From the NCBI GenBank assembly GCA_031556375.1, contig JAVBTA010000003.1:103319-167318 (forward strand): a stretch of DNA of 64,000 bases. The letters are read 5' to 3'. This DNA comes from Bacteroidales bacterium (GTDB lineage Bacteria > Bacteroidota > Bacteroidia > Bacteroidales > Azobacteroidaceae). Of this stretch, positions 1 to 64,000 are shown one piece after another. How positions within the stretch are numbered: the first letter of the stretch is position 1; every line of letters starts with the position of its first letter. Made by a program: the position numbers and the translations under genes. The notes under the pieces were generated by a model, which worked only from the letters and a program-made list of their open reading frames with translations, was not told the origin of the DNA and did no database searches.

Positions 1-1512
1 AGCTCCATCTAATTTCACCAATGCTTTTTGGATAACAGGTTTCATTTCTCCATGGCGACGTTCCATGTTCATCATCATAGTGATAGGGACACCTCCGGCG
101 ATCCATTCAGAAGCAGGAGCTGTTGTATTACGTACAGATGCCATATAACCGGTTTTTCCACTACCAATCAAGCCCGCAGCAGTATATCCTAAAGAATAGC
201 AATAATCTGCATCATAATTAGAAGGCGCAGCACAACGTCCTTCATATCCGAAAAAGTGTACTTGTGTTGAGAATTTTTCTTTAGCAGGATATTTTCCTTC
301 TTGTTTCAATTCATCAATACGATTAGAGACCATTTCTGCCAATAGTTTTTCTGTTTCGATCAGAGAAACCTGAACATTTCCGTGAGGGTCACGATCAAGA
401 GTCAGCTGACGAGCAACTGTTTCCGGAAGGCTTTTATATATACGGGCATTCTCAGGAGACAATTTATCAATAATATGTTCGCGTTGAGCAGAACGTTTAA
501 TACGTTTGAATTCTTCATCATGAAGAGCCAGATAATCATTGAGTTCGGACATTAGTTTCTTCATAGCAGGAACAAACTCGATCAAACCTTCAGGAATCAA
601 TACCGTACCAAAATTATTGCCGTTTTTCATTCTTTCAGCAACAATATTAGCAATATAATTGATGATATCATCAAGAGATTGATTCTTAGCTTCTATTTCT
701 TCTGAAATGAGACAGACATTTGGTTGTACCTGAAGTGCACATTCCAAAGCGATATGTGAAGCTGAGCGGCCCATCAATTTGATGAAGTGCCAGTATTTAC
801 GGGCAGAATTACAGTCACGCTGAATATTTCCGATAACTTCAGAATAAACTTTACATGCTGTATCAAAACCGAACGATGTTTCTATCATTTCATTTTTCAG
901 GTCACCATCGATTGTTTTAGGACAACCGATCACCTGAACTCCAGCTCCTATACTAGCATAATATTCTGCCAATACACAAGCATTTGTATTTGAATCATCA
1001 CCTCCGATAATAACCAAAGCTGAGATATTCAGTTTTTTCAGGATTTCCAGACCTTTATCAAATTGTTCTTTGGTTTCCAGCTTAGTTCTTCCTGAGCCAA
1101 TGATATCAAAACCACCGGTATTACGGTATTCTTTAATGATATCCTTTGTCAACTCTATATATTTATGGTCAACTAAACCACCCGGTCCTAGAATAAAGCC
1201 ATACAATTTGCTGTCTTTATGAATATCTTCAATCCCGTCGAAAATTCCGGCAATCACGTTATGTCCACCCGGAGCTTGTCCTCCAGAAAGAATGACTCCC
1301 ACATTGATCGGTTTATTTGCCATTTTTGTATCGCTTTCTTCAAAACGAATTATTGGCATACCGTATGTATTCGGGAATAAGTTTTTGATTTCTTCCTGAT
1401 TGGAGACTGATTGTGTCGGTTCTCCTTCTTTTGCACGGACACATCCTTTCAATGTTTTGGGAACTTTAGGTTCATAAGTTGCACGGGCTATCTGTAATGC
1501 ACTTTTTGTCAT
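1..1512 (-). CDS. pfp: PPi-dependent phosphofructokinase (diphosphate--fructose-6-phosphate 1-phosphotransferase), truncated at the 3' end by the window edge
   Basis: The minus-strand translation begins [19 protein letters not shown], with its start codon at 1510-1512. It contains [20 protein letters not shown], the GGDDS variant of the PFK GGDGS motif that is typical of Pfp enzymes. The ORF runs off the window at position 1. Confidence 0.8.
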
Positions 1513-1837
1513 GAATGTTAAAATTATAGGGTTTATTTTTATTAAGGCTTGCAAATTTCGGAAAATTTTGGAATTAAACAAAATAAACGGGGAGTAAAAT
1601 TAGGTTAATTTTTGAATATCTGATTTTGTACCTGCAGAAGCGAATTACACGGTTATTTGTATTTTAACCTATTTTCTTCGCTAAAAATAATTGGCATATT
1701 CCAGAACATTCTTCTTAAATTTCCCATACGCCAATATACATCCCATTCCGAGATTGTTTTTATAACCCTAATCGCTTCCTGATCCTGACTGTAAAACGGA
1801 AATCCATACATTTTTTTCTTGCTCAACTTTACTTATC

Positions 1838-2938
1838 TTACCACTCTGCTAATTCATAATTTGTACTCCGTCCACCTTCCGTCTCTTGTCGTAAAATGCC
1901 TTTATCCATTAAATCTTTAATATCACGTAAAGCCGTATCGGACGAACACTTGGTTATCTTAGCCCATTTTGAAGATTTTAACTTGCCTTTAAATCCGTCT
2001 AACAACTTGTTGAGCATGATTTGCTGCCTTTCGTTGAGCGGTGTTCGAGAATATTTATTCCAAAAATCAGCCTTGTGAAGCACGCTATGCAAGGTGTTCT
2101 CGGTGGAAAGCAATGCTCGTTTTAAACAGTTTAGAAACCAATCCAACCAATCTGTTATATCCAAATTGCCATGTTGTGATTTTTCTAATACCGTATAATA
2201 TTTCTTTCGTTCATTGAGAATTTGATTCGACATGCTATAAAATCGTTGTTGACTTTCATCACTCCGAGCCAATAGCATATCCGAAATAGCACGGCCAATA
2301 CGTCCGTTTCCATCATCAAACGGATGTATGGTAACAAACCATAAATGGGCAATTGCCGCTTTTATCACAGAGTCTATTCTTGATTCACTTTCAAGCCATG
2401 CTAAAAATTGTGCCATTTCTTGTTCAATAAATTGTGGCTGTGGTGCTTCGTAATGAATTTTTTCTTTTCCCATAGCACCTGAAACAACTTGCATCTCGCC
2501 TGTTCGATAGCGAGCAACTTCTATTTTATACATTCCGCTACGTCCTGTCGGAAATAATGCAGCGTGCCAATCAAACAACCGTTCTTCGGTAAGAGGTTGT
2601 TGATAGTTTCGTGTCGCATCAAGTGTCATCTCAACAATGCCCTCAATATTTCTCGCAGATGAAACTAACCCTGCAATATCCATTCCTAAATGTCTTGCAA
2701 TTGAGGAACGTACTTGTGCACGGCTTAGTTTTTCGCCCTCAATTTCAGACGATTTAAGAATGTCAAGTGTAAGTGTCGTGAGTGTAGCTTCTTCTTGCAA
2801 TGAAAATCCCAATGAGTGCATTTTTCCCATCAGTCTCCCTTGTAGATTGCGAACCTCTCCAAGCGTAATAGCAAGAACCTTATCATTCCACGTAAAACGA
2901 GGCCAATCTTTTTGCAGATAAATATATTTTGTCATTAC
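1838..2938 (-). CDS. Fic/DOC family protein with an N-terminal inhibitory motif and a C-terminal winged-helix region
   Basis: Canonical Fic motif HPFDDGNGRIGR. An upstream SSEIEG matches the [ST]xxxE[GN] auto-inhibitory helix of class II Fic proteins. The likely start is MTKYIYLQ, an internal Met of the 379-aa ORF. Confidence 0.8.
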   Translation of the reverse strand, partial: VMTKYIYLQKDWPRFTWNDKVLAITLGEVRNLQGRLMGKMHSLGFSLQEEATLTTLTLDILKSSEIEGEKLSRAQVRSSIARHLGMDIAGLVSSARNIEGIVEMTLDATRNYQQPLTEERLFDWHAALFPTGRSGMYKIEVARYRTGEMQVVSGAMGKEKIHYEAPQPQFIEQEMAQFLAWLESESRIDSVIKAAIAHLWFVTIHPFDDGNGRIGRAISDMLLARSDESQQRFYSMSNQILNERKKYYTVLEKSQHGNLDITDWLDWFLNCLKRALLSTENTLHSVLHKADFWNKYSRTPLNERQQIMLNKLLDGFKGKLKSSKWAKITKCSSDTALRDIKDLMDKGILRQETEGGRSTNYELAEW

Positions 2939-3082
2939 TTTCTTTTTTGCGGCAAATATACAAATTATTCTCCGCATTTTTTGCGGAAATTAAATAATAT
3001 TCTCTTGGATTTATAAGTTAAAGTTGAATTATCCACACGATAATATTATCTTTACACCCCAATTTCAAATAAATGTATTATT

Positions 3083-3637
3083 ATGGTAACAATCATTTTG
3101 ACGCATCCCTGGCATGGGAGTTTCAATAAAGCAATCTGTGACACAATAACGTCAAAATTAGATAGTATAAACAAACCCTATACCGTTTTAGACTTAAACA
3201 AAGATAATTTCAATCCGGTATTGACTGAGAATGAGTTGGCTCTCTATTCCGAGGGAAAATACACAGATCCTTTAGTCGGACATTATCAATCTGTGATCAA
3301 ACAATCAGATGAAGTTATATTTATTTTTCCAATTTGGTGGAATACCAGTCCGGCTATACTTAGGGGCTTTCTTGACAAGGTTTTTCTGGTTAATTTCTCC
3401 CACACTTACGAAAACGGTTGGACTCCTTTATTGAAAATAGATAAAACACTGGTTGTTACAACAAGCCAGGTACCTACAGAACACTTTGCATCTTCAATGG
3501 AAAATCTTTTTATAAAAGAAAATCTGGGAGTTGTAGGGTTCAAAAATATCACCTGGATGAATTGTGATAACGTGAAATTTAGCCCGGATGAGCATAGAAA
3601 ACGCTTTTTACAAGATATAAGTAACTATATTAATTGA
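3083..3637 (+). CDS. Flavodoxin-like fold NAD(P)H dehydrogenase (quinone)-family protein
   Basis: N-terminus IILTHPWHGSFNKAI...LDLNKDNFNPVL and the later FPIWWNTSPAILRGFLDKV match the Flavodoxin_2 / general stress protein 14 pattern. Confidence 0.6.
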   Translation: MVTIILTHPWHGSFNKAICDTITSKLDSINKPYTVLDLNKDNFNPVLTENELALYSEGKYTDPLVGHYQSVIKQSDEVIFIFPIWWNTSPAILRGFLDKVFLVNFSHTYENGWTPLLKIDKTLVVTTSQVPTEHFASSMENLFIKENLGVVGFKNITWMNCDNVKFSPDEHRKRFLQDISNYIN

Positions 3638-3640
3638 ATT

Positions 3641-4486
3641 ATGAATTATTACGAGTTAAAAATAACGATCTCTCCTAATACGGAGACAAACAGGGATGTG
3701 CTGGCAGCTTTACTGGCCGAAATCGGATTCGAAAGCTTCACAGAATCAGAGAATGGCCTTAATGCTTATGTTGCTGAAAAGAACTATTCAAAAGAAGCAA
3801 TCGATGAACTTTTATCCGACGTGCCCCTCATTGAAGTTGAATTAAAGTATACTATCAATTATGTTGAAGCAGAAGATTGGAATGAAGAATGGGAGAAAAA
3901 CTTCTTTCAACCAATTATTATCGATGATAAATGTGTGATTCATAGCTCTTTTCACAAAGATATCCCAAGTCTTTCTTACGACATCGTAATTGACCCTAAA
4001 ATGGCTTTTGGTACAGGACATCATGAAACTACAAGTCTGATGGTATCTTATCTGCTTCAAATGGATGTGGAAAACAAATCTTTCCTCGACATGGGTTGTG
4101 GAACTGCGGTACTGGCTATTCTCGCTAAAATGCAAAGATCCGGACGTACATTGGCGATTGACAATGATGAATGGGCATATCAGAACTCTCTCGAAAACAT
4201 ACAGTTAAATCATACAGAAGATATAGAAGTTTTGTTAGGAGATGCCGGTCTGCTTGAAAAAGAATCGTTTGATATTATTTTTGCTAATATCAACAGAAAT
4301 ATTTTACTGGCAGATATTCACATCTATGCTTCCTGCATGAAACAAGGCTCTGAGCTATATATGAGTGGGTTTTATACTGAAGATCTGGACATTATTCGTA
4401 AAGAATGTGAGAAAAATGGTTTGAAGTTTATTGATAACAAAGTAAAAAATAATTGGACAGCTGCCCGGTTCATCTGTTCAAAATGA
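3641..4486 (+). CDS. prmA: Ribosomal protein L11 methyltransferase
   Basis: PrmA-like N-terminus (YELKITISPNTETNRDVLAALLAEIGFESF). SAM-binding motif LDMGCGTAVLAILA. 281 aa. Confidence 0.85.
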   Translation: MNYYELKITISPNTETNRDVLAALLAEIGFESFTESENGLNAYVAEKNYSKEAIDELLSDVPLIEVELKYTINYVEAEDWNEEWEKNFFQPIIIDDKCVIHSSFHKDIPSLSYDIVIDPKMAFGTGHHETTSLMVSYLLQMDVENKSFLDMGCGTAVLAILAKMQRSGRTLAIDNDEWAYQNSLENIQLNHTEDIEVLLGDAGLLEKESFDIIFANINRNILLADIHIYASCMKQGSELYMSGFYTEDLDIIRKECEKNGLKFIDNKVKNNWTAARFICSK

Positions 4487-4687
4487 TGTATGAATTTTTA
4501 ATTTTATTTAATTAAAAATCAAAAACTTAATCGTTTTCCGGAAAATAAAATTTGCAAATTTGCAAAAAAGCAGTACCTTTGCGCCCGGGTAAGTCCTATA
4601 CGGCCAGCTCCCTTCGAATCCCCCCAGGGCTTGATCGCAGCAAGGGTAGTTGGTTGTAGCGGCGCGATATAGTAAGCTTGCCCACCT

Positions 4688-4761
4688 GCCTCTTTAGCTC
4701 AGTTGGCCAGAGCACGTGATTTGTAATCTCGGGGTCGTTGGTTCGAATCCGACAAGAGGCT
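4688..4761 (+). tRNA. tRNA, anticodon UGU by hand folding (tRNA-Thr)
   Basis: Cloverleaf folded by hand: acceptor GCCTCTT/AAGAGGC, D-arm GCTC..GAGC, T-arm GTTGG-TTCGAAT-CCGAC, anticodon loop TTTGTAA. One T-T mismatch in the anticodon stem lowers my certainty about the isotype. CCA is not encoded. The gene is followed by a hairpin terminator. Confidence 0.75.
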
Positions 4762-4779
4762 CAAAATTAAAAAGAAAGT

Positions 4780-4810
4780 AAGGATTGGTAAACACCAATC
4801 CTTTTTTTAT
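4780..4810 (+). terminator. Rho-independent terminator after the tRNA
   Basis: AAGGATTGGT-aaaca-CCAATCCTT followed by TTTTTTT. Confidence 0.7.
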
Positions 4811-4891
4811 TTAATAATTTTTCAAAACAATAGAAAGAACCATTCTTTTGTGTATTTTTGTATTCAAAATCAAATAACAATATTCAATCAT

Positions 4892-6646
4892 ATGTACAGG
4901 ACTAGAACTTGCGGTGAATTACGCATTGAAAACCTCAATCAGGAGGTCGTATTGGCTGGATGGGTGCAAAAAGCCCGTAAAATGGGTGGTATGATATTTA
5001 TCGATCTGCGTGATCGTTATGGCATCACACAATTAGTATTCAACCAGGAAGTAAATAGTGAATTGTGTGAACGGGCATCAAAAATCGGCCGGGAATGGGT
5101 AATTCAGGTCAAAGGAAAGGTGATGGAACGTTCGAATAAAAACACAAATATTCCTACCGGAGATATCGAAATCATAGCCAGTGAACTGACAGTTCTCAAT
5201 GCATCGGAAGTTCCTCCTTTCACTATTGAAGAAGAAACCGATGGTGGTGATGACATCAGAATGAAATACCGTTATCTCGATTTGCGTAGAACTAATGTAC
5301 GTTCGAATCTGGAATTGCGTCACCGGATGGCTTTTGAAACCAGAAGTTATCTTAACGAACGTCGTTTTCTGGAAGTTGAGACTCCCGTACTGATCGGATC
5401 GACTCCTGAAGGAGCCCGCGACTTCGTAGTTCCATCCCGCATGAATCCGGGAGAGTTTTATGCCCTACCCCAATCACCTCAGACATTCAAACAATTATTG
5501 ATGGTATCGGGTTTTGACCGCTACTTCCAAATAGTAAAATGTTTCCGCGACGAAGACTTACGCGCTGACCGTCAGCCTGAATTTACTCAGATCGACTGCG
5601 AAATGTCATTTGTTGAACAGGAAGATATTCTTAATACGTTCGAAGGACTGACAAAGCATCTGTTCAAAACAATAAAAGGTATAGAGGTATCGGATTTCCC
5701 TAGAATATCATATGACGAAGCTATGAAACTTTACGGATCCGATAAACCTGATACCCGTTTCGATATGAAATTCGTTGAAATCAAGGATCTGACCACAGGA
5801 AAAGATTTTGTGGTATTCGACAGTTCAGAATATGTTGCTGCTATTTGTGCCGAAGGTTGTGCGTCCTATACCCGCAAACAACTGGATGAGCTGACGGATT
5901 TCGTAAAACGTCCTCAGATTGGAGCAAAAGGTTTGGTTTATGTACGTTACGAAGCCGACGGATCATTGAAATCATCTGTGGACAAATTCTATTCTCAGGA
6001 TGATCTAAAAGCCTGGGCAGACCGTTGTAATGCAAAACCCGGTGATTTGATCCTGGTTCTTTGCGGAGCAACAGAAAAAACACAAAAACAACTTTGCGAA
6101 CTGCGTTTGGAAATGGGTTCCAGACTTGGTTTAAGAGATAAGAGCAAATTCAACTGCCTTTGGGTTGTAGACTTTCCTCTTCTGGAGTTCGATGAAGAAC
6201 TGAACCGTTATTTTGCTAAACACCACCCGTTCACAAGCCCTAAACCGGAAGATATCGCATTGCTGGATTCTAATCCGGGAGCCGTACGTGCCAATGCTTA
6301 CGATATGGTAATCAATGGAGTAGAAATCGGTGGAGGCTCAATCCGTATCCATAACAGCGAATTACAAAAGAAAATGTTCAGTATATTAGGATTCACTGAC
6401 GAAAAGGCACAGGCTCAATTCGGATTTTTGATGAATGCATTCAAATTCGGTGCGCCTCCCCATGGTGGTATTGCTTTCGGTCTGGATCGCTTTGTTTCTA
6501 TTTTCGCAGGACTTGATTCAATTCGCGACTGTATCGCATTCCCGAAAAATAATTCAGGAAGAGATGTTATGATCGATGCGCCGGCTTGTTTGGAGCAAGA
6601 ACAATTAGATGAATTGAGTCTGAAAGTTGTATTGAAGGAGAAATAA
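4892..6646 (+). CDS. aspS: Aspartate--tRNA ligase
   Basis: [50 protein letters not shown] is the classical AspRS anticodon-binding N-terminus. Class II motifs follow ([18 protein letters not shown]; GGGSIRIH). The start is taken at the internal Met. Confidence 0.9.
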
Positions 6647-6675
6647 TCCAATCGATTCCGGTTGATTTGAAAAAA

Positions 6676-6720
6676 TTAGCCCCGTCATTCGAATTCGAGA
6701 TGACGGGGCTAAATATTTTA
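6676..6720. terminator. Bidirectional hairpin terminator between aspS and the convergent M16 gene
   Basis: AGCCCCGTCAT-tcgaattcgag-ATGACGGGGCT, flanked by A/T runs on both sides. Confidence 0.65.
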
Positions 6721-6729
6721 TACAGTTTG

Positions 6730-8829
6730 TTATAGGAATGAACTGTCTGACAATCCTGTATTTACAGCAATTTTATTAACAGTTGCTTTCATTTCCATTC
6801 CCATTGCTTTCTGAACAAAGGTATGAGGGAAAAGAACACCGTTAACCGGCTTATAATCTGAATATTCCGTAACCTGTTGCATTTCTCCCTGAGGTGTATC
6901 CGCAGTCATTGTTTTTTGAACCAATAATCCGCTGTTAACATCAAAGAAACAACTCATTACCTTTGATGGAGCGTATTCAACATCAACCATGTAAGCATCC
7001 GATTTCTTCACTTTTTTAATGCCCTTAACACTCATCTTATAACCATTTTGAGCATAATACATTTCCGGACATACATAAGAGCCCATTTTTGCAGCTAAGA
7101 GTTCGTTTCCATCAGTAAATTCCTTGCTTCCACCCATACCCGATGTAATCAGTTTAACTCCGTTGAAGATTATTTTTTGAACAGACATACCGCCTGTTGA
7201 GAGTTCTGTAACTGTCATTCCCGGTTTTTTGAACATCTGAAGCATATCAATTTTTTGTCCCATCATAAACATCTCTGCATTAATGGTATAATCGTTAATT
7301 TTTTCAATCTCAGCAGCTCCACCAATTGCTTTTACATAATTATTGATGATTTGCTCAGCTGTAACTTCAACCTTGTCATTTTTAGCATCTTCCACTATCG
7401 GATTGGCATTTACATCATAAAACTGAACTGTTTTATTTGCTGCAAATTGTTTCAGGCCTTCTGCATGAGATTTATCACCTGTCACAACGACATAGGCATT
7501 GTTCGGTTTAAGGTATTTCTTTGCAGCAGCCTGAACATCAGCAACCGTAACGGCATGCAAACGCTTCAGATAATTTTTATAATAATCTTTCGGTAAATTA
7601 TATTTGTCAATGTTCAGTGCAAATTCAGCTAATGTACTTGGATTTTCCAACATTCGTCCGAAATTTCCGGCAAGATAACTTTTTGCTCCGTTCAATTCTT
7701 TTTCAGTAACAGGAGTTTCAATCATCTTCTTCATTTCATAATCAATTTGATATATAGCACTATCGGTAGCCGCTCCTTTTACTTGTCCGGCTCCACCACG
7801 CCCCGCAGATAAATAGAAACGGGAAACCAATTCATTGCTATTCAGATAGCTATATACTCCATAAGTGTAACTGTGTGTCTCTCTCAAATTCTGGAAAAGA
7901 CGGCTACCCATTCCTTGTCCGAATACATGCATTAATACTTCAACAACCTCTTCATCAGAAGAACCCACCTTCAATTGAATAGGATATGTAATGTCGATTG
8001 CTGATTGTACAGAACTTGGTTTATCGATCATCGAAACTGTAGTCTCTTTCGGAGTCTGAGGAATAGTATATTTAGTTACAGGAACATTCTTCTTCGCCCA
8101 CTTTCCGAAATATTTTTCCGCATTGGCCTTAGCTTCACTTTCGGAAATATCACCGATAATAACTAAGCGGGCTACATTCGGTGCGAAATAAGTATTGTAG
8201 TATTTTTCCAAATCAGCAACTTTAATATTATCATAGCTGGCTTCTGTTTCCAGTTCTCCGTTAGGAAATCCTTTTCCATAGGCCAAAGCCGAAGCCAAAC
8301 GATTATTCATGCTGCTGATATCATCTCCGATAGAAGATAAAGCTGTTTTTTGTTTTTTTACATTCAAATCCAGTTCACTTTCATTGAAAACCGGCTCCAA
8401 AAGAATTTCTGAGAAAATAGTAAGCATTTGATCTTCATATTTTTTCAAACAGCTGGCATACCCTCCACGGCTGTACGATGAAATTCTAGCCCCGATAAGG
8501 TCTATACTTTTGTTAAGCTCTTCTTTTGTCTGTTTTTTAGTCGCAGTTCCTATTACTGAAGTAAAAATATCGGACAAACCTGCTTTATCTCCTTCTAACT
8601 CAGGTTTAATGTCCAGAGACAATGAATAACGAACGATCGGCACAGTATTGTCTTCTACTACGAAAACCTTCAAACCATTAGGCAGAGTGAAGATTTTAGC
8701 ATCTTTAATCTGGATTTCTTTGGCTGGTGCTGCTGACGGGCGGATACTACGATCAATCTCTTGTGCATTCAGTACTATTGCACAAAGCAGAAAGATGAAT
8801 ATATTTAAAATCTTTTTCATATTTTTCAA
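6730..8829 (-). CDS. M16-family (pitrilysin-like) peptidase, non-catalytic partner subunit, secreted
   Basis: Signal peptide MKNMKKILNIFIFLLCAIVLNAQ. M16-like domains but no HxxEH zinc motif. Tandem with the catalytic M16 gene immediately upstream on the same strand. Confidence 0.65.
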   Translation of the reverse strand: MKNMKKILNIFIFLLCAIVLNAQEIDRSIRPSAAPAKEIQIKDAKIFTLPNGLKVFVVEDNTVPIVRYSLSLDIKPELEGDKAGLSDIFTSVIGTATKKQTKEELNKSIDLIGARISSYSRGGYASCLKKYEDQMLTIFSEILLEPVFNESELDLNVKKQKTALSSIGDDISSMNNRLASALAYGKGFPNGELETEASYDNIKVADLEKYYNTYFAPNVARLVIIGDISESEAKANAEKYFGKWAKKNVPVTKYTIPQTPKETTVSMIDKPSSVQSAIDITYPIQLKVGSSDEEVVEVLMHVFGQGMGSRLFQNLRETHSYTYGVYSYLNSNELVSRFYLSAGRGGAGQVKGAATDSAIYQIDYEMKKMIETPVTEKELNGAKSYLAGNFGRMLENPSTLAEFALNIDKYNLPKDYYKNYLKRLHAVTVADVQAAAKKYLKPNNAYVVVTGDKSHAEGLKQFAANKTVQFYDVNANPIVEDAKNDKVEVTAEQIINNYVKAIGGAAEIEKINDYTINAEMFMMGQKIDMLQMFKKPGMTVTELSTGGMSVQKIIFNGVKLITSGMGGSKEFTDGNELLAAKMGSYVCPEMYYAQNGYKMSVKGIKKVKKSDAYMVDVEYAPSKVMSCFFDVNSGLLVQKTMTADTPQGEMQQVTEYSDYKPVNGVLFPHTFVQKAMGMEMKATVNKIAVNTGLSDSSFL

Positions 8830-8848
8830 TTTATTCTGTTTTACTTAC

Positions 8849-10189
8849 TTATTTCTTTTCTGATTCAGGAAGATAGTACAAAACCACACGATTATTTTTT
8901 GCAAAATATTTTTTAGCAACATTCATCAAATCCTCACGTGTAATATTACTATAAAAGTCCAGTTCACGATTGATTCTTCCGGCATCTTTAAAATAGGTAT
9001 AGTTATTTGCCAGGTATTCAGCAACTTTTCTTATACTATTCAAATCGGAAGCAATGCTGTATTCTTTAGCTGCCATAGCCATTTGGAACTCATCTTCAGC
9101 AACCAGTTCGTTTTGAACTTTTTCAATCTCAATATTGAAAGCTTCTTCTAGTTTCTCCGGAGTCACTCCGCCATTTACAATACCAATTACGTATGTCAAT
9201 CCCGGATCTTCCTGTGCGTAAGGATATACCACTGCCTGTAATGCGACTCCTTTATCAGTAATATTCGTTTTCATACGGGAACTGGCTCCTCCTGATAAAA
9301 TCTGGGAAAGAATTTCAAGAGCATGAGCATCTTTTGTTCCCATAGCCGGTGCATGATAACCCATAAATACTCCAGGCAACTGGATCTTATCATAAACAAT
9401 ATCACGAATTTCCGCTGTTTGAGCCGGTTCCATGTCTTTTTGCGGACGATTGAAAGATTTTGTTCCTTTAGGGATTCCCGCGAAATATTTATTAATCCAT
9501 TCTTTTGTTTGTTTTTCATCAAAATCTCCGGAAATAACCATTACCGCATTATTCGGAACATAATATGTCTTGTAGAAATTATAAATATCTTCATCAGTAG
9601 CATTACGGATATGCTCCGGATAACCAAGAACCGACCACCTGTAGGGGTGGACTGTAAATGCTTTTTCTCCCAGTTTCTCTGTAGCAAGACCATACGGTTG
9701 ACTTTCCATTGTTTGTTTACGTTCTTCAATTACAACTCCTTTTTGAGTAGCGATGCCAATAGAATCAATCTTCGCATGTAACATACGTTCAGATTCCATC
9801 CATAAAGCTAATTCCAGTTGATTAGAAGGCATCAGTTCAAAATAATAGGTACGATCCGGAGAAGTATTGGCATTCAATGCCCCACCATTTTCTTCTACAA
9901 TTTTCATATACTCTCCACGACCAATATTTTGAGAACCTTCAAACATCAAATGTTCAAAAAAATGGGCAAAACCGGTTTTGTCCGGAGTTTCATTCTTGGT
10001 TCCCACATGATACATAATAGAAACAACCACGTTGGGAGTAGATGCATCTTTATGCAGAATCACATGTAACCCATTGCTCAGATCATATTCGGAAAACTCG
10101 ATGTTCACCTTTTGATCATCTTTTTCTTTAGCATTGACCGTAAAACTGCACCAGACAGCAATAGCCAACAATACGACTAACTTTTTCAT
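8849..10189 (-). CDS. M16-family zinc peptidase, catalytic subunit, secreted
   Basis: Signal peptide. The inverted zinc-binding motif HFFEHLMFEG (HxxEH) is present. Confidence 0.8.
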   Translation of the reverse strand: MKKLVVLLAIAVWCSFTVNAKEKDDQKVNIEFSEYDLSNGLHVILHKDASTPNVVVSIMYHVGTKNETPDKTGFAHFFEHLMFEGSQNIGRGEYMKIVEENGGALNANTSPDRTYYFELMPSNQLELALWMESERMLHAKIDSIGIATQKGVVIEERKQTMESQPYGLATEKLGEKAFTVHPYRWSVLGYPEHIRNATDEDIYNFYKTYYVPNNAVMVISGDFDEKQTKEWINKYFAGIPKGTKSFNRPQKDMEPAQTAEIRDIVYDKIQLPGVFMGYHAPAMGTKDAHALEILSQILSGGASSRMKTNITDKGVALQAVVYPYAQEDPGLTYVIGIVNGGVTPEKLEEAFNIEIEKVQNELVAEDEFQMAMAAKEYSIASDLNSIRKVAEYLANNYTYFKDAGRINRELDFYSNITREDLMNVAKKYFAKNNRVVLYYLPESEKK

Positions 10190-10333
10190 ATTTATATTAT
10201 TATTTATAAAAATTTACCACAAAAGTAACTCTTTATTTTTAACTATTTGGAGAACAGATTTTTTTTTTAATTGTTAACATATTAACTAATGGTGTTAATC
10301 AATCGAATATTTCGTTATTTGATAAAGAAATCG

Positions 10334-10341
10334 TAACTTTG
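10334..10341 (+). promoter_or_regulatory. Bacteroidetes-type -7 promoter element (TAnnTTTG) for pfkA
   Basis: TAACTTTG lies about 33 nt upstream of the pfkA ATG. Confidence 0.4.
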
Positions 10342-10373
10342 TACTGTTTTTAGGCAAAAAATGATTAGTTATT

Positions 10374-11354
10374 ATGGCAGAAATTAAATGTGTAGGCATC
10401 CTTACTTCCGGAGGAGATGCTCCCGGAATGAATGCTGCGATTCGTGCGGTGACCCGCAGTGCAATATATAATGGTTTCGAGGTGAAAGGTATCTACAGAG
10501 GATACCGTGGACTTATCACCGGAGAAATCATACAGTTCAAGACGAACAATGTAAGTAATATCATTCAACAAGGAGGCACTATTCTGAAAACAGCCCGTTG
10601 TCAAGAATTTATTACACAGGAGGGTCGTAAAACAGCTCACGAAACTTTACAGAAAGAAGGGATCGATGCTTTGGTTGTTATCGGTGGTGATGGTTCTCTT
10701 ACCGGAGCCCGTATTTTTGCCCAGGAGTATAACTTCCCGATTGTCGGACTTCCCGGAACAATTGATAATGACCTGGCCGGTACAGATACGACCATTGGTT
10801 ATGATACTGCGTTAAATACTATCATGGAGGCTGTTGACAAAATCCGGGATACAGCATCTTCACACGAACGTTTGTTTTTTATTGAGGTAATGGGTCGTGA
10901 TGCCGGTTTTCTTGCTTTGAACGGAGCTATTGCCGCCGGAGCAGAAGCTGCTATCATTCCTGAAATTTCGACTGAAGTCGACCAACTGGGAGAATTGATT
11001 AACAATGGTTTCCGGAAATCCAAGAACAGTTCTATTGTATTAGTTGCCGAAAGTGAACTTACCGGTGGCGCTATGGGAATGGCTGAACGAGTCAAAAAAG
11101 AGTATCCTCAATACGACGTACGTGTCACTATCCTAGGGCATATCCAGAGAGGTGGCTCTCCGACTGCTTCAGACCGTATTCTGGCCAGTCGCATGGGTGC
11201 GGCAGCTATCGATGCATTACTGGATGATCAACGCAACGTTATGATCGGAATACAAGACGATAAGATAGTGTACATTCCTTTTGCAAAGGCAATTAAGAAA
11301 GACAAACCTATTAATAGGGATTTGTTGAATACACTGAAGATATTGTCTATTTAA
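10374..11354 (+). CDS. pfkA: ATP-dependent 6-phosphofructokinase
   Basis: [30 protein letters not shown]...; GGDGSLTGA; [10 protein letters not shown]. All are canonical PfkA motifs. Confidence 0.9.
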
Positions 11355-11814
11355 GAAGATCCAATAACATTTTCATTCCGGCATTAGCGGAAGACAAGAT
11401 ATTTTCTTCACGGTTACCTGAGAATTGAAATTTCCTGGTGACCGTTTTTTCTTTGTATGAAACGGCAATCCAGACTGTTCCAACAGGTTTTTCTGGAGTT
11501 CCACCATCAGGACCGGCAATCCCGGAAGTTGCTATCGCACAATCCGTTTTAAGAACACGCTGAGCCCCGGTAGACATTTGTATTACAACAGGCTCACTTA
11601 CCGCACCGTATGAATCCAGATCGGCTGATGAGACTCCCAACACTAAATGTTTGACGTCGTTAGAGTAAGAAACAATTCCTCCGTTAAAATAAGCGGAACT
11701 GCCAGGTATAGAGGTAATCAGACTGGCAATTTTTCCACCGGTACAGCTTTCTGCCGTACCGATGGTCAATCCTTTTTCCAGGAGTTTTTGAGCGAGTTCA
11801 ATTTCCGGTTTCAT
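11347..11814 (-). CDS. CinA C-terminal-domain protein (nicotinamide-nucleotide amidohydrolase PncC-like)
   Basis: [55 protein letters not shown] is a CinA_C signature. Its start overlaps the stop of the upstream flavodiiron gene by 4 nt. Confidence 0.75.
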
Positions 11815-13001
11815 ATTTTCTCCGCAACAGCTCTGGCCAATGCGATACATCCATCGATTGTGGCCTCTGTCGGGGCTTGTTTCATTTCGACAGGTTCTCC
11901 AACCACTTCAAATCCGGATGATTCGGCAAATGCAGCAAGACGTTTTACGGCTGCTCCGGCCCAGGTGTACGAACCGAAATATGCAAACACCCGGTTTTTC
12001 ATATCACGTCCCTGTATCTTTGAAATCAAAGCTTCCACCTGAGGAAACAATTCATTATTGTATGTCGGTGAACCGATTATCAATGCTTTATATTTGAAAA
12101 TATCACGGATAACATACGATAAATCACGTTTGGAGACATTATGTAATATAATATCTTTTACTCCTAAAGCAGCTAGTTCGGCTGCAATAGCTTCCGCCAT
12201 CAGTTCTGTATGGCCATACATGCTCCCATAAGCAATTACGACACCTTTATCTCCTTCGTAACTACTCAATTTGTCGTACAGAGCCACTACTTTCTGAATG
12301 TTTTCTTTTACCGTCCAAACCGGCCCATGGGTAGAACAAATGATATTCAGTTCCAGATCTCCCAACTTAGCCAGAGCTTTTTGTACGGGATTACCGTATT
12401 TCCCTACAATATTGGAATAATAACGGATCATTTCATCCCAATATTTATCGGGATTCAATTGAGTATCCACGACCCCACCATCGAGAGTTCCGAATGTACC
12501 GAAAGCATCTCCTGAAAAGACAATGCCGTTAGTCGTCTCGTAAGTCATCATGGTTTCGGGCCAGTGTACCATCGGAGTCAGATAAAACTTCAGGTTGTGT
12601 GCGCCCACGGAAAGTTCATCTCCATCTTTGATTGCAGTAACACCCTCTTCAATACCATAATACCCCTTCACCATATCCAGGGTACGTGCATTTCCAATGA
12701 TCTGAACGTCAGGATATTGTTTTCTCAATAAACCTAATGATCCTGAATGATCGGGTTCCATATGGTTGATCACTAAATAATCAAGTTTCTTTCCATCCAG
12801 AGCTTTCTCGAGCTTTTGCAGAAATGCATCCGAATAGCAGATATCTACGGTATCGAAAAGTACACATTTTTCGTCCCTTAACAAATATGAATTATATGAG
12901 ACGCCTTTAGGAAGTGGCCAATGGCCTTCGAACAATTCTTTCGTCCGGTCATTTACCCCTACATAAAAGAGGTCTTTCTTTATTTCAATTGGTTTTAACA
13001 T
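11811..13001 (-). CDS. FprA-family flavodiiron protein (metallo-beta-lactamase fold + flavodoxin domain)
   Basis: The N-terminal MBL-like di-iron motif region ([12 protein letters not shown]), the C-terminal flavodoxin-like region and the 396-aa size are typical of flavodiiron proteins. Confidence 0.8.
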
Positions 13002-13839
13002 GTTGTTGAAGTTTATTTTTAATTGCTCTATAAACTAACCATACTCCGGCTATAACAAACGGAATACTTAATAATTGCCCCATATTCAGTCCTATACTAG
13101 CTACCAGATCCAGTTCAAATGCTTCTTGTACTTCTTTGAAATATTCGATAATAAAACGGGAAAGGAAAATCCCTATCAGGAAAACCCCAAAGATAAGACC
13201 TTTGCTATTTTGGGCATCTTTTTTCCAATATAGCCACATACAGATACACGCAGTGATAATGTAACAAAATGCTTCGTAAAGCTGAGTCGGATGTGATGGC
13301 ATAGAGAAAATCGGAGGAGCGCCTTTTTCCCAACGGTTAATATTGGTAATAAACCGGAAAGCCCATGGTACACTAGTCTCATGTCCATAAACTTCGTGAT
13401 TTATCAGGTTTCCCAAACGGATAAATGCTGCTGTAAACCCGACAGGAACGACAAGGCGATCCAGAGTCCAGAACATATTCTTTTTGGTCACGAATTTGGA
13501 ATACAACCAAATGGCAATGAGAATACCAATAGTACCTCCATGACTTGCCAGTCCGCCATCTCTGATCCTTAATATTTCAATCGGGTGAGCCAGATAATAA
13601 TCCGGATCATAGAATAAACAATGTCCTAACCTGGCACCAACCGTAGTCGCTACAATAACATAAAAGAATAGTTTATCGAACCAGGCTTCATTAAGTTCTT
13701 CATGTTTCCACATTTTGTAGACAATGAAACTGCCCAATGCGAAACCCAATGTGAAAGCAATACCATACCATCTGATTTCTCCCAGGAACGGAATGGTGAA
13801 CGCTACCGGATCGACGGTCCAGGTAATGAATGATAACAT
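12985..13839 (-). CDS. lgt: Prolipoprotein diacylglyceryl transferase
   Basis: Polytopic membrane protein with the Lgt signature region ([12 protein letters not shown]...[19 protein letters not shown]). Confidence 0.8.
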
Positions 13840-13840
13840 A

Positions 13841-14770
13841 TCAGACTAATTTTTTGATCAGCTCTTCTTTATCCCCGTAAAGCATATCGATCACAGGTAA
13901 TTCGATCATGGTATATGCTCCAGGGCGTTGTTTGAAGCTTGCCCGGGCAACAGAAACGAGTACCTGAGCCGTAAGCGCAGGATTATTGATACGCATGTTG
14001 AAATCTAATAATTGATTTTGCGTTTTTCCGGAAACACCCTTACGCACAAGATTTACACCATGTCCCATATCGATCAGGTCATCGACACAATCAACCTGCG
14101 TTACATGAGTATCATCGTGAGCAAAGTAGTCGTCAGCTTTGATTGCCGCTGAAACTTTCCGGAAATCATATCCGTCTTTTACTTCAATATAAACCATCCT
14201 GCGATGAACTCCTGTTCCTGTAGGAATAGTCATAGACAGAGCCGCTTTCACTCCCTCGATGGCTTTAACGGCAACTGTATGTCCCATACTCATCCCCGGT
14301 CCGAAATTGGTATAAGTGATTCCTTTGGGTACCATAGCTAGCATCAAAGCGCGTACTACAGAATCGCTTCCCGGATCCCATCCGGCAGAAATTACGGCCA
14401 CCGAATTAGATGCTTTTGCTACTTTATCCAACTCACGACGTAGATTCACAATTCCACCATGAATATCGTAACTGTCGACGGTATTGATACCCATTGCCAG
14501 AATTTTCTTTGCATGTTCTTCCACACTGCGTGTTGGGGTACACAATACGGCGACATCCACATCCTGCAGTTTGGAAATATCATCTACTACATTTATATGT
14601 GCAATTTCAGCCGGTTTTTCAGAAGGATTACGTCTGATAATTCCTACTAACTCAAAATCCGGAGCTGCTTCTATAGCTTCCATAACGTACTTGCCAATGT
14701 TTCCATAACCAACAATGGCTGCTTTTATCTTTTTCACCTTGATTAATGTTTTGAAATTATTAAGATGCAA
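13841..14770 (-). CDS. ddh: meso-Diaminopimelate D-dehydrogenase
   Basis: [37 protein letters not shown] is an N-terminal Rossmann fold of DapDH type. The true start may be the GTG/Val of VKKIK, about 33 nt downstream of the ORF start. Confidence 0.75.
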
Positions 14771-15132
14771 AGTTAGTTTTTTTTAGAGAAAATAAAAACA
14801 GAAGTATTAACAAGTACCTCTCACATGTAGGAAAAAGCAGAAATTCGCATAAAAATAAAAGTTGTACGTTCAACATATATGCCATTTTTTCATCTAAAAT
14901 GTTAATTTTTGTTAATTGATTGAAGTTTTCAATAAAAAACATATAAATAATTAAAATTGTTATATATTTGTGTAAGCTACATATAAAATTACACACAACG
15001 ATATAAACACATAACCAACCTACTCTACACATATACCTAATGATTGACAAAGTAAAGCTAATTTAATGTATTGATGCTATTTTATGGTAGCATAAAGTCT
15101 TTTATATCATTTTAGTATTAATTATAAATTAA

Positions 15133-18100
15133 ATGGGTATGAGAAAACAATTACATTTAATCCGGTTTATGATTTTGTCGTTCGCTGTGGTATGGTGTAT
15201 ACCATCATGGGCACAAATCAGCGAAGGGGGAATTCCTCCCAGTTTTGGGTTGCCCATATTGAGGCAATCAGCACAACCGTATCAAACTGCTATTAAGTTC
15301 AATGTTAATGAATTGAAAGCAGAAGACGCTAAAAATGAAGCGGAAGGAGCACCAATTCGTACGGCAATTATTATTCCATCTGATTTAAGTATTGAAAAAG
15401 ACGGCAGATGGACTGATCTGGCTGACGGTCGACGTATTTGGCAATTGGAGATTAGTGCTCCTGATGCTATAGCTCTTTTACTTTATTATGATGAATTTTA
15501 TATTCCTAAAGGAGGTAAGCTATTCATATACAATAAAGAAAAGAATCATATTCTTGGAGCCTATACAGAAAAGACCAATATAAAAGGCGGAAAATTTGCC
15601 ACAGAGTTTGTAGCCGGCGATAAGTTAGTCTTAGAGTACGTTTCTCCTTCAGAAACATTAACAATGACCGATGAGTCCGGAAAGACCTTACCGGTAATAG
15701 CTAAAGGTAATCCCCGCATCAAGATCTCAGGTATAGCATACGGATATAATCATCTGGATGTTTATCATATAAAAAATGAAAGACCTCAATTAAGAGTGGG
15801 AGAATCCGGTAGTTGTATGATCAACATCAATTGTCCTGAAGGCGACAATTGGCAGCTACAAAAAAGAGGAGTAGCAAAAAGCGTAACTCCAATCGGATCT
15901 GGAGCTTATCTTTGTTCCGGAACAATTCTTAACAATACCGTCCAGGATTTTGATCCTCTTTTCTTAACTGCAAGTCATTGCTTTTATACCAGCGATGCCA
16001 CTGCCAAGTGTACGGATTTTTCTCAGGTCATTTATTATTTCAATTATGAAAGCTTTAATTGTATGACGACTTATCCGGATCAAACACGCACAATGGTAGG
16101 GGCCGAGCTATTGGTGGAGCTACCGACTATAGGTGGTATAGCCGGAACAGGAGGTACCGACGGTGGATTATTACGATTACTGAATCCAATCCCTCCGGAT
16201 TATAACGTTTTTTATAATGGTTGGGATAACCGGAACATTGCTCCTACAAGCGGAGTAGGAATCCACCACCCTGCAGGAGATATAAAGAAAATATCAACAT
16301 ATACGACTACTGCAGGACAAACAACATGGACAGGAGGCCCCTCGAACCAGTGGTGGAATGTGACATGGGCTAGTACTGTAAGTGGAAAAAGTTTAACTGA
16401 AGGTGGTTCATCAGGCTCTCCATTGTTTAACCAAAATAAAAGGGTTGTTGGTTGTCTGACAGGAGGGCCTTCACAACAGGGTGTGCCTAAATGTGAACAA
16501 CCGGTATCCACGCATGTAGCCTATTACGGAAAGTTATCCTACCATTGGGACGGAGATAATACAGGCTCTGGAATTGTCGACCAAACAAAAAAAATGAAAG
16601 ATTATCTTGATCCGAATAACTCAGGGGCAAATTTTATAGATGGAAAATACAACTCTTCGGCTTCGACAAATGCAATTTTTGAAGTAGATAAAAGTGATAT
16701 AATTGTGTTTGAATCTGTAAATTTCAGAGATGGATCTTCTGGTGCAAATACATGGGAGTGGACATTTGAAGGAGGGACACCAAGTACTTTTAATGGAAAA
16801 CAACCTCCTGTTATTACATACAATGCTCCGAGTCCCACCGGAGGATTTACAGCTAAGTTGGTTGTCAATAAGGGAACTGCAAATGAAAGTAGTATGGAAG
16901 TGAAAATCCAGGTAAAAGAATTAGGAGATAACCCACAGACTCCCGTTGCACGTTTCTCTCTTGAAGAAATCCTAACCTTATCTGAAGGATTTGACACATC
17001 AATACCTCCTACAGGCTGGAATCTCGATAAACCAGGAGCAAGCACCAATCAATTCATATTGGCAAACATGACTAATGCTGCATTAAACTTTAATACGATC
17101 GATCCTAATAGTCAATATTCGGCTCTTGTCCAACATGATGATACTGAGGTTGTAGATACATGGTTGAAATCACCGGCATATACATTCTCTGACCCAAATA
17201 CATGGCTTGAATTTTATGGATTCTATGCTACTGCATATATAGATAATGACAAGTTTTTATCCGTATCGGTTTCTACTGATGGAGGAAATAACTGGACTGA
17301 AATCTGGACAAACGCAGATTTAAGCGGCGACGGTGATTTATCATGGCACAAACATAAAGTGGACCTGTCAACTTATGTTGGTCAAAGTATTAGATTAGGA
17401 TTTAGATATTATGGACAAGGAGGATACTTTGGCGGATTCGACGGTATAAAAATAGTCACTCCTTCTGACCCAGCCCAGGCAAAAACAATCAATGTAGGTG
17501 ACTACATTACTCCTGTCGAGTGGAGTTCAGGCCCCCCGATTCTTTATGAATGGACATTTGAAGGAGGAACACCAGCAACATCAACAGAACAAAATCCGGG
17601 TACTATTCGATATCTGCAACCGGGTACATTCGACATCACACTAAAAGTGAAAAATTATAGGGGTGAAGATATACATACCTTTACTGATGCAGTAACTGTA
17701 ATTCTGCATACACCTGAAACTGATTTTATAAGTCAGGGATATAACCGTACCGATTTTGCCCGCGCAATTCCGGTAAATGTCCCGGTAAAGTTTACCGATC
17801 TGTCGAAAAACTATCCTGATCAATGGAACTGGACTTTTACAGGAGGTACACCTACTACTTCCACAACACAAAATCCAATCGTAACCTACTCAACTGAAGG
17901 CATCAGCAATGTTAGTCTTACTGCGAAAAATATTACAGGAGAAAACACTGCAACAAAAAATAGTTATATACATGCAGGTTATTTAACCCACGATATTTGG
18001 AATATAAGTCAGGGGGAGACAACAACCAACACATGGAGGGCTACAGCTACAAACTATATTACCGGATCAAATGCAGGTACAATTGTTCCATATAGCGAGT

Positions 18101-20934
18101 TCGCCGAATTATTCGACGCACCCTTAGCATCCGGAGTGTTACGCAAAATTCAGATTTCTTTCTGGACAGGAGCAGCTACTAATGCAGGAAACCTGACTCT
18201 TAAGTTATACAATGTCGGAGCTGATGGTTTTCCTTCAACTACTTTCCACTCACAAACATTTCCTATTTCAGGTATCAACACATCAGGATATACCACTATA
18301 ACTCTTTCAAAAGAAGTTTCTATCAATGATAAGTTCTATGTTGCGATAGCTGGATTTGCCGCCACTACCAGCCAATTGGTAGCAGTTAGGGCCTCCAGCT
18401 TAAGGGCGCCTGAAGACAATCGGGTTTGTTTCTATAGTTTATATCATGATGTTATATTAAATCGCCCCTGGATTAGTACAGCCAGTCAGTACAACGTAGG
18501 ATTATCTATGAATATCGTTCCGGAATTTACCTACACTTACTATGAACTTAGTGGCGATAAAGAAGTATACCGTAAGAATATAGACAACACTATCGGAACA
18601 GCATCTGTAAGTACTAATGCAAGCTGGACGGCAACCACTAATGCAAGCTGGATTACGATCAGCAATGGTTCAGGCACCGGTAACGGCACTTTTACTTACA
18701 CAGTCAGTCAAAACGATGGAATGCTAAGAGATGGTGTCATAACTATTTCGTGCATGGGAAATCAAGAAACAATCCTTGTTGTACAGGCCGGACCAAACCC
18801 AATAAATCTTACGGCAACTCTTACAACTGAATCCGCAGTCGGTTTATCATGGGATGCTCCGGCTATCAAAGATATCTACGACAATATCGAAGGACATACA
18901 AGTTTTACCCTTGATTCTCCGGGTAGTGCAGGTTGGTCGTATATCGACGCCGATGGTGGTACTCCCGTAGCCATTTCATATGATGGAGAAACGTTTCCGA
19001 ATGTCAACATTCCAAGTTCATTCATGGTATACACGCCTGGAGAAACAACGCCTCCGATTACAGATGCACTGTTTGCACCTCATAGCGGTAACAAGTTCCT
19101 CGCATGTCCAAAGAATATTGCCAATACAGGAGCAAATAACGACTGGATAATAAGTCCGGAATTAGGTTTTGACAGGAATTTCAAATTTGTATTCTGGGCC
19201 AAATCCATTCATCCAAGTTATGCCGAACATATCCGTGTTGCATACTCAACCGCAGGAAAAACGGTCAGTGATTTTACGAATGTTGTTACATCCGGAAGTT
19301 ATGTAAGTGTTCCTAGTGCATGGACTAAATATGAATTTACAATACCGGCAAATGCCAAATATGTTGCATTGAATTGTGTATCAAACTATGCATTTATGCT
19401 TATGGTAGATGATATTTATATCGGTATTGGGGATGCTCCGGCAGGTATTTATCCAGAGATGGCAATTACCAGCGGATTATTGAAATTTATGGTTGACGGA
19501 AAAATTGAGATAGTTCAACCCGAATTTAACGCACTATTAAATAAAATGAAGGAAGCTGTTGTACGACAAGAGATCCCTGCGACTCTTACAAATGAGACAA
19601 CAGGTGAAATCATTCAATTAAATACTGAAAAAATTTCGGGTAATGCTGCTCCTATAAGCCAAGGAGGAGCATTGATGATTACGCAACAAAATTCGTTTAT
19701 TGGTATTCAAACCAATACAGGTATAAAATACAATATTTACCGTGATGGAAGCTTAATTGCCAACGGATTGTCAACAACTAACTATACAGACTTATATACA
19801 CCAGGTGGAAATGTGTGTTATACTGTAACTGCTGTATATAATGACGACAGCAGACTGGAAACAACAGAATCCAACGAAGTATGCCTGGCGGCTCCTTCCG
19901 CAATGATAGTCCAGGCTTTAGATGCAAGCAGACAACGATTCACGGACAATCCGACTTTCAATTTCACGATTACCGGTAATTTGATGGGATTACATACGAT
20001 TGACGAAGTCAGAACTTGGGTTACAGCAAGCACTACTGCCAATTATTATTCACCGGTAGGTGCTTATCCGATTATCCCTTCCGTAAATAATCCGCAACCT
20101 CAATATGTATTCCGGTTTATTAATGGAATATTGACTATTACAGCTCCTCCTATTCCTGTAATCCTGGAACAACCTAAGGATGCCGTATTATGTGAAGGAA
20201 GCAACTATACATTATCGGTAAAAACGCAGGGAGAAGAGCTGAATTACCAATGGTATAAGGGCAATAGCAAGATTATGGGTGTTAATTCCTCCAGTCTGGA
20301 ATTGAAAAACATAACCAGGAATGATTACGATACTTACTATGTCGTAGTAAGCAATGAGAGAGGAACTACATATAGCGAAAAGGCAAGGATATATGTTGTC
20401 GAACCTCTGGGTAGTATTTCTTACAAGGAATTTCCGGATGTTGCTGTCACAGGTTCTACTTACTCATTGAAATTGAATGGTTATTCCAACGTTACCAAAT
20501 ACACATGGAGTTTCAGCAAAGACAATGTTGTCAGCTTTGAACCTGAATCAGGCGCAAGGAATGAAACAAAAATAACATTCAGCGCTACAGCAATCGGAGT
20601 TGGAACAATAAAAGTAGACCTGGAACATACTTGCGGTACTTATTCTCATAGTAGAGATGTAAATGTTAAATATCCGACCGGAATTGATGATGTAAACAAT
20701 TCTATTGTAAAAATTTATCCTAATCCGGTAAGTAACATTCTGAATATATCTTACAATCAACAGCCGATCAAATCTGTAATTGTAAATGATATCAGCGGAC
20801 GAACTATTGAGCGTTATGATAATGTTGGATCCTACCAATTAGCTATCCAGGCTTCAAAATGGACAAAAGGTACTTATATTATCATTATTGAGACAAATAC
20901 TGGAAGAACCGTTCAAAAAGTTATCAAAAAATAG
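15133..20934 (+). CDS. Giant T9SS-secreted multidomain S1 (trypsin-like) serine protease/adhesin with PKD, cleaved-adhesin, BACON and Ig-like domains
   Basis: Signal peptide (MILSFAVVWCIPSWAQ). S1 His motif LTASHC. S1 Ser motif TEGGSSGSPLF. Three W-x-W-T-F-x-G-G-T-P PKD-like repeats. Two jelly-roll domains match the gingipain K2-type 'cleaved adhesin' pattern (SYIDADGGTP, NDWIISPELGF, YAEHIRVAYSTAGKTVSDFTN, DDIYIG). A BACON-like segment (ASWITISNGSGTGNGTFTYTVSQNDGMLRDGVITIS...VVQAG). An Ig-like domain (LCEGSNYTLSVKT...YQWYKGNS...DYDTYYVVVSNERG). A C-terminal T9SS type-A sorting domain (KIYPNPVSNILNISY...GTYIIIIETNTGRTVQKVIKK). Confidence 0.8.
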   Translation: MGMRKQLHLIRFMILSFAVVWCIPSWAQISEGGIPPSFGLPILRQSAQPYQTAIKFNVNELKAEDAKNEAEGAPIRTAIIIPSDLSIEKDGRWTDLADGRRIWQLEISAPDAIALLLYYDEFYIPKGGKLFIYNKEKNHILGAYTEKTNIKGGKFATEFVAGDKLVLEYVSPSETLTMTDESGKTLPVIAKGNPRIKISGIAYGYNHLDVYHIKNERPQLRVGESGSCMININCPEGDNWQLQKRGVAKSVTPIGSGAYLCSGTILNNTVQDFDPLFLTASHCFYTSDATAKCTDFSQVIYYFNYESFNCMTTYPDQTRTMVGAELLVELPTIGGIAGTGGTDGGLLRLLNPIPPDYNVFYNGWDNRNIAPTSGVGIHHPAGDIKKISTYTTTAGQTTWTGGPSNQWWNVTWASTVSGKSLTEGGSSGSPLFNQNKRVVGCLTGGPSQQGVPKCEQPVSTHVAYYGKLSYHWDGDNTGSGIVDQTKKMKDYLDPNNSGANFIDGKYNSSASTNAIFEVDKSDIIVFESVNFRDGSSGANTWEWTFEGGTPSTFNGKQPPVITYNAPSPTGGFTAKLVVNKGTANESSMEVKIQVKELGDNPQTPVARFSLEEILTLSEGFDTSIPPTGWNLDKPGASTNQFILANMTNAALNFNTIDPNSQYSALVQHDDTEVVDTWLKSPAYTFSDPNTWLEFYGFYATAYIDNDKFLSVSVSTDGGNNWTEIWTNADLSGDGDLSWHKHKVDLSTYVGQSIRLGFRYYGQGGYFGGFDGIKIVTPSDPAQAKTINVGDYITPVEWSSGPPILYEWTFEGGTPATSTEQNPGTIRYLQPGTFDITLKVKNYRGEDIHTFTDAVTVILHTPETDFISQGYNRTDFARAIPVNVPVKFTDLSKNYPDQWNWTFTGGTPTTSTTQNPIVTYSTEGISNVSLTAKNITGENTATKNSYIHAGYLTHDIWNISQGETTTNTWRATATNYITGSNAGTIVPYSEFAELFDAPLASGVLRKIQISFWTGAATNAGNLTLKLYNVGADGFPSTTFHSQTFPISGINTSGYTTITLSKEVSINDKFYVAIAGFAATTSQLVAVRASSLRAPEDNRVCFYSLYHDVILNRPWISTASQYNVGLSMNIVPEFTYTYYELSGDKEVYRKNIDNTIGTASVSTNASWTATTNASWITISNGSGTGNGTFTYTVSQNDGMLRDGVITISCMGNQETILVVQAGPNPINLTATLTTESAVGLSWDAPAIKDIYDNIEGHTSFTLDSPGSAGWSYIDADGGTPVAISYDGETFPNVNIPSSFMVYTPGETTPPITDALFAPHSGNKFLACPKNIANTGANNDWIISPELGFDRNFKFVFWAKSIHPSYAEHIRVAYSTAGKTVSDFTNVVTSGSYVSVPSAWTKYEFTIPANAKYVALNCVSNYAFMLMVDDIYIGIGDAPAGIYPEMAITSGLLKFMVDGKIEIVQPEFNALLNKMKEAVVRQEIPATLTNETTGEIIQLNTEKISGNAAPISQGGALMITQQNSFIGIQTNTGIKYNIYRDGSLIANGLSTTNYTDLYTPGGNVCYTVTAVYNDDSRLETTESNEVCLAAPSAMIVQALDASRQRFTDNPTFNFTITGNLMGLHTIDEVRTWVTASTTANYYSPVGAYPIIPSVNNPQPQYVFRFINGILTITAPPIPVILEQPKDAVLCEGSNYTLSVKTQGEELNYQWYKGNSKIMGVNSSSLELKNITRNDYDTYYVVVSNERGTTYSEKARIYVVEPLGSISYKEFPDVAVTGSTYSLKLNGYSNVTKYTWSFSKDNVVSFEPESGARNETKITFSATAIGVGTIKVDLEHTCGTYSHSRDVNVKYPTGIDDVNNSIVKIYPNPVSNILNISYNQQPIKSVIVNDISGRTIERYDNVGSYQLAIQASKWTKGTYIIIIETNTGRTVQKVIKK

Positions 20935-20961
20935 CATTTTGCAAGTAAACCCTCTAAATTA

Positions 20962-21001
20962 AAGCGGTGATTCTGAAAAGTTTCACCGCTTTTCATTTTT
21001 A
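20962..21001 (+). terminator. Rho-independent terminator after the protease gene
   Basis: AGCGGTGA-ttctgaaaagtt-TCACCGCT followed by TTTCATTTTT. Confidence 0.65.
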
Positions 21002-21081
21002 TTTAATGTTTTTTATATCAAAAGGTTATTTTTCGCGATATTTTTTTTTGTGAATTATTATTGTAAATCATTTTTAATCCG

Positions 21082-21089
21082 TAGCTTTG
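21082..21089 (+). promoter_or_regulatory. Bacteroidetes-type -7 promoter element (TAnnTTTG) for the glm-mal operon
   Basis: TAGCTTTG lies about 33 nt upstream of the glmS ATG at 21122. Confidence 0.45.
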
Positions 21090-21121
21090 TACCAAAATTT
21101 AAGCACACCAAATTAACATTT

Positions 21122-21529
21122 ATGAAAATAAAAACCATTGTTACCGGAGTTATCGGAGCCGATGTACATGCTGTTGGTAACAAAATTTTAGCTTATGCCC
21201 TGGAAGATGCCGGTTTTAATGTTGTGAATCTGGGAGTTATGGTTTCCCAGGAAGAGTTTATCAACGCCGTTCTGGAAACAAATGCCAGTGCAATTGTGGT
21301 CTCCTCTCTTTACGGACACGGGGAAATCGATTGTAATGGACTGCGTGATAAATGCAATGAAGCCGGTTTAAAAGATATAGTACTTCTTGTCGGAGGAAAT
21401 CTGGTAGTTGGGAAACAAGACTTCGCAGATGTTGAAAAGCGTTTTACAGCTATGGGATTCACCAAAGCATACCCTCCGGGAACCTCATTAGAAACAACAA
21501 TTGAAGACCTGAATAAATTTCTAAGTTAA
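21122..21529 (+). CDS. glmS: Glutamate (methylaspartate) mutase S chain, B12-binding subunit
   Basis: [50 protein letters not shown]...[26 protein letters not shown]...[15 protein letters not shown] matches what I recall of clostridial GlmS/MutS. It has the DxHxxG cobalamin-binding motif (ADVHAVG). Confidence 0.9.
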
Positions 21530-21539
21530 CAAATCCGTT

Positions 21540-22922
21540 ATGATTTACTTAACGGCCGATTTTGGAAGCACCTATACGAAATTGACAGCCATTGATGCCA
21601 AAGAATCCTGTATTCTGGCGACTTCCAATGCTTTCACCACCATTGAAACAAATATCATGGCCGGGTTTCATACTGCTTTATCAAAACTGGAAGAAAAATT
21701 TGGGAAACTACACTATGACAAAATTCTTTGTTGTAGCAGTGCAGGCGGGGGGCTGAAAATGGTAGCTCTCGGACTGGTGCCCGAACTCACAGCCAAAGCT
21801 GCTAAACTGGCAGCATCCAGTGCCGGAGCAAAAGTCGTTAAGACCTATTCTTTTGAAATATCACAATCTGAACAAAATGAGATTTATGAGATAAACCCGG
21901 ACGTAGTACTCTTGTGCGGAGGTACCGACGGAGGAAATAAAGAGGTAATCATAGCCAATGCCCAAAGATTATCTGCCATAGATCGTAATTTTTCAATCAT
22001 TGTTGCCGGAAATAAAAGCGCATCATACGAATTGGACGATATCCTGAAAGCTTCAGGAAAAGATTATGTAATCACAGACAATGTCATGCCTGTATTCAAC
22101 AGCCTGAATATTGAACCGGCCAAACAATGTATACGTGAAGTATTTATCCGCAAAATTATAGATGCCAAAGGTCTCTCAGAAGTACAACAAATGGCTTCAT
22201 CGGAGATCATCCCTACTCCACTGGCTGTAATGAATGCCTGCGAACTACTCAGTAAAGGTACGAAAAACAATGAGGGTATCGGAGAATTAATGGCTATCGA
22301 TCTCGGAGGAGCAACTACCGATGTTTATTCCATGGCTGCCGGAAAACCAATGGCAGAAAACGTACTTATCAAAGGACTGCCGGAACCTTTCAGTAAACGT
22401 ACCGTAGAAGGTGATCTGGGAATGCGATATAGTCTATCTTCCCTTGCTGAAGAACTCGACCTGGAAAATCTTGAGAAAGAAATCGGAGCAGAACCTCAGG
22501 AAATCAATCGCTGGGTTGAACGCTGCGTCTCCGATCCATCCATCATTGCCCATCTCGAAAGTAAAGAATTAAAGATAGAGGAAGTATTGGCTAAAAGTGC
22601 TATCGAACTGGCTGTTGAAAGACATTGTGGAATCATGGAAAGCGCTTATTCTCCGATGGGAATCATTTTTTCCATTACAGGAAAAGACCTGACAGAAATA
22701 CCGTATATAATTGGTATTGGCGGAATCCTGGTTAACAATCCACATCCGGAAAAATTACTTGAAGGTGCCAGGTTCAGTTTAGCAAAAAGCAACTCTATGA
22801 GACCGAAAAATCCGAAGTTCTTACTGGACAAAGAATATATTTTCGCCTCTATGGGATTACTCAGCTCTATAGATCCGGATTTGGCACTCTGTTTAATGAA
22901 AAAAGAAATAAATATACAATGA
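21540..22922 (+). CDS. glmL: Glutamate mutase-associated protein GlmL/MutL (ASKHA-fold, putative mutase chaperone/reactivase)
   Basis: N-terminus MIYLTADFGSTYTKLTAID. About 460 aa. It sits between the S and E mutase subunits, as in clostridial mutS-mutL-mutE operons. Confidence 0.8.
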   Translation: MIYLTADFGSTYTKLTAIDAKESCILATSNAFTTIETNIMAGFHTALSKLEEKFGKLHYDKILCCSSAGGGLKMVALGLVPELTAKAAKLAASSAGAKVVKTYSFEISQSEQNEIYEINPDVVLLCGGTDGGNKEVIIANAQRLSAIDRNFSIIVAGNKSASYELDDILKASGKDYVITDNVMPVFNSLNIEPAKQCIREVFIRKIIDAKGLSEVQQMASSEIIPTPLAVMNACELLSKGTKNNEGIGELMAIDLGGATTDVYSMAAGKPMAENVLIKGLPEPFSKRTVEGDLGMRYSLSSLAEELDLENLEKEIGAEPQEINRWVERCVSDPSIIAHLESKELKIEEVLAKSAIELAVERHCGIMESAYSPMGIIFSITGKDLTEIPYIIGIGGILVNNPHPEKLLEGARFSLAKSNSMRPKNPKFLLDKEYIFASMGLLSSIDPDLALCLMKKEINIQ

Positions 22923-22949
22923 TAATATAATCAGAAGATTAACAGTAAT

Positions 22950-24410
22950 ATGGAAATTAAGAACAAAAAATTATCGATGGATGATTTCCTTGCGGAACGC
23001 AAAGAAGTTCTTGAACAATGGCCCACCGGTAAGGATGTAAATCTAGAAGAAGCCATTAAATACCAGAAGGAAATACCTGCGGAAAAACGCTTTGGCGACA
23101 AGTTAGCCCACGCAAAAGAATACGGGCTGACCCTCATTCAACCCCGTGCAGGTGTTGCTCTTTATGATGAACACATCAAGTTACTCCAATACCTTGAAAC
23201 AGAAGGAGAAGCTGATCTTTTACCTACCACTATCGACAGTTATACCCGTCTCAACCGGTATAATGAAGCTCAAGTCGGTATTGAAAAGAGTAAGGAAAGC
23301 GGACGATCTATGCTCAATGGGTTTCCGGCCGTTAACTACGGTGTGGGAATTTGCCGTACAGTTACATCTTCTCTCAAAAGTCCGGTACAAGTGCGTCACG
23401 GGACTCCGGATGCGCGTTTGCTGACTGAAATCACTATTGCGGGAGGATTTACTTCATACGAAGGGGGAGGTATTTCGTATAATATTCCCTATTCGAAGAA
23501 TCATTCTCTTGAAAAAACAATTGCTCATTGGCAATATGCCGACCGTTTGATCGGTTATTATGAAGAAAATGGAGTTTCTATCAATAGAGAGCCATTCGGA
23601 CCGTTGACAGGGACACTTGTTCCTCCTTGTATTTCCAACTCAGTGGCTATAATAGAAGCAATACTAGCTGCAACACAAGGGGTTAAAGACGTTACTGTAG
23701 GTTACGGCCAATGCGGGAACCTGATCCAGGATGTCGCTGCGATTCGTTCTCTGGAACGTGAAACCCGCAGATATCTGGATCAATTCGGTTTTCACGATGT
23801 ACGTGTAACCACTGTATTCCACCAATGGATGGGAGGATTTCCACAAGACGAATCCAAATCATTCGCAGTAATCTCCTGGGGTGCAGCAGCCGCTGTTCTG
23901 GCAAAAGCAACCAAAGTGATCGTAAAAACGCCACATGAAGCAATGGGGGTCCCTACGAAAGAAGCAAACGCAGAAGGATTGAGAGCTTCCAAACAGTTGG
24001 CATCTATGTTGCAAGTGCAGAGTTTTGTCGATATACCTGCAGTTGTGGCTGAAGCTAGTATTATCAATCAGGAAGTTGAAAGCATCATTAATAAGGTAAT
24101 CGAATTAGGAAAAGGAGACATCGCAATCGGTACTGTTGCTGCGTTTGAAGCTGGTGTTATAGATATTCCCTTTGCACCTAGCAAATATAACGCTGGAAAA
24201 ATTATGCCTGCCCGTGACAACTCCGGAGCCGTACGTTTCCTGGATTCCGGGAATATTCCATTAACAAACGATCTAAAAGCATTCCATCGTGGAAAACTGG
24301 AAGAACGTGCTAAATATGAAAACCGTCCGGTAAGTTTCCAAATGGTAATCGACGACGTATATGCCATCGGAAAAGGATTTTTGGTAGGACGTCCACATGG
24401 AGTAAAATAA
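22950..24410 (+). CDS. glmE: Glutamate (methylaspartate) mutase E chain
   Basis: [46 protein letters not shown]...[20 protein letters not shown]...[15 protein letters not shown] closely parallels clostridial GlmE as I recall it. 486 aa. Confidence 0.9.
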
Positions 24411-24423
24411 TAAAAAAAATTAT

Positions 24424-25668
24424 ATGAAAATTATAGATGTTGTTTGTGCCCAAGGCAAAACAGGTTTTTTCTTTGATGATCAGAAAGCCATTAAAGCGGG
24501 AGCTAATCACGATGGAGCCTTCTACGAAGGCCAACCTATGACAGAAGGTTTTACTTCAGTAAGACAATCCGGAGAATCCATTTCCGTATTATTTATCCTT
24601 GAAAACGGAATCGTTGCACATGGTGACTGTGCTGCAGTGCAATATTCCGGAGCAGGCGGACGCGACCCATTGTTCCTTGCTAAAGATTTTATTCCGGTAA
24701 TCGAAAACGAAATAGCTCCTTTATATAAAGGAACGGAAATCACTACATTCCGTGAAATGGCTGATTTAATTGACAAAAAAATCAATTCAACAACAGGCAA
24801 AGCATATCACACTGCAATCCGTTACGGAGTTACCCAGGCTTGCCTCGATGCAGTAGCTAAAAGCAAATCCAAATTGATGGCTCAGATTATTGCCGAAGAA
24901 TATGGAACATGTATTTCAAATGCCATTATTCCTATTTTTTCTCAATCAGGAGACGACCGTTATTTGAATGCCGATAAAATGATCATGAAAGGCGCAGATG
25001 TCCTTCCTCATGCCCTTTTCAACCATGTTGAAGAAAAAACAGGATTAAAAGGAGAAAAAATACAGGCATATATAGAATGGTTGCGTGACCGTATTTTGAA
25101 ATTCAAACCATATGCAGGATACAATCCTGTCATTCATATTGACGTTTATGGCACGTTAGGGCCGGTTTTCAATAATGATTTTGAGAAAATAGCCGATTAT
25201 ATAGGAGATCTGGCAAACCGGGCTAAACCGTTCCATTTACGTGTTGAAGGACCTGTCGATATGGGAGAAAAAGATGCTCAGATCGATGGTTTACGTAAGA
25301 TCCGCGAATTCATGGAGAAAAAGGGAATTACCGCAGAAATCGTAGCTGATGAATGGTGTAATACTTTCGAAGATATCCGGGATTTTACGACACATAAAGC
25401 CGGTCACATGGCACAGATTAAAACTCCCGATCTTGGAGGTATCAATAATTCTATAGAAGCTGTACTTTACTGTAAAGCAAACGGTATGGGCGCCTATTTA
25501 GGAGGTACCTGTAATGAAACCAACCGTTCTGCCGAAGTTTGTGCCCATATCGCAATGGCAACCTCCCCTGTACAATATCTGGCAAAACCGGGTATGGGTG
25601 TGGATGAAGGTTATATGATCGTTTTCAATGAAATGCAACGTATATTAGCGTTAAAAAATAAACTATAA
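24424..25668 (+). CDS. mal: Methylaspartate ammonia-lyase (beta-methylaspartase)
   Basis: MKIIDVVCAQGKTGFFFDDQKAIKAGANHDG...TEGFTSVRQSGESISVLFILENGIVAHGDCAAVQYSGAGGRDPLFLAKDFIPVIENEIAP is almost colinear with clostridial MAL as I recall it. 414 aa. Confidence 0.9.
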   Translation: MKIIDVVCAQGKTGFFFDDQKAIKAGANHDGAFYEGQPMTEGFTSVRQSGESISVLFILENGIVAHGDCAAVQYSGAGGRDPLFLAKDFIPVIENEIAPLYKGTEITTFREMADLIDKKINSTTGKAYHTAIRYGVTQACLDAVAKSKSKLMAQIIAEEYGTCISNAIIPIFSQSGDDRYLNADKMIMKGADVLPHALFNHVEEKTGLKGEKIQAYIEWLRDRILKFKPYAGYNPVIHIDVYGTLGPVFNNDFEKIADYIGDLANRAKPFHLRVEGPVDMGEKDAQIDGLRKIREFMEKKGITAEIVADEWCNTFEDIRDFTTHKAGHMAQIKTPDLGGINNSIEAVLYCKANGMGAYLGGTCNETNRSAEVCAHIAMATSPVQYLAKPGMGVDEGYMIVFNEMQRILALKNKL

Positions 25669-25670
25669 AC

Positions 25671-27041
25671 ATGGACGAAATAAGAGTACTTTCCGCTACA
25701 GCGATCCTGGGATATGGTTTCCCTATGGAATCGTTTGTCGAAGGAATGAAACGCAAACCCCACGTAATTGCAGTAGACGCCGGGTCGACTGATCCTGGGC
25801 CTTATTATCTTGGTGCAGGAAAATCATTTACCGATTATAATTCCGTAAAACGTGACCTCGAAATCATGATTCCAGCGGCCCTGGAAGCCAATATTCCGGT
25901 AATGATCGGTTCTGCCGGTGGCTCCGGAGGTAGACCTCACGTTGAATTTAACCTGCAAATTATCAGAGAAATAGCCAAAGAAAAAAATCTTTCTTTCAAA
26001 CTGGCCGTTATCGAAGCTGAACTTGACAAAGAGCTGGTTAGAGGTAAATTAAAAAAAGGTGAAATTTCTCCTTTATATCCGGCACCGGAACTTACCGAAG
26101 ATGAGCTGGATAAGACTGTCCGTATCGTTGCTCAAATGGGAGAAGAACCATTCATCAAAGCTTTGGATGAAAAAGCAGATGTAATTTTGGCAGGACGTGC
26201 TTATGATCCTTGCGTATTCTCAGCTCTGGCTATTAAACACGGTTTTGATCGCGGATTGGCCATCCATATGGGAAAAATCCTCGAATGTGCTTCTATTGCT
26301 GCTGTTCCGGGAAGCGGAAGCGACTGTATGTTCGGTTACTTGCACAAAGAAGACTTCGTTCTCGAGCCACTCTCTCCTATCCGTAAATGTACAACATTAT
26401 CTGTTGCAGCTCATACGCTTTACGAAAAGAGTAATCCGTATATCCTGCCCGGACCTGGTGGCGCTATCAATTTGCATCAATCCAAGTTTGAGCAGATTTC
26501 AGACAATATGGTAAAAGTTTCCGGAAGCCGTTTCGAACCGACAGAAGATTACTTTGTCAAGTTAGAAGGTGTCAAGAAGGTAGGATGCCGAACAATCTCT
26601 ATTGCGGCAACTAAAGATCCGGTAATGATTGAAAAAATCGAAACCATCGTCCAAAGCGTAAAAGATCGTGTACGCAACAATTTCGAAGCTTATGGAATCA
26701 AAGATTTCTTTCTGGATTTCAAGATTTACGGTAAAAACGGTACAATGGGATTATTTCCCGGAATAGAGAATAAAGTGGCCCACGAATTGTGTATTGTTAT
26801 CGAGGCCGTCGCTCCCACTCAGGATCAAGCAGATACAATTTGCGGATTTGCCCGTAGTACCATGTTGCACTTCGGATATGAAGGACGTATATCTACTGCC
26901 GGAAACCTCGCATTTCCATTTTCTCCATCGGATTGTAAAGTCGGTGAAATCTACGAATTCAGCATTTATCATTTGATGAAAGTAGAAGATCCTGCGGAAC
27001 ATTTTCCGATTACTTATATTAACTTTGTAGAAGGAAAATAA
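25671..27041 (+). CDS. AtuA/DUF1446-like protein of unknown function, embedded in the methylaspartate operon
   Basis: 456 aa. Its size and its partnership with a downstream 105-aa DUF4387-like gene match the AtuA-family/DUF4387 gene pair, recalled from annotation patterns. No catalytic motif could be assigned by eye. The 2-nt gap to mal implies co-translation in the operon. Confidence 0.5.
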   Translation: MDEIRVLSATAILGYGFPMESFVEGMKRKPHVIAVDAGSTDPGPYYLGAGKSFTDYNSVKRDLEIMIPAALEANIPVMIGSAGGSGGRPHVEFNLQIIREIAKEKNLSFKLAVIEAELDKELVRGKLKKGEISPLYPAPELTEDELDKTVRIVAQMGEEPFIKALDEKADVILAGRAYDPCVFSALAIKHGFDRGLAIHMGKILECASIAAVPGSGSDCMFGYLHKEDFVLEPLSPIRKCTTLSVAAHTLYEKSNPYILPGPGGAINLHQSKFEQISDNMVKVSGSRFEPTEDYFVKLEGVKKVGCRTISIAATKDPVMIEKIETIVQSVKDRVRNNFEAYGIKDFFLDFKIYGKNGTMGLFPGIENKVAHELCIVIEAVAPTQDQADTICGFARSTMLHFGYEGRISTAGNLAFPFSPSDCKVGEIYEFSIYHLMKVEDPAEHFPITYINFVEGK

Positions 27042-27053
27042 AACAGTAATATT

Positions 27054-27371
27054 ATGGAATATAATTTAAGAGATGTTGCTTCTGTGATACGGAGTAAAAA
27101 CTCAGGTCCGTATGAATTGACTTTCGATATTATTTTCAAGGATTTTGAAATGTATGAGAAAGCAAAAGCTGCTAAAATAATGCATGAAAAAGTTTTTGCA
27201 AGCTTGTATAATATCCCTGAGTCGAATATAATGAAACTGGTGTATTTTGACCCGGCAAAAGCCATTAAAATCACCATTGTTCGCCCGATTCCTTCAGGAT
27301 CTCTCGGAGAAACGGATGTTTACGGAGCGCAACAACATGCACCTTTAATGGGTTTTACATTTAATTTATAA
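27054..27371 (+). CDS. DUF4387-like small protein, partner of the AtuA-like protein
   Basis: 105 aa, lying 12 nt after the AtuA-like gene. The assignment rests on size and context and is tentative. Confidence 0.45.
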   Translation: MEYNLRDVASVIRSKNSGPYELTFDIIFKDFEMYEKAKAAKIMHEKVFASLYNIPESNIMKLVYFDPAKAIKITIVRPIPSGSLGETDVYGAQQHAPLMGFTFNL

Positions 27372-27383
27372 TATACCGTTCCG

Positions 27384-28334
27384 ATGCGTAATATCATACA
27401 GGAATATTCGGTTTTTTCGCAGTATTTTGCCCCAAGCGACAGAAATAGTTTGCTGTTTCTGGGCGAACAGATCTCGCAACGCCATATGTATTACGATGAT
27501 AAACTGATCGGAATTGTCGGTGACGCCGGTTCCGGGAAATCTTCTTTGATCAAAGGTATGTTTCCCGGACTCGAGTTGTCAAATGATGATGACACTCTGA
27601 ATCCACGCAAGATCATGCAGGTCAGGGATTTATTTGAAGATATCCATGATGCGACAACTTATCATATCGATACCCGTTTCCAAGTCGCTTTTACACAAAT
27701 GCATGAAATCGTGATGTTTGTGAATCATGTATTAGAGAAAGGAAGACGGGTAGTTATCGAACATTTCGACATGCTTTATCCTGCCCTGGGTATCAATGCT
27801 GACCTGATTATCGGTATCGGAGAAGAGATTATCGTGACCCGTCCAAGTATGTTCGGCCCTTTACCTAAAAGCATTCACGAAATAGTAAGTAAATCGCTCC
27901 TTTACCGGAAAATGGCTCATACAGTGGAAGATATAACCATCATTATACTTATGGATGAGTTCGGCATTACCGATGATATGTTCTTTAATGCAGATATGCG
28001 GAACGGATTTGTACTTAAATTTTTCAAAGAGGTAGATATTGACATCGACCTGTTGTACAAAAGAGTCCGGGAAACATTAAATAAAAACCTGATAATCAAC
28101 TATTACGATGAAAATAACATCCTGATCGGAGATCGTTTAGTTCCTTGTAAAGGTCCCAGAATACACATACGGAATACTTCAGAAGTAAAAGAATTCAGCT
28201 TCGTTAAAAAATTAGTAAAAGACTATAAAACAGACACTTATTGTCTAATAGGAAGTTTCGCCAACGATCCGGATATCGACATCAGCAATTGGAACACCCT
28301 CCATTTCCTAAAAAGAAGAGATATAGAGTTATAA
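27384..28334 (+). CDS. P-loop (Walker A) protein of unknown function
   Basis: Contains GIVGDAGSGKSSLIKG, a GxxGxGKS P-loop that resembles the HPr-kinase/PEPCK-like type. 316 aa. It is in the operon with a 12-nt spacer. Confidence 0.5.
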   Translation: MRNIIQEYSVFSQYFAPSDRNSLLFLGEQISQRHMYYDDKLIGIVGDAGSGKSSLIKGMFPGLELSNDDDTLNPRKIMQVRDLFEDIHDATTYHIDTRFQVAFTQMHEIVMFVNHVLEKGRRVVIEHFDMLYPALGINADLIIGIGEEIIVTRPSMFGPLPKSIHEIVSKSLLYRKMAHTVEDITIIILMDEFGITDDMFFNADMRNGFVLKFFKEVDIDIDLLYKRVRETLNKNLIINYYDENNILIGDRLVPCKGPRIHIRNTSEVKEFSFVKKLVKDYKTDTYCLIGSFANDPDIDISNWNTLHFLKRRDIEL

Positions 28335-28397
28335 GTGTTGGCTTACGCAAGACAAAAAACTTTAGTATTACTTTAACTTTAAACTTAAAATCCCGAT

Positions 28398-29240
28398 ATG
28401 CGAACTATACAATCAAAATATATAACAGATCTTGTAGAAAATCTCTGTATTAAAGCAAATTGTGAATTATCTGATGATATCTACAGTTTCTTTTGCTCCA
28501 GTTGCCAGAAAGAAAAATCTCCTTTAGGCCGGGAAATCCTCTCTACACTGATCGAAAATGCCGATATAGCCCGCCAGGGCAATGATCCCATCTGCCAGGA
28601 TACCGGAATGACTGTTGTTTTCGTAACCATGGGACAGGATATACATGTTGAAGGTGGATTTATCGAAGATGCAATTAATGAGGGAGTTAGAAGAGGATAT
28701 GAAAAAGGATATCTACGTAAATCGGTTGTTAGTGATCCTATCAACCGGGTAAATACTAAAGACAACACTCCTGCAGTTATTCATTACGAAATCGTTCCTG
28801 GGGATCAATTTCATATTACTGTAGCTCCCAAAGGTTTCGGAAGTGAAAATATGAGCCAATTGCGTATGCTTAAGCCAAGCCAGGGATTGCAAGGCATCAA
28901 AGATTTTGTTATTCAGACGGTATCGGAAGCTGGAGCCAATCCTTGTCCTCCGATTATTGTCGGCGTAGGGATCGGTGGCACCATGGAAAAAAGCGCTTTA
29001 TTGAGCAAAAAAGCATTATTACGCCCAATTGGTCAGAAAAATGAAAATCCTCAATTGACAGCATTGGAAGCTGAACTTTTAGATGCAATCAATGCATTGG
29101 GAATCGGTCCTGCCGGATTTGGAGGAACGACGACAGCCATGAGTGTTAACATTCTCACTTATGCGACACATATCGCAGGACTTCCGGTTTCTGTGAATAT
29201 AGGTTGCCACGTAACCCGTCACGCCGACGGAGAATTATAA
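28398..29240 (+). CDS. Fe-S class I fumarate/tartrate-type hydratase alpha subunit, presumed mesaconase alpha
   Basis: ICQDTGMTVVFVTMGQDIHVEGG carries the CQDTG signature of the FumA/TtdA N-terminal catalytic region. 280 aa. Confidence 0.8.
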   Translation: MRTIQSKYITDLVENLCIKANCELSDDIYSFFCSSCQKEKSPLGREILSTLIENADIARQGNDPICQDTGMTVVFVTMGQDIHVEGGFIEDAINEGVRRGYEKGYLRKSVVSDPINRVNTKDNTPAVIHYEIVPGDQFHITVAPKGFGSENMSQLRMLKPSQGLQGIKDFVIQTVSEAGANPCPPIIVGVGIGGTMEKSALLSKKALLRPIGQKNENPQLTALEAELLDAINALGIGPAGFGGTTTAMSVNILTYATHIAGLPVSVNIGCHVTRHADGEL

Positions 29241-29259
29241 ATATCTGATTATCGGTATT

Positions 29260-29820
29260 ATGGAAAAAAGAATTGAAATAACAACTCCGTTTACGGATGA
29301 AATAATAAAAGGATTGAAAGCAGGTGATATGGTTTACCTATCCGGAACTATTTATACAGCCAGAGATGCTGCACATAAAAAAATGTGTGAGCTACTGGAG
29401 CAAGGCCAAGCTATGCCATTCGACTTTACAGGATCCGCCATATACTACGCCGGACCATGTCCTGCAAAACCGGGCAAGCCAATTGGTTCTGTCGGACCGA
29501 CTACTAGCGGACGTATGGATCTTTATGCTCCGACCCTTATGAAAGAAGGACTCAAAGTAATGATCGGTAAGGGATTACGGAATAAAGATGTCGTTGATGC
29601 GATTGTCAAGTATTCTGGTGTTTATTTTGCAGCCATCGGTGGCGCTGCCGCCCTGATGGGACAAAGTGTGGAAAATGCAGAAATCATCGCATTCGACGAG
29701 TTAGGTACCGAGGCTGTGCGTAAATTACGAGTAAAGAACCTTCCCGTAATCGTTGCAATCGATTGTGAAGGACGGAATATCTACGAAGAAGGTCGAAAAG
29801 AGTTTGCAGTCAAAGTTTAA
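29260..29820 (+). CDS. Fe-S class I fumarate/tartrate-type hydratase beta subunit, presumed mesaconase beta
   Basis: [21 protein letters not shown]...[34 protein letters not shown] matches the TtdB/FumA C-terminal beta-domain family. 186 aa. Confidence 0.8.
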
Positions 29821-31163
29821 TCCTCTGTTGAGGAAGGTAGTTGTTTCTTGGCTTTAACGCCTAATTCCCGTAATTTCTCTGCCTGTCCGATGAGGTTACC
29901 TCTCCCCTCTTTCAGTTGATTAAAAGCTTCGTTGTAGCTTTTCTGGGCACGATCGAGGTTTGTTCCCACATTACTCAGGTTCTCGACGAAACCAACGAAT
30001 TTATCATATAACGCAGCTCCACGCTCGGCTATCTGCTGGGCGTTTTGCGTTTGGTATTCACGCTTCCATAGGTCTACGATCAACTTGAGAGAAGCAATCA
30101 GGTTTGTAGGACTTATTAACAGGATCCGTTTATTATAGGCATAATGCCATAATTCCGGATCGTACTGCATAGCAAGCATATATGCAGGCTCATTCGGGAT
30201 AAACATCATTACGAAATCGAGGCTTGGAGCAAAATCCTGGTAGTTTTTGCGGCTCAATTCGTCGATATGACGACGAATCGACCGCAAATGCTCTGCTAAT
30301 GAGGATTTCTGTTCATCAATATCGTCCGTAGAAGAATAACGGGTATATGCAGTCAATGAAACTTTGGAATCAATAATAACTTTACGATTATCCGGGTAGT
30401 TGACGATCACATCAGGTTGCATCCGGTTTCCTTCTTCATTCTTGAAATAATTACCGTCATCATCTTTCAGGTATTCCTGGATAAAATATTCACGGTCTTT
30501 AACCAACCCCGATCTTTCCAGGATATTTTCGAGAATCATTTGTCCCCAATCTCCCTGTGTTTTTGAATTACCTTTCAAAGCATTGGTCAGATTGTTGGCT
30601 TCTTCACTGATTTTTTGATTGAGTTGCACGAGTTTTTCGACTTCTTTTCCTAGTGAAAAGCGTTCTTTAGCCTCAGTATTGTAAGCTTCTTCAACTTTTT
30701 TTCTAAATCCTTCGATGTTATCGCCTAAAGGCTTGAGGATTACGTCTAAATTTTCCTTGTTAATCCGAGTAAATTTCTGAGATTTTTCTTCAAGAATCCT
30801 GGAAGCCATGTTTTCAAACTCCAGATTGAGTTGTTTCCGGATATTTTCGACTTCAGCTTTCTGGTTTTCAAGACGTTCATTCAGAAATACGTTATTTGCA
30901 GATAATTCTGCGAATTTTCTGTTTAGTTCATTGAAAGACTCAATCTGTTGTTTCAGCTCTGTTTTTGACTGAGCTAATTCTGTTTGTAGAGAATTATTTT
31001 TCTGTATTTCAACGTTTAACGAGATATTTGTCTGGGTTAATTTATCGGCTTGCTCTTCATAAACCGGTTTTGATACGGTTTTGGATTTTATGACAGACGA
31101 TGCAATGAACCAGGTAATTCCGGCACCAATCAATAAACCAATAAATAAAAACAATATATCCAT
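29817..31163 (-). CDS. rmuC: DNA recombination protein RmuC
   Basis: N-terminal TM segment, a long coiled coil, and the RmuC C-terminal domain ([23 protein letters not shown]...[13 protein letters not shown]). Confidence 0.8.
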
Positions 31164-31255
31164 AAATCAAATGTATAATAATTTATAGGTCAATTCTAAT
31201 ATTTTGCAATTCTGCGCTCTATGAGCGCAAAATTGCACTGTTATTAATCTTTATA

Positions 31256-32683
31256 CTATTTTTTCGGACGTTTTTCAACTGGGATTGACGGTTGTTCCTG
31301 TTCTACCTTCACCTCTGGTTTTTCAACCGTTTCCGGTTTAACAGTTTCCACCTTGTTTTCTTTCAGATATTTAGGAAGTTCCATTCCTGCCATATTGAAT
31401 AAATCATTCAACGGAGGAACAGATTTCATCAACCCTGAAACAAAGTTAGCCGTAGATGTTTTACCATCCTGTCCATTATTTCCATCCCAAACAGTGACTT
31501 TGTCAATTTTGATATTTTTAACTGCATCAACCTGAGTCTTAACCAATTCCGGAAGTTTTTCGATCAATAACAATTGATATGCGGAAACAGGATCTCCTCC
31601 GGCAGCACGTACCATCTTATCGTAACCGTCAGCCTGTTTGGTAAGAATTTCGAACAAACCCCGAGCTTCAGCATCCATCTTAACAAAGATTGCATCAGCT
31701 TCCCCTTTCGCATTTTCACGTACTTTTTCAGCTTCAGCCTGGGCTTCGATGATACGACGTTGTTTCTCAATCTCAGTCGGTACTATAATATTTGCCTGTT
31801 GAGTCGAACGTTCACGTTCCGCACGGGCTTCTTCAGCTTTTTGTTCAGCAGCATATGCATCCTGTAAAGCCTTAGCCTCTTGTACTTTTTCTGCTGAAAT
31901 AGCTATACGCATAGCTTCGGCTTCTTTCTCACGACGATTAGCTTCCGAATTTGCTATATTAATTTTAGATTCGTTTTCTCCTTTTACTGCTATAGCATTG
32001 GCTTCCGCAGTTTTAATACGGGTATCCCTGACAGCTTCCGCTTTACCGATTTCCCCTATTTTTTCCTGCAAAGCCACACTTACTTTAGCTTCATTGATAG
32101 CTTTCGCAGCAGCTTCACGACCTAAAGCCTCAATATAACCCGATTCATCCTTGATATCCGTAACGTTTACGTTAATCAGTTTCAATCCTATTTTTTTCAA
32201 TTCGGCTTCCACGTTAGTAGAAATACTTTCGAGAAATTTATCGCGATCGGAGTTAATTTCTTCAATAGTCATAGTTGCGATAACCAGACGAAGTTGTCCG
32301 AACAAGATATCACTGGCTAATTCCTGAATTTGTTCCGAAGAAAGTCCCAGAAGACGTTCGGCAGCATTATTCATACTTTCCGGTTCGGTAGAAATACCTA
32401 CAGTAAAACGACAAGGTACGTCGACACGGATATTTTGTCCACTCAGTGCATTTGTCAGGTTGGCTTCAATAGAAATAGGTTTCAGATTCAGATATGCAAA
32501 ATCCTGAACAACAGGCCATATAAACGCACCTCCGCCATGAATACATTTTGCGGAAGAACCACCTGTATTTCCATAAACAACTAAAATTTTGTCTGAAGGA
32601 CAGCGTTTATAACGGGCAATCAGAGACGTAATAAGGATAAAGCCGACAACAACGGCAATAATAATCAAATAAATTGGCTCCAT
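31256..32683 (-). CDS. Flotillin-like SPFH/band-7 domain protein
   Basis: N-terminal TM (MEPIYLIIIAVVVGFILITSLIA). SPFH domain followed by a long Ala/Glu-rich coiled coil, as in YqiK/flotillin. Confidence 0.8.
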   Translation of the reverse strand: MEPIYLIIIAVVVGFILITSLIARYKRCPSDKILVVYGNTGGSSAKCIHGGGAFIWPVVQDFAYLNLKPISIEANLTNALSGQNIRVDVPCRFTVGISTEPESMNNAAERLLGLSSEQIQELASDILFGQLRLVIATMTIEEINSDRDKFLESISTNVEAELKKIGLKLINVNVTDIKDESGYIEALGREAAAKAINEAKVSVALQEKIGEIGKAEAVRDTRIKTAEANAIAVKGENESKINIANSEANRREKEAEAMRIAISAEKVQEAKALQDAYAAEQKAEEARAERERSTQQANIIVPTEIEKQRRIIEAQAEAEKVRENAKGEADAIFVKMDAEARGLFEILTKQADGYDKMVRAAGGDPVSAYQLLLIEKLPELVKTQVDAVKNIKIDKVTVWDGNNGQDGKTSTANFVSGLMKSVPPLNDLFNMAGMELPKYLKENKVETVKPETVEKPEVKVEQEQPSIPVEKRPKK

Positions 32684-32772
32684 AACTGTTGATAATTGAA
32701 AATTGAGAACTAAGAATTGAAAATTATTAAGGATTAACTGTAGCATATTATTGTTGTGTTAATGTTTAATCA

Positions 32773-33351
32773 TTAAATGATTGAACTGGGAATGTTGGAT
32801 ACCATAACTGTTTGATTGTCAATGACACTATCCACATGAACTTTAGCGCCTGTTGGGATACGTTCACCTTCTGTCATGGCGTCGATTTCATGGTAAGCTC
32901 CACCAACACTCACCTGTATTTTTCCTCGTCCTTTTCTTTCTGCAGGAATCACCAGGTACACATCCGCAGTCTTTCCTATTGTATCTGCTATTTTGAAAGT
33001 CTTATCCGCAGCTAATTTTGTGATTTGAAGCATCAGAAAGAAAAATATTCCGACAAATAATAATCCGACAGCAACAGATACGATATTCAACACTAAAGTA
33101 GATGAAATCACGTTGTAAAAACAAACAGCGGCCCAACCATAACCAAGAAAGAAATTAATCAGGTTACGGAATGAAAATAATTGAAACGGACCTTCATGGT
33201 GCATATCTCCATCAAAATCGGCATTGAGACCGTCTGATGAATCCACTCCAAGAAAGGTCATAATTGTTTGGATAACAAAGATCAAACTGGCTATCAAAGT
33301 TATAGTCCAGTATACTTTAAGTGCAGGCTCGAGACTATTAAACCATTCCAT
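32773..33351 (-). CDS. NfeD-like membrane protein (flotillin partner)
   Basis: True start MEWFNSLEPALKVYWTITLIASLIFV (internal Met of the 269-aa ORF). Multi-TM N-terminus plus a C-terminal OB-like region. It lies immediately downstream of the flotillin gene on the same strand. Confidence 0.65.
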   Translation of the reverse strand: MEWFNSLEPALKVYWTITLIASLIFVIQTIMTFLGVDSSDGLNADFDGDMHHEGPFQLFSFRNLINFFLGYGWAAVCFYNVISSTLVLNIVSVAVGLLFVGIFFFLMLQITKLAADKTFKIADTIGKTADVYLVIPAERKGRGKIQVSVGGAYHEIDAMTEGERIPTGAKVHVDSVIDNQTVMVSNIPSSII

Positions 33352-33409
33352 AATTACATTTTTAAAAAATTGTTGTGTAAAGATAAGAAATTTTTCCCAC
33401 ATTTGCAAT

Positions 33410-34663
33410 ATGAAAACTCGAATATTCCCACTGTTGATTTTTATAGTTCTGATAATCGAATCATTATCAGCACAAGGTTTCAAAACCGAGACCTTCTCGG
33501 ATATGATTAAGACCCTTCGTGTTAATGTTGTCAACAATTGGGAAGCTCCCCCTGTGATAGAATTGGAAGGTGGTGAAGCCATTGAGATTAGTTTTGATGA
33601 GATTGCCGATCATTCCAAGCGATATGTTTATACCTTGACCCATTGCAATGCCGACTGGAAACCGTCACAATTGACCCAACATGAATATATGAGCGGATTT
33701 CAGAATATGATAGTAAATAACTATGCCAACTCATTCGGGACATACATGGATTATATCAATTATAAGTTGTATTTTCCAAATGAAGATCTGACAATGAAAG
33801 TTTCAGGAAATTATGTCGTACAGGTTTTCGAAGAAAATAATCCTAAAAAACCGGTTTTATCCGCCTGTTTTTCCGTAGTAGAACCACAGGTAAAGATTGA
33901 CATGCAGGTTTCATCCCGCACTGATATCGACATAAACAAATCGCATCAACAAGTCAGTTTTGATATGAATTATGACAACCGAGATATCTCTCCTATGCAG
34001 GACATCAAAGCTATTGTCTTACAAAACAATCGTTGGGATAATTCTTCCGGGATGGTCAAGCCAATAACACTTGGAAATAAGCAAATAAGATATGATCATA
34101 TTCCTAAACTGATTTTCGAAGGCGGAAACGAATATCGTAAATTTGAAGTTATTACTTTCAAATACAGCGGATTGGGAATTGAGTCGTTTTCCTATCATGC
34201 TCCTTATTATCATGCGGATATTCGTGCTGACAAACCACGTAACAACAGGTATTCGTACGACGAAGATGCTGATGGAAAATATGTCATCCGCAATAAAGAC
34301 GGTGTGGATTATGATATTGAAGCGGACTATTTCTTTGCTCACTTCTATCTTCCTGCAAAACAGCCGTATAGCGAAGATATTTACATTTTAAGTGAGATAT
34401 TTAATAATGTAGCTGATGAACACAGTAAAATGGAATACAGTGCACAGGATGAAGGTTATATCAAAACAATAATCCTTAAACAAGGATACTATAATTACAT
34501 GTATGTCACAAAGAAAAGAGATTCGGAAGCTTTGTCGACAGCATTACTGGAAGGTAATTATTATCAAACTGAAAATGAATATTGTACTTATATCTATTAT
34601 CGTCCTTCAGGAAGCCGGTATGATAAGCTGATCGGTTTTAAGAACCTGAAGTATAAGCCATAA
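33410..34663 (+). CDS. Secreted hypothetical protein (possibly the Bacteroidetes DUF5103-like family)
   Basis: Signal peptide MKTRIFPLLIFIVLIIESLSAQ. About 417 aa with no recognisable catalytic motif. The long upstream extension of the ORF is an artefact. Confidence 0.5.
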   Translation: MKTRIFPLLIFIVLIIESLSAQGFKTETFSDMIKTLRVNVVNNWEAPPVIELEGGEAIEISFDEIADHSKRYVYTLTHCNADWKPSQLTQHEYMSGFQNMIVNNYANSFGTYMDYINYKLYFPNEDLTMKVSGNYVVQVFEENNPKKPVLSACFSVVEPQVKIDMQVSSRTDIDINKSHQQVSFDMNYDNRDISPMQDIKAIVLQNNRWDNSSGMVKPITLGNKQIRYDHIPKLIFEGGNEYRKFEVITFKYSGLGIESFSYHAPYYHADIRADKPRNNRYSYDEDADGKYVIRNKDGVDYDIEADYFFAHFYLPAKQPYSEDIYILSEIFNNVADEHSKMEYSAQDEGYIKTIILKQGYYNYMYVTKKRDSEALSTALLEGNYYQTENEYCTYIYYRPSGSRYDKLIGFKNLKYKP

Positions 34664-34720
34664 CTTTATATCACGATAAAATACATGAACCTTATGGGTA
34701 AATTCTTTAAACGATAACGG

Positions 34721-35863
34721 TTACATATCCCTTTTTTTCTTTAAGAATCGGTTCATCAGGTATTTTCGTACCGGTATATCATAAAATTTCAAACAGATAT
34801 AAGCTAAAATAATGCTTCCGGCGACAACACCTACCGCACCGGGTAATGATTCCTGAAATGTGAGATTATTATTCTTTACCCAGGCATAATACAAATAAAT
34901 AAAAGGATAATGTACCATATACAAAGGATAGGAAATATCTCCTAAGAAATTACATATTCTTGTAGTATATTTATCGGTGCTTTTTCCTGAAGCTCCAAGA
35001 TAGACAAGAACAGGGAAAAACACAACACAACATACAGTATCATACATTCCGTTCATCCATAAATGTTCAGCTCCACCGATGCGAGGTATAGCCAGGAGGG
35101 CTACGACAGATAAACCGCATATCCAAAATGCGCCTTTTACTTTAACTGGTTTAAAAATACGGGAAAGGAGTAATCCGGCAGAAAAAGAAAATAATAATCT
35201 CAAGGATCCTCCGGTGAATTCTGTTCCAGTCAGTGAATATCCGACACAGATATCGCCTAACGGACCAAATATGGCAAATGCCGCCAAACCACATCCTGCA
35301 ACAAAAACTAATACAGCAAGAGCTTTGGTAGAAAATTTACGAATAAACAAGGCATAGAGAATATTACCGATATACTCAAAGAATAAAGACCAACTTGGTC
35401 CATTCAAAGGAAACATCTCTCCCACTCCCCGGATTTCTGTTCCGGTAGTAGCAGGGATCAACAACATATTAAGAATTGTAGCGACAAACAAAGCCATGAC
35501 TGTCACTTTCGAGACATCCCATACGGAACAACCTTGAGTATAAAATATGATTGCTCCTATGACAGCTCCCATCACAACCATCGGGTGCAGGCGTACAATC
35601 CTACGTTTGATAAAGTCTTTTGTTTTCATTGCTCCCCAACGATCGTCATAAGCGTAACCCACAACAAATCCTGACAGTATAAAGAAAAAATCGACGGCTA
35701 AATAACCATGATTGATACGCTGATCTAAATGACTGGTCGCAAATGCTTCAAATATATGGAAACATACAACTGTAATAGCTGCCACTCCACGTAATCCATC
35801 TAGAATATTGTAGTGAGGTTTAGTATCTGCAAAGGCAGCCATAGGGATTTGTGTTTTCTGCAT
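34721..35863 (-). CDS. Acyltransferase family 3 (OatA-like) integral membrane protein
   Basis: YNILDGLRGVAAITVVCFHIFEAF...VDFFFILSGFV is the acyltransferase_3 signature, with about 10 TM helices. Confidence 0.8.
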   Translation of the reverse strand: MQKTQIPMAAFADTKPHYNILDGLRGVAAITVVCFHIFEAFATSHLDQRINHGYLAVDFFFILSGFVVGYAYDDRWGAMKTKDFIKRRIVRLHPMVVMGAVIGAIIFYTQGCSVWDVSKVTVMALFVATILNMLLIPATTGTEIRGVGEMFPLNGPSWSLFFEYIGNILYALFIRKFSTKALAVLVFVAGCGLAAFAIFGPLGDICVGYSLTGTEFTGGSLRLLFSFSAGLLLSRIFKPVKVKGAFWICGLSVVALLAIPRIGGAEHLWMNGMYDTVCCVVFFPVLVYLGASGKSTDKYTTRICNFLGDISYPLYMVHYPFIYLYYAWVKNNNLTFQESLPGAVGVVAGSIILAYICLKFYDIPVRKYLMNRFLKKKRDM

Positions 35864-35880
35864 AAGATAAGATTAAAAAT

Positions 35881-36855
35881 TTAATTAGCCGTTACCCAAG
35901 AGCTATTATGAACTTTAATTTTTGACTTATCGTAAAATAAATCATTTTTATCGGGAATATCCAGAATATATTTTTTTCCGGGAGTAGAAATTTTTAATTT
36001 ACGGTCTCTCAACCAGGGATTGAATTCTTTCAATTGACTGTAGTTGAGTCCGTAATCCTGAGCAAAGACCGCCAGATCAGGAATATCCTGAGTTACTTCA
36101 ACTTCTTTTGTTTTAATCTGTTGGTATAAATTTTCAGGTTTCAGCACAAAGCCATATTTATTAGGATTAGCAAATATTTCTTTGATGGCCATAATGCGGA
36201 ATAGATAACGGGAAGTTTCTTCGACTAACAAGAGGTCGAAAGCTGAACTGACCTGTTGATCCCTTAATTCGTTTGAAATACGTCCCATTCCGCCATTATA
36301 TGATGCTGCGACATTATACCAGTCTCCATATCTGGAATAAGCTGATTTCAGATAACGACAAGCTGCGGTAGTCGCTTTTTCCAGATGATAACGTTCATCG
36401 ATCTGTTCTGTTATCTCCAAACCGTTTTCTTTACCGGCGGCTGTCATTATCTGCCAGATTCCCACCGCCTTTGCCGGAGATATCGCACGTATATCCAGAT
36501 TACTTTCGATTACAGCCAGGTATTTGAAGTCGTCCGGAATACCATTTGCTTTCAGAATCGGTTCAATTACAGGGAAATATTTGTTTGCTTTTTTGATATA
36601 CATCATTGTTGTAGAATGAAAATAGGCAAATGAATTGATCTCCCGGTCGTAACGTTCCCGCATATCGAATCTTTTCAGGTCGACCTTTTTACCGAATAAT
36701 TTAACCTGATCAGGAGGTGTAACTGAGACTGTAATCATATTTACAGCAGGTTTTTCAGGTATACTTTCTACGTCTTGATTGCTTAAAAGAAAAAGTGAAA
36801 GAAAGATCACCAACCCAAAAATCATCAACACCAATATATAATTCAGATATTTCAT
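35881..36855 (-). CDS. Lytic murein transglycosylase (SLT domain)
   Basis: Signal/TM N-terminus. SLT catalytic region ...ESNLDIRAISPAKAVGIWQIMTAAGKENGL...YNGGMGRI. Confidence 0.75.
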   Translation of the reverse strand: MKYLNYILVLMIFGLVIFLSLFLLSNQDVESIPEKPAVNMITVSVTPPDQVKLFGKKVDLKRFDMRERYDREINSFAYFHSTTMMYIKKANKYFPVIEPILKANGIPDDFKYLAVIESNLDIRAISPAKAVGIWQIMTAAGKENGLEITEQIDERYHLEKATTAACRYLKSAYSRYGDWYNVAASYNGGMGRISNELRDQQVSSAFDLLLVEETSRYLFRIMAIKEIFANPNKYGFVLKPENLYQQIKTKEVEVTQDIPDLAVFAQDYGLNYSQLKEFNPWLRDRKLKISTPGKKYILDIPDKNDLFYDKSKIKVHNSSWVTAN

Positions 36856-36917
36856 AATTCATTATTTATTTTACCGTCATTTCTCACTATGTTCGAAACG
36901 ACAGAGTTTACTTCAAA

Positions 36918-38210
36918 TCAGTATCCGGATCTCAGCACATTAACGGCGCCCCTCTTTACTTTATTCTTTCCTGCAGTCGTTCGATATTCCATTATATAAA
37001 AATAAGCGCCTGTAGGTACTAATTTTCCATTGACACGTCCATCCCAGCCCTTGGCAGGATCATTCCATTCAAATAATTTAATTCCCCAGCGATTGAAAAT
37101 AGTACATTTAAAACTAACTACTGAGGTATACGAGATTCGAAATTCATCGTTTACACCCGGAGAACTACCCGGAGAAAACGCTTTGGGAACCTTTATCTCT
37201 GTTTCGCCGATTGTAACAGTATATACAACACTGGTGTCGCTACACACTCCGTGACGATCAATAACTTCTAGCTGGACTGTATATACTCCTTCCTTTTCAA
37301 AGTTGTAAGAAATCGTTTTGTCCGTATATCTTGCTATTGATTGAGACTCTTTAGAACCATCTTGTACAAAAAATATTTTCCAGATATACATTGCCGCAAC
37401 CGGTTCGTTAGCATATGCATTATAAGTTATAAAAATAGGACCAGAGGTTTCGTTTCCAAACTCATTAGGTACCTTTTCTTTATCTTTCTTTTCCGGGACT
37501 TTATGAGCATTCACCATATAAGTCTGGTATACAGGGGTTGACATTGACTTTGCGACTCCAAAATATTCAGCATATTTATCACCTCTCAATATAAAGTCCG
37601 TATCCTGAAAAACTGAATCTACAGTAATTGCAGCAGGATTTTTGACATTAATATCTTTTTCTGCTGAATAATACATTACACTTGCGTCATCCCATCTCAT
37701 AGTTGTATATGACAATTCATATTCACGTGGTAGCTTGGAATACGTTCCTGTCGGAGTGTAATATGCCAAATCAGCGGCATCCACACTTGCATTGATTGTT
37801 ATTTTATTACATTTATCATTTCCCTCATTGATATTAATCGATTGAAATACAGGAAGATATTTGCTGTAATCGATAATCCAGATATAAGAAGTCGACGGAC
37901 TCAGGTTTGATCCGACAAAATATCCATAACCATCCTGAATATTTGTTACAGTAGAAGTATTTCCTATTTGTTCTGACTCGATAGGAACGGCTTCGTTAGC
38001 CTTTGTCGTATACCGGTACCACTGGTGTTTTTCCTGATCGGAAGAAGTATATGAAATCTGAGCTCCCTGCATGCCATCCAGAAGATAAACGTCCAATTTA
38101 CTTACAGGAGCTGCCTTGTATGGAGTGCCCGTACCTCCTCTGACCGAGTATTGGGAAAAGGCAGAAGTGAACGAAAAAAATAAAAAAGCTAAAAGTATAT
38201 ATTGTTTCAT
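36918..38210 (-). CDS. T9SS type-B (gliding-motility-associated C-terminal domain) secreted protein
   Basis: Signal peptide MKQYILLAFLFFSFTSAFSQ. C-terminus FSPGSSPGVNDEFRI...FNRWGIKLFEW...GWDGRVNGKLVPTGAYFYIMEY matches the type-B CTD pattern. Confidence 0.7.
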   Translation of the reverse strand: MKQYILLAFLFFSFTSAFSQYSVRGGTGTPYKAAPVSKLDVYLLDGMQGAQISYTSSDQEKHQWYRYTTKANEAVPIESEQIGNTSTVTNIQDGYGYFVGSNLSPSTSYIWIIDYSKYLPVFQSININEGNDKCNKITINASVDAADLAYYTPTGTYSKLPREYELSYTTMRWDDASVMYYSAEKDINVKNPAAITVDSVFQDTDFILRGDKYAEYFGVAKSMSTPVYQTYMVNAHKVPEKKDKEKVPNEFGNETSGPIFITYNAYANEPVAAMYIWKIFFVQDGSKESQSIARYTDKTISYNFEKEGVYTVQLEVIDRHGVCSDTSVVYTVTIGETEIKVPKAFSPGSSPGVNDEFRISYTSVVSFKCTIFNRWGIKLFEWNDPAKGWDGRVNGKLVPTGAYFYIMEYRTTAGKNKVKRGAVNVLRSGY

Positions 38211-38270
38211 GTCCCAAAATTAAGAATTATTTCTAATTTTGCATGCCCACAACAATACAACCCTAATTTG

Positions 38271-39575
38271 ATGCTTAGAGTACTGAGACATACCATAATT
38301 CTGATTGTACTTTTATTCGTACAATTGCATAACGTAAAATCTGAAGTTGCATTATATCCGGAAGCAACTATTTTTACTCAAGAAGGTGATTTTTTTCTTC
38401 ATATGATAGAAAAAGGTGAAACTCTTCACCTATTATCAAAAAAATACAATGTAAAAATTGATGATATTCTGGCTGTAAACCCCGGATTATCTGTAAAAAC
38501 TTTTTATTACGGAAAAAAAATACGTATTCCCGGAAAAAATGCAACAATATCAAACGAAGAAAAGACAGAAACAAAACAAAAAACCGAACCGGAAAAAACT
38601 GAAATTACTACCACACCGATTGTAGTGCCGGAAAAAATCGTAGTTTCTGAAAACAATAGTTTTCATAAAACACTGGAATTTAACATTATACGATTCGATA
38701 TCGATTTATATCAATATCTGAATAAACAAATTGCAGAAAAAGAATTCCTATATAATTACAATAAATTCCTGAAGACTTACGGTGAAAAAATTATAGGAAT
38801 AGGAAAATTCGATTCCGATGATTTCTTCAAACGATTCAATGATTTTTTTGCAGAACCTACCTTAACGTCTTTATACGAAGACGTGGAAGATAAATTCAGG
38901 AATACTGAATTTATCAGCGGAGAACTCAATCCGGCATTAGATACTCTGTTCAAAGAATTTCCGGCACTAATCAGACCATCCATATATACTCACGTATCCG
39001 GGTTAAACCAAAGTGTTGTCGTTACTGATGATGTATTGTCCGTATCGCTTGATAAATATATGGGATCGGATTATCCGTTGTATAAGAATTATTTTCACAA
39101 CTACCAATTGCAGAACATGTCTCCGGACCGGATTGTTCCGGATTATTTACTTGGATTTATGCTTTCAAACCTTCCTTTTCAGGGACGGGAGGATGTTTTA
39201 CTCGATAGAATGATTTACGAGGGAAAATTACGATATATACTGGCTCGTCTATTACCATACAGAAAAGTCCGGGAGTTCATGGGTTACAGCGAAGAACAAT
39301 ATAACTGGTGTACGACAAATCAGGTACAGATCTGGAAAAACATTCTTAGAAACGGCCATCTTTATACTCCGGATTATATGACTACTGCAAAATACATCAA
39401 TAATGCACCATATACGGTTACTGTTTCAACCGAATCACCGGGAGGAATTGGAATATGGGTTGGTTTCCAAATCGTTGATGCATATATGAAAAAACATCAG
39501 GAAACTACTCTTTCTCAATTAATGAACATGCAGGACTCACGCCAGCTATTAATCGATTCTAAATATAAACCTTGA
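38271..39575 (+). CDS. LysM-domain secreted protein with a large C-terminal domain of unknown function
   Basis: Signal peptide then one LysM domain (HMIEKGETLHLLSKKYNVKIDDILAVNPGL...KIRIP). Its N-terminal about 50 aa are paralogous to the next gene. Confidence 0.65.
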   Translation: MLRVLRHTIILIVLLFVQLHNVKSEVALYPEATIFTQEGDFFLHMIEKGETLHLLSKKYNVKIDDILAVNPGLSVKTFYYGKKIRIPGKNATISNEEKTETKQKTEPEKTEITTTPIVVPEKIVVSENNSFHKTLEFNIIRFDIDLYQYLNKQIAEKEFLYNYNKFLKTYGEKIIGIGKFDSDDFFKRFNDFFAEPTLTSLYEDVEDKFRNTEFISGELNPALDTLFKEFPALIRPSIYTHVSGLNQSVVVTDDVLSVSLDKYMGSDYPLYKNYFHNYQLQNMSPDRIVPDYLLGFMLSNLPFQGREDVLLDRMIYEGKLRYILARLLPYRKVREFMGYSEEQYNWCTTNQVQIWKNILRNGHLYTPDYMTTAKYINNAPYTVTVSTESPGGIGIWVGFQIVDAYMKKHQETTLSQLMNMQDSRQLLIDSKYKP

Positions 39576-39639
39576 TTTACTTTTGCAAATAAATCGATTA
39601 TTTTTAACTTTGCAAACTGCAATATCAAAATCCAAATTA

Positions 39640-41229
39640 ATGACCAGATTATCAAAACATGCTTTATTTGTCCTTGTACTTTTATTTGTACAATTGCATA
39701 ATATAAAATCCGAAGAAGCATTTTATTTAGAACCGACCATTTGTGCCCAGGAAGGTGATTTTTTCTTTCACACGATAGAAAGGGGTGAAACCGTATACTC
39801 CATTTCAGTAATGTACAATGTGACTGTAGATGACATTTACAGACTTAATCCGGGGAGTAAAGCCAGCATTAAAGCCGGAGGTACATTAAAAATTCCTCAA
39901 AAGTCGAGTTCTTTTTATTTTCATACTATTCAAGCAAAAGAAACTCTTTATTCCGTATCCAAGAAATATGGCATGAAAGGTGAAGATATTGTAGCGGCCA
40001 ATCCCGGATTATCGGTACAGACATTTACTATAGGAAAAACAATACGCATCCCGACCAACACTGTTACATCTCCAATAGAAGCCGGCAATGAAAATACACA
40101 AAAACGTGAAACAGAAGCCTTGTTAACTCAAAAAAGCAAGGGAGATGATATCCGGATGATTAAAGTCGCTTTGTTATTGCCTTTCGGATTAAAAGAGAAT
40201 CCCGGTAACAATAATGATCAGAAACGTTTTGCAGAATATTACGAGGGATTCCTGATGGCATTGGAACAAACAAAAAAAGCCGGTATTTCTGTCGATTTAC
40301 AGGTATATGATATAGGAAAAGATGTTACTGACCTTTCTAATATCCTAAAAAAGAGCACCATGCAGGATGTCAACTTGCTGATCGGAGGATTGAACGATAA
40401 GCAAATTAAGATGATTTCGGCTTTCTCCAAAGAAAAAAACATCCCGTATGTTATTCCCTTTACTTCGAAAAGCGATGAACCTCTGAATAATTCTCATGTT
40501 TTTCAGATCAATACACCTCAATCGTACTTGTATTCAAAAGCATCTACCGCATTTTGCAAGCAATTCAGGGGTAGTCATGTTATTTTCTTTTTATCCGATC
40601 CTAATAACGAAAAAATGGAGTTTGTAAAAACTCTTCAGTCTGATCTTACTCAGGAAAAGGAGTCTTTTTCTTCTCTCTCCTACTCCGATAAGTTTTATCA
40701 GGAACTCTATGCTCAAATGAAACCGGATAAACTGAATGTTATCATTCCTTCCGACGATTCGCCTGAAACTCTGACCAAAATGTCAGCTCCGCTGAAAGTT
40801 CTGTCAGAAACGCATCCTGAACTGAGGATTACGGTATTTGGGTACCCCGGATGGCAGACATACAGTGGCGAGTACATGGATTATTACTTCAAATTAAGAG
40901 CCAATTTTTATAGTGTATTTTTTATTGACCCTACTTCTTCGGAAGTGAAAAATTTCTATTTTAATTTTAATAAATGGTTTTCCAGGGACCTGATCGTTAC
41001 TTTCCCCAAGTTCGGCATTCTAGGTTATGACACAGGAATGTTTTTTATCAAGGGATTACATGAATATGGAACTGCCTTTGAGTCGAATATTAACAAAGTC
41101 AAAAACAAGGGTATACAGACTGATTTCAAATTTGAACGTGTAAATAATTGGGGAGGATTTATCAATACCAATATTTATATTGTTTCTTTCAATCCTGATT
41201 TTTCAATCTCTAAAAATGCTTCAAAGTAA
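39640..41229 (+). CDS. Secreted protein with two LysM domains fused to a type-1 periplasmic-binding-protein (PBP1/LivK-like) ligand-binding domain
   Basis: Two LysM repeats (HTIERGETVYSISVMYNVTVDDIYRLNPG; HTIQAKETLYSVSKKYGMKGEDIVAANPG). The PBP1-like region reads IKVALLLPFGL...YEGFLMALEQTKKAGISVDLQVYDIGKD...NLLIGGL. Confidence 0.65.
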   Translation: MTRLSKHALFVLVLLFVQLHNIKSEEAFYLEPTICAQEGDFFFHTIERGETVYSISVMYNVTVDDIYRLNPGSKASIKAGGTLKIPQKSSSFYFHTIQAKETLYSVSKKYGMKGEDIVAANPGLSVQTFTIGKTIRIPTNTVTSPIEAGNENTQKRETEALLTQKSKGDDIRMIKVALLLPFGLKENPGNNNDQKRFAEYYEGFLMALEQTKKAGISVDLQVYDIGKDVTDLSNILKKSTMQDVNLLIGGLNDKQIKMISAFSKEKNIPYVIPFTSKSDEPLNNSHVFQINTPQSYLYSKASTAFCKQFRGSHVIFFLSDPNNEKMEFVKTLQSDLTQEKESFSSLSYSDKFYQELYAQMKPDKLNVIIPSDDSPETLTKMSAPLKVLSETHPELRITVFGYPGWQTYSGEYMDYYFKLRANFYSVFFIDPTSSEVKNFYFNFNKWFSRDLIVTFPKFGILGYDTGMFFIKGLHEYGTAFESNINKVKNKGIQTDFKFERVNNWGGFINTNIYIVSFNPDFSISKNASK

Positions 41230-41232
41230 CTG

Positions 41233-41976
41233 ATGAAAAAAAAAGTTGTTTTTGCATTGTTGAGTTTATTTCTGGGAGCCCCTCTGTTTTCCCAGATAAC
41301 CACTTCTTTGGATTCTTTACCCCCTCCCCAAAAACCATTTAAGCCGGAATGGGCTTTGGGAGTCAACGGAGGTGTTACTTTGTCAAAAATAGGGTTCAAT
41401 CCCACTATAAAACAAGAAAGCTTACTTCAATATGCGGGAGGTTTGACTGCCAGATATATCTCTGAAAGAAATGTCGGTTTACAGGTTGAATTAAATTACT
41501 CGATGCGTGGGTGGAAGGAAAAAACAGATAGTGTCAATATATATCAGGGCCTGTCCCCGAATCCGGCTCCGGCTGATAGTATCAGATATACCAATTACAG
41601 CCGCTCTTTAGCGTATATTGAGCTTCCTGTCATGACTCACGTATATTTTAACATGGGTAAATATATGAGGATAATCTTTCTTGCAGGCCCTCAGATCAGT
41701 TATTTGCTAAGCGAAAAAGTCGTCGAAAAAGAAATTGTCGTTGATTTTTCCCGCACAAACCCTCCTTATTACGAACAAAAAGTACAAAAGTCTTTTGATT
41801 ATGGAATTACCGGAGGTATGGGCTTCGAGCTTCGTACCGGTATCGGAAGCTTTGTCCTGGACGGCAGATACTATTTCGGATTATCGGATATTTTCAACAG
41901 CACAAAAGCCGATTATTTCCAGGCATCATCAAATCAGGTTATTACGGTGAAGATTTCTTATCTGCTTAGGAAATAG
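41233..41976 (+). CDS. Outer-membrane beta-barrel (PorT/OmpA-like beta-barrel family) protein
   Basis: Signal peptide MKKKVVFALLSLFLGAPLFSQ. Alternating amphipathic beta-strand pattern. A C-terminal aromatic residue is present but not terminal. Confidence 0.6.
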   Translation: MKKKVVFALLSLFLGAPLFSQITTSLDSLPPPQKPFKPEWALGVNGGVTLSKIGFNPTIKQESLLQYAGGLTARYISERNVGLQVELNYSMRGWKEKTDSVNIYQGLSPNPAPADSIRYTNYSRSLAYIELPVMTHVYFNMGKYMRIIFLAGPQISYLLSEKVVEKEIVVDFSRTNPPYYEQKVQKSFDYGITGGMGFELRTGIGSFVLDGRYYFGLSDIFNSTKADYFQASSNQVITVKISYLLRK

Positions 41977-42124
41977 GAAGTTAGAAGTAGTTGAAGGAAT
42001 GGCTTACGCCAGAAAAGGATTCCCTTAATATTCCTGCAACTCCCTTTAACTCCTTTTAACTCCCTTTCCCCACAACTTTTCAGCAACATTGTACGTTATA
42101 CATTAAATATTAAATATTCTGAAT

Positions 42125-42322
42125 ATGAAAAGCGGACAATTGTTAGGCGGTATCGCTATTGGTGCGATAGTTGGAATTGGCGTTGGCTATTTGCTGGGAG
42201 TCGATTCAGAAAAAAGAAATCAGTGGTTTCGTATGATCAGTACTAAAGTACTGAGGAATCCATGTTGTGACGATACAGAGTGTGATTGCAATGAGGATGC
42301 TAACCTTGAAGCAAAAGCATAA
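42125..42322 (+). CDS. Small membrane protein with a Gly-zipper TM helix and a Cys/acidic-rich C-terminal tail
   Basis: GGIAIGAIVGIGVGYLLG gives a GxxxG-repeat helix. The C-terminus is NPCCDDTECDCNEDANLEAKA. 65 aa. A spacing-compatible purine-rich stretch lies upstream. Confidence 0.4.
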   Translation: MKSGQLLGGIAIGAIVGIGVGYLLGVDSEKRNQWFRMISTKVLRNPCCDDTECDCNEDANLEAKA

Positions 42323-42482
42323 ACTTATTTTTCTTAATTTAATGATTTAAGGCAAGTTTTTAGATTGTTTTTTTAGAGAGGTTTTCCGTGAGGAAAGCCT
42401 CTGTTCATATATATTCATCTCAATGTTAATAAGATGTTGAATAGTTTAGGAGAGACTCTTGAATTGTCCTGCCAAATTCTGT

Positions 42483-42490
42483 TACCTTTG
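42483..42490 (+). promoter_or_regulatory. Bacteroidetes-type -7 promoter element (TAnnTTTG) for dnaB
   Basis: TACCTTTG lies about 33 nt upstream of the dnaB ATG. Confidence 0.4.
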
Positions 42491-42522
42491 CATTTCTAAA
42501 AAACGGTTCACATATAACAAAA

Positions 42523-44040
42523 ATGGCAGAACAATATCAATCAAGATCAAATTCCAGAAGAAAAAAAGCTCCGGCTAACTCAGAAGAAATCGGACGGTTA
42601 CAACCTCAGGCTCTGGAATTAGAGGAAGCGGTATTAGGCGCTTTAATGCTCGAAAAAGACGCATACTCCGTTGTTAGCGAGATACTCAGACCCGAAAGTT
42701 TTTATAATAAGACTCATGAGCTGATCTTTTCTGCTATTCAGGATCTTGCGGTTCAACAGAAACCTATAGATATGTTGACCGTTATTGAACAATTACGCAA
42801 AAAAGGCGACCTGGACATTGTCGGAGGCCCATTTTATATAGCTCAATTATCTCAAAAAGTGGTTTCTACAGCTCACTTGGACTACCACTCCCGTATTATC
42901 GCGCAAAAATATCTGGCAAGAGAGTTGATTTCATTCAGTTCTCAGATTGCGACTAAAGCTTTTGATGAAACTAACGATGTCGACGATCTAATGCAAGAAG
43001 CTGAGGGTCAACTATTTGAAATTTCACAACGTAATGTAAAGAAGGATGTTACCCAGATCAATCCGGTAATCAGGGAAGCTATAGAATTGATGCAGGTGGC
43101 AGCCCAACGTACCGATGGGTTAAGTGGGGTACAAACCGGTTTCAAATTGTTGGATAAGATCACTTCCGGATGGCAAAATTCTGACCTGATCATCATCGCA
43201 GCCCGTCCTGCGATGGGTAAAACAGCTTTTGTTCTTTCTATGGCCAAGAATATGGCGGTTGGATTCAACACTCCGGTTGCCGTTTTTTCGCTTGAAATGT
43301 CGAACGTACAGCTTGTGAATCGTTTGATTGTAAACGTGACCCAGATCCCGGCGGAAAAAATTAAAAATGGTCGTCTGGAAAAATATGAATGGGAACAATT
43401 GGATTACAAATTAAAAGAGCTTTTTGATGCTCCTATTTTTGTGGACGACACCCCCAGTTTATCTGTATTTGAACTCCGGACCAAAGCGCGTCGTTTAGTT
43501 AAAGAACACAAAGTTAAATGTCTAATTATAGACTACTTACAATTAATGAATGCCAGTGGTATGAGTTTTGGCAGCCGAGAGCAGGAAGTAAGTATTATTT
43601 CCCGTTCACTCAAAGGATTAGCTAAAGAGCTGAACATTCCTATCATTGCTCTTTCCCAGCTGAACCGTGGTGTGGAAAGCAGGGTCGGTAACGAAGGTAA
43701 ACGTCCTCAGCTATCGGACTTGCGTGAATCAGGAGCAATCGAACAGGATGCCGACATGGTTTGTTTTATCCACCGCCCTGAATATTATAAGATATTTACG
43801 GATGAAAAAGGTAATGACCTGACCGGAAAAGCAGAAATTATTATCGCGAAACACCGTAACGGCGCCACCGGAGATGTTTTGTTGAGCTTCAAGAAAGAAT
43901 TTGCCCGATTCCAGAATCTGGATGACGATATGTTGGTCGAAGAATATCAATCAAGACTGAATAGCCAGGCCGATATAGCACCGGCTCCACTGCCCAGTAG
44001 GGACTTTGGAATAGCACATTCATCAGAAACTCCGTTTTAA
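42523..44040 (+). CDS. dnaB: Replicative DNA helicase
   Basis: The DnaB N-terminal domain (LEEAVLGALMLEKDAY...), Walker A AARPAMGKTAF, the RecA-like core, and ...IIAKHRNGATGDV. There is no intein. Confidence 0.9.
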   Translation: MAEQYQSRSNSRRKKAPANSEEIGRLQPQALELEEAVLGALMLEKDAYSVVSEILRPESFYNKTHELIFSAIQDLAVQQKPIDMLTVIEQLRKKGDLDIVGGPFYIAQLSQKVVSTAHLDYHSRIIAQKYLARELISFSSQIATKAFDETNDVDDLMQEAEGQLFEISQRNVKKDVTQINPVIREAIELMQVAAQRTDGLSGVQTGFKLLDKITSGWQNSDLIIIAARPAMGKTAFVLSMAKNMAVGFNTPVAVFSLEMSNVQLVNRLIVNVTQIPAEKIKNGRLEKYEWEQLDYKLKELFDAPIFVDDTPSLSVFELRTKARRLVKEHKVKCLIIDYLQLMNASGMSFGSREQEVSIISRSLKGLAKELNIPIIALSQLNRGVESRVGNEGKRPQLSDLRESGAIEQDADMVCFIHRPEYYKIFTDEKGNDLTGKAEIIIAKHRNGATGDVLLSFKKEFARFQNLDDDMLVEEYQSRLNSQADIAPAPLPSRDFGIAHSSETPF

Positions 44041-44098
44041 TAAGTTATAATAAGATTTTTTTATTAATTTTGCGATTCAATTTTGAATTACAGAGAAA

Positions 44099-46561
44099 AT
44101 GAATATTTCTTACAATTGGCTAAAAGATTACGTTAATCTGGACCTGACACCGCAGGAATTGTCTGCGGCTTTGACTTCCATCGGTCTGGAAACAGGAAGT
44201 GTAGAAGAAGTTGAAACCATTAAGGGAGGTCTACACGGTCTTGTCATCGGACATGTATTGACTTGCAACGACCACCCGGATTCCGATCATTTACACGTTA
44301 CAACCGTTGATTTGGGAGGTGATGAACCTCAGCAAATCGTTTGTGGAGCGCCCAATGTGGCTGCGGGACAAAAAGTTATTGTCGCGACTATCGGAACAAA
44401 ACTTTATTCAGGCGACGAAACTTTTACCATCAAGAAATCAAAAATACGTGGAGTAGAATCGAACGGAATGATTTGTGCGGAAGACGAAATAGGGTTGGGT
44501 ACTGATCATAACGGCATTATCGTTTTACCTACCGACGCTCCTGTCGGTATGTCTGCACGGGAATATTACAAAGTGGAAAGCGATTATATCCTTGAAGTGG
44601 ATATCACTCCTAACCGTGTGGATGCAGCATCACATTATGGCGTTGCACGCGACCTGGCTGCTTATCTGCAACAAAACGGAAAGCATGTGGAACTGAAGAA
44701 ACCTTCAATTGATGCATTCAAAATAGAAGACAAATCTTCGGCGGTTGAAGTAATTGTAGAGAATACAGAAGCTTGTCCACGTTATTCCGGTATTACTATT
44801 AAAAATGTAAAAGTAACAGAAAGTCCGGATTGGTTGAAAAATCGCCTACAACTCATTGGTTTAAGACCGATTAACAACATTGTAGATATTACAAACTTCG
44901 TTTTGCACGAATTCGGACAACCTCTTCATGCTTTCGATTGTAAAGAAATTGCCGGGGATAAAGTATTTGTGATGACTTTGCCTGAAGGTACTAAGTTTAT
45001 CACTTTGGATGAGGTTGAACGTACCTTGAGCGATCGTGATCTGATGATCTGTAATGCTCATGGAGGGATGTGTATCGGAGGTGTTTTCGGAGGATTAAAA
45101 TCCGGCGTAACCGAATCGACTACAGATATTTTCCTCGAATCGGCCTATTTTCATCCTACATGGATCCGTAAAACAGCTCGTCGCCATGGTTTGAATACGG
45201 ATGCATCATTCCGCTTCGAACGCGGGTGTGATCCGAATAATACTATTTATGTATTGAAACGAGCAGCTTTAATGATTAAGGAAATAGCAGGAGGTACTAT
45301 TTGTGGTGAATTGCAGGATATCTATCCTACTCCGATCGGAAATCCGGCTGTAGAGGTTTCATATCAGAAAATCAACAGTCTGATCGGCAAAGAGATTCCG
45401 GCCGCCACAGTTAAAAACATCCTTAAAACGCTTGAAATTGAGATTATTAAAGAGCATAACGATGTATTAACACTAAGTATTCCGACTTATCGTGTGGATG
45501 TGCAACGTGATGTGGATGTTATCGAAGATATTCTCCGTATTTACGGTTTCAACAATGTAGAGATTGGAGATAGTCTGAAATCAAATCTTTCCTACCTCAC
45601 TCCTACCGATCAGGCCTACAAACTTCAGAGTCTGATTTCCGAGCAATTGACAGGGGCCGGATTCCATGAAATCCTAAATAATTCATTGACTTCAGGTCAA
45701 TATTATACAGATTCGGATGTTTATCCTGAAAGTAAATGTGTAAGATTAAAAAATCCTTTGAGCGCGGAACTTGATGTGATGCGTCAGACATTACTATTCG
45801 GAGGATTGGAAAGTGTTGCATACAACCGTAACCGTAAAAATCCGGATTTGAGTTTTTACGAATTCGGTAATGTTTATTCTTATCACAACGATAAGTTCAA
45901 TGAAGAAAAACCACTAGCCGCAATTAAAGAAGAGTTTCACCTGGCTTTATGGTTGACCGGAAATAAAGTTACTAATAACTGGAATCATCCGGAAGAAAAA
46001 TCTTCGGTTTATGAACTCAAGGCTTATGTCGAGAATTTACTGATCCGTTTGGGAATCAACCTGAAGAAGATCAATTATAAGCCTTATTCCAATGAATTGT
46101 TCTCCGCAGCATTGGCTATTGAAACCATATCCGGAAGAGAACTGGGAATTTTAGGTGTTCTTCAGAAGAAATCTTGTAAGAAATTTGATATTAATGCCGA
46201 AGTATATTATTCGGAACTAAGCTGGGATAATTTGATGAAGGAAATTAAATCGAATAAGGTTACTGCTTCTGAGATATCCAAATTTCCACCTGTGAAACGG
46301 GATTTGGCACTATTGTTGGATAAGAAAGTATTATTTTCCGAAATTGAGAAAATTGCATTCGAAACCGACCGTAAATTACTGAGGGAGGTAAGTTTATTCG
46401 ATGTATATGAAGGTAAAAACCTCCCGGAAGGTAAGAAATCGTATGCCGTAAGTTTTATCCTTCAGGATGAAGAAAAAACACTGAATGACAAACAAATAGA
46501 CAATCTGATGAATCGTATTCAGAAGAATTTGGAAGATAAATTAAATGCACAATTAAGATAA
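44099..46561 (+). CDS. pheT: Phenylalanine--tRNA ligase beta subunit
   Basis: MNISYNWLKDYVNLDLTPQELSAALTSIGLE is the PheT N-terminus. B3/B4 and B5 domains follow. 820 aa. Confidence 0.9.
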   Translation: MNISYNWLKDYVNLDLTPQELSAALTSIGLETGSVEEVETIKGGLHGLVIGHVLTCNDHPDSDHLHVTTVDLGGDEPQQIVCGAPNVAAGQKVIVATIGTKLYSGDETFTIKKSKIRGVESNGMICAEDEIGLGTDHNGIIVLPTDAPVGMSAREYYKVESDYILEVDITPNRVDAASHYGVARDLAAYLQQNGKHVELKKPSIDAFKIEDKSSAVEVIVENTEACPRYSGITIKNVKVTESPDWLKNRLQLIGLRPINNIVDITNFVLHEFGQPLHAFDCKEIAGDKVFVMTLPEGTKFITLDEVERTLSDRDLMICNAHGGMCIGGVFGGLKSGVTESTTDIFLESAYFHPTWIRKTARRHGLNTDASFRFERGCDPNNTIYVLKRAALMIKEIAGGTICGELQDIYPTPIGNPAVEVSYQKINSLIGKEIPAATVKNILKTLEIEIIKEHNDVLTLSIPTYRVDVQRDVDVIEDILRIYGFNNVEIGDSLKSNLSYLTPTDQAYKLQSLISEQLTGAGFHEILNNSLTSGQYYTDSDVYPESKCVRLKNPLSAELDVMRQTLLFGGLESVAYNRNRKNPDLSFYEFGNVYSYHNDKFNEEKPLAAIKEEFHLALWLTGNKVTNNWNHPEEKSSVYELKAYVENLLIRLGINLKKINYKPYSNELFSAALAIETISGRELGILGVLQKKSCKKFDINAEVYYSELSWDNLMKEIKSNKVTASEISKFPPVKRDLALLLDKKVLFSEIEKIAFETDRKLLREVSLFDVYEGKNLPEGKKSYAVSFILQDEEKTLNDKQIDNLMNRIQKNLEDKLNAQLR

Positions 46562-46562
46562 T

Positions 46563-47282
46563 ATGGGAAGAGCGTTTGAATATCGCAAAGCGACAAAACT
46601 GAAAAGATGGGGCAACATGGCCCGCGTATTCACAAAATTGGGAAAACAAATAACCATTGCAGTAAAAGAAGGTGGTTCGGATCCGGATACTAACCCACGT
46701 TTGAGGGTATTGGTTCAGCAATCGAAAAAAGAAAATATGCCGAAAGAGAATGTGGAAAGAGCTATTAAGAAAGCTACTTCCAAGGATTCGGCTGATTATA
46801 AGGAGGTTGTATATGAAGGATACGGTCCTTTCGGAGTTGCTATAGTTGTAGAAACCGCAACCGACAACCCTACCCGCACAGTAGCTAATGTCCGCAGTTA
46901 TTTCAATAAATTCGGCGGTTCATTAGGTACATCAGGTAGTTTACAATTCATTTTCGATCACAAAAGTGTATTCAAAATCACTCCCAAGGAAAATGTCTCG
47001 ATGGAAGAACTGGAGTTGGAACTGATCGATTTCGGTGTTGACGAAGTAGAATACGATGAAGAAGAAAATGTAATCCTGATTTACGGAGAATTCCAATCTT
47101 ATTCTGTTATCCAAAAATATTTGGAAGAGAACGGATATGAGATCCATAGTGCTCAATTTGAACGTATTCCAAACGATTATAAGGAATTGAATGAGGAACA
47201 ACGTACTCAGATTGATAAATTACTGGATAAATTTGAGGAAGACGACGATGTACAAAACGTTTTCCATAATATGGCGCAATAG
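46563..47282 (+). CDS. yebC: YebC/PmpR-family transcriptional regulator
   Basis: MGRAFEYRKATKLKRWGNMARVFTKLGKQITIAVKEGGSDPDTNPRLR is the YebC signature. 239 aa. Confidence 0.85.
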   Translation: MGRAFEYRKATKLKRWGNMARVFTKLGKQITIAVKEGGSDPDTNPRLRVLVQQSKKENMPKENVERAIKKATSKDSADYKEVVYEGYGPFGVAIVVETATDNPTRTVANVRSYFNKFGGSLGTSGSLQFIFDHKSVFKITPKENVSMEELELELIDFGVDEVEYDEEENVILIYGEFQSYSVIQKYLEENGYEIHSAQFERIPNDYKELNEEQRTQIDKLLDKFEEDDDVQNVFHNMAQ

Positions 47283-47360
47283 CCTATTTCTTAGAAATTA
47301 ATTCTCATGGAGGAACGATCTCTGTTGCTTCTCAACCGAAAAAAGGCAGTTGTTTTACAA

Positions 47361-49763
47361 TCAGACTTTAATTTCGTTTTTTGCCTCTTTGTCGCGTTTG
47401 ATACATACATAGAGCAACACTATCGTAATCACCCCATAAACAATGCTTATCGCAGTTACTGCGGGAGGTGCATCGGTTTTACCATACGAATGTAGTCCGC
47501 TCAGATAATAATTCACACCGAAATAAGTCATTAATACACAAAGGAAAGCATATATAGACAGGACATTCAATAAAAAACGGTTTTGTTTACCGGATAACAA
47601 ACGTAGATGAAGAACTGTTGCATAAATGATCATTGTGATCAGAGCCCAGGTTTCTTTCGGATCCCACCCCCAGTACCTGCCCCAGGATTCATTAGCCCAT
47701 ACTGCGCCAAGAAATATTCCTATTGTCAACAAATAAAGCCCCAGAGTCATGGAAAGTTCATTGATGACAGATATTTCATCCAATAGAGCTTTTGACCGTT
47801 GCCGGGGATTAAAACACGAATAGAATACCGTGAATACGCCCAGAAGGAAACTCATTCCGAAAAAACCATAACTTGAAGTAATTATCGCTACATGGAACAT
47901 CAGCCAATGCGACTTCAAGACAGGAACCAGAGGGGTTATTTCCGGATCCATAAAGTTCATATGAGCCACCAGTAATACAAATCCGGCCAGCATCGTTCCC
48001 AGAGCCAGGGTAATTACCGAGCGACGGGAAAATATCAATCCTACCAGTACCGCGCTCCAGGAAACATAAACCATCGTTTCGTAAGCATTCGACCAGGGAG
48101 GTTGTTCCGAGACATACCATCGTAAGGCAATCGCCAGTGTATGAATAATAAAGCCGATGGCAACTAATACAATCCCCGAATAATAAAGCTTTTTCAGGGT
48201 AGAACCCGGCTTCACAATGAACAAAGCCCCAACAATCATCAAAAGAAAGCCAAGGGTAAGATACAACATGAATAGCTTATTCAGAATATCTGCTTTATTA
48301 TAGAAAATTTCTGTTGAAACTTTCGATGGTTTAGGAAGTTCCACCGTCGATCGTGCACTTTGGTAAACACTGATCATGTGTATAACCTCCGATGTAGTAT
48401 CCCAGTTGCCTGTTTCTTTAGCTGAAATCACTTCTTCCTGATACCATGGAAAAATTTTAGCTACAAACAACGAATCCTGGCCTGAGAAAGCCGACAGATC
48501 ATCTCCGGGAGCAAGCCAACGATGATCCTTATCATCAGGTAAAGGGAATATTGCAACCATCTGGCGATGCAGGATCTCAAACAAAATATTGACCTTCTCA
48601 TCAAGCTTGAGCATGTCTTTTTCCAGTCGCGTACGCTTTTCAACGGGTTTGTAATAAATATCTTCAAGATATTTCTCCAGTTTATAAGCTCCTTTTGAGT
48701 CGAAGTTATCATTGAAACTGATATCTGAACCTGAAGTTCCCATCAATTGATGGAGTTCTTCATTTTTTTGGCTTATTAAAGCTACTTCCGACCAATAATG
48801 AGGATAAACCAGCATTCCAAGTAAAACCCGATCGGCATTGAGTTTTCCTATATGATCTTTTTTATGCAGTTTTCTTACGATCTTGGAGGAATAAGTATTG
48901 AATGGTTCAATACGGCCATCTGTAGATTGAACAAGTAGTTTTCCAAACTCAGATGCACTTTCTTTTGTCGGAACAAAATTTTCAGGGTTTCCTGTTGGTT
49001 GCTGGGCATAAACACAAGCAATTCCGCCAAAGAACAGCAATAACAAAGCCCCTGATCGTGCTGTAATCGCTTTCAGTTCCCGAACCAGATTCCTGAAATG
49101 TGAATTTTTCGTCAGAATAATCATTACAAAACCTACCAGCAATAAAAAATAACCGATATAGGTGATGATCATTCCCCAAAAATCGTGATTAATAGTCAGT
49201 ACTGTACCTTTCTCGTCTTTATCAAAAGATGTCTGGTATATACGGTATTGTTGTTCATAAACAACTTTGTTCATAAACACTTTCTCTTCCCTCTCCTGCC
49301 CTTTGGAATAAATAATCAGGTCGCTTTCGAACGAAGACGGATTATTTGAACCGGGATATCGTATCAACCGAAAATCTTTCAATCCGATCTCAAACGGAAG
49401 TTGGACTTCTTTGAGATATTCTCCGTTATCTCCGGCCTGAAGGACTAATGTGGATTGTTTCTCTCCTTCCCGAATATGGATAAGTCCCTCATAACTAAAC
49501 AAATTTGTCACCAAGGCCCCGGAAAGGATAAAAACAAAAGCAATATGCAGTACCATCATTCCCCATTGACCACCAACCCGTTTTTTCCTTGTAAAAATCA
49601 AAACAAAGAAACAAACGATCATCAGCAGCTGTAGCCCATAGACAGCAATATTGTTATAAATATACTTCCTTGCAACTGCTATTCCATACTGATTTTCAAT
49701 GAAAGTAGCAGCTGCAAGCAACAAAGCATACAAAATGAGGAGGAAGATACTTAATTTTCTCAA
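47361..49763 (-). CDS. ccsBA: Cytochrome c biogenesis protein CcsBA (ResB-like + CcsA fusion, System II)
   Basis: The C-terminal CcsA haem-handling WWD domain is WGRYWGWDPKETWALITMIIYATVLH. The N-terminal half is a ResB-like polytopic region. 800 aa. Confidence 0.8.
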   Translation of the reverse strand: MRKLSIFLLILYALLLAAATFIENQYGIAVARKYIYNNIAVYGLQLLMIVCFFVLIFTRKKRVGGQWGMMVLHIAFVFILSGALVTNLFSYEGLIHIREGEKQSTLVLQAGDNGEYLKEVQLPFEIGLKDFRLIRYPGSNNPSSFESDLIIYSKGQEREEKVFMNKVVYEQQYRIYQTSFDKDEKGTVLTINHDFWGMIITYIGYFLLLVGFVMIILTKNSHFRNLVRELKAITARSGALLLLFFGGIACVYAQQPTGNPENFVPTKESASEFGKLLVQSTDGRIEPFNTYSSKIVRKLHKKDHIGKLNADRVLLGMLVYPHYWSEVALISQKNEELHQLMGTSGSDISFNDNFDSKGAYKLEKYLEDIYYKPVEKRTRLEKDMLKLDEKVNILFEILHRQMVAIFPLPDDKDHRWLAPGDDLSAFSGQDSLFVAKIFPWYQEEVISAKETGNWDTTSEVIHMISVYQSARSTVELPKPSKVSTEIFYNKADILNKLFMLYLTLGFLLMIVGALFIVKPGSTLKKLYYSGIVLVAIGFIIHTLAIALRWYVSEQPPWSNAYETMVYVSWSAVLVGLIFSRRSVITLALGTMLAGFVLLVAHMNFMDPEITPLVPVLKSHWLMFHVAIITSSYGFFGMSFLLGVFTVFYSCFNPRQRSKALLDEISVINELSMTLGLYLLTIGIFLGAVWANESWGRYWGWDPKETWALITMIIYATVLHLRLLSGKQNRFLLNVLSIYAFLCVLMTYFGVNYYLSGLHSYGKTDAPPAVTAISIVYGVITIVLLYVCIKRDKEAKNEIKV

Positions 49764-50566
49764 TTTGGCAAATTAAACACAGGTACCAATCCATCCAATT
49801 GTTCGTCGGTCATACCTTGAGGATCAAAGCCTGCCTGACGGGCCGTAAGATAGATTTGGGCTGATTTTGATAATGTATCTATTGCATCAAAAGTTTCGAT
49901 GATATCATCACCAACACAAAGAACCCCATGTTTTTCCCACAGGACAACATCGTGTCTGTCGAGTTGTTTAATAGTCGCTGCTGCAAGTTCCAGTGTTCCT
50001 GGGATTTCGTAAGGAATAATACCGATTCCACGCGGAACAACAATACGGGATTCCGGTATCATCGACCAAAGGATACGTGCCATAACACCCTCTTCCAGGA
50101 ATTTTTTGCCATGTGATAACGCGATCAGGTCTGTAGGATGTGTGTGTAACACCACTTTAATTCCTTTTCCGATCTCACGCATATAGTTATGCATTGAAAG
50201 ATGGGATGGTAATTCACTTGTAGGAGCTACCGGATTTTCGGCTATAATATCATAAGCATCTCCATTATCATTGATACGAATGATCGACCCGTGTTCAAAA
50301 GGGGATTTCGCTACATACCTCATTCTTTTTCCGGTTCCTGTAACATAGAAATAATTACCACGTAAATGATCGAATTTAAGAGGTAACGGTATGCTTGGAA
50401 CTAATCCCGGCAACGATTTGATTTCATTTGTCACATATTCCGTCAGATTAACGGATATATTTCCACCGTTACGTTCCGCCCATCCTTTTTCCCAAAGGTA
50501 ACCTGCTACTTCGGCTATTTTACCGATTTCATGCATTAATGCAGCATTTGCTCTGATACTATTCAT
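49760..50566 (-). CDS. Class II aldolase/adducin-family protein (rhamnulose-1-phosphate aldolase-like)
   Basis: ERNGGNISV, PTSELPSHL, VVLHTHPTDLIALS and GIGIIPYEIPGT parallel RhaD motifs. 268 aa. A 4-nt overlap with ccsBA. Confidence 0.65.
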   Translation of the reverse strand: MNSIRANAALMHEIGKIAEVAGYLWEKGWAERNGGNISVNLTEYVTNEIKSLPGLVPSIPLPLKFDHLRGNYFYVTGTGKRMRYVAKSPFEHGSIIRINDNGDAYDIIAENPVAPTSELPSHLSMHNYMREIGKGIKVVLHTHPTDLIALSHGKKFLEEGVMARILWSMIPESRIVVPRGIGIIPYEIPGTLELAAATIKQLDRHDVVLWEKHGVLCVGDDIIETFDAIDTLSKSAQIYLTARQAGFDPQGMTDEQLDGLVPVFNLPN

Positions 50567-50662
50567 TATAAATTATAAATTACGAATTATGATGCAAAGT
50601 TAATAAATATATACCTAATATAGGGGTATAATGCCGTACAAAGTAATGTAAAGTTGTACAAC

Positions 50663-53600
50663 TTAATCCTCTATAACTACACGAAATCCTACATTATAAA
50701 CCTTTTGCCAGGGTAAATATGCTTTTCTGACATAAGCAGCCGATGCTTTAGGATGTTCAATCCAGGAACCTCCCCTTACCACCTTTTCTTCTGTCGTTGC
50801 AGTTTTTTTGTCGCTCAACGGATAAGGAAGATAATCCGAACGGGTCCATTCTGCAACGTTTCCGTGGATGTCATAGATTCCCCATACATTCGGTTTGTAG
50901 CTACCCGGTTTTGCTACAAGCATATTGCCATCATCCACGCTTTCTTCCTTTGGATGCCATGTATAATACTTATACCAGCGGTTTTTCTCTCCCATTGGCT
51001 GAGGATCGACCCCTGATACTGCCATTTTATTCATTTGCTTATCAGCCATATTTTCAAAAGCGGCAAAATTATCATTGAAACTTCCATACCAGAATGGAGC
51101 ATCATTACCGGCTCTACAAGCCCACTCCCATTGTTGTTCGGTTGGTAAAGTCACTTTAAGACCTGTTTTTTCACCGAGTTTTTTACAATAATCCATTGCT
51201 TCCTGCCAGCTGACACGTATTACGGGTTGTTCCGGTTTATTCGCAGGATAACCCTCATTTACATGGTCTTTCCACTGTTGATCAAAGAATTTGCTGTCAT
51301 GTTGTGGAAAAAATACACGGAACTGTTCATTTGTAACCTCCATCTCAGCTATCCAGAACGATTTTTTCACTTCAGCTGCAAATGCAGGAGAATAATCGGA
51401 TGGTTTGTTGTTAGTGCCCATAATAAATTTTCCGGCAGGAACTTTCACAAATTTCATACTAATTCCAGGAGCAATTTCTATCATTTTAGATGTTTCTCCT
51501 GCTTTTGCCAACATAGAATATGCTTCCTGATTATCAAAGGGATAACCTTTCACTTTGACATCTTTATAATTTACCTCTTTTTTAACCGGTTTAACCTGAG
51601 TAGGTTTAGGTTGTTTACTCAAATAACCGGCATAATTCCGTATTTCACCTTTCCAGTCAACACCAGCTTCGTTGGCATACTTATCCGTCAGTTCAATGCG
51701 CCTTTGGATCTGATCACAATTATTATATTCCTCCGCACGCATAGTACTATGATAAGGAGCATTGAAATCGATCCAGTTATAAAGTGTTTTCCACTCTTTT
51801 TCAGTCAATTCCACTCCATGGTGACCTTTTTTCAACATAGAGATCAGAGGACTGGTAGAAACGTGGTATTCATAAGGATATAATACTTTCATACCAGCTT
51901 CAGGTCCCTGACGGTGAACATACGGATGCAAATCGAGATAACTTTTACTGTAGGCCAATTTATTCGGCACCTCTTCATCAATACGACCACCTCTGTAATC
52001 ACGCTTGAGAGAACCATTGTGACAAGCCACACAAGCCCTGTCTAAAATAGGCTGTATCTCTAATTCGAAAGTAAAAGGACGTACTCCCCCTTCCGGAATC
52101 GTTAAGTTTTTTGCAGGTTTCAAGGAAGCCATTGCCCGCTTAGGCTTAGGTATCTGATTCTGATCTTCGTGGCAGCCCACACAGGAAACTACTTCACCAG
52201 GCATGCCGGTCAACCAGCTTCTCATCCACTGGATAGCAGCTCCGTCCTTATCCAAGGGTTGAAGTGAAACCGGAGTATTAGCCGGGATATTAAACATCAC
52301 AGAACCATCATCTTCAACAGGTACCACCCCCAAAAGACGTTTGATGTCCCATCCGCTTTGAATACCCTGAGCCACGTGATCCGATTGAGAACGGTTGTAT
52401 GCATATTCATACGCAAATACACGTAAAGATTTCACAGTTCCTTTCGGTACATTCGGCAAACCTTCTCCTTCGTAAATATCCTGAATGAAAACGGTAGCTT
52501 CTTTTTTACTTTCATTTATCTTTGAAGGAATTACCGGAGGTGTCTGACGTTTAATCAATGGAATACCGTGAATATATCCGGCACCTTCTTCCAATACAAT
52601 TGGAGTGATATTATCGTAAATATCAACAAGATACAATCCCCATAAGCTATTCTCGTTCAACTTTGCTGTTACAAGAAAATATTTATCACTGATCGGATAA
52701 GGTTTGATAAATTGAGGATATACACCATTAACCAATTCATCCTTAACCAATGGAATGATCGGACGTTTACTGAATGGAATCTCCTGCAACATACCTTTTT
52801 CCTCTTTCCTGCTTTTTGCAGGATCAAAGGTCATCAGACGACCACTGCGAGCCACTCCATGATGACCGGAAATAATTCCGACAAACTGAGTTGTACCATT
52901 GGGTAATGGTTGAACATCAAAAGTACTGTTTGGAAAGACAGAACCACTACCATAAAGTGAGCGTTGTTCCGTACCGTCGGGATTCATGTGCATGACCATA
53001 CGCGAAAAATAGTGTGTCAAGTCGGTATATTCCCAACGAACATACATCAGACGACCGTTATTCATTACCGTAGGATGCCAGTTTGCATCCTGATCGAATG
53101 TCAAACGTCTGATTTTACCGGTTTTAGGATCGTAATTAATCATGTTTCCAACAGCATCGCTACCATTCACACAAGGCACAGCCTGATAACCTATATTTGA
53201 AACAGCAATAACCTTATTATCAGGGAGATATGTTCCATCAAAAAATTCCAGGTCTTTTTCTGTCGTTGTGATCATCTGTTTGAAATTTTTTCCGTCGATT
53301 CCGACTTCATATACATTCCAGAGATTATTCTCGTTGATCATTGAAAACATGACGCGATCTCCGTTCCAATGTAACTTCAAATCCGGCACAGACGATGTAT
53401 TTGTAGGCTTGAATATAGTTCTGTACTTGATATCTCCACGCAGGTTATTCATCTCCATGATTTCAGCATTGAATCCTTTTCTGGCAGCAGAAGACTGATT
53501 TGACCAGTTATTCGGCTGTGTACCAAGAGAATGTGCGCTATTCTTGCGGGCATTAACTCCGATAGTATATTTACTAACCAATAGTCTGTCCATATCCAAA

Positions 53601-54277
53601 CCCGGATTAGACAAAAGGATATCACGTTTTAATTTCAGGGCTTTCTCTGCCGAAGCAATCGCCGCCGGATCATTCGAATAAATACCGTCAAATCCTTTAT
53701 TAATCAATAATTTAAGTTCTTTTAACAGGGAAAGAGCCTGAACCAGATTAAAAGACGGACTGGATTTCATATCATTTATTGCGGCTTCGATAGAGGGCAC
53801 ATTAAGCCATTCTAACTGTTCGTCGAGCCTATTGATATTAGAAGCAACTATAAATAAATCCAGTAATCCGGTGGCCCGTGCTTCAGGATTGCTCAGCTTC
53901 ATTTGTTCTTTTGCCTTCGATTGAATATATGAGGGTTTTCGGATATATTTACAAATATCTTCAACCATAGCGTATTCAATGGAATCTCCTATAGTTGTAA
54001 AAAATATCTTCCGATCCTGAGGTTCCAGATAGGTCATTGAGAAGCCTGTTTCCAGTGGAAATTGCTTGTACAGGGCCTCTATTTCAGGATTAACGTTCAA
54101 TGAATCGAGAGGTATATTCTCCTTCTTTACTTTATCCATCACGGACTTCTTTGTAGTTATGACAGCTTCCGTCCAACTTACCGGTGTGCAATTTAACGAA
54201 GCTTTCTTACTTCCCTTCTGTGCAAAAACAGAAATAGTGAAGCAAAAACAGATCATAATAATCAGATTTTTCTTCAT
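50663..54277 (-). CDS. Secreted 1204-aa protein: TolB-like beta-propeller + di-haem c-type cytochrome region (HzsA-like architecture) + C-terminal FGE-sulfatase (SUMF1-like) domain
   Basis: Signal peptide MKKNLIIMICFCFTISVFAQ. Beta-propeller-like repeats. Two CxxCH motifs, SCVGCHEDQ and ACVACHNGS, about 45 aa apart. The C-terminal approximately 300 aa read ...WGIYDIHGNVAEWT...RGGSW..., typical of the FGE-sulfatase/GldJ-K fold. Confidence 0.65.
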   Translation of the reverse strand: MKKNLIIMICFCFTISVFAQKGSKKASLNCTPVSWTEAVITTKKSVMDKVKKENIPLDSLNVNPEIEALYKQFPLETGFSMTYLEPQDRKIFFTTIGDSIEYAMVEDICKYIRKPSYIQSKAKEQMKLSNPEARATGLLDLFIVASNINRLDEQLEWLNVPSIEAAINDMKSSPSFNLVQALSLLKELKLLINKGFDGIYSNDPAAIASAEKALKLKRDILLSNPGLDMDRLLVSKYTIGVNARKNSAHSLGTQPNNWSNQSSAARKGFNAEIMEMNNLRGDIKYRTIFKPTNTSSVPDLKLHWNGDRVMFSMINENNLWNVYEVGIDGKNFKQMITTTEKDLEFFDGTYLPDNKVIAVSNIGYQAVPCVNGSDAVGNMINYDPKTGKIRRLTFDQDANWHPTVMNNGRLMYVRWEYTDLTHYFSRMVMHMNPDGTEQRSLYGSGSVFPNSTFDVQPLPNGTTQFVGIISGHHGVARSGRLMTFDPAKSRKEEKGMLQEIPFSKRPIIPLVKDELVNGVYPQFIKPYPISDKYFLVTAKLNENSLWGLYLVDIYDNITPIVLEEGAGYIHGIPLIKRQTPPVIPSKINESKKEATVFIQDIYEGEGLPNVPKGTVKSLRVFAYEYAYNRSQSDHVAQGIQSGWDIKRLLGVVPVEDDGSVMFNIPANTPVSLQPLDKDGAAIQWMRSWLTGMPGEVVSCVGCHEDQNQIPKPKRAMASLKPAKNLTIPEGGVRPFTFELEIQPILDRACVACHNGSLKRDYRGGRIDEEVPNKLAYSKSYLDLHPYVHRQGPEAGMKVLYPYEYHVSTSPLISMLKKGHHGVELTEKEWKTLYNWIDFNAPYHSTMRAEEYNNCDQIQRRIELTDKYANEAGVDWKGEIRNYAGYLSKQPKPTQVKPVKKEVNYKDVKVKGYPFDNQEAYSMLAKAGETSKMIEIAPGISMKFVKVPAGKFIMGTNNKPSDYSPAFAAEVKKSFWIAEMEVTNEQFRVFFPQHDSKFFDQQWKDHVNEGYPANKPEQPVIRVSWQEAMDYCKKLGEKTGLKVTLPTEQQWEWACRAGNDAPFWYGSFNDNFAAFENMADKQMNKMAVSGVDPQPMGEKNRWYKYYTWHPKEESVDDGNMLVAKPGSYKPNVWGIYDIHGNVAEWTRSDYLPYPLSDKKTATTEEKVVRGGSWIEHPKASAAYVRKAYLPWQKVYNVGFRVVIED

Positions 54278-54291
54278 GGTATATTATACTA

Positions 54292-55200
54292 TTATTGTTT
54301 ATTCTTGTATTCAGATGATTTTTTCAAGTCTTTATTTTTAACAGGAAATACACAGGATATCCTTCCAATACCGTTTCCTTCCGACAGTTGCCACATTAAT
54401 TTATTGTCCTGTGTAATTTCAATTAAAGCCGGTTGATTGCCATCCTCCCCTTTCGCATGACCGTTCCAGTTGCAAATCAACAAGTTATTATTATCCAATT
54501 CGACTATTTGTGCAACAAAATTCAAGCGAATCCCTTCAATATCTTTTTGTCCGATTTTTCGGATTAATTGGCCTGTCTTCCGTTCCACTTCCAATGCCGA
54601 ATGGGCATCTCCGCATGCAATCAACAGATTTCCGTTTTTTAGTTCAACGATTGAAAACGGATTTCCTTCAACCTTAAAGCGCATCACTTCTTCTCCCTCA
54701 GGACTTATTTCGACGACCTCTCCTTTTGCCATGACAGGAAATAGATAATTCCCGTTTTTAGCTTTGATTAATTGTCGCATTTGTCCGTGCAGACTTTCAA
54801 CTCCAGTTTCAAAAGAGAGTTTTTTCACTTCTTTCCCTTTCTTGTTCAACTCAATTATTTTGGCCGGAGAACCACTATGAGCCAGTAGAAACCCTCCGTT
54901 TGGCATTTGAGTGGCAGCATAAAGCTCCCCTTTTTCCTCCAGCTTATAATCCCAGATTACTTCTTTCTTCGCATTAATAAGTTTTGCACCTTTCTTATAC
55001 GAAATCAACAAATTTCCGTCTTTAGTCAATGTAATGTTTTCACAATCATCACTTTTTTCCAAATCGTATGTCCACTCGATCTGCTTCGTATTTTTATCAA
55101 TTAAAACCACCTGTTGCCATCCACAACCACTGATAAAGATCTTATCCTGAGCAAGAAGGCTACAGGGTAAAAGAAGAAAAAGAAAAGCCAAATACTTCAT
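54292..55200 (-). CDS. Secreted beta-propeller-like protein of unknown function
   Basis: Signal peptide MKYLAFLFLLLPCSLLAQ. Repeated G-x-L-L patterns (NGNLLI, DGNLLIS, NNLLIC) suggest propeller blades. Confidence 0.45.
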   Translation of the reverse strand: MKYLAFLFLLLPCSLLAQDKIFISGCGWQQVVLIDKNTKQIEWTYDLEKSDDCENITLTKDGNLLISYKKGAKLINAKKEVIWDYKLEEKGELYAATQMPNGGFLLAHSGSPAKIIELNKKGKEVKKLSFETGVESLHGQMRQLIKAKNGNYLFPVMAKGEVVEISPEGEEVMRFKVEGNPFSIVELKNGNLLIACGDAHSALEVERKTGQLIRKIGQKDIEGIRLNFVAQIVELDNNNLLICNWNGHAKGEDGNQPALIEITQDNKLMWQLSEGNGIGRISCVFPVKNKDLKKSSEYKNKQ

Positions 55201-55276
55201 AAAATAACGTTTTATAAATTGAGTATGGAGACCTACCCCCCTACAAAGGGGGATGCCCATTCTCAATTCTCAATTC

Positions 55277-56149
55277 TCAATTCGATAAGTCCTCAAATAA
55301 CTGATAAGCCTCATTAACCGAGTAATTCTTATGAACAACTGCGCTAACGGCCTGTATCATAGCAATCGGATTTTCAGACTGGAATACATTACGTCCCATA
55401 TCCACACCGGCAGCACCATCATTGATTGCATTATAGCATAGTTCCAGAGCTTCTTTTTCCGGAAGTTTTTTACCACCTGCAATTACAATAGGTACGGGGC
55501 ATGCTGCAACAACGTTTTCAAATCCGTCGCAATAATAGGTTTTTACGATATTCGCACCATTTTCGGCACAAACACGGGAAGCCATACCAAAATAACGGGC
55601 ATCACGAGCCATATCTTTACCAACAGCAGTAACTCCCATTACAGGAATATTATATTTTGAACCCAAATCTGCCATTTTATAGAGATTCGCAACCGTTTTT
55701 GCTTCCATAGCCGGATCTCCGATAGCGAGCATAATAGCCATAGCAGATACATTCATCCTGATTGCATCCTCAATATCGATTACAACATTATCATTCAATT
55801 CCGTAAGGATAGTTGTTCCGGCATCCGATCGCAAACAAATAGGTTTATTGATATTTGCAGGAACTGATGATTGCAAAATACCGCGGGCACACATCAAGCA
55901 GTCCGCATACTCCATTAACGGGGTGATATTCAAGTCAATCCGTTCCAAACCTGAAGTAGGTCCCATGATGAACCCATGATCAAAAGCCAGCATCACTGTC
56001 CGTCCGCTTTGTGGGTTGAAAATACGTGTCAGCCTGTCTTTCATTCCCCAGGGAAGATTATCAGCACCTTTTACATGGAATGCCCGGTTTTTCACTTCAA
56101 CACCGATTCCAAATTTTTTACCTTCTCTGATATCGTCTAAATCTGCCAT
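55277..56149 (-). CDS. lsrF: LsrF-type class I aldolase/thiolase (DhnA/FbaB-DeoC superfamily; 3-hydroxy-5-phosphonooxypentane-2,4-dione thiolase-like)
   Basis: MADLDDIREGKKFG...TVMLAFDHGF..GPT.GLERIDLNI...GANIVKTYY...CPVPIVIAGGKKLPEKEALE...DMGRNVFQS is nearly colinear with enterobacterial LsrF as I recall it, including the Schiff-base lysine context IVKTYY. 290 aa. Confidence 0.75.
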   Translation of the reverse strand: MADLDDIREGKKFGIGVEVKNRAFHVKGADNLPWGMKDRLTRIFNPQSGRTVMLAFDHGFIMGPTSGLERIDLNITPLMEYADCLMCARGILQSSVPANINKPICLRSDAGTTILTELNDNVVIDIEDAIRMNVSAMAIMLAIGDPAMEAKTVANLYKMADLGSKYNIPVMGVTAVGKDMARDARYFGMASRVCAENGANIVKTYYCDGFENVVAACPVPIVIAGGKKLPEKEALELCYNAINDGAAGVDMGRNVFQSENPIAMIQAVSAVVHKNYSVNEAYQLFEDLSN

Positions 56150-56191
56150 TTTTTTTGTACATTTATATTTTTAGAAAGTCCCTTAAATTAC

Positions 56192-56800
56192 TTACTCTGC
56201 AAATGCCTGGAACATACAAGCCCATGATGAAGCTCCTGAATCAGCGTAACCTATGGATTTTTCTCCGTAATTGCGGGCTCGCCCGAAGTTTGCTTTCATT
56301 TCGATAGTAGCTTCTGCCCCTGTTTTAGCGGCTTTAGCAGCTTCTGTAAAGAGTTGGGTAATATCATCCGAATCACAAGCCAACATTGCATCTACAGCAG
56401 GAATCAGGGCATCCATCATTGTTTTGTCGCCTTTTTGAGCCTGAGTTTGTTTACATACACCCTCCAGACCTCCCTTGAAGAGTTGTTTGACCTGTTCCGC
56501 ATTCATTTCTGTTCCTTCAACATGGTCGCTCATTCCGAGAAGAAAGCCACCAATTAAAGTACTGGTAGAACCACTGGTTTGCATCATCACATTGAATCCC
56601 ATGTCATTAAGCATAGTCTTCAGTTCCGTACCTTTCTTTGCAGCTTCCACAACAGAAGTCAGAGCCTGAACGATGGCTGTTCCATGGTCTCCGTCTCCAA
56701 TTACAGCGTCTAATTGAGAGAATTCATCAGCACGTTCGGTTACACGAACCAAAGCACGTTCCCACATGCTGATGAAGTCTTGTATAGTTAATTTTTGCAT
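56192..56800 (-). CDS. dhaL: Dihydroxyacetone kinase-type ADP-binding subunit
   Basis: AVIGDGDHGTAIVQALTSV is the DhaL signature DGDxG. 202 aa. Confidence 0.8.
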   Translation of the reverse strand: MQKLTIQDFISMWERALVRVTERADEFSQLDAVIGDGDHGTAIVQALTSVVEAAKKGTELKTMLNDMGFNVMMQTSGSTSTLIGGFLLGMSDHVEGTEMNAEQVKQLFKGGLEGVCKQTQAQKGDKTMMDALIPAVDAMLACDSDDITQLFTEAAKAAKTGAEATIEMKANFGRARNYGEKSIGYADSGASSWACMFQAFAE

Positions 56801-56804
56801 ATTA

Positions 56805-57845
56805 TTAAATCGTAGTCCAGTAAGGAGCGTTTGCTCTGCGTTTTAGAAGTTCAACATGATCGGCATCCAGTTTACCCAGCATCATTTGGAATCCTGAAAG
56901 TTCTTGAACTGTAAGGATTTCCATTAATTTTGCATCAGCAACTTCAATACCGGCATCCATTAGTATCTGGTGAGCTTTACGGAAAACAATACTCATTTCC
57001 ATATGAGTTGTAGCGCCGCTTCCATTGATGTAAAGCATTACTTTATCTCCTTTTTCAGGCTGGATCTTCTTGCACAACTGGTTAATCATGATTTCAGCCG
57101 TTTTATCCGCAGATTCTAACATCTGACGGCCATTGCTTCCGCCTTCACCGTGTTGTCCCATACCGATTTCCATTTCACCTGAAGGCAGGCTGGAGATAAC
57201 CGCACCATTCTGAGGATGAGTACATTGTCCCATAGCCACGGCCAAAGTAGCGATTTGTTTGTTGAAACGTTCACCGATTTCGCAGATCTCATCAAGGCTT
57301 TTTCCTTCTTCAGCGGCAGCACCTACTATTTTAGCTAGAGGTACACAACCGGCCAAACCCCGTCTGTCTTTATCCGGAGTATCCAAACCGGAACTGATAT
57401 CGTCGTGAGTCAGAATCGATTTTACTTTGATACCTGCCTTTTCTGCGAGCATTGTTGCCATATTGGCACTCATCACGTCTCCGGAATGATTCAAAACGAT
57501 TAACAGGATACCGGCATCACGTTTGAACATTTGCAAAGCCTGGAAAAGACGTTGAGCACCTGGAGCAGCAAAGATATCGCCGACAACAGAGCAATCCAGC
57601 ATACCTTCTCCGACAAATCCACTCAATGCAGGTTCGTGTCCTGAACCTCCTAAAGTAATGATTGCCACTTTCTTTTCGTCCTTCGGTTGAGCTCTTACCA
57701 CAATATTTTCGCCGCCTAAAGCAACTTTATCATTATAAGCCAACACATATCCTTCCAGTAATTCTTTTGTTATATTTTCGGGTTCATTGATGAACTTGGT
57801 CATAATCTTACTCATGATATTATTTTTTAAAGGTTTATTTATCAA
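56805..57845 (-). CDS. dhaK: Dihydroxyacetone kinase-type substrate-binding subunit
   Basis: ITLGGSGHEPALSGFVGEGMLDCSVVGDIFAAP carries the DhaK GGGSGHEP signature and the substrate His. 346 aa. Confidence 0.85.
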   Translation of the reverse strand: MINKPLKNNIMSKIMTKFINEPENITKELLEGYVLAYNDKVALGGENIVVRAQPKDEKKVAIITLGGSGHEPALSGFVGEGMLDCSVVGDIFAAPGAQRLFQALQMFKRDAGILLIVLNHSGDVMSANMATMLAEKAGIKVKSILTHDDISSGLDTPDKDRRGLAGCVPLAKIVGAAAEEGKSLDEICEIGERFNKQIATLAVAMGQCTHPQNGAVISSLPSGEMEIGMGQHGEGGSNGRQMLESADKTAEIMINQLCKKIQPEKGDKVMLYINGSGATTHMEMSIVFRKAHQILMDAGIEVADAKLMEILTVQELSGFQMMLGKLDADHVELLKRRANAPYWTTI

Positions 57846-58152
57846 AACACATTAACTCGATTGGGATACCTTCTTCTACGATAAAAGCGATAGTCAGGTT
57901 TTCTCCACCCGGACATGGCTCTACAATTACGTTTGCACCCTTTAAAGCTTCTTCCATATTTGGCACTTCGTATGCAATATGAGGAACTTTCTGAATAATT
58001 TCAGGCAACCAGCTTCCTTCTTCAAAACGAAGGAACTCAATTCTGTTCGGACTTTTTGAATAATCGGTCAAATGAACTTTCATTCCATCTACAAAAAACT
58101 CTCCTTGTTGACTTTCGCAAGTCGGAATTCCGTAATGATTAATTTTTCTCAT
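57835..58152 (-). CDS. Small hypothetical protein (possibly VOC/glyoxalase-like half-domain)
   Basis: 105 aa. Its stop overlaps the dhaK start by 11 nt, implying translational coupling. No clear motif. Confidence 0.4.
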   Translation of the reverse strand: MRKINHYGIPTCESQQGEFFVDGMKVHLTDYSKSPNRIEFLRFEEGSWLPEIIQKVPHIAYEVPNMEEALKGANVIVEPCPGGENLTIAFIVEEGIPIELMCFDK

Positions 58153-58179
58153 GGTAATTCAGTATTTCAGGTTTATAAA

Positions 58180-58872
58180 TTATTTTCTCATTCCTGCCAA
58201 AGCGTCTGTAAATACAGCACCCGGATTAGTAAAACGCAAACCATTACCATCGTGATAATTTGCATATTCAGTAACTATTGCACCTTCAGGGCCCGCAAAC
58301 AAGAAGTGTGGAGATTCTGCTTCGGCCAAATGAATTACTTCATCAACCATTTGTTTCTGGAAATGAGAAACAGTGATAAAATCTTTCTGACTTGCCGGTA
58401 AAACAGGAGGATTAGGAGTTGGGTCTCCGATTGAATAGTTGTAAGTCCAACCGTGACGAACCTGCCAGCTTTCAAATTTAGGAGGATGGTTTGTTGCTAC
58501 GTGACGGTGTTCCAGGATCATTTGTCCGGGTAATAAGTAGATTTCATGTCCGAAATAAGCATGAGCTTCATCGTTTACCCAGAATAAACCTGCCATTCCT
58601 ACATTTTCGAAGTCTCCCAGTTCAAAATCGGTGATCCACAGATTATTTTTTACAAACTCGGAATATGGAACTCCATAATAATCAAGCATATCCAGATATG
58701 CATCCAGAGCGACTTTAGGATCCAATTTTCCATCTTTGTAAAAATCCGCATTTGTGTACTTTTTCTTGTACGGTTCTTTTGTTTGCATAACTTCTTCTTT
58801 TTTAGTTTCACCGGAACAAGCTACTAAAGCAACCCCGATTATTAAGATCATTAAATTTTTAATTGTTTTCAT
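58180..58872 (-). CDS. Cupin-fold lipoprotein (possible sugar isomerase)
   Basis: Lipobox LVACSG. Cupin-like His cluster LPGQMILEHRHVATNHPPKFE. 230 aa. Confidence 0.45.
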   Translation of the reverse strand: MKTIKNLMILIIGVALVACSGETKKEEVMQTKEPYKKKYTNADFYKDGKLDPKVALDAYLDMLDYYGVPYSEFVKNNLWITDFELGDFENVGMAGLFWVNDEAHAYFGHEIYLLPGQMILEHRHVATNHPPKFESWQVRHGWTYNYSIGDPTPNPPVLPASQKDFITVSHFQKQMVDEVIHLAEAESPHFLFAGPEGAIVTEYANYHDGNGLRFTNPGAVFTDALAGMRK

Positions 58873-58886
58873 ACAATAATTATTAT

Positions 58887-60044
58887 TTATTTCAAGTTTA
58901 TTTTATTTTCTATCAATGCAATTCCCTCTATTTCAACCAATAATTCATCCCGGCATACATCAGCCAGGACATAACAAACCGGAACTTTCGCATATTTTAC
59001 CTTTACTACATTACGTGCCGCTTCCAGATATTTACAGCCTTTCAGATATACCCGTAAAGAGCAGATCCGGCCATATCCTTTCAACCCGGACTTAGATTCA
59101 CTTAAGGTTTGACCGGATATCAAATGCTCTACATTTTCCAATGTAATCCTGGTCTGTTCTTCTATTCCAACGTCTGCAAGGCTATTTTCACCACGGATTG
59201 CAGCCGTTCCTGAGACATAAATCAATCCTGATCCGTTTTCTAAAACTAATTTGGCTCTCTCAAATTTAGGAGTCGTTTTCTGCTTCAATTCTTTATCTTC
59301 CTCCCCGATCAACACTTTTTCCGAATAACCGAATGCAGGCACCTGTAAGCTATTATCAAGCGGAATTATCCGGTTTTCCGGAGTTGTAAAACAAAATGCT
59401 TCCAGATCGATCATTATTCCTCCGAAAGAAGTACCGATGCCTGTTGCCGCAGGAAAACCATTGTTCCAGATTGCAGAAGTATAGAAATGAGTTCTCGCAT
59501 CATTAAAATCCTGATAATGCTGATGGGTTCCTTCTATTTTTGTGATTTGCTCTATATAATTCCATTGACGGACAATAGACGAAACCGGCATGTTTTCACA
59601 AATAAAAATGTCTTTTAATTTAGAAAAAACCTGATCTGACTGTGTCCTGATCGAGTTTTTTAATGAATCTGCCAGAACTCCTCCGACAAACAGTTTTTTT
59701 GATTTTCCGTTTTGGAGAATAATATATGGTAAATCGTTTTGTTTCTTATAATGAACTTCTGTTCCGGCCTCCCACTCTGCCTCAAAAACTTCGAGGATTA
59801 AAGTATCCTGTTCCAGAGGAGGTTGAGCCACATAACTAAAAACCGGAGCTTTTTCTTCAAATTTACGTTCTACAAACCGAGCAATTAACGTTAAATGCTT
59901 CTTGTACTCTTCGTTATCCGTTGGATTTCCGAAAAATACAAGTCTTATAATTGTTCCTGTTTCAAAACCGGAATTAAATAAATAATCCAGTTGTTCTTCG
60001 ATTGAATTTCCTTTACTTTGTATATAATTACACTTAATAAACAT
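58887..60044 (-). CDS. Two-domain protein with a C-terminal RidA/YjgF-like domain (possibly FkbO/Hyg5-like chorismatase family)
   Basis: The C-terminal 120 aa read LIYVSGTAAIRGENSLADVGIEEQTRITLENVEHLIS...CRDELLVEIEGIAL, which is the RidA fold pattern. The N-terminal approximately 250 aa are unassigned. Confidence 0.5.
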   Translation of the reverse strand: MFIKCNYIQSKGNSIEEQLDYLFNSGFETGTIIRLVFFGNPTDNEEYKKHLTLIARFVERKFEEKAPVFSYVAQPPLEQDTLILEVFEAEWEAGTEVHYKKQNDLPYIILQNGKSKKLFVGGVLADSLKNSIRTQSDQVFSKLKDIFICENMPVSSIVRQWNYIEQITKIEGTHQHYQDFNDARTHFYTSAIWNNGFPAATGIGTSFGGIMIDLEAFCFTTPENRIIPLDNSLQVPAFGYSEKVLIGEEDKELKQKTTPKFERAKLVLENGSGLIYVSGTAAIRGENSLADVGIEEQTRITLENVEHLISGQTLSESKSGLKGYGRICSLRVYLKGCKYLEAARNVVKVKYAKVPVCYVLADVCRDELLVEIEGIALIENKINLK

Positions 60045-60046
60045 TA

Positions 60047-61843
60047 CTACAGAGAGTTAACATATTCCACCAATGCTTCGATTTCCTTTTTGGAAACCTT
60101 CTTATCGATCCCATGTTTATGTACCGTAAAGACATCCTCCATGGTTGCAGCTCTTCCATCGAAAAGATAAGGAGCTGTACGCCAGGATTCTATCAACGTA
60201 GGGGTATCCCAACCAGTCTCAAATTCGATATCTTGTCCAATACGGTGCAGTTTCATATCTGTAAAATAAACTCCGGAATGACATTCACCACAACTGAGCT
60301 TATCAAATATCTTTTTCCCTTGTTCTGCTTTTTCAGATAATTTTCCATTAACAAGATACGGGCTTGGAACCGGACGAAGCGATCTCAGATAGTCATCTAC
60401 ACAAACGGCCTTTTCTTCCGGGATCTCGGCAAACTGAATCAGTGCAAATCCCTTTCTTACAGCCAGATCTGCAGATTCACGAATTCCGGAAATCATAGAA
60501 GGGGGAGTTACATGACTGTAAAGCATACTTTTACAGTTTTTCGGATTACCTATTCCATCGTTCATCAAATCCCAGTTCATCCCATCGGTTCTGGCATCCG
60601 GGTGACAACCGATACAGGATTGCCAACCCTGGAAACAGTATGCAGCATCATGGAAATATTTCTCTCCTTTATTTGCCGACGATTCAATCCGGTTTACGAC
60701 TAAAGGACGATTTTCCACCTTATTGTCAGCTAAATTGAGAATATTTAATGTATCTGAAAAATAAGTCGGGATATATACTTTATCATTTGAAACGACAAAG
60801 TTTCGCGGACCGTTTCCTATCAATGAGATACGTTGTTTTAGTCCGTATAAAAAGCGTAAATCATAATCCAGAGAAGATTTATCAGGATATGCGATAAATC
60901 TTTCAATCATCTTCGGATAATCGACAATGCTGATTTCATGGGTGCCGGAATGTGAAATAACAAGCTTATCCGGCGTACAGTGAATTCCCCAGATCCCGGC
61001 AGCGCCTCGTTCCGGATCATCCAACAGTATCGAGCCCAGATTTTCAAATTTTGCAGCATCTACTATTGTAATCGCACTGGTATTCATCCAGCCTTGTTGC
61101 AATTGGTTGGTAGGCACCTGGAAACGTCCCAGATTGTGAGTAATGAAAACGTACTTTCCATCGGGACTCAAACACATTCCTCGTAACGCATTACTTCCGT
61201 TTGCCAGTTGAATATCTTTTATTTTGGTGAAATTTTTCAGATCGATGACCGATACACAAGACGCGACTGTGTCAATATCCGCACGTTGTTCAGGTAAATA
61301 GTTCGAAACAAATAAATACCGGTTATCCTGGCTAAGTACCGCGCATGCGGGCTCTCGTAAGACTTTTACGGTATTAACAACCTCCGCTTTTGACAGATCG
61401 ATCTCACTGACAGTTGTCTGAAACTGATTCATGACATACAATGTCTTTCCATCGGAAGAAAGCACGGGAGAAGTAGCTCCGGAACCGGTTTCCAGAACTT
61501 TTTCCACAACTCCGCTTTCAAGATTCAGAAAATGTACCTCACCTATTGCTTCAAAAGTCGTAACATAAGCATATTCACCCGAAGTAACAACTCCGGTTGG
61601 CGCTTGAGGAAATGTCCAGGTCTTCACCGGTTTATCAAAATCGACGTTATATAATTCTAATGTTTTATTTCCTCTATTTGTTATCAGGAATTGATGGTTG
61701 TCTGTTTCTTTAATATCTGTGGGATAATGGGGATATGAAGCTTTATCAGCTTGATCACCAACTGAAGTAGAACTTAGAGATAAGGTTGTCAGACTTACCG
61801 CAACCAGCAGTATTAAATAAGGTATTAATGAATTTTTATACAT
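60047..61843 (-). CDS. Secreted YVTN-type beta-propeller protein with a C-terminal di-haem cytochrome c domain
   Basis: Signal/TM N-terminus. Repeated ~40-residue blades (DGKTLYVMNQ, DNRYLFVSNY, DGKYVFITHN). Two CxxCH motifs, SCIGCHPD and SCGECHSG, about 100 aa apart. Confidence 0.65.
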   Translation of the reverse strand: MYKNSLIPYLILLVAVSLTTLSLSSTSVGDQADKASYPHYPTDIKETDNHQFLITNRGNKTLELYNVDFDKPVKTWTFPQAPTGVVTSGEYAYVTTFEAIGEVHFLNLESGVVEKVLETGSGATSPVLSSDGKTLYVMNQFQTTVSEIDLSKAEVVNTVKVLREPACAVLSQDNRYLFVSNYLPEQRADIDTVASCVSVIDLKNFTKIKDIQLANGSNALRGMCLSPDGKYVFITHNLGRFQVPTNQLQQGWMNTSAITIVDAAKFENLGSILLDDPERGAAGIWGIHCTPDKLVISHSGTHEISIVDYPKMIERFIAYPDKSSLDYDLRFLYGLKQRISLIGNGPRNFVVSNDKVYIPTYFSDTLNILNLADNKVENRPLVVNRIESSANKGEKYFHDAAYCFQGWQSCIGCHPDARTDGMNWDLMNDGIGNPKNCKSMLYSHVTPPSMISGIRESADLAVRKGFALIQFAEIPEEKAVCVDDYLRSLRPVPSPYLVNGKLSEKAEQGKKIFDKLSCGECHSGVYFTDMKLHRIGQDIEFETGWDTPTLIESWRTAPYLFDGRAATMEDVFTVHKHGIDKKVSKKEIEALVEYVNSL

Positions 61844-61856
61844 CAGAATTTGTTTT

Positions 61857-62660
61857 TCATGTATTGCTATAACCTAACTCAAAAGAAATATTCTGAGTAA
61901 TATTCTGTATTTCATTCGCAAACATCAGGATTGTTTCTCCCGGCAACCGGTCTTTCGGACCAGAGATCCAGATAGATCCGCAAGGGGCATTACTATAATT
62001 GAATATAGGCACTCCTATGCATACAACTCCATTCAATTCTTCTTCCATATCGACAGCATAACCCAATTTGCGGACTTTATCCAATTCCAGCAGATATGCT
62101 TCTTCTGTTGAGATTGTATTTCGGTTGTATATCTGATAATTCATTTTTGATAAATAGTCCTTCCTGGATTCTTCCGGCATAAACGCCATCATGGCTTTTC
62201 CCGGAGCCGAACAATGCAAATCGAATGATTTTCCCGGAGAGAGGACAAAGCAAAACGGATGTGTTCCTAAAACCTGTTCGATAAAAAGACCCTTATCCGT
62301 ACCCATAACACCGAAACAAACTGTTTCTTTCACAATATCACGCAGTTCACGCATTTTAGGCAGTACAACCTCTAACAGGCTGTGTTCCTGTATAGATTGA
62401 AAGCCTAAGATAAGCATTTTTCTTGAGAGTTTATATTTTTTTGACGAATTATTGTAGAGTAAGTAACCTAATCTGACTAATGTATTAAGGATCCGGTAAG
62501 TTGTAGTCTGCGAAATATCGGCTTCATTTCTGATTTCCTGCAAAGTCATTCCCCTATTAGCATTGGCTAACAGTTCAAGTATTAATATTCCCTTTTCAAG
62601 ATTGGGGACTTTGTAAGAATCGTCTAATTCTTCAGGTGTGTTTTTCATATTTGAAATCAT
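61857..62660 (-). CDS. IclR-family transcriptional regulator
   Basis: N-terminal wHTH (GMTLQEIRNEADISQTTTYRILNTLVRLGYL) plus an IclR effector domain. Start chosen at an internal Met. It heads the same-strand array at its upstream end. Confidence 0.75.
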   Translation of the reverse strand: MISNMKNTPEELDDSYKVPNLEKGILILELLANANRGMTLQEIRNEADISQTTTYRILNTLVRLGYLLYNNSSKKYKLSRKMLILGFQSIQEHSLLEVVLPKMRELRDIVKETVCFGVMGTDKGLFIEQVLGTHPFCFVLSPGKSFDLHCSAPGKAMMAFMPEESRKDYLSKMNYQIYNRNTISTEEAYLLELDKVRKLGYAVDMEEELNGVVCIGVPIFNYSNAPCGSIWISGPKDRLPGETILMFANEIQNITQNISFELGYSNT

Positions 62661-62746
62661 TTTCCAGATTCGAAACAAAAATAAGCATTTCAAATGAATG
62701 TTTTAAATTCAATTAGTTAAATTTAGTTAAATATCAATCAACAAGC

Positions 62747-63079
62747 CTAAATATTGTCAATTGGATTCCAGAATATTTGCTTCCAGTTTTTAATCCGGTT
62801 GTTAGCAACCTCAATCCCCTCGTTTTCCAACAATTTTTGCATTTCCCCACCAGTACCAAATACTTCACTGGCGGTTAATATCCCCTGGCTATTCACAACA
62901 CGATGAGCCGGAATACCTGTTTCAACAGAATTACATTCACTCATAATCTTTCCGACTTTTCTGGACCAATTAGGATATCCCACAGCCTTAGCGATGGCTC
63001 CGTAGCTCGTTGCACGGCCATAAGGTATAAGTTTTACAATATCGTAAACCGCTTGACTGAGAGATTCCTTTCCTGCCAT
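62747..63079 (-). CDS. Alkyltransferase-like (ATL) protein: MGMT DNA-binding domain lacking the catalytic Cys
   Basis: The MGMT C-domain helix-turn-helix is present, but the active site reads IPAHRVV (PAHRV instead of PCHRV). 110 aa. Confidence 0.7.
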   Translation of the reverse strand: MAGKESLSQAVYDIVKLIPYGRATSYGAIAKAVGYPNWSRKVGKIMSECNSVETGIPAHRVVNSQGILTASEVFGTGGEMQKLLENEGIEVANNRIKNWKQIFWNPIDNI

Positions 63080-63117
63080 TGAGACTATTTTACAGATAAA
63101 TTACCATCAAATTAATC

Positions 63118-64000
63118 TTATTTTATTGAACTTAAGAAATGACGTAATCCCGGGCACTCATACATCCTGAAAGCTTTTGTTTGGTTATACCGGGAAAAAC
63201 GGGTTCCATATTCTAATGCCAATGTTTTATCTTTCTCGGCATTCAAAAACTCATAGCAATGCCTGTGAATATACGAAAGCATAACCAACACATAAGCACG
63301 TTGTTCATCGTTCACAGCATCTTTCAAAGCTTTCTCATAATAATTACGGGCAATACCGGCTGTCATATAATCGCGCATCCATTGAGGTAAACAATCTATC
63401 CTTGAATAGTACAAATCACCTGTATCCGAACCATAACGGATCATCATCCAGGCATTTCCCCAATACGAGGTGTTAAAATAAGCATTACCAAGTTTGATAT
63501 AACAATCTACAGCTTTGGATTTATCGGATGATGCCTGTTTTTCCAGATCAATCAATTCCTTTACAAAATCAGCTTTATTGAAATGATAATCGAATCGACG
63601 GTACTTATTTGCTCTGAGTCCTTTAGGAACAAACGGATCTTCATTCAAATAAGTAGAAAATGATAAATGATTAGAGTTCCAGTAATCCTGAGGCATAGAC
63701 GCGAAAGTTGTGTACGCCAGTTGCAGATCATTATTACGGAATGCCAGTGTTCCTTTCAGATCCTTATAAGCATTCACTGAACCAAGAGGCTGAGCACAAA
63801 GATACTCTTCAAAAGGAGACTTGTTTTTCTTTTCCAGGAGATCAATCATTATATCCATATCGGCAATAGTCGCATTTTTATCAAAATATTCAAGTGACGA
63901 ATACACATCTCCAGTACGATATTCCCTGATATACCAGTCATTTTCGCCTTCTGACCACCAATTTCCTATTGAATGTCGGTAAACATCTGATTTTAAGCGC
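63118..64000 (-). CDS. Hypothetical protein, 5' end beyond the window
   Basis: The ORF track begins with a GTG read as Met, but the reading frame stays open upstream to the window end (...RLKSDVYRHSIGNWWSEGENDWYIREYRTGDVYSSLEYF...). No motif recognised. Confidence 0.4.
   Translation of the reverse strand, partial: RLKSDVYRHSIGNWWSEGENDWYIREYRTGDVYSSLEYFDKNATIADMDIMIDLLEKKNKSPFEEYLCAQPLGSVNAYKDLKGTLAFRNNDLQLAYTTFASMPQDYWNSNHLSFSTYLNEDPFVPKGLRANKYRRFDYHFNKADFVKELIDLEKQASSDKSKAVDCYIKLGNAYFNTSYWGNAWMMIRYGSDTGDLYYSRIDCLPQWMRDYMTAGIARNYYEKALKDAVNDEQRAYVLVMLSYIHRHCYEFLNAEKDKTLALEYGTRFSRYNQTKAFRMYECPGLRHFLSSIK

Follow-up and report, generated by a model that had tools for sequence, protein, structure and literature searches.

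A nine-gene operon predicted to encode the 3-methylaspartate route of glutamate breakdown is widely conserved in Bacteroidales

The stretch of a Bacteroidales genome analysed here (the window, 64,000 nucleotides) contains, on the forward strand at 21082–29820, a Bacteroidetes-type −7 box followed by nine closely packed genes in the order glmS-glmL-glmE-mal-cmlA-cmlB-g7-mesA-mesB, which are predicted to serve the B12-dependent breakdown of glutamate to pyruvate, acetate and ammonia. With a probability of about 0.85, this region is a single transcription unit for the complete 3-methylaspartate route, native to a Dysgonomonadaceae-like genome and representing the form of the pathway that is standard in Bacteroidales. 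The adenosylcobalamin-dependent mutase GlmS/GlmE, serviced by GlmL, would convert (S)-glutamate to (2S,3S)-3-methylaspartate; the methylaspartase Mal would turn the latter into mesaconate and ammonia; the Fe-S hydratase MesAB would add water to mesaconate, giving (S)-citramalate, and the lyase CmlAB would cleave citramalate directly to pyruvate and acetate, with no need for the acyl-carrier-protein machinery on which the clostridial lyase CitDEF depends. The remaining gene product, g7, would be an ATP-binding accessory protein of the pathway. The data show the identities of the genes, their conserved active sites, the layout of the operon and its spread and synteny among relatives; from these we infer the activities, the direction of flux, the use of the promoter and the role of g7. 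Family and PDB matches bear out the proposal of the initial annotation that a complete methylaspartate-route module is present, with the mutase, the methylaspartase, the two-subunit hydratase and the CmlAB lyase all recognisable; its naming of the first three enzymes stands, but it had left three of the nine genes without an identity, and two of these are of the CmlAB citramalate lyase type.

Table 1. Features of the operon and its upstream region (positions in the window).
Feature	Position	Strand	Length	Description
Hairpin	20961..20992	+		Terminator-like; AAAGCGGTGA, 12-nt loop, TCACCGCTTT, then T-rich tail; read by eye from the sequence
−7 box	21082–21089	+		TAGCTTTG; Bacteroidetes consensus TAnnTTTG; 33 nt before the glmS ATG
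glmS	21122..21529	+	135 aa	B12-binding small subunit of glutamate (methylaspartate) mutase
glmL (mutL)	21540..22922	+	460 aa	Glutamate mutase accessory protein
glmE	22950..24410	+	486 aa	Glutamate mutase catalytic subunit
mal	24424..25668	+	414 aa	3-Methylaspartate ammonia-lyase
cmlA	25671..27041	+	456 aa	Predicted large subunit of CoA/ACP-independent citramalate lyase (AtuA/DUF1446 family)
cmlB	27054..27371	+	105 aa	Predicted small subunit of citramalate lyase (DUF4387)
g7	27384..28334	+	316 aa	Conserved uncharacterised two-domain protein
mesA	28398..29240	+	280 aa	Alpha subunit of two-subunit class I Fe-S hydro-lyase, presumed mesaconase
mesB	29260..29820	+	186 aa	Beta subunit of Fe-S hydro-lyase

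The nine ORFs are co-directional, lie where the initial annotation had placed them and are separated by gaps of 2–63 nt. We place the start of glmS at ATG 21122; the mechanical ORF list had used GTG 21050, but the family match begins at residue 25–28 of that longer ORF and the orthologue in the closest relative (locus L002) uses the same Met. The terminator-like hairpin appears to close the upstream T9SS-protein gene (ORF 15133–20934, with a T9SS C-terminal sorting domain and BACON) and to set the operon apart; it was not among the features listed by the automatic terminator scan, which we attribute to a loop longer than the 8-nt limit of the scan. The 3′ end of the operon overlaps by 4 nt with the stop of a convergent RmuC gene. 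As to the native promoter proposed earlier, the TAnnTTTG box is indeed present, but the motif by itself is weak evidence, with 34 plus-strand matches in the window; however, 37 of 50 related loci have it in the 250 nt preceding glmS, compared with 12% of random 250-nt stretches, and L002 carries TAACTTTG in the same conserved stretch. TAGCTTTG is thus a predicted promoter element. The Bacteroidales context is likewise confirmed: besides the T9SS sorting domain and BACON, the window carries CHU_C and GldB genes and a Bacteroidales small SRP RNA (4580–4687). The operon itself includes no gene for a glutamate transporter, a regulator or an adenosyltransferase; no cobalamin riboswitch was found in the window, and the subset of window ORFs scanned contained no gene for B12 uptake or synthesis.

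HMM searches clearly assign the mutase genes; mutase and methylaspartase score about twice their NCBIfam equivalog cut-offs. GlmS (NF002612, 211 bits, cut-off 110; TIGR01501, 193 bits, cut-off 135.8) has the cobalamin-binding motif D14-x-H16-x-x-G19 and is 92% identical to its L002 orthologue; GlmL matches PF13941 (E 7e-169) and NF040745 (635 bits, cut-off 475). GlmE (TIGR01503, 770 bits, cut-off 390) aligns without gaps over residues 1–482 to GlmE of Clostridium cochlearium (1CCW/1CB7, 705 bits) and keeps R66, R100, R149, E171 and Y181, which we take, from the 1CCW structure, to be active-site residues. The score, the alignment and the kept residues mark the enzyme as a genuine glutamate mutase, not a methylmalonyl-CoA-mutase-like paralogue. 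Mal (TIGR01502, 585 bits, cut-off 286) keeps all of Q73, Q172, H194, D238, E273, D307, Q329, K331, T360, C361 and L384 (numbering of the C. tetanomorphum enzyme 1KCZ). In Prevotella intermedia OMA14, mal and the two genes downstream of it are transcribed and are listed as 2.2–2.5-fold up without iron (PMC10434189). MesA (PF05681, E 1e-118; NF004885, 418 bits, cut-off 276) contains the cysteines C66 (CQDTG), C183 (PCPP) and C270 (GCH) and is 60% identical to MesA of a Firmicutes methylaspartate cluster, and MesB matches PF05683 (E 6.5e-59) and NF005310 (275 bits, cut-off 238). MesAB is presumed to be a mesaconase; the NCBIfam models are named 'fumarate hydratase' and 'Fe-S-containing hydro-lyase', and mesaconase specificity cannot be read from the sequence.

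The product of g7 reached the cut-off of no Pfam or NCBIfam model, nor was there a family match at the default threshold; sub-threshold Pfam matches point to the TsaE/YjeE P-loop ATPase and tRNA_SAD families. The N-terminal domain is a TsaE-like P-loop NTPase with a Walker A motif (G46-DAGSGKS-53) and E126-H127-F-D, and the C-terminal domain is AlaX/ThrRS editing-like (tRNA_SAD), with A178-H-T-V-E-D and C255-K-G-P-R-I-H261. Residues 254–275, C255 and H261 among them, match positions 13–32 of the tRNA_SAD profile, where that domain has its Cys/His zinc motif; where the first half of the motif reads HxxxH, g7 has H179-x-x-E182. The PDB search revealed no known protein joining the two domains. 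The scores of g7 against its nearest relatives, TsaE/YjeE and the AlaX/ThrRS-AlaRS editing domains, lie below every curated cut-off, and its genomic context is amino-acid fermentation instead of translation. The gene stands beside the lyase genes in 65 Bacteroidota loci, in one Riflebacteria-like cluster and in all five Firmicutes contigs of at least 17 kb, whichever lyase type, CmlAB or CitDEF, the cluster has. This position suggests that g7, an ATP-binding accessory protein of the methylaspartate pathway as far as its motifs and neighbours indicate, acts at or near the lyase step.

Perhaps g7 instead serves the B12 mutase, e.g., as a non-canonical ATP-dependent factor for adenosylcobalamin loading, adenosylation or repair in the place of cobO. 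In E. coli, the cluster includes cobO but not g7; in Bacteroidota, Firmicutes and the Riflebacteria-like lineage, the clusters include g7, and no adenosyltransferase gene is seen with it; and g7 is missing from L048 and L053, two cmlAB loci that stand alone and have no glm genes. A P-loop that binds nucleotides and a second domain from a fold recognising an adenosine-ester end could also be read in this sense. However, g7 invariably adjoins lyase genes and in no case glmS, glmL or glmE, three glmSLE-mal-cmlAB loci have no adjacent g7, the known accessory function is already supplied by GlmL and there is no sequence similarity between g7 and CobO, which makes a role at the mutase rather improbable. 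Maturation or repair of the oxygen-labile [4Fe-4S] mesaconase MesAB by g7 is very unlikely: the gene is directly upstream of mesA in the window and 57 related loci and precedes a fused fumarase in the Riflebacteria-like locus, and E. coli, with the single-chain FumD, lacks it, but seven Bacteroidota loci retain g7 without mesAB nearby, Firmicutes locus L095 has g7 and no mesAB in the cluster, Firmicutes g7 lies on the opposite strand from mesAB, and the fold differs from that of known Fe-S carrier ATPases. A function of g7 at or near the lyase step is preferred.

The initial annotation regarded the operon as a Clostridium/Fusobacterium signature, unusual in Bacteroidales. A scan of species-representative genomes yielded 133 proteins closely related to CmlA. 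The best 80 are almost all from Bacteroidota, with 71–92% CmlA identity; these 80 include Dysgonomonadaceae, Tannerellaceae, Alistipes/Rikenellaceae, Muribaculaceae, Marinifilaceae and Marinilabiliaceae and, among genera, Bacteroides, Parabacteroides, Paludibacter, Petrimonas, Proteiniphilum, Fermentimonas, Tannerella, Solitalea and four named Prevotella species. All nine genes occur in the same order in 47 of these 80 loci, and most of the others end at contig ends. The layout is therefore widespread across Bacteroidales families and cannot be called unusual there. In the GlmE+Mal+CmlA tree, where many taxon labels are MAG labels, the Bacteroidota loci form one tight clade far from E. coli, whose internal grouping mostly follows taxonomy: Prevotella, Muribaculaceae, Dysgonomonas and Proteiniphilum/Fermentimonas are each largely kept together. 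Solitalea longa nests among Dysgonomonadaceae-like sequences, so that some transfer has taken place within the phylum. GC3 (0.30–0.42 in the operon, 0.29–0.40 in the 36 other window ORFs) and synonymous codon usage (log-likelihood −1.056, compared with −1.046 ± 0.053 in the other ORFs) match the rest of the window. Wide presence in relatives with a largely taxon-coherent tree is what the initial annotation had itself listed as evidence against its reading.

The classical clostridial cluster (C. tetanomorphum/C. tetani type; Firmicutes loci L090 and L094–L097, including an [Eubacterium] sulci-like one) serves the same four reactions as the operon in the window and has homologous GlmS, GlmL, GlmE, Mal, two-subunit MesAB and a g7-family gene; window proteins are 41–66% identical to those of L090, and the solved clostridial enzymes are matched by GlmE and Mal, whose active sites are intact. 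Acquisition from Firmicutes or Fusobacteria, followed by full amelioration, has sequence similarity on its side: GlmS, GlmL, GlmE, MesA and MesB are 63, 44, 66, 60 and 54% identical to the Firmicutes cluster, compared with 60, 33, 60, 30 and 39% to E. coli; Mal scores 597 bits against the C. tetanomorphum enzyme and 490 bits against that of Citrobacter, and the standard review assigns the methylaspartate pathway to clostridia (PMC8473912). An ancient inter-phylum transfer may be compatible with these data. Against the import stand the spread of the nine-gene layout across many Bacteroidales families and Solitalea, the single deep and largely taxonomy-coherent clade, the native composition, the Bacteroidetes-type promoter box frequent upstream in relatives and a lyase that is not of the Firmicutes CitDEF type, and we give this origin very little credence; a recent import is contradicted by the spread, the tree and the composition. 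The Firmicutes clusters encode the ACP-dependent CitDEF, in three of the five sampled accompanied by its activation genes CitC and CitX/G, and all five have a GntR regulator and two divergent operons; the window lacks all of these and has CmlAB within one operon.

The lyase itself is known from Enterobacteria. CmlA and CmlB match, over residues 4–442 (E 2.8e-152, 511 bits) and 2–104 (E 4.7e-29), the chains of Raoultella planticola (9ERQ, 9EVF) named 'Citramalate lyase, subunit A (cmlA)' and 'Citramalate lyase, subunit B (cmlB)', which have the same lengths as the window subunits (456 and 105 aa) and likewise mal as a genomic partner; CmlB also matches PF14330 (E 7e-42). Bacteroidales CmlAB is thus a predicted citramalate lyase, an assignment drawn from how the PDB names these molecules and from one preprint in which the enzyme was used. 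It is scarcely credible that genes 5 and 6 encode AtuA-type proteins for acyclic terpene utilisation or another kind of catabolism, with the operon stopping at citramalate or feeding another route: gene 5 has a partial match to Pfam PF07287 'Acyclic terpene utilisation family protein AtuA' and neither gene has an NCBIfam model, but this match reaches 79 bits compared with the 511 of the full-length lyase match, cmlAB directly follows mal (2-nt gap) in Bacteroidota, E. coli and the Riflebacteria-like lineage, the window ORFs scanned include no further atu genes, and the Firmicutes clusters pair mutase, lyase and hydratase genes with CitDEF and lack cmlAB.

The E. coli O157:H7-type cluster (Kronen and Berg 2015, PMC4682846; locus L001) has the glmS-glmL-glmE-mal-cmlA-cmlB order identical to that of the window, with 54–60% identity for GlmS, GlmE, Mal and CmlA (CmlA 56%, the value measured for the enterobacterial type on this orthologue), 48% for CmlB and 33% for GlmL. 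Next in that cluster come genes for a dicarboxylate/amino-acid symporter, for FumD (a single-chain class I fumarase), for CobO and for a LysR regulator, but g7 is absent, whereas in the window cmlAB is followed by g7, unlike in Raoultella, and the split MesAB. In the haloarchaeal methylaspartate cycle, glutamate mutase and methylaspartase also yield mesaconate (PMC4682846), but it is activated to mesaconyl-CoA; the window operon has a presumed mesaconase and a predicted citramalate lyase in place of the CoA-transferase, hydratase and lyase of that route. Since CmlAB also occurs in Enterobacteria but not in the classical clostridial cluster, the Bacteroidales operon is no clostridial copy and is a third layout beside the clostridial (CitDEF + MesAB) and enterobacterial (CmlAB + FumD + CobO + symporter) ones. 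The operon would thus be an ordinary member of a known pathway, widely conserved in Bacteroidales, with g7 as one conserved uncharacterised accessory gene.

Since genes 5 and 6 match the citramalate lyase CmlAB, the operon is predicted to encode all four steps of the route from glutamate to pyruvate, acetate and ammonia. Its nine ORFs (glmS, glmL, glmE, mal, cmlA, cmlB, g7, mesA and mesB) are located on the same strand with gaps of 2–63 nt, and the Pfam and NCBIfam searches name six of the nine genes far above the curated cut-offs. The genes probably form a single operon, considering the one strand, the short gaps, one promoter-like site at the 5′ end, a terminator-like hairpin preceding that site and the lack of space for internal terminators. 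The initial annotation, made from the sequence alone, had placed all nine ORFs and assigned the pathway correctly, and the full pathway it described stands, but it left three genes unnamed, two of which encode the CmlAB lyase and the third g7. The TAnnTTTG −7 box, which it had regarded as native, is a motif frequent by itself; nevertheless, 37 of 50 relatives have it upstream of glmS, versus 12% of random stretches. The distance between this conserved box and the glmS start is longer by about 80–90 nt in the closest relative. The GTG at 21050, given as the start in a mechanical ORF list, was rejected, and glmS begins with the ATG at 21122. Searching with Rfam revealed no riboswitches, cobalamin-type or other, in the leader of the operon or the rest of the window; the counts of the sigma-70 promoter and terminator scan corresponded to chance and carry no information in the case of a Bacteroidales genome. 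Transcription of mal and of the two genes after it is documented in Prevotella intermedia OMA14, with modest induction when iron is absent (PMC10434189).

GlmS contains the base-off cobalamin-binding motif DxHxxG (D14-V-H16-A-V-G19), and the NCBIfam scores show that it fits the GlmS equivalog model (NF002612, 211 bits with a cut-off of 110) and not the MCM C-terminal domain (68 bits to the acid-CoA-mutase domain TIGR00640). GlmL also exceeds its NCBIfam cut-off (635 bits versus 475), as does GlmE (TIGR01503, 770 bits, cut-off 390), which is homologous over its full length to the solved GlmE of Clostridium cochlearium (1CB7/1CCW); residues 1–482 align with zero gaps, and R66, R100 and R149, which we take to be the substrate-binding arginines, are kept together with E171 and Y181, presumably the catalytic Glu/Tyr. 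GlmS and GlmE, with GlmL, are thereby predicted to constitute an adenosylcobalamin-dependent glutamate (methylaspartate) mutase interconverting glutamate and 3-methylaspartate. Mal is a 3-methylaspartate ammonia-lyase of the enolase superfamily (TIGR01502, 585 bits, cut-off 286), and alignment with 1KCZ (C. tetanomorphum numbering) indicates conservation of all Mg2+ ligands (D238, E273 and D307), of the catalytic K331 and H194, and of all the substrate-binding residues (Q73, Q172, Q329, T360, C361 and L384). GlmE and Mal keep the known active-site residues; therefore, their identity as other B12-mutase paralogues is ruled out, and the B12-dependent mutase and methylaspartase named initially are confirmed.

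The two following genes resemble the components of a recently solved lyase. Gene 5 matches chain A of PDB 9ERQ/9EVF, “Citramalate lyase, subunit A (cmlA)” (E-value 2.8e-152, residues 4–442), and gene 6, separated by 12 nt, matches chain B, “subunit B (cmlB)” (E-value 4.7e-29, residues 2–104). No CitD/E/F, CitC or CitX/G matches were found with Pfam or NCBIfam in the nine operon genes, and CitDEF-type lyase genes occur in Firmicutes clusters; the protein is a putative citramalate lyase of the CmlAB type, not the clostridial ACP-dependent CitDEF. The genes cmlAB are located directly 3′ of mal in the window, in E. coli, in the Bacteroidota relatives and in a Riflebacteria-like locus. CmlA belongs to the AtuA family, and in the acyclic terpene utilisation (Atu) pathway AtuA is accompanied by the products of atuB-H, which encode dehydrogenases, geranyl-CoA carboxylase and a hydratase; this pathway was rejected, atuB-H being absent among the ORFs scanned in and near the operon. 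According to a preprint using the enzyme, Raoultella CmlAB needs neither CoA nor ACP to split (S)-citramalate into pyruvate and acetate. A 2015 paper described the fate of citramalate as not known for the E. coli O157:H7 cluster (PMC4682846), and our literature search revealed no primary paper on CmlAB and none mentioning DUF4387, the family of CmlB.

CmlA relatives are also labelled as Riflebacteria, Myxococcota, Spirochaetes, Deltaproteobacteria and others. In three related loci, cmlAB occur without glutamate mutase genes: they are solitary in L048 and L053 (Porphyromonadaceae bacterium COT-184), the former having mesAB about 4 kb upstream, and mal is their sole companion in L055. Such loci suggest that the lyase is used in other contexts too, or that the clusters have decayed. 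A 6-kb contig of a MAG labelled Elusimicrobiota (L075) encodes a CmlA 72% identical to that of the window, and glm and mal genes are absent upstream of it; mis-binning or a transfer may account for this contig.

The adjacent mesA and mesB encode separate alpha (Fumerase, PF05681) and beta (Fumerase_C, PF05683) subunits, in agreement with the two-subunit Fe-S hydratase proposed initially. MesA has three conserved cysteines, C66 in CQDTG, C183 in PCPP and C270 in GCH, which we assume to be the [4Fe-4S] cluster ligands of a class I Fe-S hydro-lyase. From the gene context, we presume that MesAB favours mesaconate/(S)-citramalate more than fumarate or tartrate: mesAB share an operon with mal and cmlAB in the window, and with the citDEF and glm genes in the sampled Firmicutes clusters.

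The E. coli cluster has the order glmS-glmL-glmE-mal-AtuA-DUF4387-symporter-fumarase-cobO, where the first six genes are ordered as in the window; the identities are 54–60% for GlmS, GlmE, Mal and CmlA, 48% for CmlB and 33% for GlmL. The mutase and hydratase proteins of the window are somewhat nearer to those of the Firmicutes contig L090 than to those of E. coli (GlmS, 63% versus 60%; GlmL, 44% versus 33%; GlmE, 66% versus 60%; MesA, 60% versus 30%; MesB, 54% versus 39%), and Mal gives a better score with the clostridial structure than with that from Citrobacter. The lyase, however, belongs to the type seen in Enterobacteria, unlike the CitDEF of Firmicutes clusters, and the Bacteroidales operon is thus a third layout assembled from known parts. 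Variants of the layout exist among the related loci: the operon stops at cmlB in L044, L061 and L072, lacking g7 and mesAB downstream, and after g7 in L042, L068 and L079, and in L059 a remnant of mesA remains.

Coordinates of the operon, of other features of the window and of features in related loci
Feature	Sequence	Coordinates	Strand	Remark
Small SRP RNA, Bacteroidales, with tRNA gene	window	4580–4761		SRP RNA, 123 bits; tRNA gene immediately after
T9SS-secreted multidomain protein	window	15133–20934		1,933 aa; directly upstream of the operon
Terminator-like hairpin	window	20961–20992	+	precedes the operon
Nine-gene operon	window	21082–29820	+	
TAnnTTTG −7 box	window	21082–21089	+	upstream of glmS
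Box to glmS start	window	21090–21121		
Box to glmS start	L002, closest relative	2695–2812		
g7	window	27384–28334	+	316 aa
ORF	window	33224–34663	+	479 aa; overlaps opposite-strand ORF 32773–33582
ORF	window	50663–54277	−	1,204 aa
mesA remnant	L059	12673–13077		N-terminal, 134 aa; after g7
cmlAB	L048	10001–11710		
cmlAB	L053	2191–3900		
cmlAB with mal	L055	8660–11717		
g7 family member	L086, Riflebacteria-like	3848–4813		after cmlB, before fused fumarase
g7 family member	L090, Firmicutes	10001–10948		beside citramalate-lyase genes
g7 family member	L094–L097, Firmicutes	from 10001		beside citramalate-lyase genes
Divergent g7 paralogues	L082	3–1144		
Divergent g7 paralogues	L083/L084	2–1600		

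A scan anchored on CmlA, with one genome per species, yielded 133 close relatives, the best 80 of which (71–92% identity) come nearly all from Bacteroidota. These 80 include Dysgonomonadaceae, Tannerellaceae, Bacteroides, Parabacteroides, Alistipes/Rikenellaceae, Muribaculaceae and Paludibacter, as well as Petrimonas, Proteiniphilum, Fermentimonas, four named Prevotella species, Tannerella, Marinifilaceae, Marinilabiliaceae, Salinivirgaceae and Solitalea. The closest relative is a termite-gut-style Dysgonamonadaceae MAG (82–92% identity per protein). Nine genes in the same order are present in 47 of these best 80 loci, and contig ends truncate most of the others, so the operon cannot be called rare in Bacteroidales, as had been supposed. 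In a neighbour-joining tree of GlmE, Mal and CmlA, all relatives form one tight clade far from E. coli, in which Prevotella, Muribaculaceae, Dysgonomonas and Proteiniphilum/Fermentimonas each largely cluster together. Solitalea longa (Sphingobacteriia) carries the full nine-gene operon, with identities mostly of 78–85% (70% for GlmL and g7), and nests among Dysgonomonadaceae-like sequences, nearer than Prevotella, which suggests some transfer within the phylum.

The composition of the operon does not depart from the range of the remaining 36 window ORFs, either in GC3 (0.30–0.42 versus 0.29–0.40) or in the synonymous codon log-likelihood (−1.056 versus −1.046 ± 0.053). The wide presence in Bacteroidota, the largely taxon-coherent tree and this native GC3 and codon usage leave the suggested horizontal origin of the operon unsupported; such an outcome had been named in the initial annotation as one that would refute it. 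The operon is surrounded by core genes (AspRS, PFK, Lgt, DnaB, PheT and GldB), and the match to the small SRP RNA independently confirms the order-level, Bacteroidales origin of the window. The large protein encoded directly upstream contains trypsin-like peptidase, MAM-like, PKD, BACON, cleaved-adhesin, Ig and Por_Secre_tail domains; a proteolytic lifestyle is in keeping with such a large secreted protease beside genes for amino-acid fermentation.

The product of g7 has no Pfam or NCBIfam match at normal thresholds. The sub-threshold Pfam matches are TsaE (13.6 bits, cut-off 26.6), found in all 40 family members compared, and tRNA_SAD (12.2 bits, cut-off 24; residues 254–275), found in 16 of the 40; the likeness to the TsaE and tRNA_SAD (AlaX) families is at the fold level only, and sequence searches against the PDB with the single protein and with a profile gave P-loop matches only. 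Walker A G46-x4-GKS, E126-H127, H179-x-x-E182 and C255-x-G-P-R-x-H261 are conserved in both the Bacteroidota and the Firmicutes branches. The protein is nonetheless strongly conserved, with 1,366 homologues, the best 120 at 60–87% identity, and an exhaustive profile-free search gave 220 representatives at 50% clustering; the family is therefore narrow. Divergent paralogues (34–39% identity) are arranged as tandem pairs in contexts of another kind, where the neighbours are either an HTH-cupin regulator with an AMP-binding enzyme or an AAA_13-like gene, so the family is not limited to glutamate clusters.

In Bacteroidota, g7 directly follows cmlB in 65 of the best 80 of the 133 loci, and it holds the same place in the Riflebacteria-like locus. 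All five sampled Firmicutes contigs of at least 17 kb have g7 in the classical methylaspartate cluster, divergent from citD-citE-citF-(mesA-mesB)-gntR-glmS-glmL-glmE-mal, where it is solitary or flanked by citC and citX/G. Thus, g7 adjoins the lyase genes in the clusters of all three groups, with CmlAB or CitDEF alike, and it is missing from solitary cmlAB loci without mutase genes. We conclude that g7 is a predicted pathway-linked accessory ATP-binding protein. The adjacency speaks for a function in the lyase step, and its position suggests the citramalate-cleaving step as the site of action. A role in B12 handling is possible, given the complementarity with cobO: g7 is absent from the E. coli cluster. 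Its product shows no similarity to CobO or to the 314-aa hypothetical protein encoded upstream of glmS in that cluster. An Fe-S role is the least supported of the three predictions; seven Bacteroidota loci keep g7 with no mesAB nearby. We would put at roughly one in three the probability that the g7 family (~310 aa, TsaE-like P-loop and AlaX-like domain, lacking its own Pfam or NCBIfam model) serves specifically in the 3-methylaspartate pathway as a hitherto unrecognised component, an ATP-dependent factor that would activate, repair or control one pathway enzyme and be required in strict anaerobes from three or more phyla, with CitDEF or CmlAB alike.

The window locus is one more copy of a common operon, and the remaining interest is modest and concerns how widely the pathway occurs in host-associated Bacteroidales, their use of CmlAB and the uncharacterised g7 family. 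The latter travels with the pathway in three phyla, which makes it a well-defined target for a knockout or in vitro test. The standard account assigns the methylaspartate route to soil clostridia and the 2-hydroxyglutarate route to host-associated anaerobes (Buckel 2021, PMC8473912); Bacteroidales are not mentioned in this textbook account of the methylaspartate route, and our literature search found no paper on the pathway in Bacteroidales. The genome survey indicates that host-associated Bacteroidales commonly have a complete, conserved operon for the B12-dependent methylaspartate route, among them termite-gut Dysgonomonadaceae, oral Prevotella and Tannerella relatives, and gut Alistipes and Muribaculaceae, and that the recently solved CmlAB type is the normal lyase of Bacteroidota. 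This bears on the peptide use, the ammonia and acetate output and the corrinoid demand of these Bacteroidales.

Follow-up and report, generated by a model that had tools for sequence, protein, structure and literature searches.

The methylaspartate pathway has been under study since the 1950s. In Clostridium tetanomorphum it employs a CitDEF-type citramalate lyase, a homologue of citrate lyase comprising ACP, beta and alpha subunits plus CitC/X/G, whose net reaction turns (S)-citramalate into pyruvate plus acetate (PMC4682846). What becomes of citramalate in bacteria with glutamate mutase and methylaspartase, but without a citrate-lyase-type enzyme, was explicitly left open in 2015; in E. coli O157, which carries a glm-mal-fumD cluster with a DUF1446 gene after mal, classical citramalate lyase activity was undetectable (PMC4682846). 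A recent preprint describes direct cleavage of citramalate to pyruvate and acetate by the Raoultella Cml enzyme, and growth of E. coli on mesaconate that is Cml-dependent, and cites no source for Cml (bioRxiv 10.64898/2026.01.16.699985). Our literature search retrieved no primary enzymology paper on CmlAB, only this 2026 preprint using the enzyme. Chains A and B of the PDB entries 9ERQ and 9EVF were named by their depositors "Citramalate lyase, subunit A (cmlA)/B (cmlB)", and the label citramalate lyase, as employed below, rests on these deposit names together with the one preprint using the enzyme.

The CmlAB of Raoultella planticola and other Enterobacteriaceae comprises two subunits, of the AtuA/DUF1446 and DUF4387 families, whose genes lie right after mal in a glmS-glmL-glmE-mal cluster with a class I fumarase/mesaconase. 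The E. coli AtuA-family protein encoded after mal is 92% identical to the PDB large subunit, so the solved enzyme stems from the same kind of cluster. Here we analyse a 64-kb stretch of Bacteroidales DNA (hereafter the window) by identifying its genes, comparing them with the solved CmlAB, predicting folds and mapping patterns of co-occurrence. We consider it likely that the window contains a complete nine-gene methylaspartate operon in which CmlAB serves as the lyase, and in which a third gene, encoding a P-loop protein, is separate from the lyase.

Organisation of the operon

Nine co-directional genes on the + strand, in the order glmS-glmL-glmE-mal, cmlA, cmlB, P-loop gene, mesA-mesB, are separated by successive spacers of 10, 27, 13, 2, 12, 12, 63 and 19 nt, as calculated from their coordinates. 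The first, glmS (21122..21529), encodes the B12-binding subunit S of glutamate (methylaspartate) mutase (NF002612, 211 bits; TIGR01501, 193 bits); the mechanically called ORF (159 aa) opens at GTG 21050, but the NCBIfam match starts only at residue 25 of this longer frame, which makes ATG 21122 the most likely start. It is followed by glmL/mutL, for the glutamate mutase accessory protein (21540..22922; PF13941, 563 bits; NF040745, 635 bits), glmE, for the catalytic subunit E (22950..24410; PF06368, 743 bits; TIGR01503, 770 bits), and mal, for 3-methylaspartate ammonia-lyase (24424..25668; PF05034 and PF07476; TIGR01502, 585 bits). [quoted passage not shown]

An earlier, sequence-only reading of the window had placed the three ORFs between mal and mesA within this glm-mal-mesaconase operon; their coordinates proved exact, they lie on the + strand, and the spacers fit its range of 2-63 nt. 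The nine-gene operon was found again, with other flanks, in Dysgonomonas, Alistipes and dozens more genomes, and this recurrence of the same gene order in different surroundings indicates that its genes are real rather than chance ORFs.

A GC-rich hairpin (gcggtga...tcaccgc) followed by a T-run (20964..20999, +), read by eye and absent from the list produced by a consensus scanner, lies 3' of the upstream gene (1933 aa), which it probably terminates; the operon's upstream boundary thus probably falls here. A putative -7 promoter element, TAGCTTTG (21082..21089, +), lies 33 nt 5' of ATG 21122 and fits the Bacteroidetes -7 consensus TAnnTTTG; the match is treated as a lead only. Promoter and terminator scans gave about as many hits as chance would produce (31, with 29.9 expected, and 10, with 8.7 expected); the sigma-70 model is also ill-suited to Bacteroidota.

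Homology to CmlA and CmlB

The product of cmlA (25671..27041, +; 456 aa) matches PDB 9ERQ_A/9EVF almost end to end (phmmer E 2.8e-152, 511 bits, residues 4-442 against 5-440), with 54.2% identity to the 9ERQ large subunit over 439 columns. It also passes the gathering threshold (22.8 bits) of the Pfam AtuA family (PF07287) with 79.3 bits, in a weak, partial match whose best stretch is residues 59-208. Directly downstream, after a 12-nt spacer, cmlB (27054..27371, +) encodes a DUF4387 protein of 105 aa (PF14330, 142 bits) that matches 9ERQ_B over residues 2-104 of both chains (E 4.7e-29, identity 47.6%). The pair lies directly after mal, in a glutamate mutase/methylaspartase/mesaconase cluster, in the window, in E. 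coli EC42405 and in 65 related loci.

Homology and position together support the assignment of the AtuA-like and DUF4387 proteins as CmlAB, the large and small subunits of a putative CoA/ACP-independent citramalate lyase that would stand in for CitDEF. That the pair might be a non-orthologous citramalate lyase was anticipated by the sequence-only reading, and the match to 9ERQ/9EVF, the use of the enzyme in the preprint and the fact that the pair never occurs with citDEF in the related loci (see below) bear this out. The same reading regarded the step as undescribed; with PDB entries 9ERQ/9EVF available, and the gene association on record since 2015 (PMC4682846), this no longer applies. Its statement that AtuA-family proteins are without established activity is likewise outdated for CmlA, which is a distinct AtuA subfamily with a function now assigned.

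In the proposed pathway, GlmS and GlmE, with GlmL, would convert glutamate to 3-methylaspartate, which Mal would deaminate to mesaconate; hydration by MesAB would then yield (S)-citramalate, and CmlAB would cleave the free acid directly to pyruvate and acetate, without the acyl-carrier subunit, the prosthetic group and the acetylation cycle on which the CitDEF-type enzyme depends. With CmlAB included, the operon would encode the whole route by which glutamate becomes pyruvate and acetate.

Sequence and predicted fold of the P-loop protein

The third of the three genes (27384..28334, +) encodes an uncharacterised protein of 316 aa with a Walker A motif, GDAGSGKSS, at residues 46-54. It has no Pfam or NCBIfam match at E<=0.001, and we found no literature on the family, nor any linking this family or tRNA editing to methylaspartate. 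Two database searches gave ~1,400 and ~4,000 matching protein clusters. Among 76 sequences from several phyla 53 positions are invariant or nearly so, including the Walker A motif, H94/D96/R98, E126, H179, E182, C255 and H261, and an invariant N-D-D-D loop follows Walker A. Searches of the PDB by sequence and by profile gave nothing beyond Walker A similarity to ABC transporters, which accounts for the misleading labels "lantibiotic ABC transporter" and "GTPase SAR1" in the source records.

An AF2 model built from the 76 sequences (pLDDT 84) superseded an earlier one, from 19 close homologues, in which the N-terminal domain was poor (pLDDT 59.5). Its top fold matches are TsaE and editing domains: residues ~1-160 are predicted to adopt a TsaE/YjeE-like P-loop ATPase fold, and residues ~161-300 a fold resembling the ThrRS/AlaRS editing (AlaX) domain. 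By sequence the protein falls outside both families, scoring 13.6 bits against a cutoff of 26.6 for Pfam TsaE (PF02367) and 12.2 bits against a cutoff of 24 for Pfam tRNA_SAD; a profile search retrieved TsaE chains from the PDB at a non-significant E of 0.4-1, and a motif search of the related loci yielded no TsaE genes for profile-profile comparison.

Editing domains are defined by the motifs HXXXH and CXGXH (PMC12003907), and both are altered here. In place of the first is H179-T-V-E182-D183, i.e. HxxE[DE], H179 and E182 being invariant in the family and the +4 position being Asp in 68/76 and Glu in 8/76 sequences; in place of the second is C255-K-G257-P-R259-I-H261, i.e. CxGxxxH, with a two-residue insertion, of which C255, R259 and H261 are invariant among the 76. 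An invariant His/Glu/Cys/His cluster is thereby kept in the C-terminal domain. The protein is acidic (family median pI 5.8; C-terminal domain 5.4).

Genomic distribution and possible functions of the P-loop protein

Surroundings of ±10 kb were compared in 80 loci from genomes with a P-loop homologue, a sample that is thus anchored on the P-loop gene. The gene adjoins cmlAB in 65/80 (median gap to cmlB 50 nt) and accompanies citD-E-F-C without cmlAB in 5/80. The order glmS-L-E-mal-Ploop-citD-citE-citF-citC occurs in Pelosinus (three loci), in one Bacillota MAG and in Thermosinus (found separately), and a deltaproteobacterial MAG has mal-Ploop-citC-citD-citE-citF. Elsewhere the gene ends a bare glmS-L-E-mal-Ploop cluster (an Oscillospiraceae MAG), precedes glmS (one Bacillota MAG) or stands alone between rodA and pyrG (two MAGs); it is found after mal, after cmlB or before mesA, and never adjoins glmL. 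The E. coli cluster contains cmlAB and no P-loop homologue, so the gene is not universally required; a 314-aa hypothetical protein encoded upstream of E. coli glmS was considered as a homologue and rejected (BLASTP E 0.21). These loci show that the P-loop gene is passed on together with the glmSLE-mal module regardless of the type of lyase. Its occurrence in CitDEF operons without cmlAB, together with its absence from enterobacterial cmlAB clusters, argues that its product is not a lyase subunit or citramalate-activating partner.

We tentatively suggest that the 316-aa protein may represent a new pathway-dedicated accessory class, in which a TsaE-type ATPase joined to a re-purposed tRNA-editing-type domain has been recruited to B12-dependent glutamate fermentation. 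As to its task, the reading that we favour, though only weakly, is that it serves glutamate mutase as an ATP-dependent accessory or maintenance protein, in concert with GlmL or by acting upon it. TsaE binds the ASKHA-fold TsaB-TsaD pair and uses ATP hydrolysis to reset it, and by analogy a TsaE-like ATPase would act on an ASKHA-like GlmL; no tsaB or tsaD genes lie nearby in the window. GlmL is presumably related to ASKHA-fold hydantoinases; no solved homologue of GlmL was found by sequence, and its ASKHA-like nature rests on the descriptions of TIGR01319/PF13941 (similarity to hydantoinase A). Against such a role stand the lack of any locus with the gene next to glmL, the two MAGs in which it stands alone, and its absence from E. 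coli, whilst the retained editing-site-like residues point to a hydrolytic or ligand-binding role rather than that of a pure chaperone; the fold assignment itself derives from a predicted structure.

Alternatively, the protein might be a proofreading hydrolase coupled to the pathway. 3-Methylaspartate, a non-proteinogenic, beta-branched analogue of Asp and Thr, accumulates in fermentation; by stripping it off mischarged tRNA, or off some other aminoacyl ester or adenylate, the ThrRS/AlaX-like domain would protect translation. We consider this unlikely: both defining motifs are altered, an acidic protein would be atypical as a tRNA binder acting on its own, editing by hydrolysis does not call for an ATPase domain, our searches found no literature on mischarging of 3-methylaspartate, and Enterobacteria have the pathway and lack the gene.

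A function in B12 cofactor handling, either as a non-orthologous ATP:cob(I)alamin adenosyltransferase or as a MeaB-like gate loading adenosylcobalamin onto GlmS, appears distinctly improbable. The gene does co-occur with a B12-dependent module, no cobO homologue was found within 10 kb of the P-loop loci, and the E. coli cluster, which lacks the P-loop gene, ends with cobO, which may fill that role; this contrast, however, comes from a single type of P-loop-less cluster. Moreover, neither sequence nor fold resembles CobA/CobO, PduO or G3E GTPases, the top folds being TsaE and editing domains, and the NKxD guanine-specificity motif is absent from the N-terminal domain.

More improbable still is a single system of three components, in which the P-loop protein would activate citramalate, or the lyase, with ATP for cleavage by the AtuA-like/DUF4387 pair. 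The sequence-only reading had treated the trio as one such unit, and the three genes do adjoin, with 12-nt spacers, and occur together in 65/80 loci. Nonetheless, the comparative data largely refute this arrangement, given the citDEF-citC operons with the P-loop gene and no cmlAB, the MAG in which it accompanies mal alone, and the E. coli cmlAB clusters without it; in addition, Raoultella cmlAB alone suffices for citramalate cleavage in E. coli (bioRxiv 10.64898/2026.01.16.699985).

Relationship of cmlAB to citDEF

As the sequence-only reading had observed, CitDEF-type genes are missing from the window: tblastn with Pelosinus CitD, CitE, CitF and CitC as queries gave no match in the 64 kb at E<=1e-3, and CitD/E/F domains occur in none of the window's Pfam-scanned ORFs. 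The anti-occurrence that it proposed to test was seen for cmlA and citF, the two occurring together in 0/80 of the P-loop-anchored loci, with cmlAB in 65 and citDEF-citC in 5. CmlAB thus substitutes for the CitDEF-type lyase, the two being mutually exclusive in the related loci. That the pair has some other mesaconate or citramalate role here, with cleavage by a CitDEF-type enzyme elsewhere in the genome, is most improbable: the visible genome is 64 kb only, so that such an enzyme could exist beyond it, and identity to the solved CmlAB is moderate, but both proteins match over their full length, the position after mal is that of Enterobacteria, exclusion of citDEF is strict in the related loci and, with CmlAB, the operon covers the glutamate route in full, down to pyruvate and acetate.

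Discussion

CmlAB would close the gap concerning the fate of citramalate identified in 2015. The window and the related loci indicate that it is the dominant solution in Bacteroidota (Dysgonomonas, Parabacteroides, Alistipes, Prevotella, Porphyromonas), and it occurs in Clostridia, Synergistaceae and Desulfovibrionaceae also; it therefore bears on the predicted fermentation of glutamate and histidine by gut and oral anaerobes. In the database records inspected, cmlAB genes are still named "DUF1446", "AtuA family" or "DUF4387".

The new part is the third gene, which represents a P-loop family without a Pfam family, tied to a B12 radical enzyme pathway, and whose function could bring to light either a new step in the upkeep of glutamate mutase or a novel form of metabolic proofreading. 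An ATP-driven partner of GlmL that resets or reloads the mutase would, if true, be an unrecognised component of a long-studied pathway. We know of no trans-editing-type factor inside a catabolic operon, and a hydrolase proofreading 3-methylaspartate would, if true, apparently be the first.

Compared with the enterobacterial system, the CmlAB described here aligns over the full length of both subunits (456 and 105 aa) and has 54% and 48% identity to that of Raoultella, in a different phylum (Bacteroidota). The mesaconase is split (MesA/MesB) here and fused (FumD) in E. coli, and, unlike the E. coli cluster, the window operon has neither gltP nor cobO and has an extra P-loop gene between cmlB and mesA. 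The CitDEF-type lyase of C. tetanomorphum occupies the same pathway position, and in Pelosinus and Thermosinus such an enzyme fills the operon slot held here by cmlAB; CmlAB, in contrast, shows no homology to it, has no ACP subunit and acts on free citramalate directly (bioRxiv 10.64898/2026.01.16.699985). With AtuA (PF07287), of acyclic terpene utilisation in Pseudomonas, CmlA has a Pfam family match in common (79 bits), which is partial, its best stretch being residues 59-208 against a model of 437 positions, and its context is glutamate fermentation rather than the Pseudomonas atu cluster. Finally, the P-loop protein differs from TsaE/YjeE/YdiB of the TsaBDE t6A machinery in having a second, fused domain and a gene located in a catabolic operon, and from AlaX and the ThrRS/AlaRS editing domains in being acidic, joined to an ATPase and altered in its motifs.

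Organisation of the operon and its surroundings

The gene set of the operon was established by ORF listing together with Pfam/NCBIfam scans, and the description in the sequence-only reading was borne out exactly, with nine genes on the + strand: glmS (window 21050/21122-21529; NF002612, 211 bits), glmL (21540-22922; NF040745, 635 bits), glmE (22950-24410; TIGR01503, 770 bits), mal (24424-25668; TIGR01502, 585 bits), an AtuA-like gene encoding 456 aa (25671-27041; partial match to PF07287, 79 bits), a DUF4387 gene encoding 105 aa (27054-27371; PF14330, 142 bits), a P-loop gene encoding an unassigned 316-aa protein with the Walker A sequence GDAGSGKSS and no family match in these scans (27384-28334), and the alpha (28398-29240) and beta (29260-29820) genes of a class I, two-subunit fumarase/mesaconase. 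Successive spacers are 10, 27, 13, 2, 12, 12, 63 and 19 nt. GlmL has diverged far more rapidly than the proteins encoded around it, the protein of E. coli EC42405 (locus L005) being 32% identical to that of the window against 54-60% for GlmS, GlmE and Mal, and the Pelosinus protein 47% identical against 62-67%.

The mechanical ORF for glmS begins at a GTG (21050), but its family match starts at residue 25; initiation at ATG 21122, which is in frame, yields a 135-aa protein, similar in length to the GlmS proteins of 134-136 aa called in Dysgonomonas and Alistipes. The sequence TAGCTTTG (window 21082-21089), 33 nt 5' of this ATG, fits TAnnTTTG, the Bacteroidetes -7 promoter consensus, and a GC hairpin with a T-run (20964-20999) lies at the end of the upstream gene; a sigma-70/terminator scanner flagged neither element. 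That gene, directly upstream of the operon (15133-20934), encodes a 1933-aa protein that combines a trypsin-like peptidase with PKD, BACON and Ig domains and a C-terminal domain for T9SS sorting; it may be a secreted protease supplying amino-acid fermentation; its linkage to the operon is not kept in the Dysgonomonas or Alistipes loci. Downstream lies a convergent rmuC, and elsewhere the window contains ordinary housekeeping genes of Bacteroidota. At one Alistipes locus (L003, 12399-15855) pntA/pntB transhydrogenase genes directly follow the operon on the same strand. A bacterial-type aspartyl-tRNA synthetase gene (window 4850-6646), some 15 kb 5' of the operon, is mentioned because one hypothesis for the 316-aa protein involves mischarging with 3-methylaspartate; its nearness is probably coincidence.

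Assignment of the first two uncharacterised genes

A PDB sequence search matched the 456-aa protein over its full length to 9ERQ_A/9EVF (E 2.8e-152, 511 bits) and the 105-aa protein to 9ERQ_B (E 4.7e-29), with identities to the solved subunits, deposited under the names citramalate lyase subunit A (cmlA) and subunit B (cmlB), of 54.2% and 47.6%, respectively; the solved large subunit is itself 92% identical to the AtuA-family protein encoded after mal in E. coli. By sequence, the first two genes are cmlAB, and on these same alignments the window pair adds a new representative, from Bacteroidota, to an enzyme that is already known and was recently solved. The sequence-only reading had proposed, by guilt by association, that the three uncharacterised genes are a candidate citramalate lyase or activating system; the PDB matches and the cluster context uphold this for the AtuA-like/DUF4387 pair, whose activity had already been assigned by others. 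Kronen and Berg had earlier noted that in Enterobacteriaceae and Dictyoglomus a DUF1446 gene lies 3' of mal, and they detected no citramalate lyase activity that could be ascribed to citrate lyase, isocitrate lyase or methylisocitrate lyase (PMC4682846). A preprint shows that an E. coli strain auxotrophic for acetyl-CoA grows on mesaconate in a Cml-dependent manner (bioRxiv 10.64898/2026.01.16.699985). Our literature search found no primary enzymology paper on CmlAB. Among 5,426 complete E. coli genomes, 758 gave a mal-like match, and RefSeq still labels the E. coli cmlAB products 'acyclic terpene utilization AtuA family protein' and 'DUF4387 domain-containing protein'.

By gene content, the operon covers the whole route that leads from glutamate to pyruvate and acetate, with GlmSE, Mal, MesAB and CmlAB as its enzymes, and GlmL is encoded as well. 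Homologues of CitD, CitE, CitF and CitC were not detected in the 64-kb window by tblastn with Pelosinus queries.

Genomic context of the P-loop gene and choice of lyase

With each GTDB species represented by one genome, a scan confirmed 563 homologues of the P-loop protein, and the best 80 of these were compared with 10-kb flanks, pathway proteins being mapped by tblastn; the sample is biased, being anchored on the P-loop gene and covering +/-10 kb only. The gene adjoins cmlAB at 65 of the 80 loci, usually with the nine-gene order complete and with median gaps of 50 nt from cmlB to the P-loop gene and 10 nt from there to mesA. Five further loci carry citD-citE-citF-citC without cmlAB (three Pelosinus, a Bacillota MAG and a deltaproteobacterial MAG), and two have mal with neither lyase in reach. 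The flank contains no glm, mal or lyase gene at three loci (two between rodA and pyrG, the third with mesAB downstream), is short upstream with mesAB downstream at four, and belongs to a short, uninformative contig at one.

According to Pfam, the Pelosinus order is gntR, glmS-L-E-mal, P-loop, citD, citE, citF, citC, a class II fumarase-like gene, mesA and mesB, and Thermosinus carboxydivorans shares its P-loop/citD-E-F-C arrangement, whilst Clostridium sediminicola has gntR-glmSLE-mal-cmlA-cmlB-Ploop. The E. coli cluster is ordered glmS-glmL-glmE-mal-AtuA-DUF4387-gltP-fumD-cobO, with cmlAB present and a P-loop homologue absent. From these counts and individual loci it follows that one pathway slot is filled by either cmlAB or citDEF, at least in this P-loop-anchored, +/-10 kb sample, where the anti-occurrence that the sequence-only reading had proposed as a test was indeed seen (cmlA and citF together at 0/80 loci), and that the P-loop gene goes with the glmSLE-mal module and not with the lyase. 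The notion of three genes acting as one system accordingly fails, since the P-loop gene is found with citDEF without cmlAB, and E. coli has cmlAB without the P-loop gene.

Several loci show further peculiarities. In the Pelosinus (L081, 11056-16478) and Thermosinus (L086, 10992-16071) operons with citD-citE-citF-citC, neither citX nor citG was seen between mal and mesAB, and the gene inserted before mesAB encodes a class II fumarase-like lyase in the former and a malic enzyme in the latter. Several Proteiniphilum MAGs have the operon split by a gap of ~2.3-3.3 kb between cmlB and the P-loop gene; at L042 this contains an oppositely oriented M13 peptidase gene (7777-9825, - strand; Pfam), L050 has an ORF of like size and orientation (6816-8867, - strand), and the gaps at L040 and L043 are similar in size. 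At the two rodA/pyrG loci counted above, both from Bacteroidota MAGs (L022, 10001-10936; L029, 10001-10948), the P-loop gene is flanked by mreC-mrdA-rodA and pyrG-yidC and has no methylaspartate-pathway genes within 10 kb of it. Either the gene may also function outside the operon, or these genomes may be rearranged or partial.

The third protein

Searches anchored on the Bacteroidota protein and on Negativicutes and Clostridia homologues matched >1,300, ~4,000 and ~3,700 protein clusters (90% identity), respectively. The family is nevertheless narrow and compact, because clustering at 50% leaves only 220 representatives, mostly fragments, among 1.84 billion proteins. It is also acidic (median pI 5.8).

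Sequence methods detect only the Walker A motif in the 316-aa protein. A first AF2 model, built from close homologues, was poor; a second, using 76 sequences drawn from across Bacteroidota and Firmicutes, scored pLDDT 84.1 and pTM 0.77, and its Foldseek matches, TsaBDE complexes among them, agree with the predicted assignment of a TsaE-like ATPase joined to a ThrRS/AlaX-editing-like domain. All 76 sequences agree at 53 positions, including the Walker A residues G46, G49, G51, K52 and S53, D69 within an N-D-D-D loop, H94, D96, R98 and F99, R122, E126, H127 and F128, H179 and E182, and C255, R259 and H261 followed by N264 and T265. The conserved His/Glu/Cys/His cluster of the editing-like domain (H179, E182, C255 and H261) could bind metal or substrate. 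As read from its sequence, the N-domain lacks an NKxD motif, which makes ATP the likelier nucleotide than GTP.

TsaE binds to the TsaB-TsaD pair, which has the ASKHA fold, and resets it by hydrolysing ATP; GlmL is related to hydantoinases of the ASKHA fold (TIGR01319/PF13941 family descriptions). Because the 316-aa protein is co-inherited with glmSLE-mal and has a TsaE-type ATPase domain, we tentatively suggest that it might serve the mutase module as an ATP-dependent accessory factor, a reading that is possible but far from secure. Its main rival, which we consider unlikely, holds that the editing-like domain is still a hydrolase and would strip mischarged tRNA, or a comparable ester, of 3-methylaspartate, an Asp/Thr analogue with a beta-branch. 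More improbable still is a role in B12 handling, replacing the in-cluster cobO of E. coli, for which the fold offers no support.

As a conserved component of the pathway that is still uncharacterised, the P-loop/editing-like protein is the part of the operon that deserves follow-up. The editing-domain superfamily is defined by the motifs HXXXH and CXGXH (PMC12003907), in place of which the C-domain of the 316-aa protein has HxxE[DE] and CxGxxxH; the editing-like domain is therefore a divergent relative, and not a canonical AlaX.

Follow-up and report, generated by a model that had tools for sequence, protein, structure and literature searches.

Two described systems bear on the locus analysed here. 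One is hydrazine synthase, for which the roles of the hallmark residues have been described (PMC12758564) and whose two-step mechanism has experimental support (bioRxiv 10.64898/2026.02.25.707902). The other is the Lsr pathway of Escherichia coli, the chemistry of which we take from PMC8016206; an lsrF homologue in Bacteroidetes has been reported as gut-associated, with a suggested role in degrading autoinducer-2 (AI-2) (PMC6084841). The window, a stretch of 64,000 nucleotides from a Bacteroidales bacterium, carries relatives of both systems in a single cluster of genes. A full-text literature search found no described pathway that matches this gene set, in agreement with the preliminary description of the sequence.

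The cluster comprises ten open reading frames (ORFs) on the minus strand, spanning positions 62693 to 50663, and our ORF list recovered the same ten packed genes that had been reported before. Taken at their longest, these ORFs are spaced by 13, 2, 14, 27, -11, 4, 42, 10 and 14 nt, which matches the earlier range from an 11-nt overlap to 42 nt. Three of the long starts, those of iclR, dhaK and the propeller gene, are probably artefacts; the true start of dhaK most likely lies at 57815 or 57803, so that the 11-nt overlap disappears, and with all starts corrected the intergenic gaps become 2-76 nt. The operon that we infer from this arrangement probably takes in, past the ten genes, a RhaD-type aldolase and, at its end (47361), a fused CcsBA. 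The ccsBA gene had been placed directly downstream of the ten, but a 268-aa aldolase gene (49760-50566) intervenes. Tight same-strand packing by itself is ordinary for bacteria; the cluster stands above chance because the same gene families co-occur around its 598-aa gene in 80 loci.

The first gene encodes an IclR-family transcription regulator (61857..62693, minus strand, as an ORF from TTG 62693), which matches Pfam IclR_C (2.9e-38) and HTH_IclR (1.1e-13) and falls under every NCBIfam equivalog cut-off, with BhcR, PcaR/PobR and KdgR as its best matches. Its true start is most likely ATG 62648 (MKNTPEE), and the position of this ATG is conserved in other loci. Reading of the sequence and motif conservation point to a putative promoter and operator region at 62643..62683 (minus strand), with a Bacteroides-type -7 box, TATTTTTG, at 62676-62683 (pattern TAnnTTTG), followed by the tandem dyads TTTCGAATCTGGAA (62662-62675) and TTTCAAATATGAAA (62643-62656), the second of which overlaps the iclR ATG. 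Of 59 loci, 46 have the dyad TTTCnAATnTGrAA ahead of iclR, where shuffling gave a mean of 0.6 and a maximum of 4, and within the 64-kb window its exact motif is found at the iclR start only. In 55 of the 69 loci with sufficient upstream sequence, iclR stands immediately upstream in the same orientation. The sole other candidate promoter falls in the 96-nt gap ahead of the aldolase-ccsBA pair, where TAACTTTG is a possible internal promoter. The recurrence of iclR and of the dyads, with a single other candidate promoter, favours the earlier proposal of one or two polycistronic units under IclR. IclR may repress its own promoter via the two dyad operators until some effector arrives.

Two of the exported products are haem proteins. 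The 598-aa protein (60047..61843, minus strand), with an N-terminal signal peptide read from its translation, joins a seven-bladed YVTN-type beta-propeller, like the beta subunit of hydrazine synthase, to a gamma-like di-haem domain of the CCP/MauG type with the haem motifs CIGCH (residue 410) and CGECH (residue 518). It matches PDB chains 5c2v_B (6.7e-19) and 5c2v_C (3e-16) and the NCBIfam model hydrazine_BC (4.2e-30; 104.5 bits against a cut-off of 1250), and all 81 of its homologues have exactly two CxxCH motifs. The 1204-aa protein (50663..54277, minus strand) is alpha-like. It begins with a signal peptide, a helical domain of about 200 aa and a beta-propeller, carries haem sites at CVGCH in the middle domain (residue 699) and at a second motif, CVACH (residue 749), and ends in an FGE/PvdO-like domain whose catalytic Cys pair is missing and which is, on its sequence, catalytically dead. 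Pfam assigns HZS_alpha (1e-37) and FGE-sulfatase (2e-41), and both haem motifs align with alpha haem I and II of 5c2v_A. A Foldseek search with the AF2 model also placed 5c2v_A best (4e-23 over 796 columns), with the next fold (2e-8) fifteen orders of magnitude behind. Exactly two CxxCH motifs are present in 62 of 62 homologues, and most alpha-like proteins contain an NPCBM domain. The two haem proteins are homologues, as distant relatives, of all three hydrazine synthase subunits. The preliminary description had recognised two exported c-type cytochrome proteins, correctly given the two CxxCH motifs in each; the hydrazine synthase homology was absent from its account. Hydrazine synthase identity itself is ruled out: the scores lie roughly tenfold under the family cut-offs and the hallmark residues are missing, so these haem proteins are not hydrazine synthase.

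A lipoprotein cupin (58180..58872, minus strand), which gave no match in the Pfam search, is related to D-lyxose/D-mannose ketol-isomerases (PDB 7nzo, D-lyxose isomerase, 2.2e-15; 2y0o, 5.4e-14). Its nearest solved relatives are sugar isomerases, and its lipobox Cys and HxH...E...H pattern are kept across 70 homologues. An exported Mal s 1-like beta-propeller (54292..55266, minus strand; Pfam Mala_s_1-like, 1e-55), is found within the cluster in about a quarter of loci; 55200, its most likely start, is also that of the signal peptide MKYLAFLFLLLPCSLLA, which Q follows. Between lsrF and the propeller gene, a stable intergenic RNA stem-loop (55216..55269, minus strand) with a minimum free energy of -26.2 kcal/mol (z-score -3.0, 200 shuffles) precedes a U-rich stretch and is a possible partial terminator or RNA-stability element. 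The class II aldolase gene downstream (49760..50566, minus strand), of the rhamnulose-1-phosphate aldolase type (NF002963, 302.8 against a cut-off of 170; TIGR02624, 202 against 401), starts 96 nt past the 1204-aa gene and shares 4 nt with ccsBA. L002 is the only one of the 80 loci in which this gene, a lineage-specific addition, was seen. CcsBA (47361..49763, minus strand) is a fused ResB and CcsA protein of system II cytochrome c maturation (Pfam Cytochrom_C_asm 1.6e-41, ResB 2.6e-20; TIGR03144 192.5 against a cut-off of 187.6). Its gene lies inside the cluster in 41 of the 56 loci with sufficient downstream sequence, which we count in favour of dedicated haem maturation.

The remaining products are cytoplasmic. 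The chorismatase-like protein of the FkbO/Hyg5 type (58887..60044, minus strand) has RidA/YjgF-fold domains (Pfam FkbO_Hyg5-like_N 4.3e-12, Ribonuc_L-PSP 2.6e-09); it scores 114 bits on TIGR04444 against a cut-off of 325, matches Hyg5 (5ag3) at 1.2e-23, and conserves FPAATGIG and DVCRxxLLVEIEG. The 105-aa gene (57835..58152, minus strand), left uncharacterised in the preliminary description, encodes a VOC-superfamily metalloprotein with the glyoxalase I/methylmalonyl-CoA epimerase fold. The leading Foldseek matches of its AF2 model (pLDDT 95.9) are 3oa4, the Ni-glyoxalase I structures 2qh0/3hdp and the epimerases 6bu2/6qh4; with H6, E39, H58 and E99 as invariant metal ligands, it is a candidate enediolate isomerase. 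DhaK (56805..57845, minus strand; Pfam Dak1, 1.6e-95), of the two-subunit dihydroxyacetone-type kinases, and the nucleotide-binding subunit DhaL (56192..56800, minus strand; Pfam Dak2, 1.3e-39) fall under the NCBIfam equivalog cut-offs (dhaK1, 286 against 406; TIGR02365, 134.3 against 138.3), and the DxxxGDGDxG motif can be read in the DhaL translation. LsrF, a class I aldolase-fold thiolase (3-hydroxy-5-phosphonooxypentane-2,4-dione thiolase; 55277..56149, minus strand), scores 462 bits on NF006081 against a cut-off of 297, aligns with E. coli LsrF (3gkf) over its full length (360 bits, about 62% identical) and conserves the Schiff-base lysine, K203 in E. coli numbering; by these sequence measures it is a true LsrF. 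The VOC, DhaK, DhaL and LsrF genes are always contiguous and follow one another in this order. Profile and PDB matches showed all the earlier family calls to be right.

Conservation in other genomes, proposed earlier as a check, is extensive: the 80 loci cover many Bacteroidales families and two gene orders. The carriers are gut and sediment Bacteroidales; human-gut Parabacteroides and Bacteroides very commonly have the cluster, which occurs also in Bacteroidales of marine and lake sediment, termite gut and digesters. Haem genes and the DhaKL/LsrF module occur together, in two gene orders, in 43 of the 56 loci with sufficient downstream sequence, and all seven contexts anchored on the 105-aa VOC gene contain haem genes. 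These counts support the earlier view that the exported redox proteins and the DhaKL/LsrF module belong together, and we count them for a coupling of the two halves. The block is out of reach or missing in the other 13 loci, and a few loci (L034, L035 and L039) have IclR, beta-gamma, cupin and alpha only; the exported part is therefore able to stand alone. Among the neighbouring genes of the loci, no further conserved family or transporter common to them was found. A GH27 alpha-galactosidase is inserted in the cluster of L052; L086, L088 and L090 have GH31 and GH36 genes immediately upstream of theirs; and L009 and L051 have GH95 and CBM9-like neighbours, respectively. The adjoining glycosidase genes are lineage-specific, and their presence may be coincidental.

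Our leading reading, which we hold tentatively and at somewhat less than even likelihood, is that the cluster gives these anaerobic Bacteroidales a single self-contained system under IclR control, one half of which is exported while the other, cytoplasmic half follows an Lsr-like route. The analysis shows the gene content, homologies, export signals, haem motifs and the conservation of synteny and operator; the physical complex, the substrate and chemistry, the reaction order and the link between the two halves are what we infer. The exported haem proteins, with haems attached by the CcsBA of the same cluster, would form a complex, joined by the ketol-isomerase-like lipoprotein cupin and often by the Mal s 1-like propeller, and would carry out haem-based redox chemistry, outside the cytoplasm, on a small compound derived from carbohydrate, the product of which would pass to the cytoplasmic half. 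Inside, the chorismatase/RidA-fold hydrolase might strip an enol-ether-linked or imine-linked group. The VOC metallo-isomerase would then act in place of LsrG and the DhaK/DhaL kinase in place of LsrK, and LsrF would convert a C5 hydroxy-diketone (DPD/HPD type), or a close deoxy-keto-sugar analogue, to dihydroxyacetone phosphate and acetyl-CoA. The NPCBM domains, glycoside hydrolase neighbours and sugar-isomerase relatives of the cupin are counted for the carbohydrate link. Counted against this reading, neither a transporter to bring the product inward in the loci nor an electron donor or acceptor for the haem complex in the cluster is encoded, and the role given to the chorismatase-like protein comes without a specific substrate to explain it. 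Instead of sugars, the closest relatives of the haem proteins have NO, hydroxylamine or peroxide as substrates. The DhaKL step is proposed solely because the substrate has an alpha-hydroxy-ketone end, and DhaK-family kinases are not known to phosphorylate DPD or HPD.

Both the mobility of the VOC-DhaKL-LsrF block, which shifts as a unit from one side of the alpha-like gene and ccsBA to the other, and its lack in 13 of 56 loci would suit an IclR-regulated exported haem-cupin system and a separate catabolic block that are adjacent or co-transcribed for historical reasons only. The strong stem-loop after lsrF in the window, with neither a transporter nor a common intermediate evident, points the same way. 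We nevertheless consider this unlikely, as the association holds across many families and both gene orders and in seven of seven VOC-anchored contexts, and in the window exported components lie on both sides of the block, across gaps of 27 and 76 nt that hold no promoter motif. It is more doubtful still that the cytoplasmic branch, as a non-orthologous Lsr pathway, serves to destroy AI-2 (DPD), an interspecies signal, with DPD isomerised to the hydroxy-diketone and then phosphorylated, or the reverse, before LsrF yields DHAP and acetyl-CoA, while extracellular forms of AI-2, or its adducts, are captured or pre-processed by the exported proteins. LsrF scores above its equivalog cut-off and is about 62% identical to E. 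coli LsrF; in every locus its immediate neighbours include a kinase and a protein of isomerase type. The cluster is also very frequent among human-gut Parabacteroides and Bacteroides, and the link between a Bacteroidetes lsrF homologue and the gut was made independently (PMC6084841). However, homologues of LsrK, LsrG, LsrB/ACD and LsrR were found in none of the loci, some of which miss the LsrF block altogether; sediment, termite-gut and digester Bacteroidales also carry the cluster; and AI-2 degradation leaves both the four-haem complex, with a maturation system of its own, and the chorismatase-like enzyme unaccounted for.

Nitrogen-oxide chemistry, in which the gamma-like haem reduces NO or nitrite to hydroxylamine and the alpha-like haem condenses or dismutates it with a second substrate, is improbable to a like degree. 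Its purpose would be to detoxify reactive nitrogen species or to give a carbonyl or amino compound an N-X bond; an imine- or oxime-type adduct would then go to the RidA-fold hydrolase and keto-sugar branch for disposal. Hydrazine synthase subunits, with their experimentally supported two-step mechanism, are the only characterised relatives of both haem proteins, the carriers are anaerobes of nitrite- and NO-exposed habitats, and RidA-fold enzymes hydrolyse C=N bonds. Yet the equivalent of gamma-Cys165 of hydrazine synthase is an invariant Val462 here, the alpha CVGCH motif is followed by no Tyr, and the scores are about tenfold under the family cut-offs. No NO-responsive regulator, Hao/Hdh partner or electron-donor cytochrome was found in the loci, and the carbohydrate-binding domains and glycosidase neighbours do not fit. 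Least probable, in our judgement, is a biosynthetic cluster. Its cytoplasmic enzymes (chorismatase-like protein, LsrF/ADH-synthase-family aldolase and kinase, with a DAHP-synthase-like enzyme added in one lineage) would make a cofactor or a small molecule of aromatic or quinone-like type, which the exported MauG/CCP-like haem proteins would use or modify. MauG-type di-haem enzymes do mature cofactors, the similarity to Hyg5-type chorismatase (1.2e-23) comes with conserved motifs, the LsrF family includes ADH synthase and GriI/BagB-type aldolases, and L086 and L088 carry a DAHP-synthase-like gene in the cluster. But LsrF matches the thiolase at 7.5e-139 and the biosynthetic aldolases at 1.6e-23, the chorismatase cut-off is missed (114 against 325), exporter and tailoring enzymes were not found in the loci, and the DAHP-synthase-like gene is limited to a single lineage.

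The self-contained two-half system that we tentatively favour differs from both described systems. Relative to hydrazine synthase, beta and gamma are fused here in one 598-aa chain, and the alpha-like 1204-aa protein has additional domains, helical at the N terminus and FGE/PvdO-like at the C terminus. Compared with the E. coli Lsr pathway, the cytoplasmic half would be an analogous route built from other proteins, with the exception of a genuine LsrF.

Both proteins of this cluster that the preliminary description had treated as cytochromes are homologues of hydrazine synthase (HZS), a point that it missed. Homologues of all three HZS subunits are encoded together. Beta and gamma are fused in an exported 598-aa protein (60047-61843, minus strand; the beta-gamma-like protein), whose propeller matches HZS beta in the PDB (5c2v_B, 6.7e-19) and whose di-haem domain matches HZS gamma (5c2v_C, 3e-16), and an exported 1204-aa protein (50663-54277, minus strand; the alpha-like protein) contains the Pfam HZS_alpha middle domain (1e-37). 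The haem motifs, CIGCH and CGECH in the former and CVGCH and CVACH in the latter, align to haems gamma I/II and alpha I/II respectively, the alpha-like pair being placed by its alignment with 5c2v_A. Every homologue that we examined has exactly two CxxCH motifs (81/81 beta-gamma-like, 62/62 alpha-like), and the two proteins co-occur in 56/56 loci with enough sequence among the homologous Bacteroidales loci that were collected around the beta-gamma-like gene (given L numbers here). The AlphaFold model of the alpha-like protein has a mean pLDDT of 69.6; its helical N-terminal domain and propeller are confident and its haem regions are of low confidence, as expected without the cofactor. The best structural match of this model in Foldseek is 5c2v_A (4e-23 over 796 columns), and the next fold is TolB (2e-8).

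Their homology notwithstanding, the two proteins are not hydrazine synthase itself. We reject a true hydrazine synthase because the scores lie about tenfold below four curated NCBIfam cut-offs (hydrazine_BC 104.5/1250; beta 70.7/560; gamma 58.3/625; alpha 59.6/800) and because hallmark residues and partner enzymes are absent. Cys165 of HZS gamma, which makes a third covalent haem link (PMC12758564), pairs in the phmmer alignment with Val462 of the 598-aa query, a residue that is invariant in the family alignment. Tyr591 of HZS, the haem alpha-I ligand, stands four residues past the CXXCH histidine, together with a Zn site (PMC12758564); at the corresponding motif the family consensus reads CVGCHEDQNQIPxPKR, and the ten residues that come next include no Tyr, while the alignment around the Zn-site cysteine is unreliable. 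No anammox partner genes (hydrazine dehydrogenase or HAO type) lie near the cluster, and the 80 loci that we kept have only the window's families in common.

The alpha-like protein is also built differently at its ends. An extra helical domain of about 200 residues precedes the alpha-like core and has no meaningful Pfam match at E <= 10, and the sequence ends in an FGE/PvdO-like domain without the Cys pair of catalytic FGE. An active formylglycine-generating enzyme or an EgtB-type sulfoxide synthase was rejected for this domain because that Cys pair is missing, and its best matches are PvdO and non-catalytic members of the PorK/GldK type. In public annotation the beta-gamma-like protein is a 'YVTN family beta-propeller repeat protein' and the alpha-like protein a 'SUMF1/EgtB/PvdO family nonheme iron enzyme'. 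Two database entries (P0089 and P0115, of 830 and 851 aa) join IclR domains to the beta-gamma-like protein; most likely gene calling has read through the 13-nt gap here and the fusions are not real.

Our ORF list of the window reproduced the ten consecutive minus-strand ORFs from 62693 down to 50663 that had been described. The spacings reported for them, from an 11-nt overlap to 42 nt, hold when the longest ORFs are used, but three of these (iclR, dhaK and the propeller gene) probably start too far upstream, and corrected starts give intergenic gaps of 2-76 nt. The most likely iclR start is ATG 62648, a codon that other loci conserve and that sits within a conserved putative operator. For dhaK it is most likely 57815 or 57803, because the NCBIfam model begins at residue 15 and homologous loci show a 20-30-nt gap. 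For the gene of the 324-aa Mal s 1-like propeller (ORF 54292-55266, minus strand) it is most likely 55200, since the signal peptide begins there. By sequence reading, the 598-aa, 230-aa, 324-aa and 1204-aa proteins each have a signal peptide or lipobox, and the other cluster proteins have neither. The cluster continues past 50663 with a 96-nt gap and then a gene for a 268-aa class II aldolase of the rhamnulose-1-phosphate aldolase type, which overlaps a fused ResB-CcsA cytochrome c maturation gene by 4 nt. CcsBA (ResB 2.6e-20, Cytochrom_C_asm 1.6e-41; TIGR03144, system II maturation, 192.5 against a cut-off of 187.6) is therefore downstream as had been claimed, though not directly so, since the aldolase gene intervenes. 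No Rfam family matches the cluster region at E <= 0.1. At the other end, 53 nt upstream of the long iclR ORF, lies a gene for a 110-aa MGMT/Ogt DNA-binding-domain protein (62747-63079, minus strand); it adjoins iclR in locus L001 and not in L002, and so is probably outside the cluster.

Further from the cluster, the window carries a glutamate mutase/methylaspartate cluster at 21540-27041 on the plus strand, comprising a MutL-like gene (21540-22922, plus), MutE (22950-24410, plus), methylaspartate ammonia-lyase (24424-25668, plus) and an AtuA-like protein (25671-27041, plus); it is a methylaspartate route of glutamate fermentation, unexpected in a Bacteroidales genome. At 15133-20934 (plus strand) lies the gene for a type IX secretion cargo of 1933 aa, which combines trypsin-like, PKD, BACON and Ig domains with a Por_Secre_tail; a CHU_C protein (36918-38210) and GldB (38202-39575) are encoded in its vicinity, and the organism therefore has a T9SS/gliding apparatus.

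The arrangement is conserved well beyond this genome. Relatives of the beta-gamma-like protein number more than 5,600 in 90%-identity clusters, the best 120 being all at least 58% identical, and a scan with one genome per species gave 458 confirmed loci, of which 80 were kept. These come from Parabacteroides (distasonis, goldsteinii, gordonii, hominis, faecis), Bacteroides (salyersiae, fluxus, neonati, faecalis), Odoribacter, Millionella, Rikenellaceae, Tannerellaceae, Dysgonomonadaceae, Petrimonas, Fermentimonas and Prolixibacteraceae, as well as from sediment, termite, rumen and digester MAGs and one Opitutales bin. When 56 loci with at least 9.9 kb downstream were searched by tblastn with the window proteins, the alpha-like protein was found in 56/56, the cupin in 53/56, the chorismatase-like protein in 50/56, IclR in 47/56, the VOC protein and DhaK in 43/56 and CcsBA in 41/56. 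Two gene orders recur. Order A, that of the window (8 loci), runs IclR, beta-gamma, chorismatase-like, cupin, then a block of VOC, DhaK, DhaL, LsrF and propeller, then alpha and CcsBA; in order B (35 loci, the full order being read in L081 and L083) the block follows alpha and CcsBA. The VOC-DhaKL-LsrF block is missing within reach in 13/56 loci, and a few are pared to IclR, beta-gamma, cupin and alpha. Clustering of all ORFs across the 80 loci revealed no transporter, SusCD pair or other further shared family, and the flanks vary by lineage. In one Tannerella MAG an AAA_21 ATPase and a DUF4276 gene, an abortive-infection-like pair, lie between ccsBA and the VOC gene (L072:18635-20106), so that the block boundary evidently tolerates foreign insertions. 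Just upstream of its main cluster, one uncultured Bacteroides has a second alpha-like gene, divergent at 39% identity, and paired with it a separate Mal s 1-like propeller gene (L065:4791-8994), which suggests that propeller and alpha-like protein are partners.

Upstream of iclR we find a Bacteroides-type -7 box, TATTTTTG, followed by the dyads TTTCGAATCTGGAA and TTTCAAATATGAAA, the last of which overlaps the iclR start codon. The regulator has HTH_IclR and IclR_C domains, and this palindromic double dyad lies at its own promoter. In 46 of 59 loci a dyad is found no more than 80 nt from the iclR start, and in 26 it is found twice (shuffled mean 0.6, maximum 4); the exact motif has no other copy in the 64-kb window. 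The -7 box and the conserved double dyad together form the signature of a predicted autoregulated IclR promoter that would drive the genes behind it. A sigma-70 promoter scan was uninformative (41 sites vs 50 expected) and the Bacteroides -7 motif was used instead; on the coding strand of the intergenic gaps, its only other candidate occurrence falls within the 96-nt gap ahead of the aldolase-ccsBA pair. A stem-loop with a U-rich tail between lsrF and the propeller gene (55216-55269, minus strand; -26.2 kcal/mol, z -3.0), which falls inside coding sequence according to the mechanical ORF list, may attenuate or stabilise the transcript. In loci of order B (e.g. L017, L048, L038) there is a second conserved element about 70-100 nt upstream of the iclR ATG, ATGCTnnnnnAGCAT followed by ACTTAAC-n3-TTTTTAC, and the window has related TTTAAC repeats at about 62700-62730. 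This element may be the site of another regulator or an alternative promoter.

Family searches bore out the earlier calls of IclR, DhaK, DhaL and LsrF. With NF006081, LsrF scores 462 bits (curated cut-off 297); its alignment with E. coli LsrF (3gkf, 360 bits) covers the full length, and the lysine in IVKTYY corresponds to the Schiff-base K203 of the E. coli enzyme, so that on these sequence grounds its identity is convincing. DhaK and DhaL have the Dak1 and Dak2 domains with the catalytic His/Asp and DxxxGDGDxG motifs, and they score below the equivalog cut-offs (286 vs 406 and 134.3 vs 138.3). Since DhaM occurs in none of the 80 loci, we infer that the kinase is ATP-dependent. Neither LsrK (an FGGY kinase) nor LsrG (ABM fold) was encountered in the cluster, where the kinase is of the Dak1/Dak2 type and the small protein has a VOC fold; an LsrACDB importer or an LsrR/SorC-type regulator is absent from the window cluster, and none is conserved across the loci.

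The small protein, of 105 aa (57835-58152, minus strand), has no match in any family library, and Pfam at E <= 10 yields two weak chance matches (E 0.12 and 0.25). A structure model built from 26 homologues reaches a pLDDT of 95.9, its nearest structures are Ni-glyoxalase I and methylmalonyl-CoA epimerases, and H6, E39, H58 and E99 are invariant in the homologues. Given this resemblance and the four invariant residues, the protein as modelled is a compact VOC metalloenzyme, of the type that works via enediolate intermediates. We rejected an LsrG homologue because the fold is VOC. The 230-aa cupin lipoprotein (58180-58872, minus strand) has no NCBIfam match and no Pfam match, with none meaningful at E <= 10; it does match two solved D-lyxose/D-mannose isomerase cupins (7nzo, 2.2e-15; 2y0o, 5.4e-14), and its lipobox Cys and an HxH...E...H pattern, judged by eye to be that of metal ligands, are conserved in 70 homologues. 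Many cupin homologues carry a Cys-rich linker, which may be a metal-binding tether. In many from Parabacteroides and Bacteroides (e.g. L024:12862-13599, L046, L037) it reads CCxxGxxxCTEQC... just past the lipobox; the window cupin is without it. The 385-aa protein described earlier as a RidA fusion (58887-60044, minus strand) is a chorismatase-fold protein. It matches Hyg5 (5ag3) at 1.2e-23 and conserves FPAATGIG and DVCRxxLLVEIEG, and it scores below the TIGR04444 cut-off (114 vs 325 bits).

The exported proteins may be concerned with carbohydrates. The alpha-like proteins of most loci measure about 1330 aa, and where the window version has its helical domain they start with a carbohydrate-binding NPCBM domain. 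The cluster of L052 contains an inserted gene for a GH27 alpha-galactosidase, and those of L086, L088 and L090 have genes for GH31, GH36 and a 677-aa protein directly before them. L009 has a GH95 gene ahead of its cluster, and in L051 alpha is followed by a gene for a CBM9-like protein. These NPCBM domains and nearby glycosidase and CBM genes suggest that the exported proteins handle glycans or are anchored to them, and we treat these observations as hints and not as core features. Between alpha and ccsBA the window has RhaD; in that place, two loci of one lineage that are without IclR (L086:17813-19522 and L088:18067-19871) have a divergent DAHP-synthase-like gene (165 vs 335 bits) and a 317-aa lipoprotein. 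The lipoprotein has no database match and by eye has motifs resembling jelly-roll polysaccharide lyases; PDB sequence searches with two of the accessory proteins of L086 gave no match. All of these carbohydrate-linked neighbours and slot genes are lineage-specific. Salvage of 5-deoxyribose or methylthioribose, catabolism of 6-deoxyhexoses (rhamnose or fucose), 6-deoxy-5-ketofructose, galactose/tagatose and unsaturated uronates were each considered as substrates and do not fit the conserved core, although each fits the accessory genes of some lineages (RhaD in the window, alpha-galactosidases, the lyase-like lipoprotein).

Exported proteins with four c-type haem motifs and homology to a known two-site haem machine, a dedicated haem-attachment protein, an exported cupin and the cytoplasmic chorismatase/RidA-fold protein, VOC protein, DhaKL and LsrF thus stand behind one conserved, predicted IclR operator. 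Our preferred reading, which we put forward tentatively and with more doubt than confidence, is that an exported haem complex feeds an Lsr-like cytoplasmic route. The alpha-like and beta-gamma-like proteins would form a complex, as in hydrazine synthase, and convert a small carbohydrate-derived compound outside the cytoplasm; the RidA-fold enzyme would trim the product by hydrolysis. DhaK-type kinases require a free carbonyl adjacent to, or one carbon from, the hydroxyl that is phosphorylated, a requirement that DPD and its isomer 3,5-dihydroxypentane-2,4-dione both satisfy. The trimmed product would then enter a route mirroring the E. coli Lsr pathway step for step with unrelated proteins, DhaKL taking the place of LsrK and the VOC protein that of LsrG, and LsrF would release DHAP and acetyl-CoA. 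In E. coli the order is the kinase LsrK, the isomerase LsrG and the thiolase LsrF (PMC8016206).

Other explanations account for parts of this set. It is possible that two modules are merely travelling together, as the mobility of the block and the 13 loci without it would allow, but the association persists in two gene orders and all seven contexts anchored on the VOC protein carry haem genes, which makes mere co-travel rather unlikely. That the cytoplasmic Lsr-like branch serves to quench AI-2 would be in keeping with how well LsrF matches and with earlier work that tied a Bacteroidetes lsrF homologue statistically to the gut (PMC6084841); the haem machinery and the non-gut carriers would be left unexplained, and we think this role unlikely. 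Nitrogen-oxide chemistry of the hydrazine synthase kind is suggested by homology only, and with the missing hallmark residues and the carbohydrate context against it we consider it improbable. The similarities to chorismatases and DAHP synthase could be read as those of a biosynthetic cluster, but LsrF fits a thiolase far better and such a cluster is very unlikely.

The reading of an exported haem complex coupled to an Lsr-like route can be made more specific. An HZS-type machine, with two catalytic haems joined by a tunnel and two electron-transfer haems, would perform a heteroatom or redox condensation of a kind not yet described on a sugar-derived periplasmic substrate, and the product would pass through a new, non-orthologous Lsr-like route into the central metabolism of gut commensals. 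It is a speculative version that we think has a small chance of being right; if true, it would give the HZS-like superfamily its first assigned function outside anammox and gut Bacteroidales a new type of extracytoplasmic reaction.

To our knowledge, hydrazine synthase was long thought to be without relatives. Here the alpha/beta-gamma pair is the core of a discrete predicted operon with its own regulator, one that is extremely common in human-gut Parabacteroides and Bacteroides, where single 90%-identity clusters hold thousands of metagenomic copies, and that occurs as well in termite, rumen, digester and sediment Bacteroidales, its haem proteins hidden by public annotation. The comparative evidence is strong and the distribution wide, abundant human-gut commensals included; the chemistry and the substrate are predictions. 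Several carriers are cultivable and genetically tractable and a predicted repressor and operator are defined, which opens the function of the HZS-like superfamily to direct testing. The LsrF branch joined to the system could, moreover, account for the statistical association of a Bacteroidetes lsrF homologue with gut colonisation.

The cluster is an HZS-like haem system joined to an Lsr-like route, with a putative function, and no described pathway explains it. That the gene set matches no described pathway had been proposed at the outset, and a full-text literature search found no paper on the cluster, on the IclR operator or on the association of cupin, chorismatase-like protein, DhaKL and LsrF. 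The hzs-like genes have been speculated to form a broader family (PMC10732223), and a 2025 study reported distant, co-localised alpha and beta-gamma homologues from Planctomycetota, Desulfobacterota and a few others, with key residues not conserved and no function assigned (PMC12758564). Bacteroidota appear in that study only in passing, in one mention for the beta-gamma tree and in supplementary hit tables (PMC12758564).

Like HZS, the system has all three subunit homologues together and exported, a beta-gamma fusion (a trait of Ca. Scalindua and of the homologues published so far as well), a pair of c-type haem motifs in the gamma-like part and another in the alpha-like part and, for the alpha-like protein, a whole-chain fold closest to 5c2v_A. 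It differs in the roughly tenfold lower scores, in the Val at gamma-Cys165, in lacking the alpha-I Tyr ligand and hydrazine dehydrogenase/HAO partners, and in an alpha-like protein that adds an N-terminal helical or NPCBM domain and the C-terminal FGE/PvdO-like domain. Its partners are the cupin lipoprotein, the chorismatase-like protein, the DhaKL-LsrF block, IclR and CcsBA, whereas the published HZS-like clades have FG-GAP/CRTAC1 proteins or extra c554 domains (PMC12758564). In its C-terminal half the 598-aa protein has a di-haem domain like those of CCP, MauG and MbnH (Pfam CCP_MauG; NCBIfam MauG-like and MbnH; PDB 6e1c), but these model matches are weak (E 1e-5 to 1e-7), and the domain is fused to a seven-bladed propeller and closer to HZS gamma than to any peroxidase. 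With the FkbO/Hyg5 chorismatases the chorismatase-like protein has in common the fold and the motifs FPAATGIG and VEIEG, at a score well under their cut-off. The cupin resembles D-lyxose/D-mannose isomerase cupins in its probable fold and, by eye, in HxH...E...H; known lyxose isomerases are cytoplasmic, whereas the cupin family seen here consists of exported lipoproteins, many of them with a Cys-rich linker. The likeness to the Lsr system of E. coli and Salmonella lies in a true LsrF thiolase beside a kinase and a small isomerase-type protein and in the same predicted end products, DHAP and acetyl-CoA (PMC8016206). In contrast to that system, the kinase is DhaK/DhaL and not the FGGY LsrK, the small protein is VOC and not the ABM-fold LsrG, the regulator is of the IclR type and not LsrR, LsrACDB is absent, and the block is embedded among exported haem proteins.
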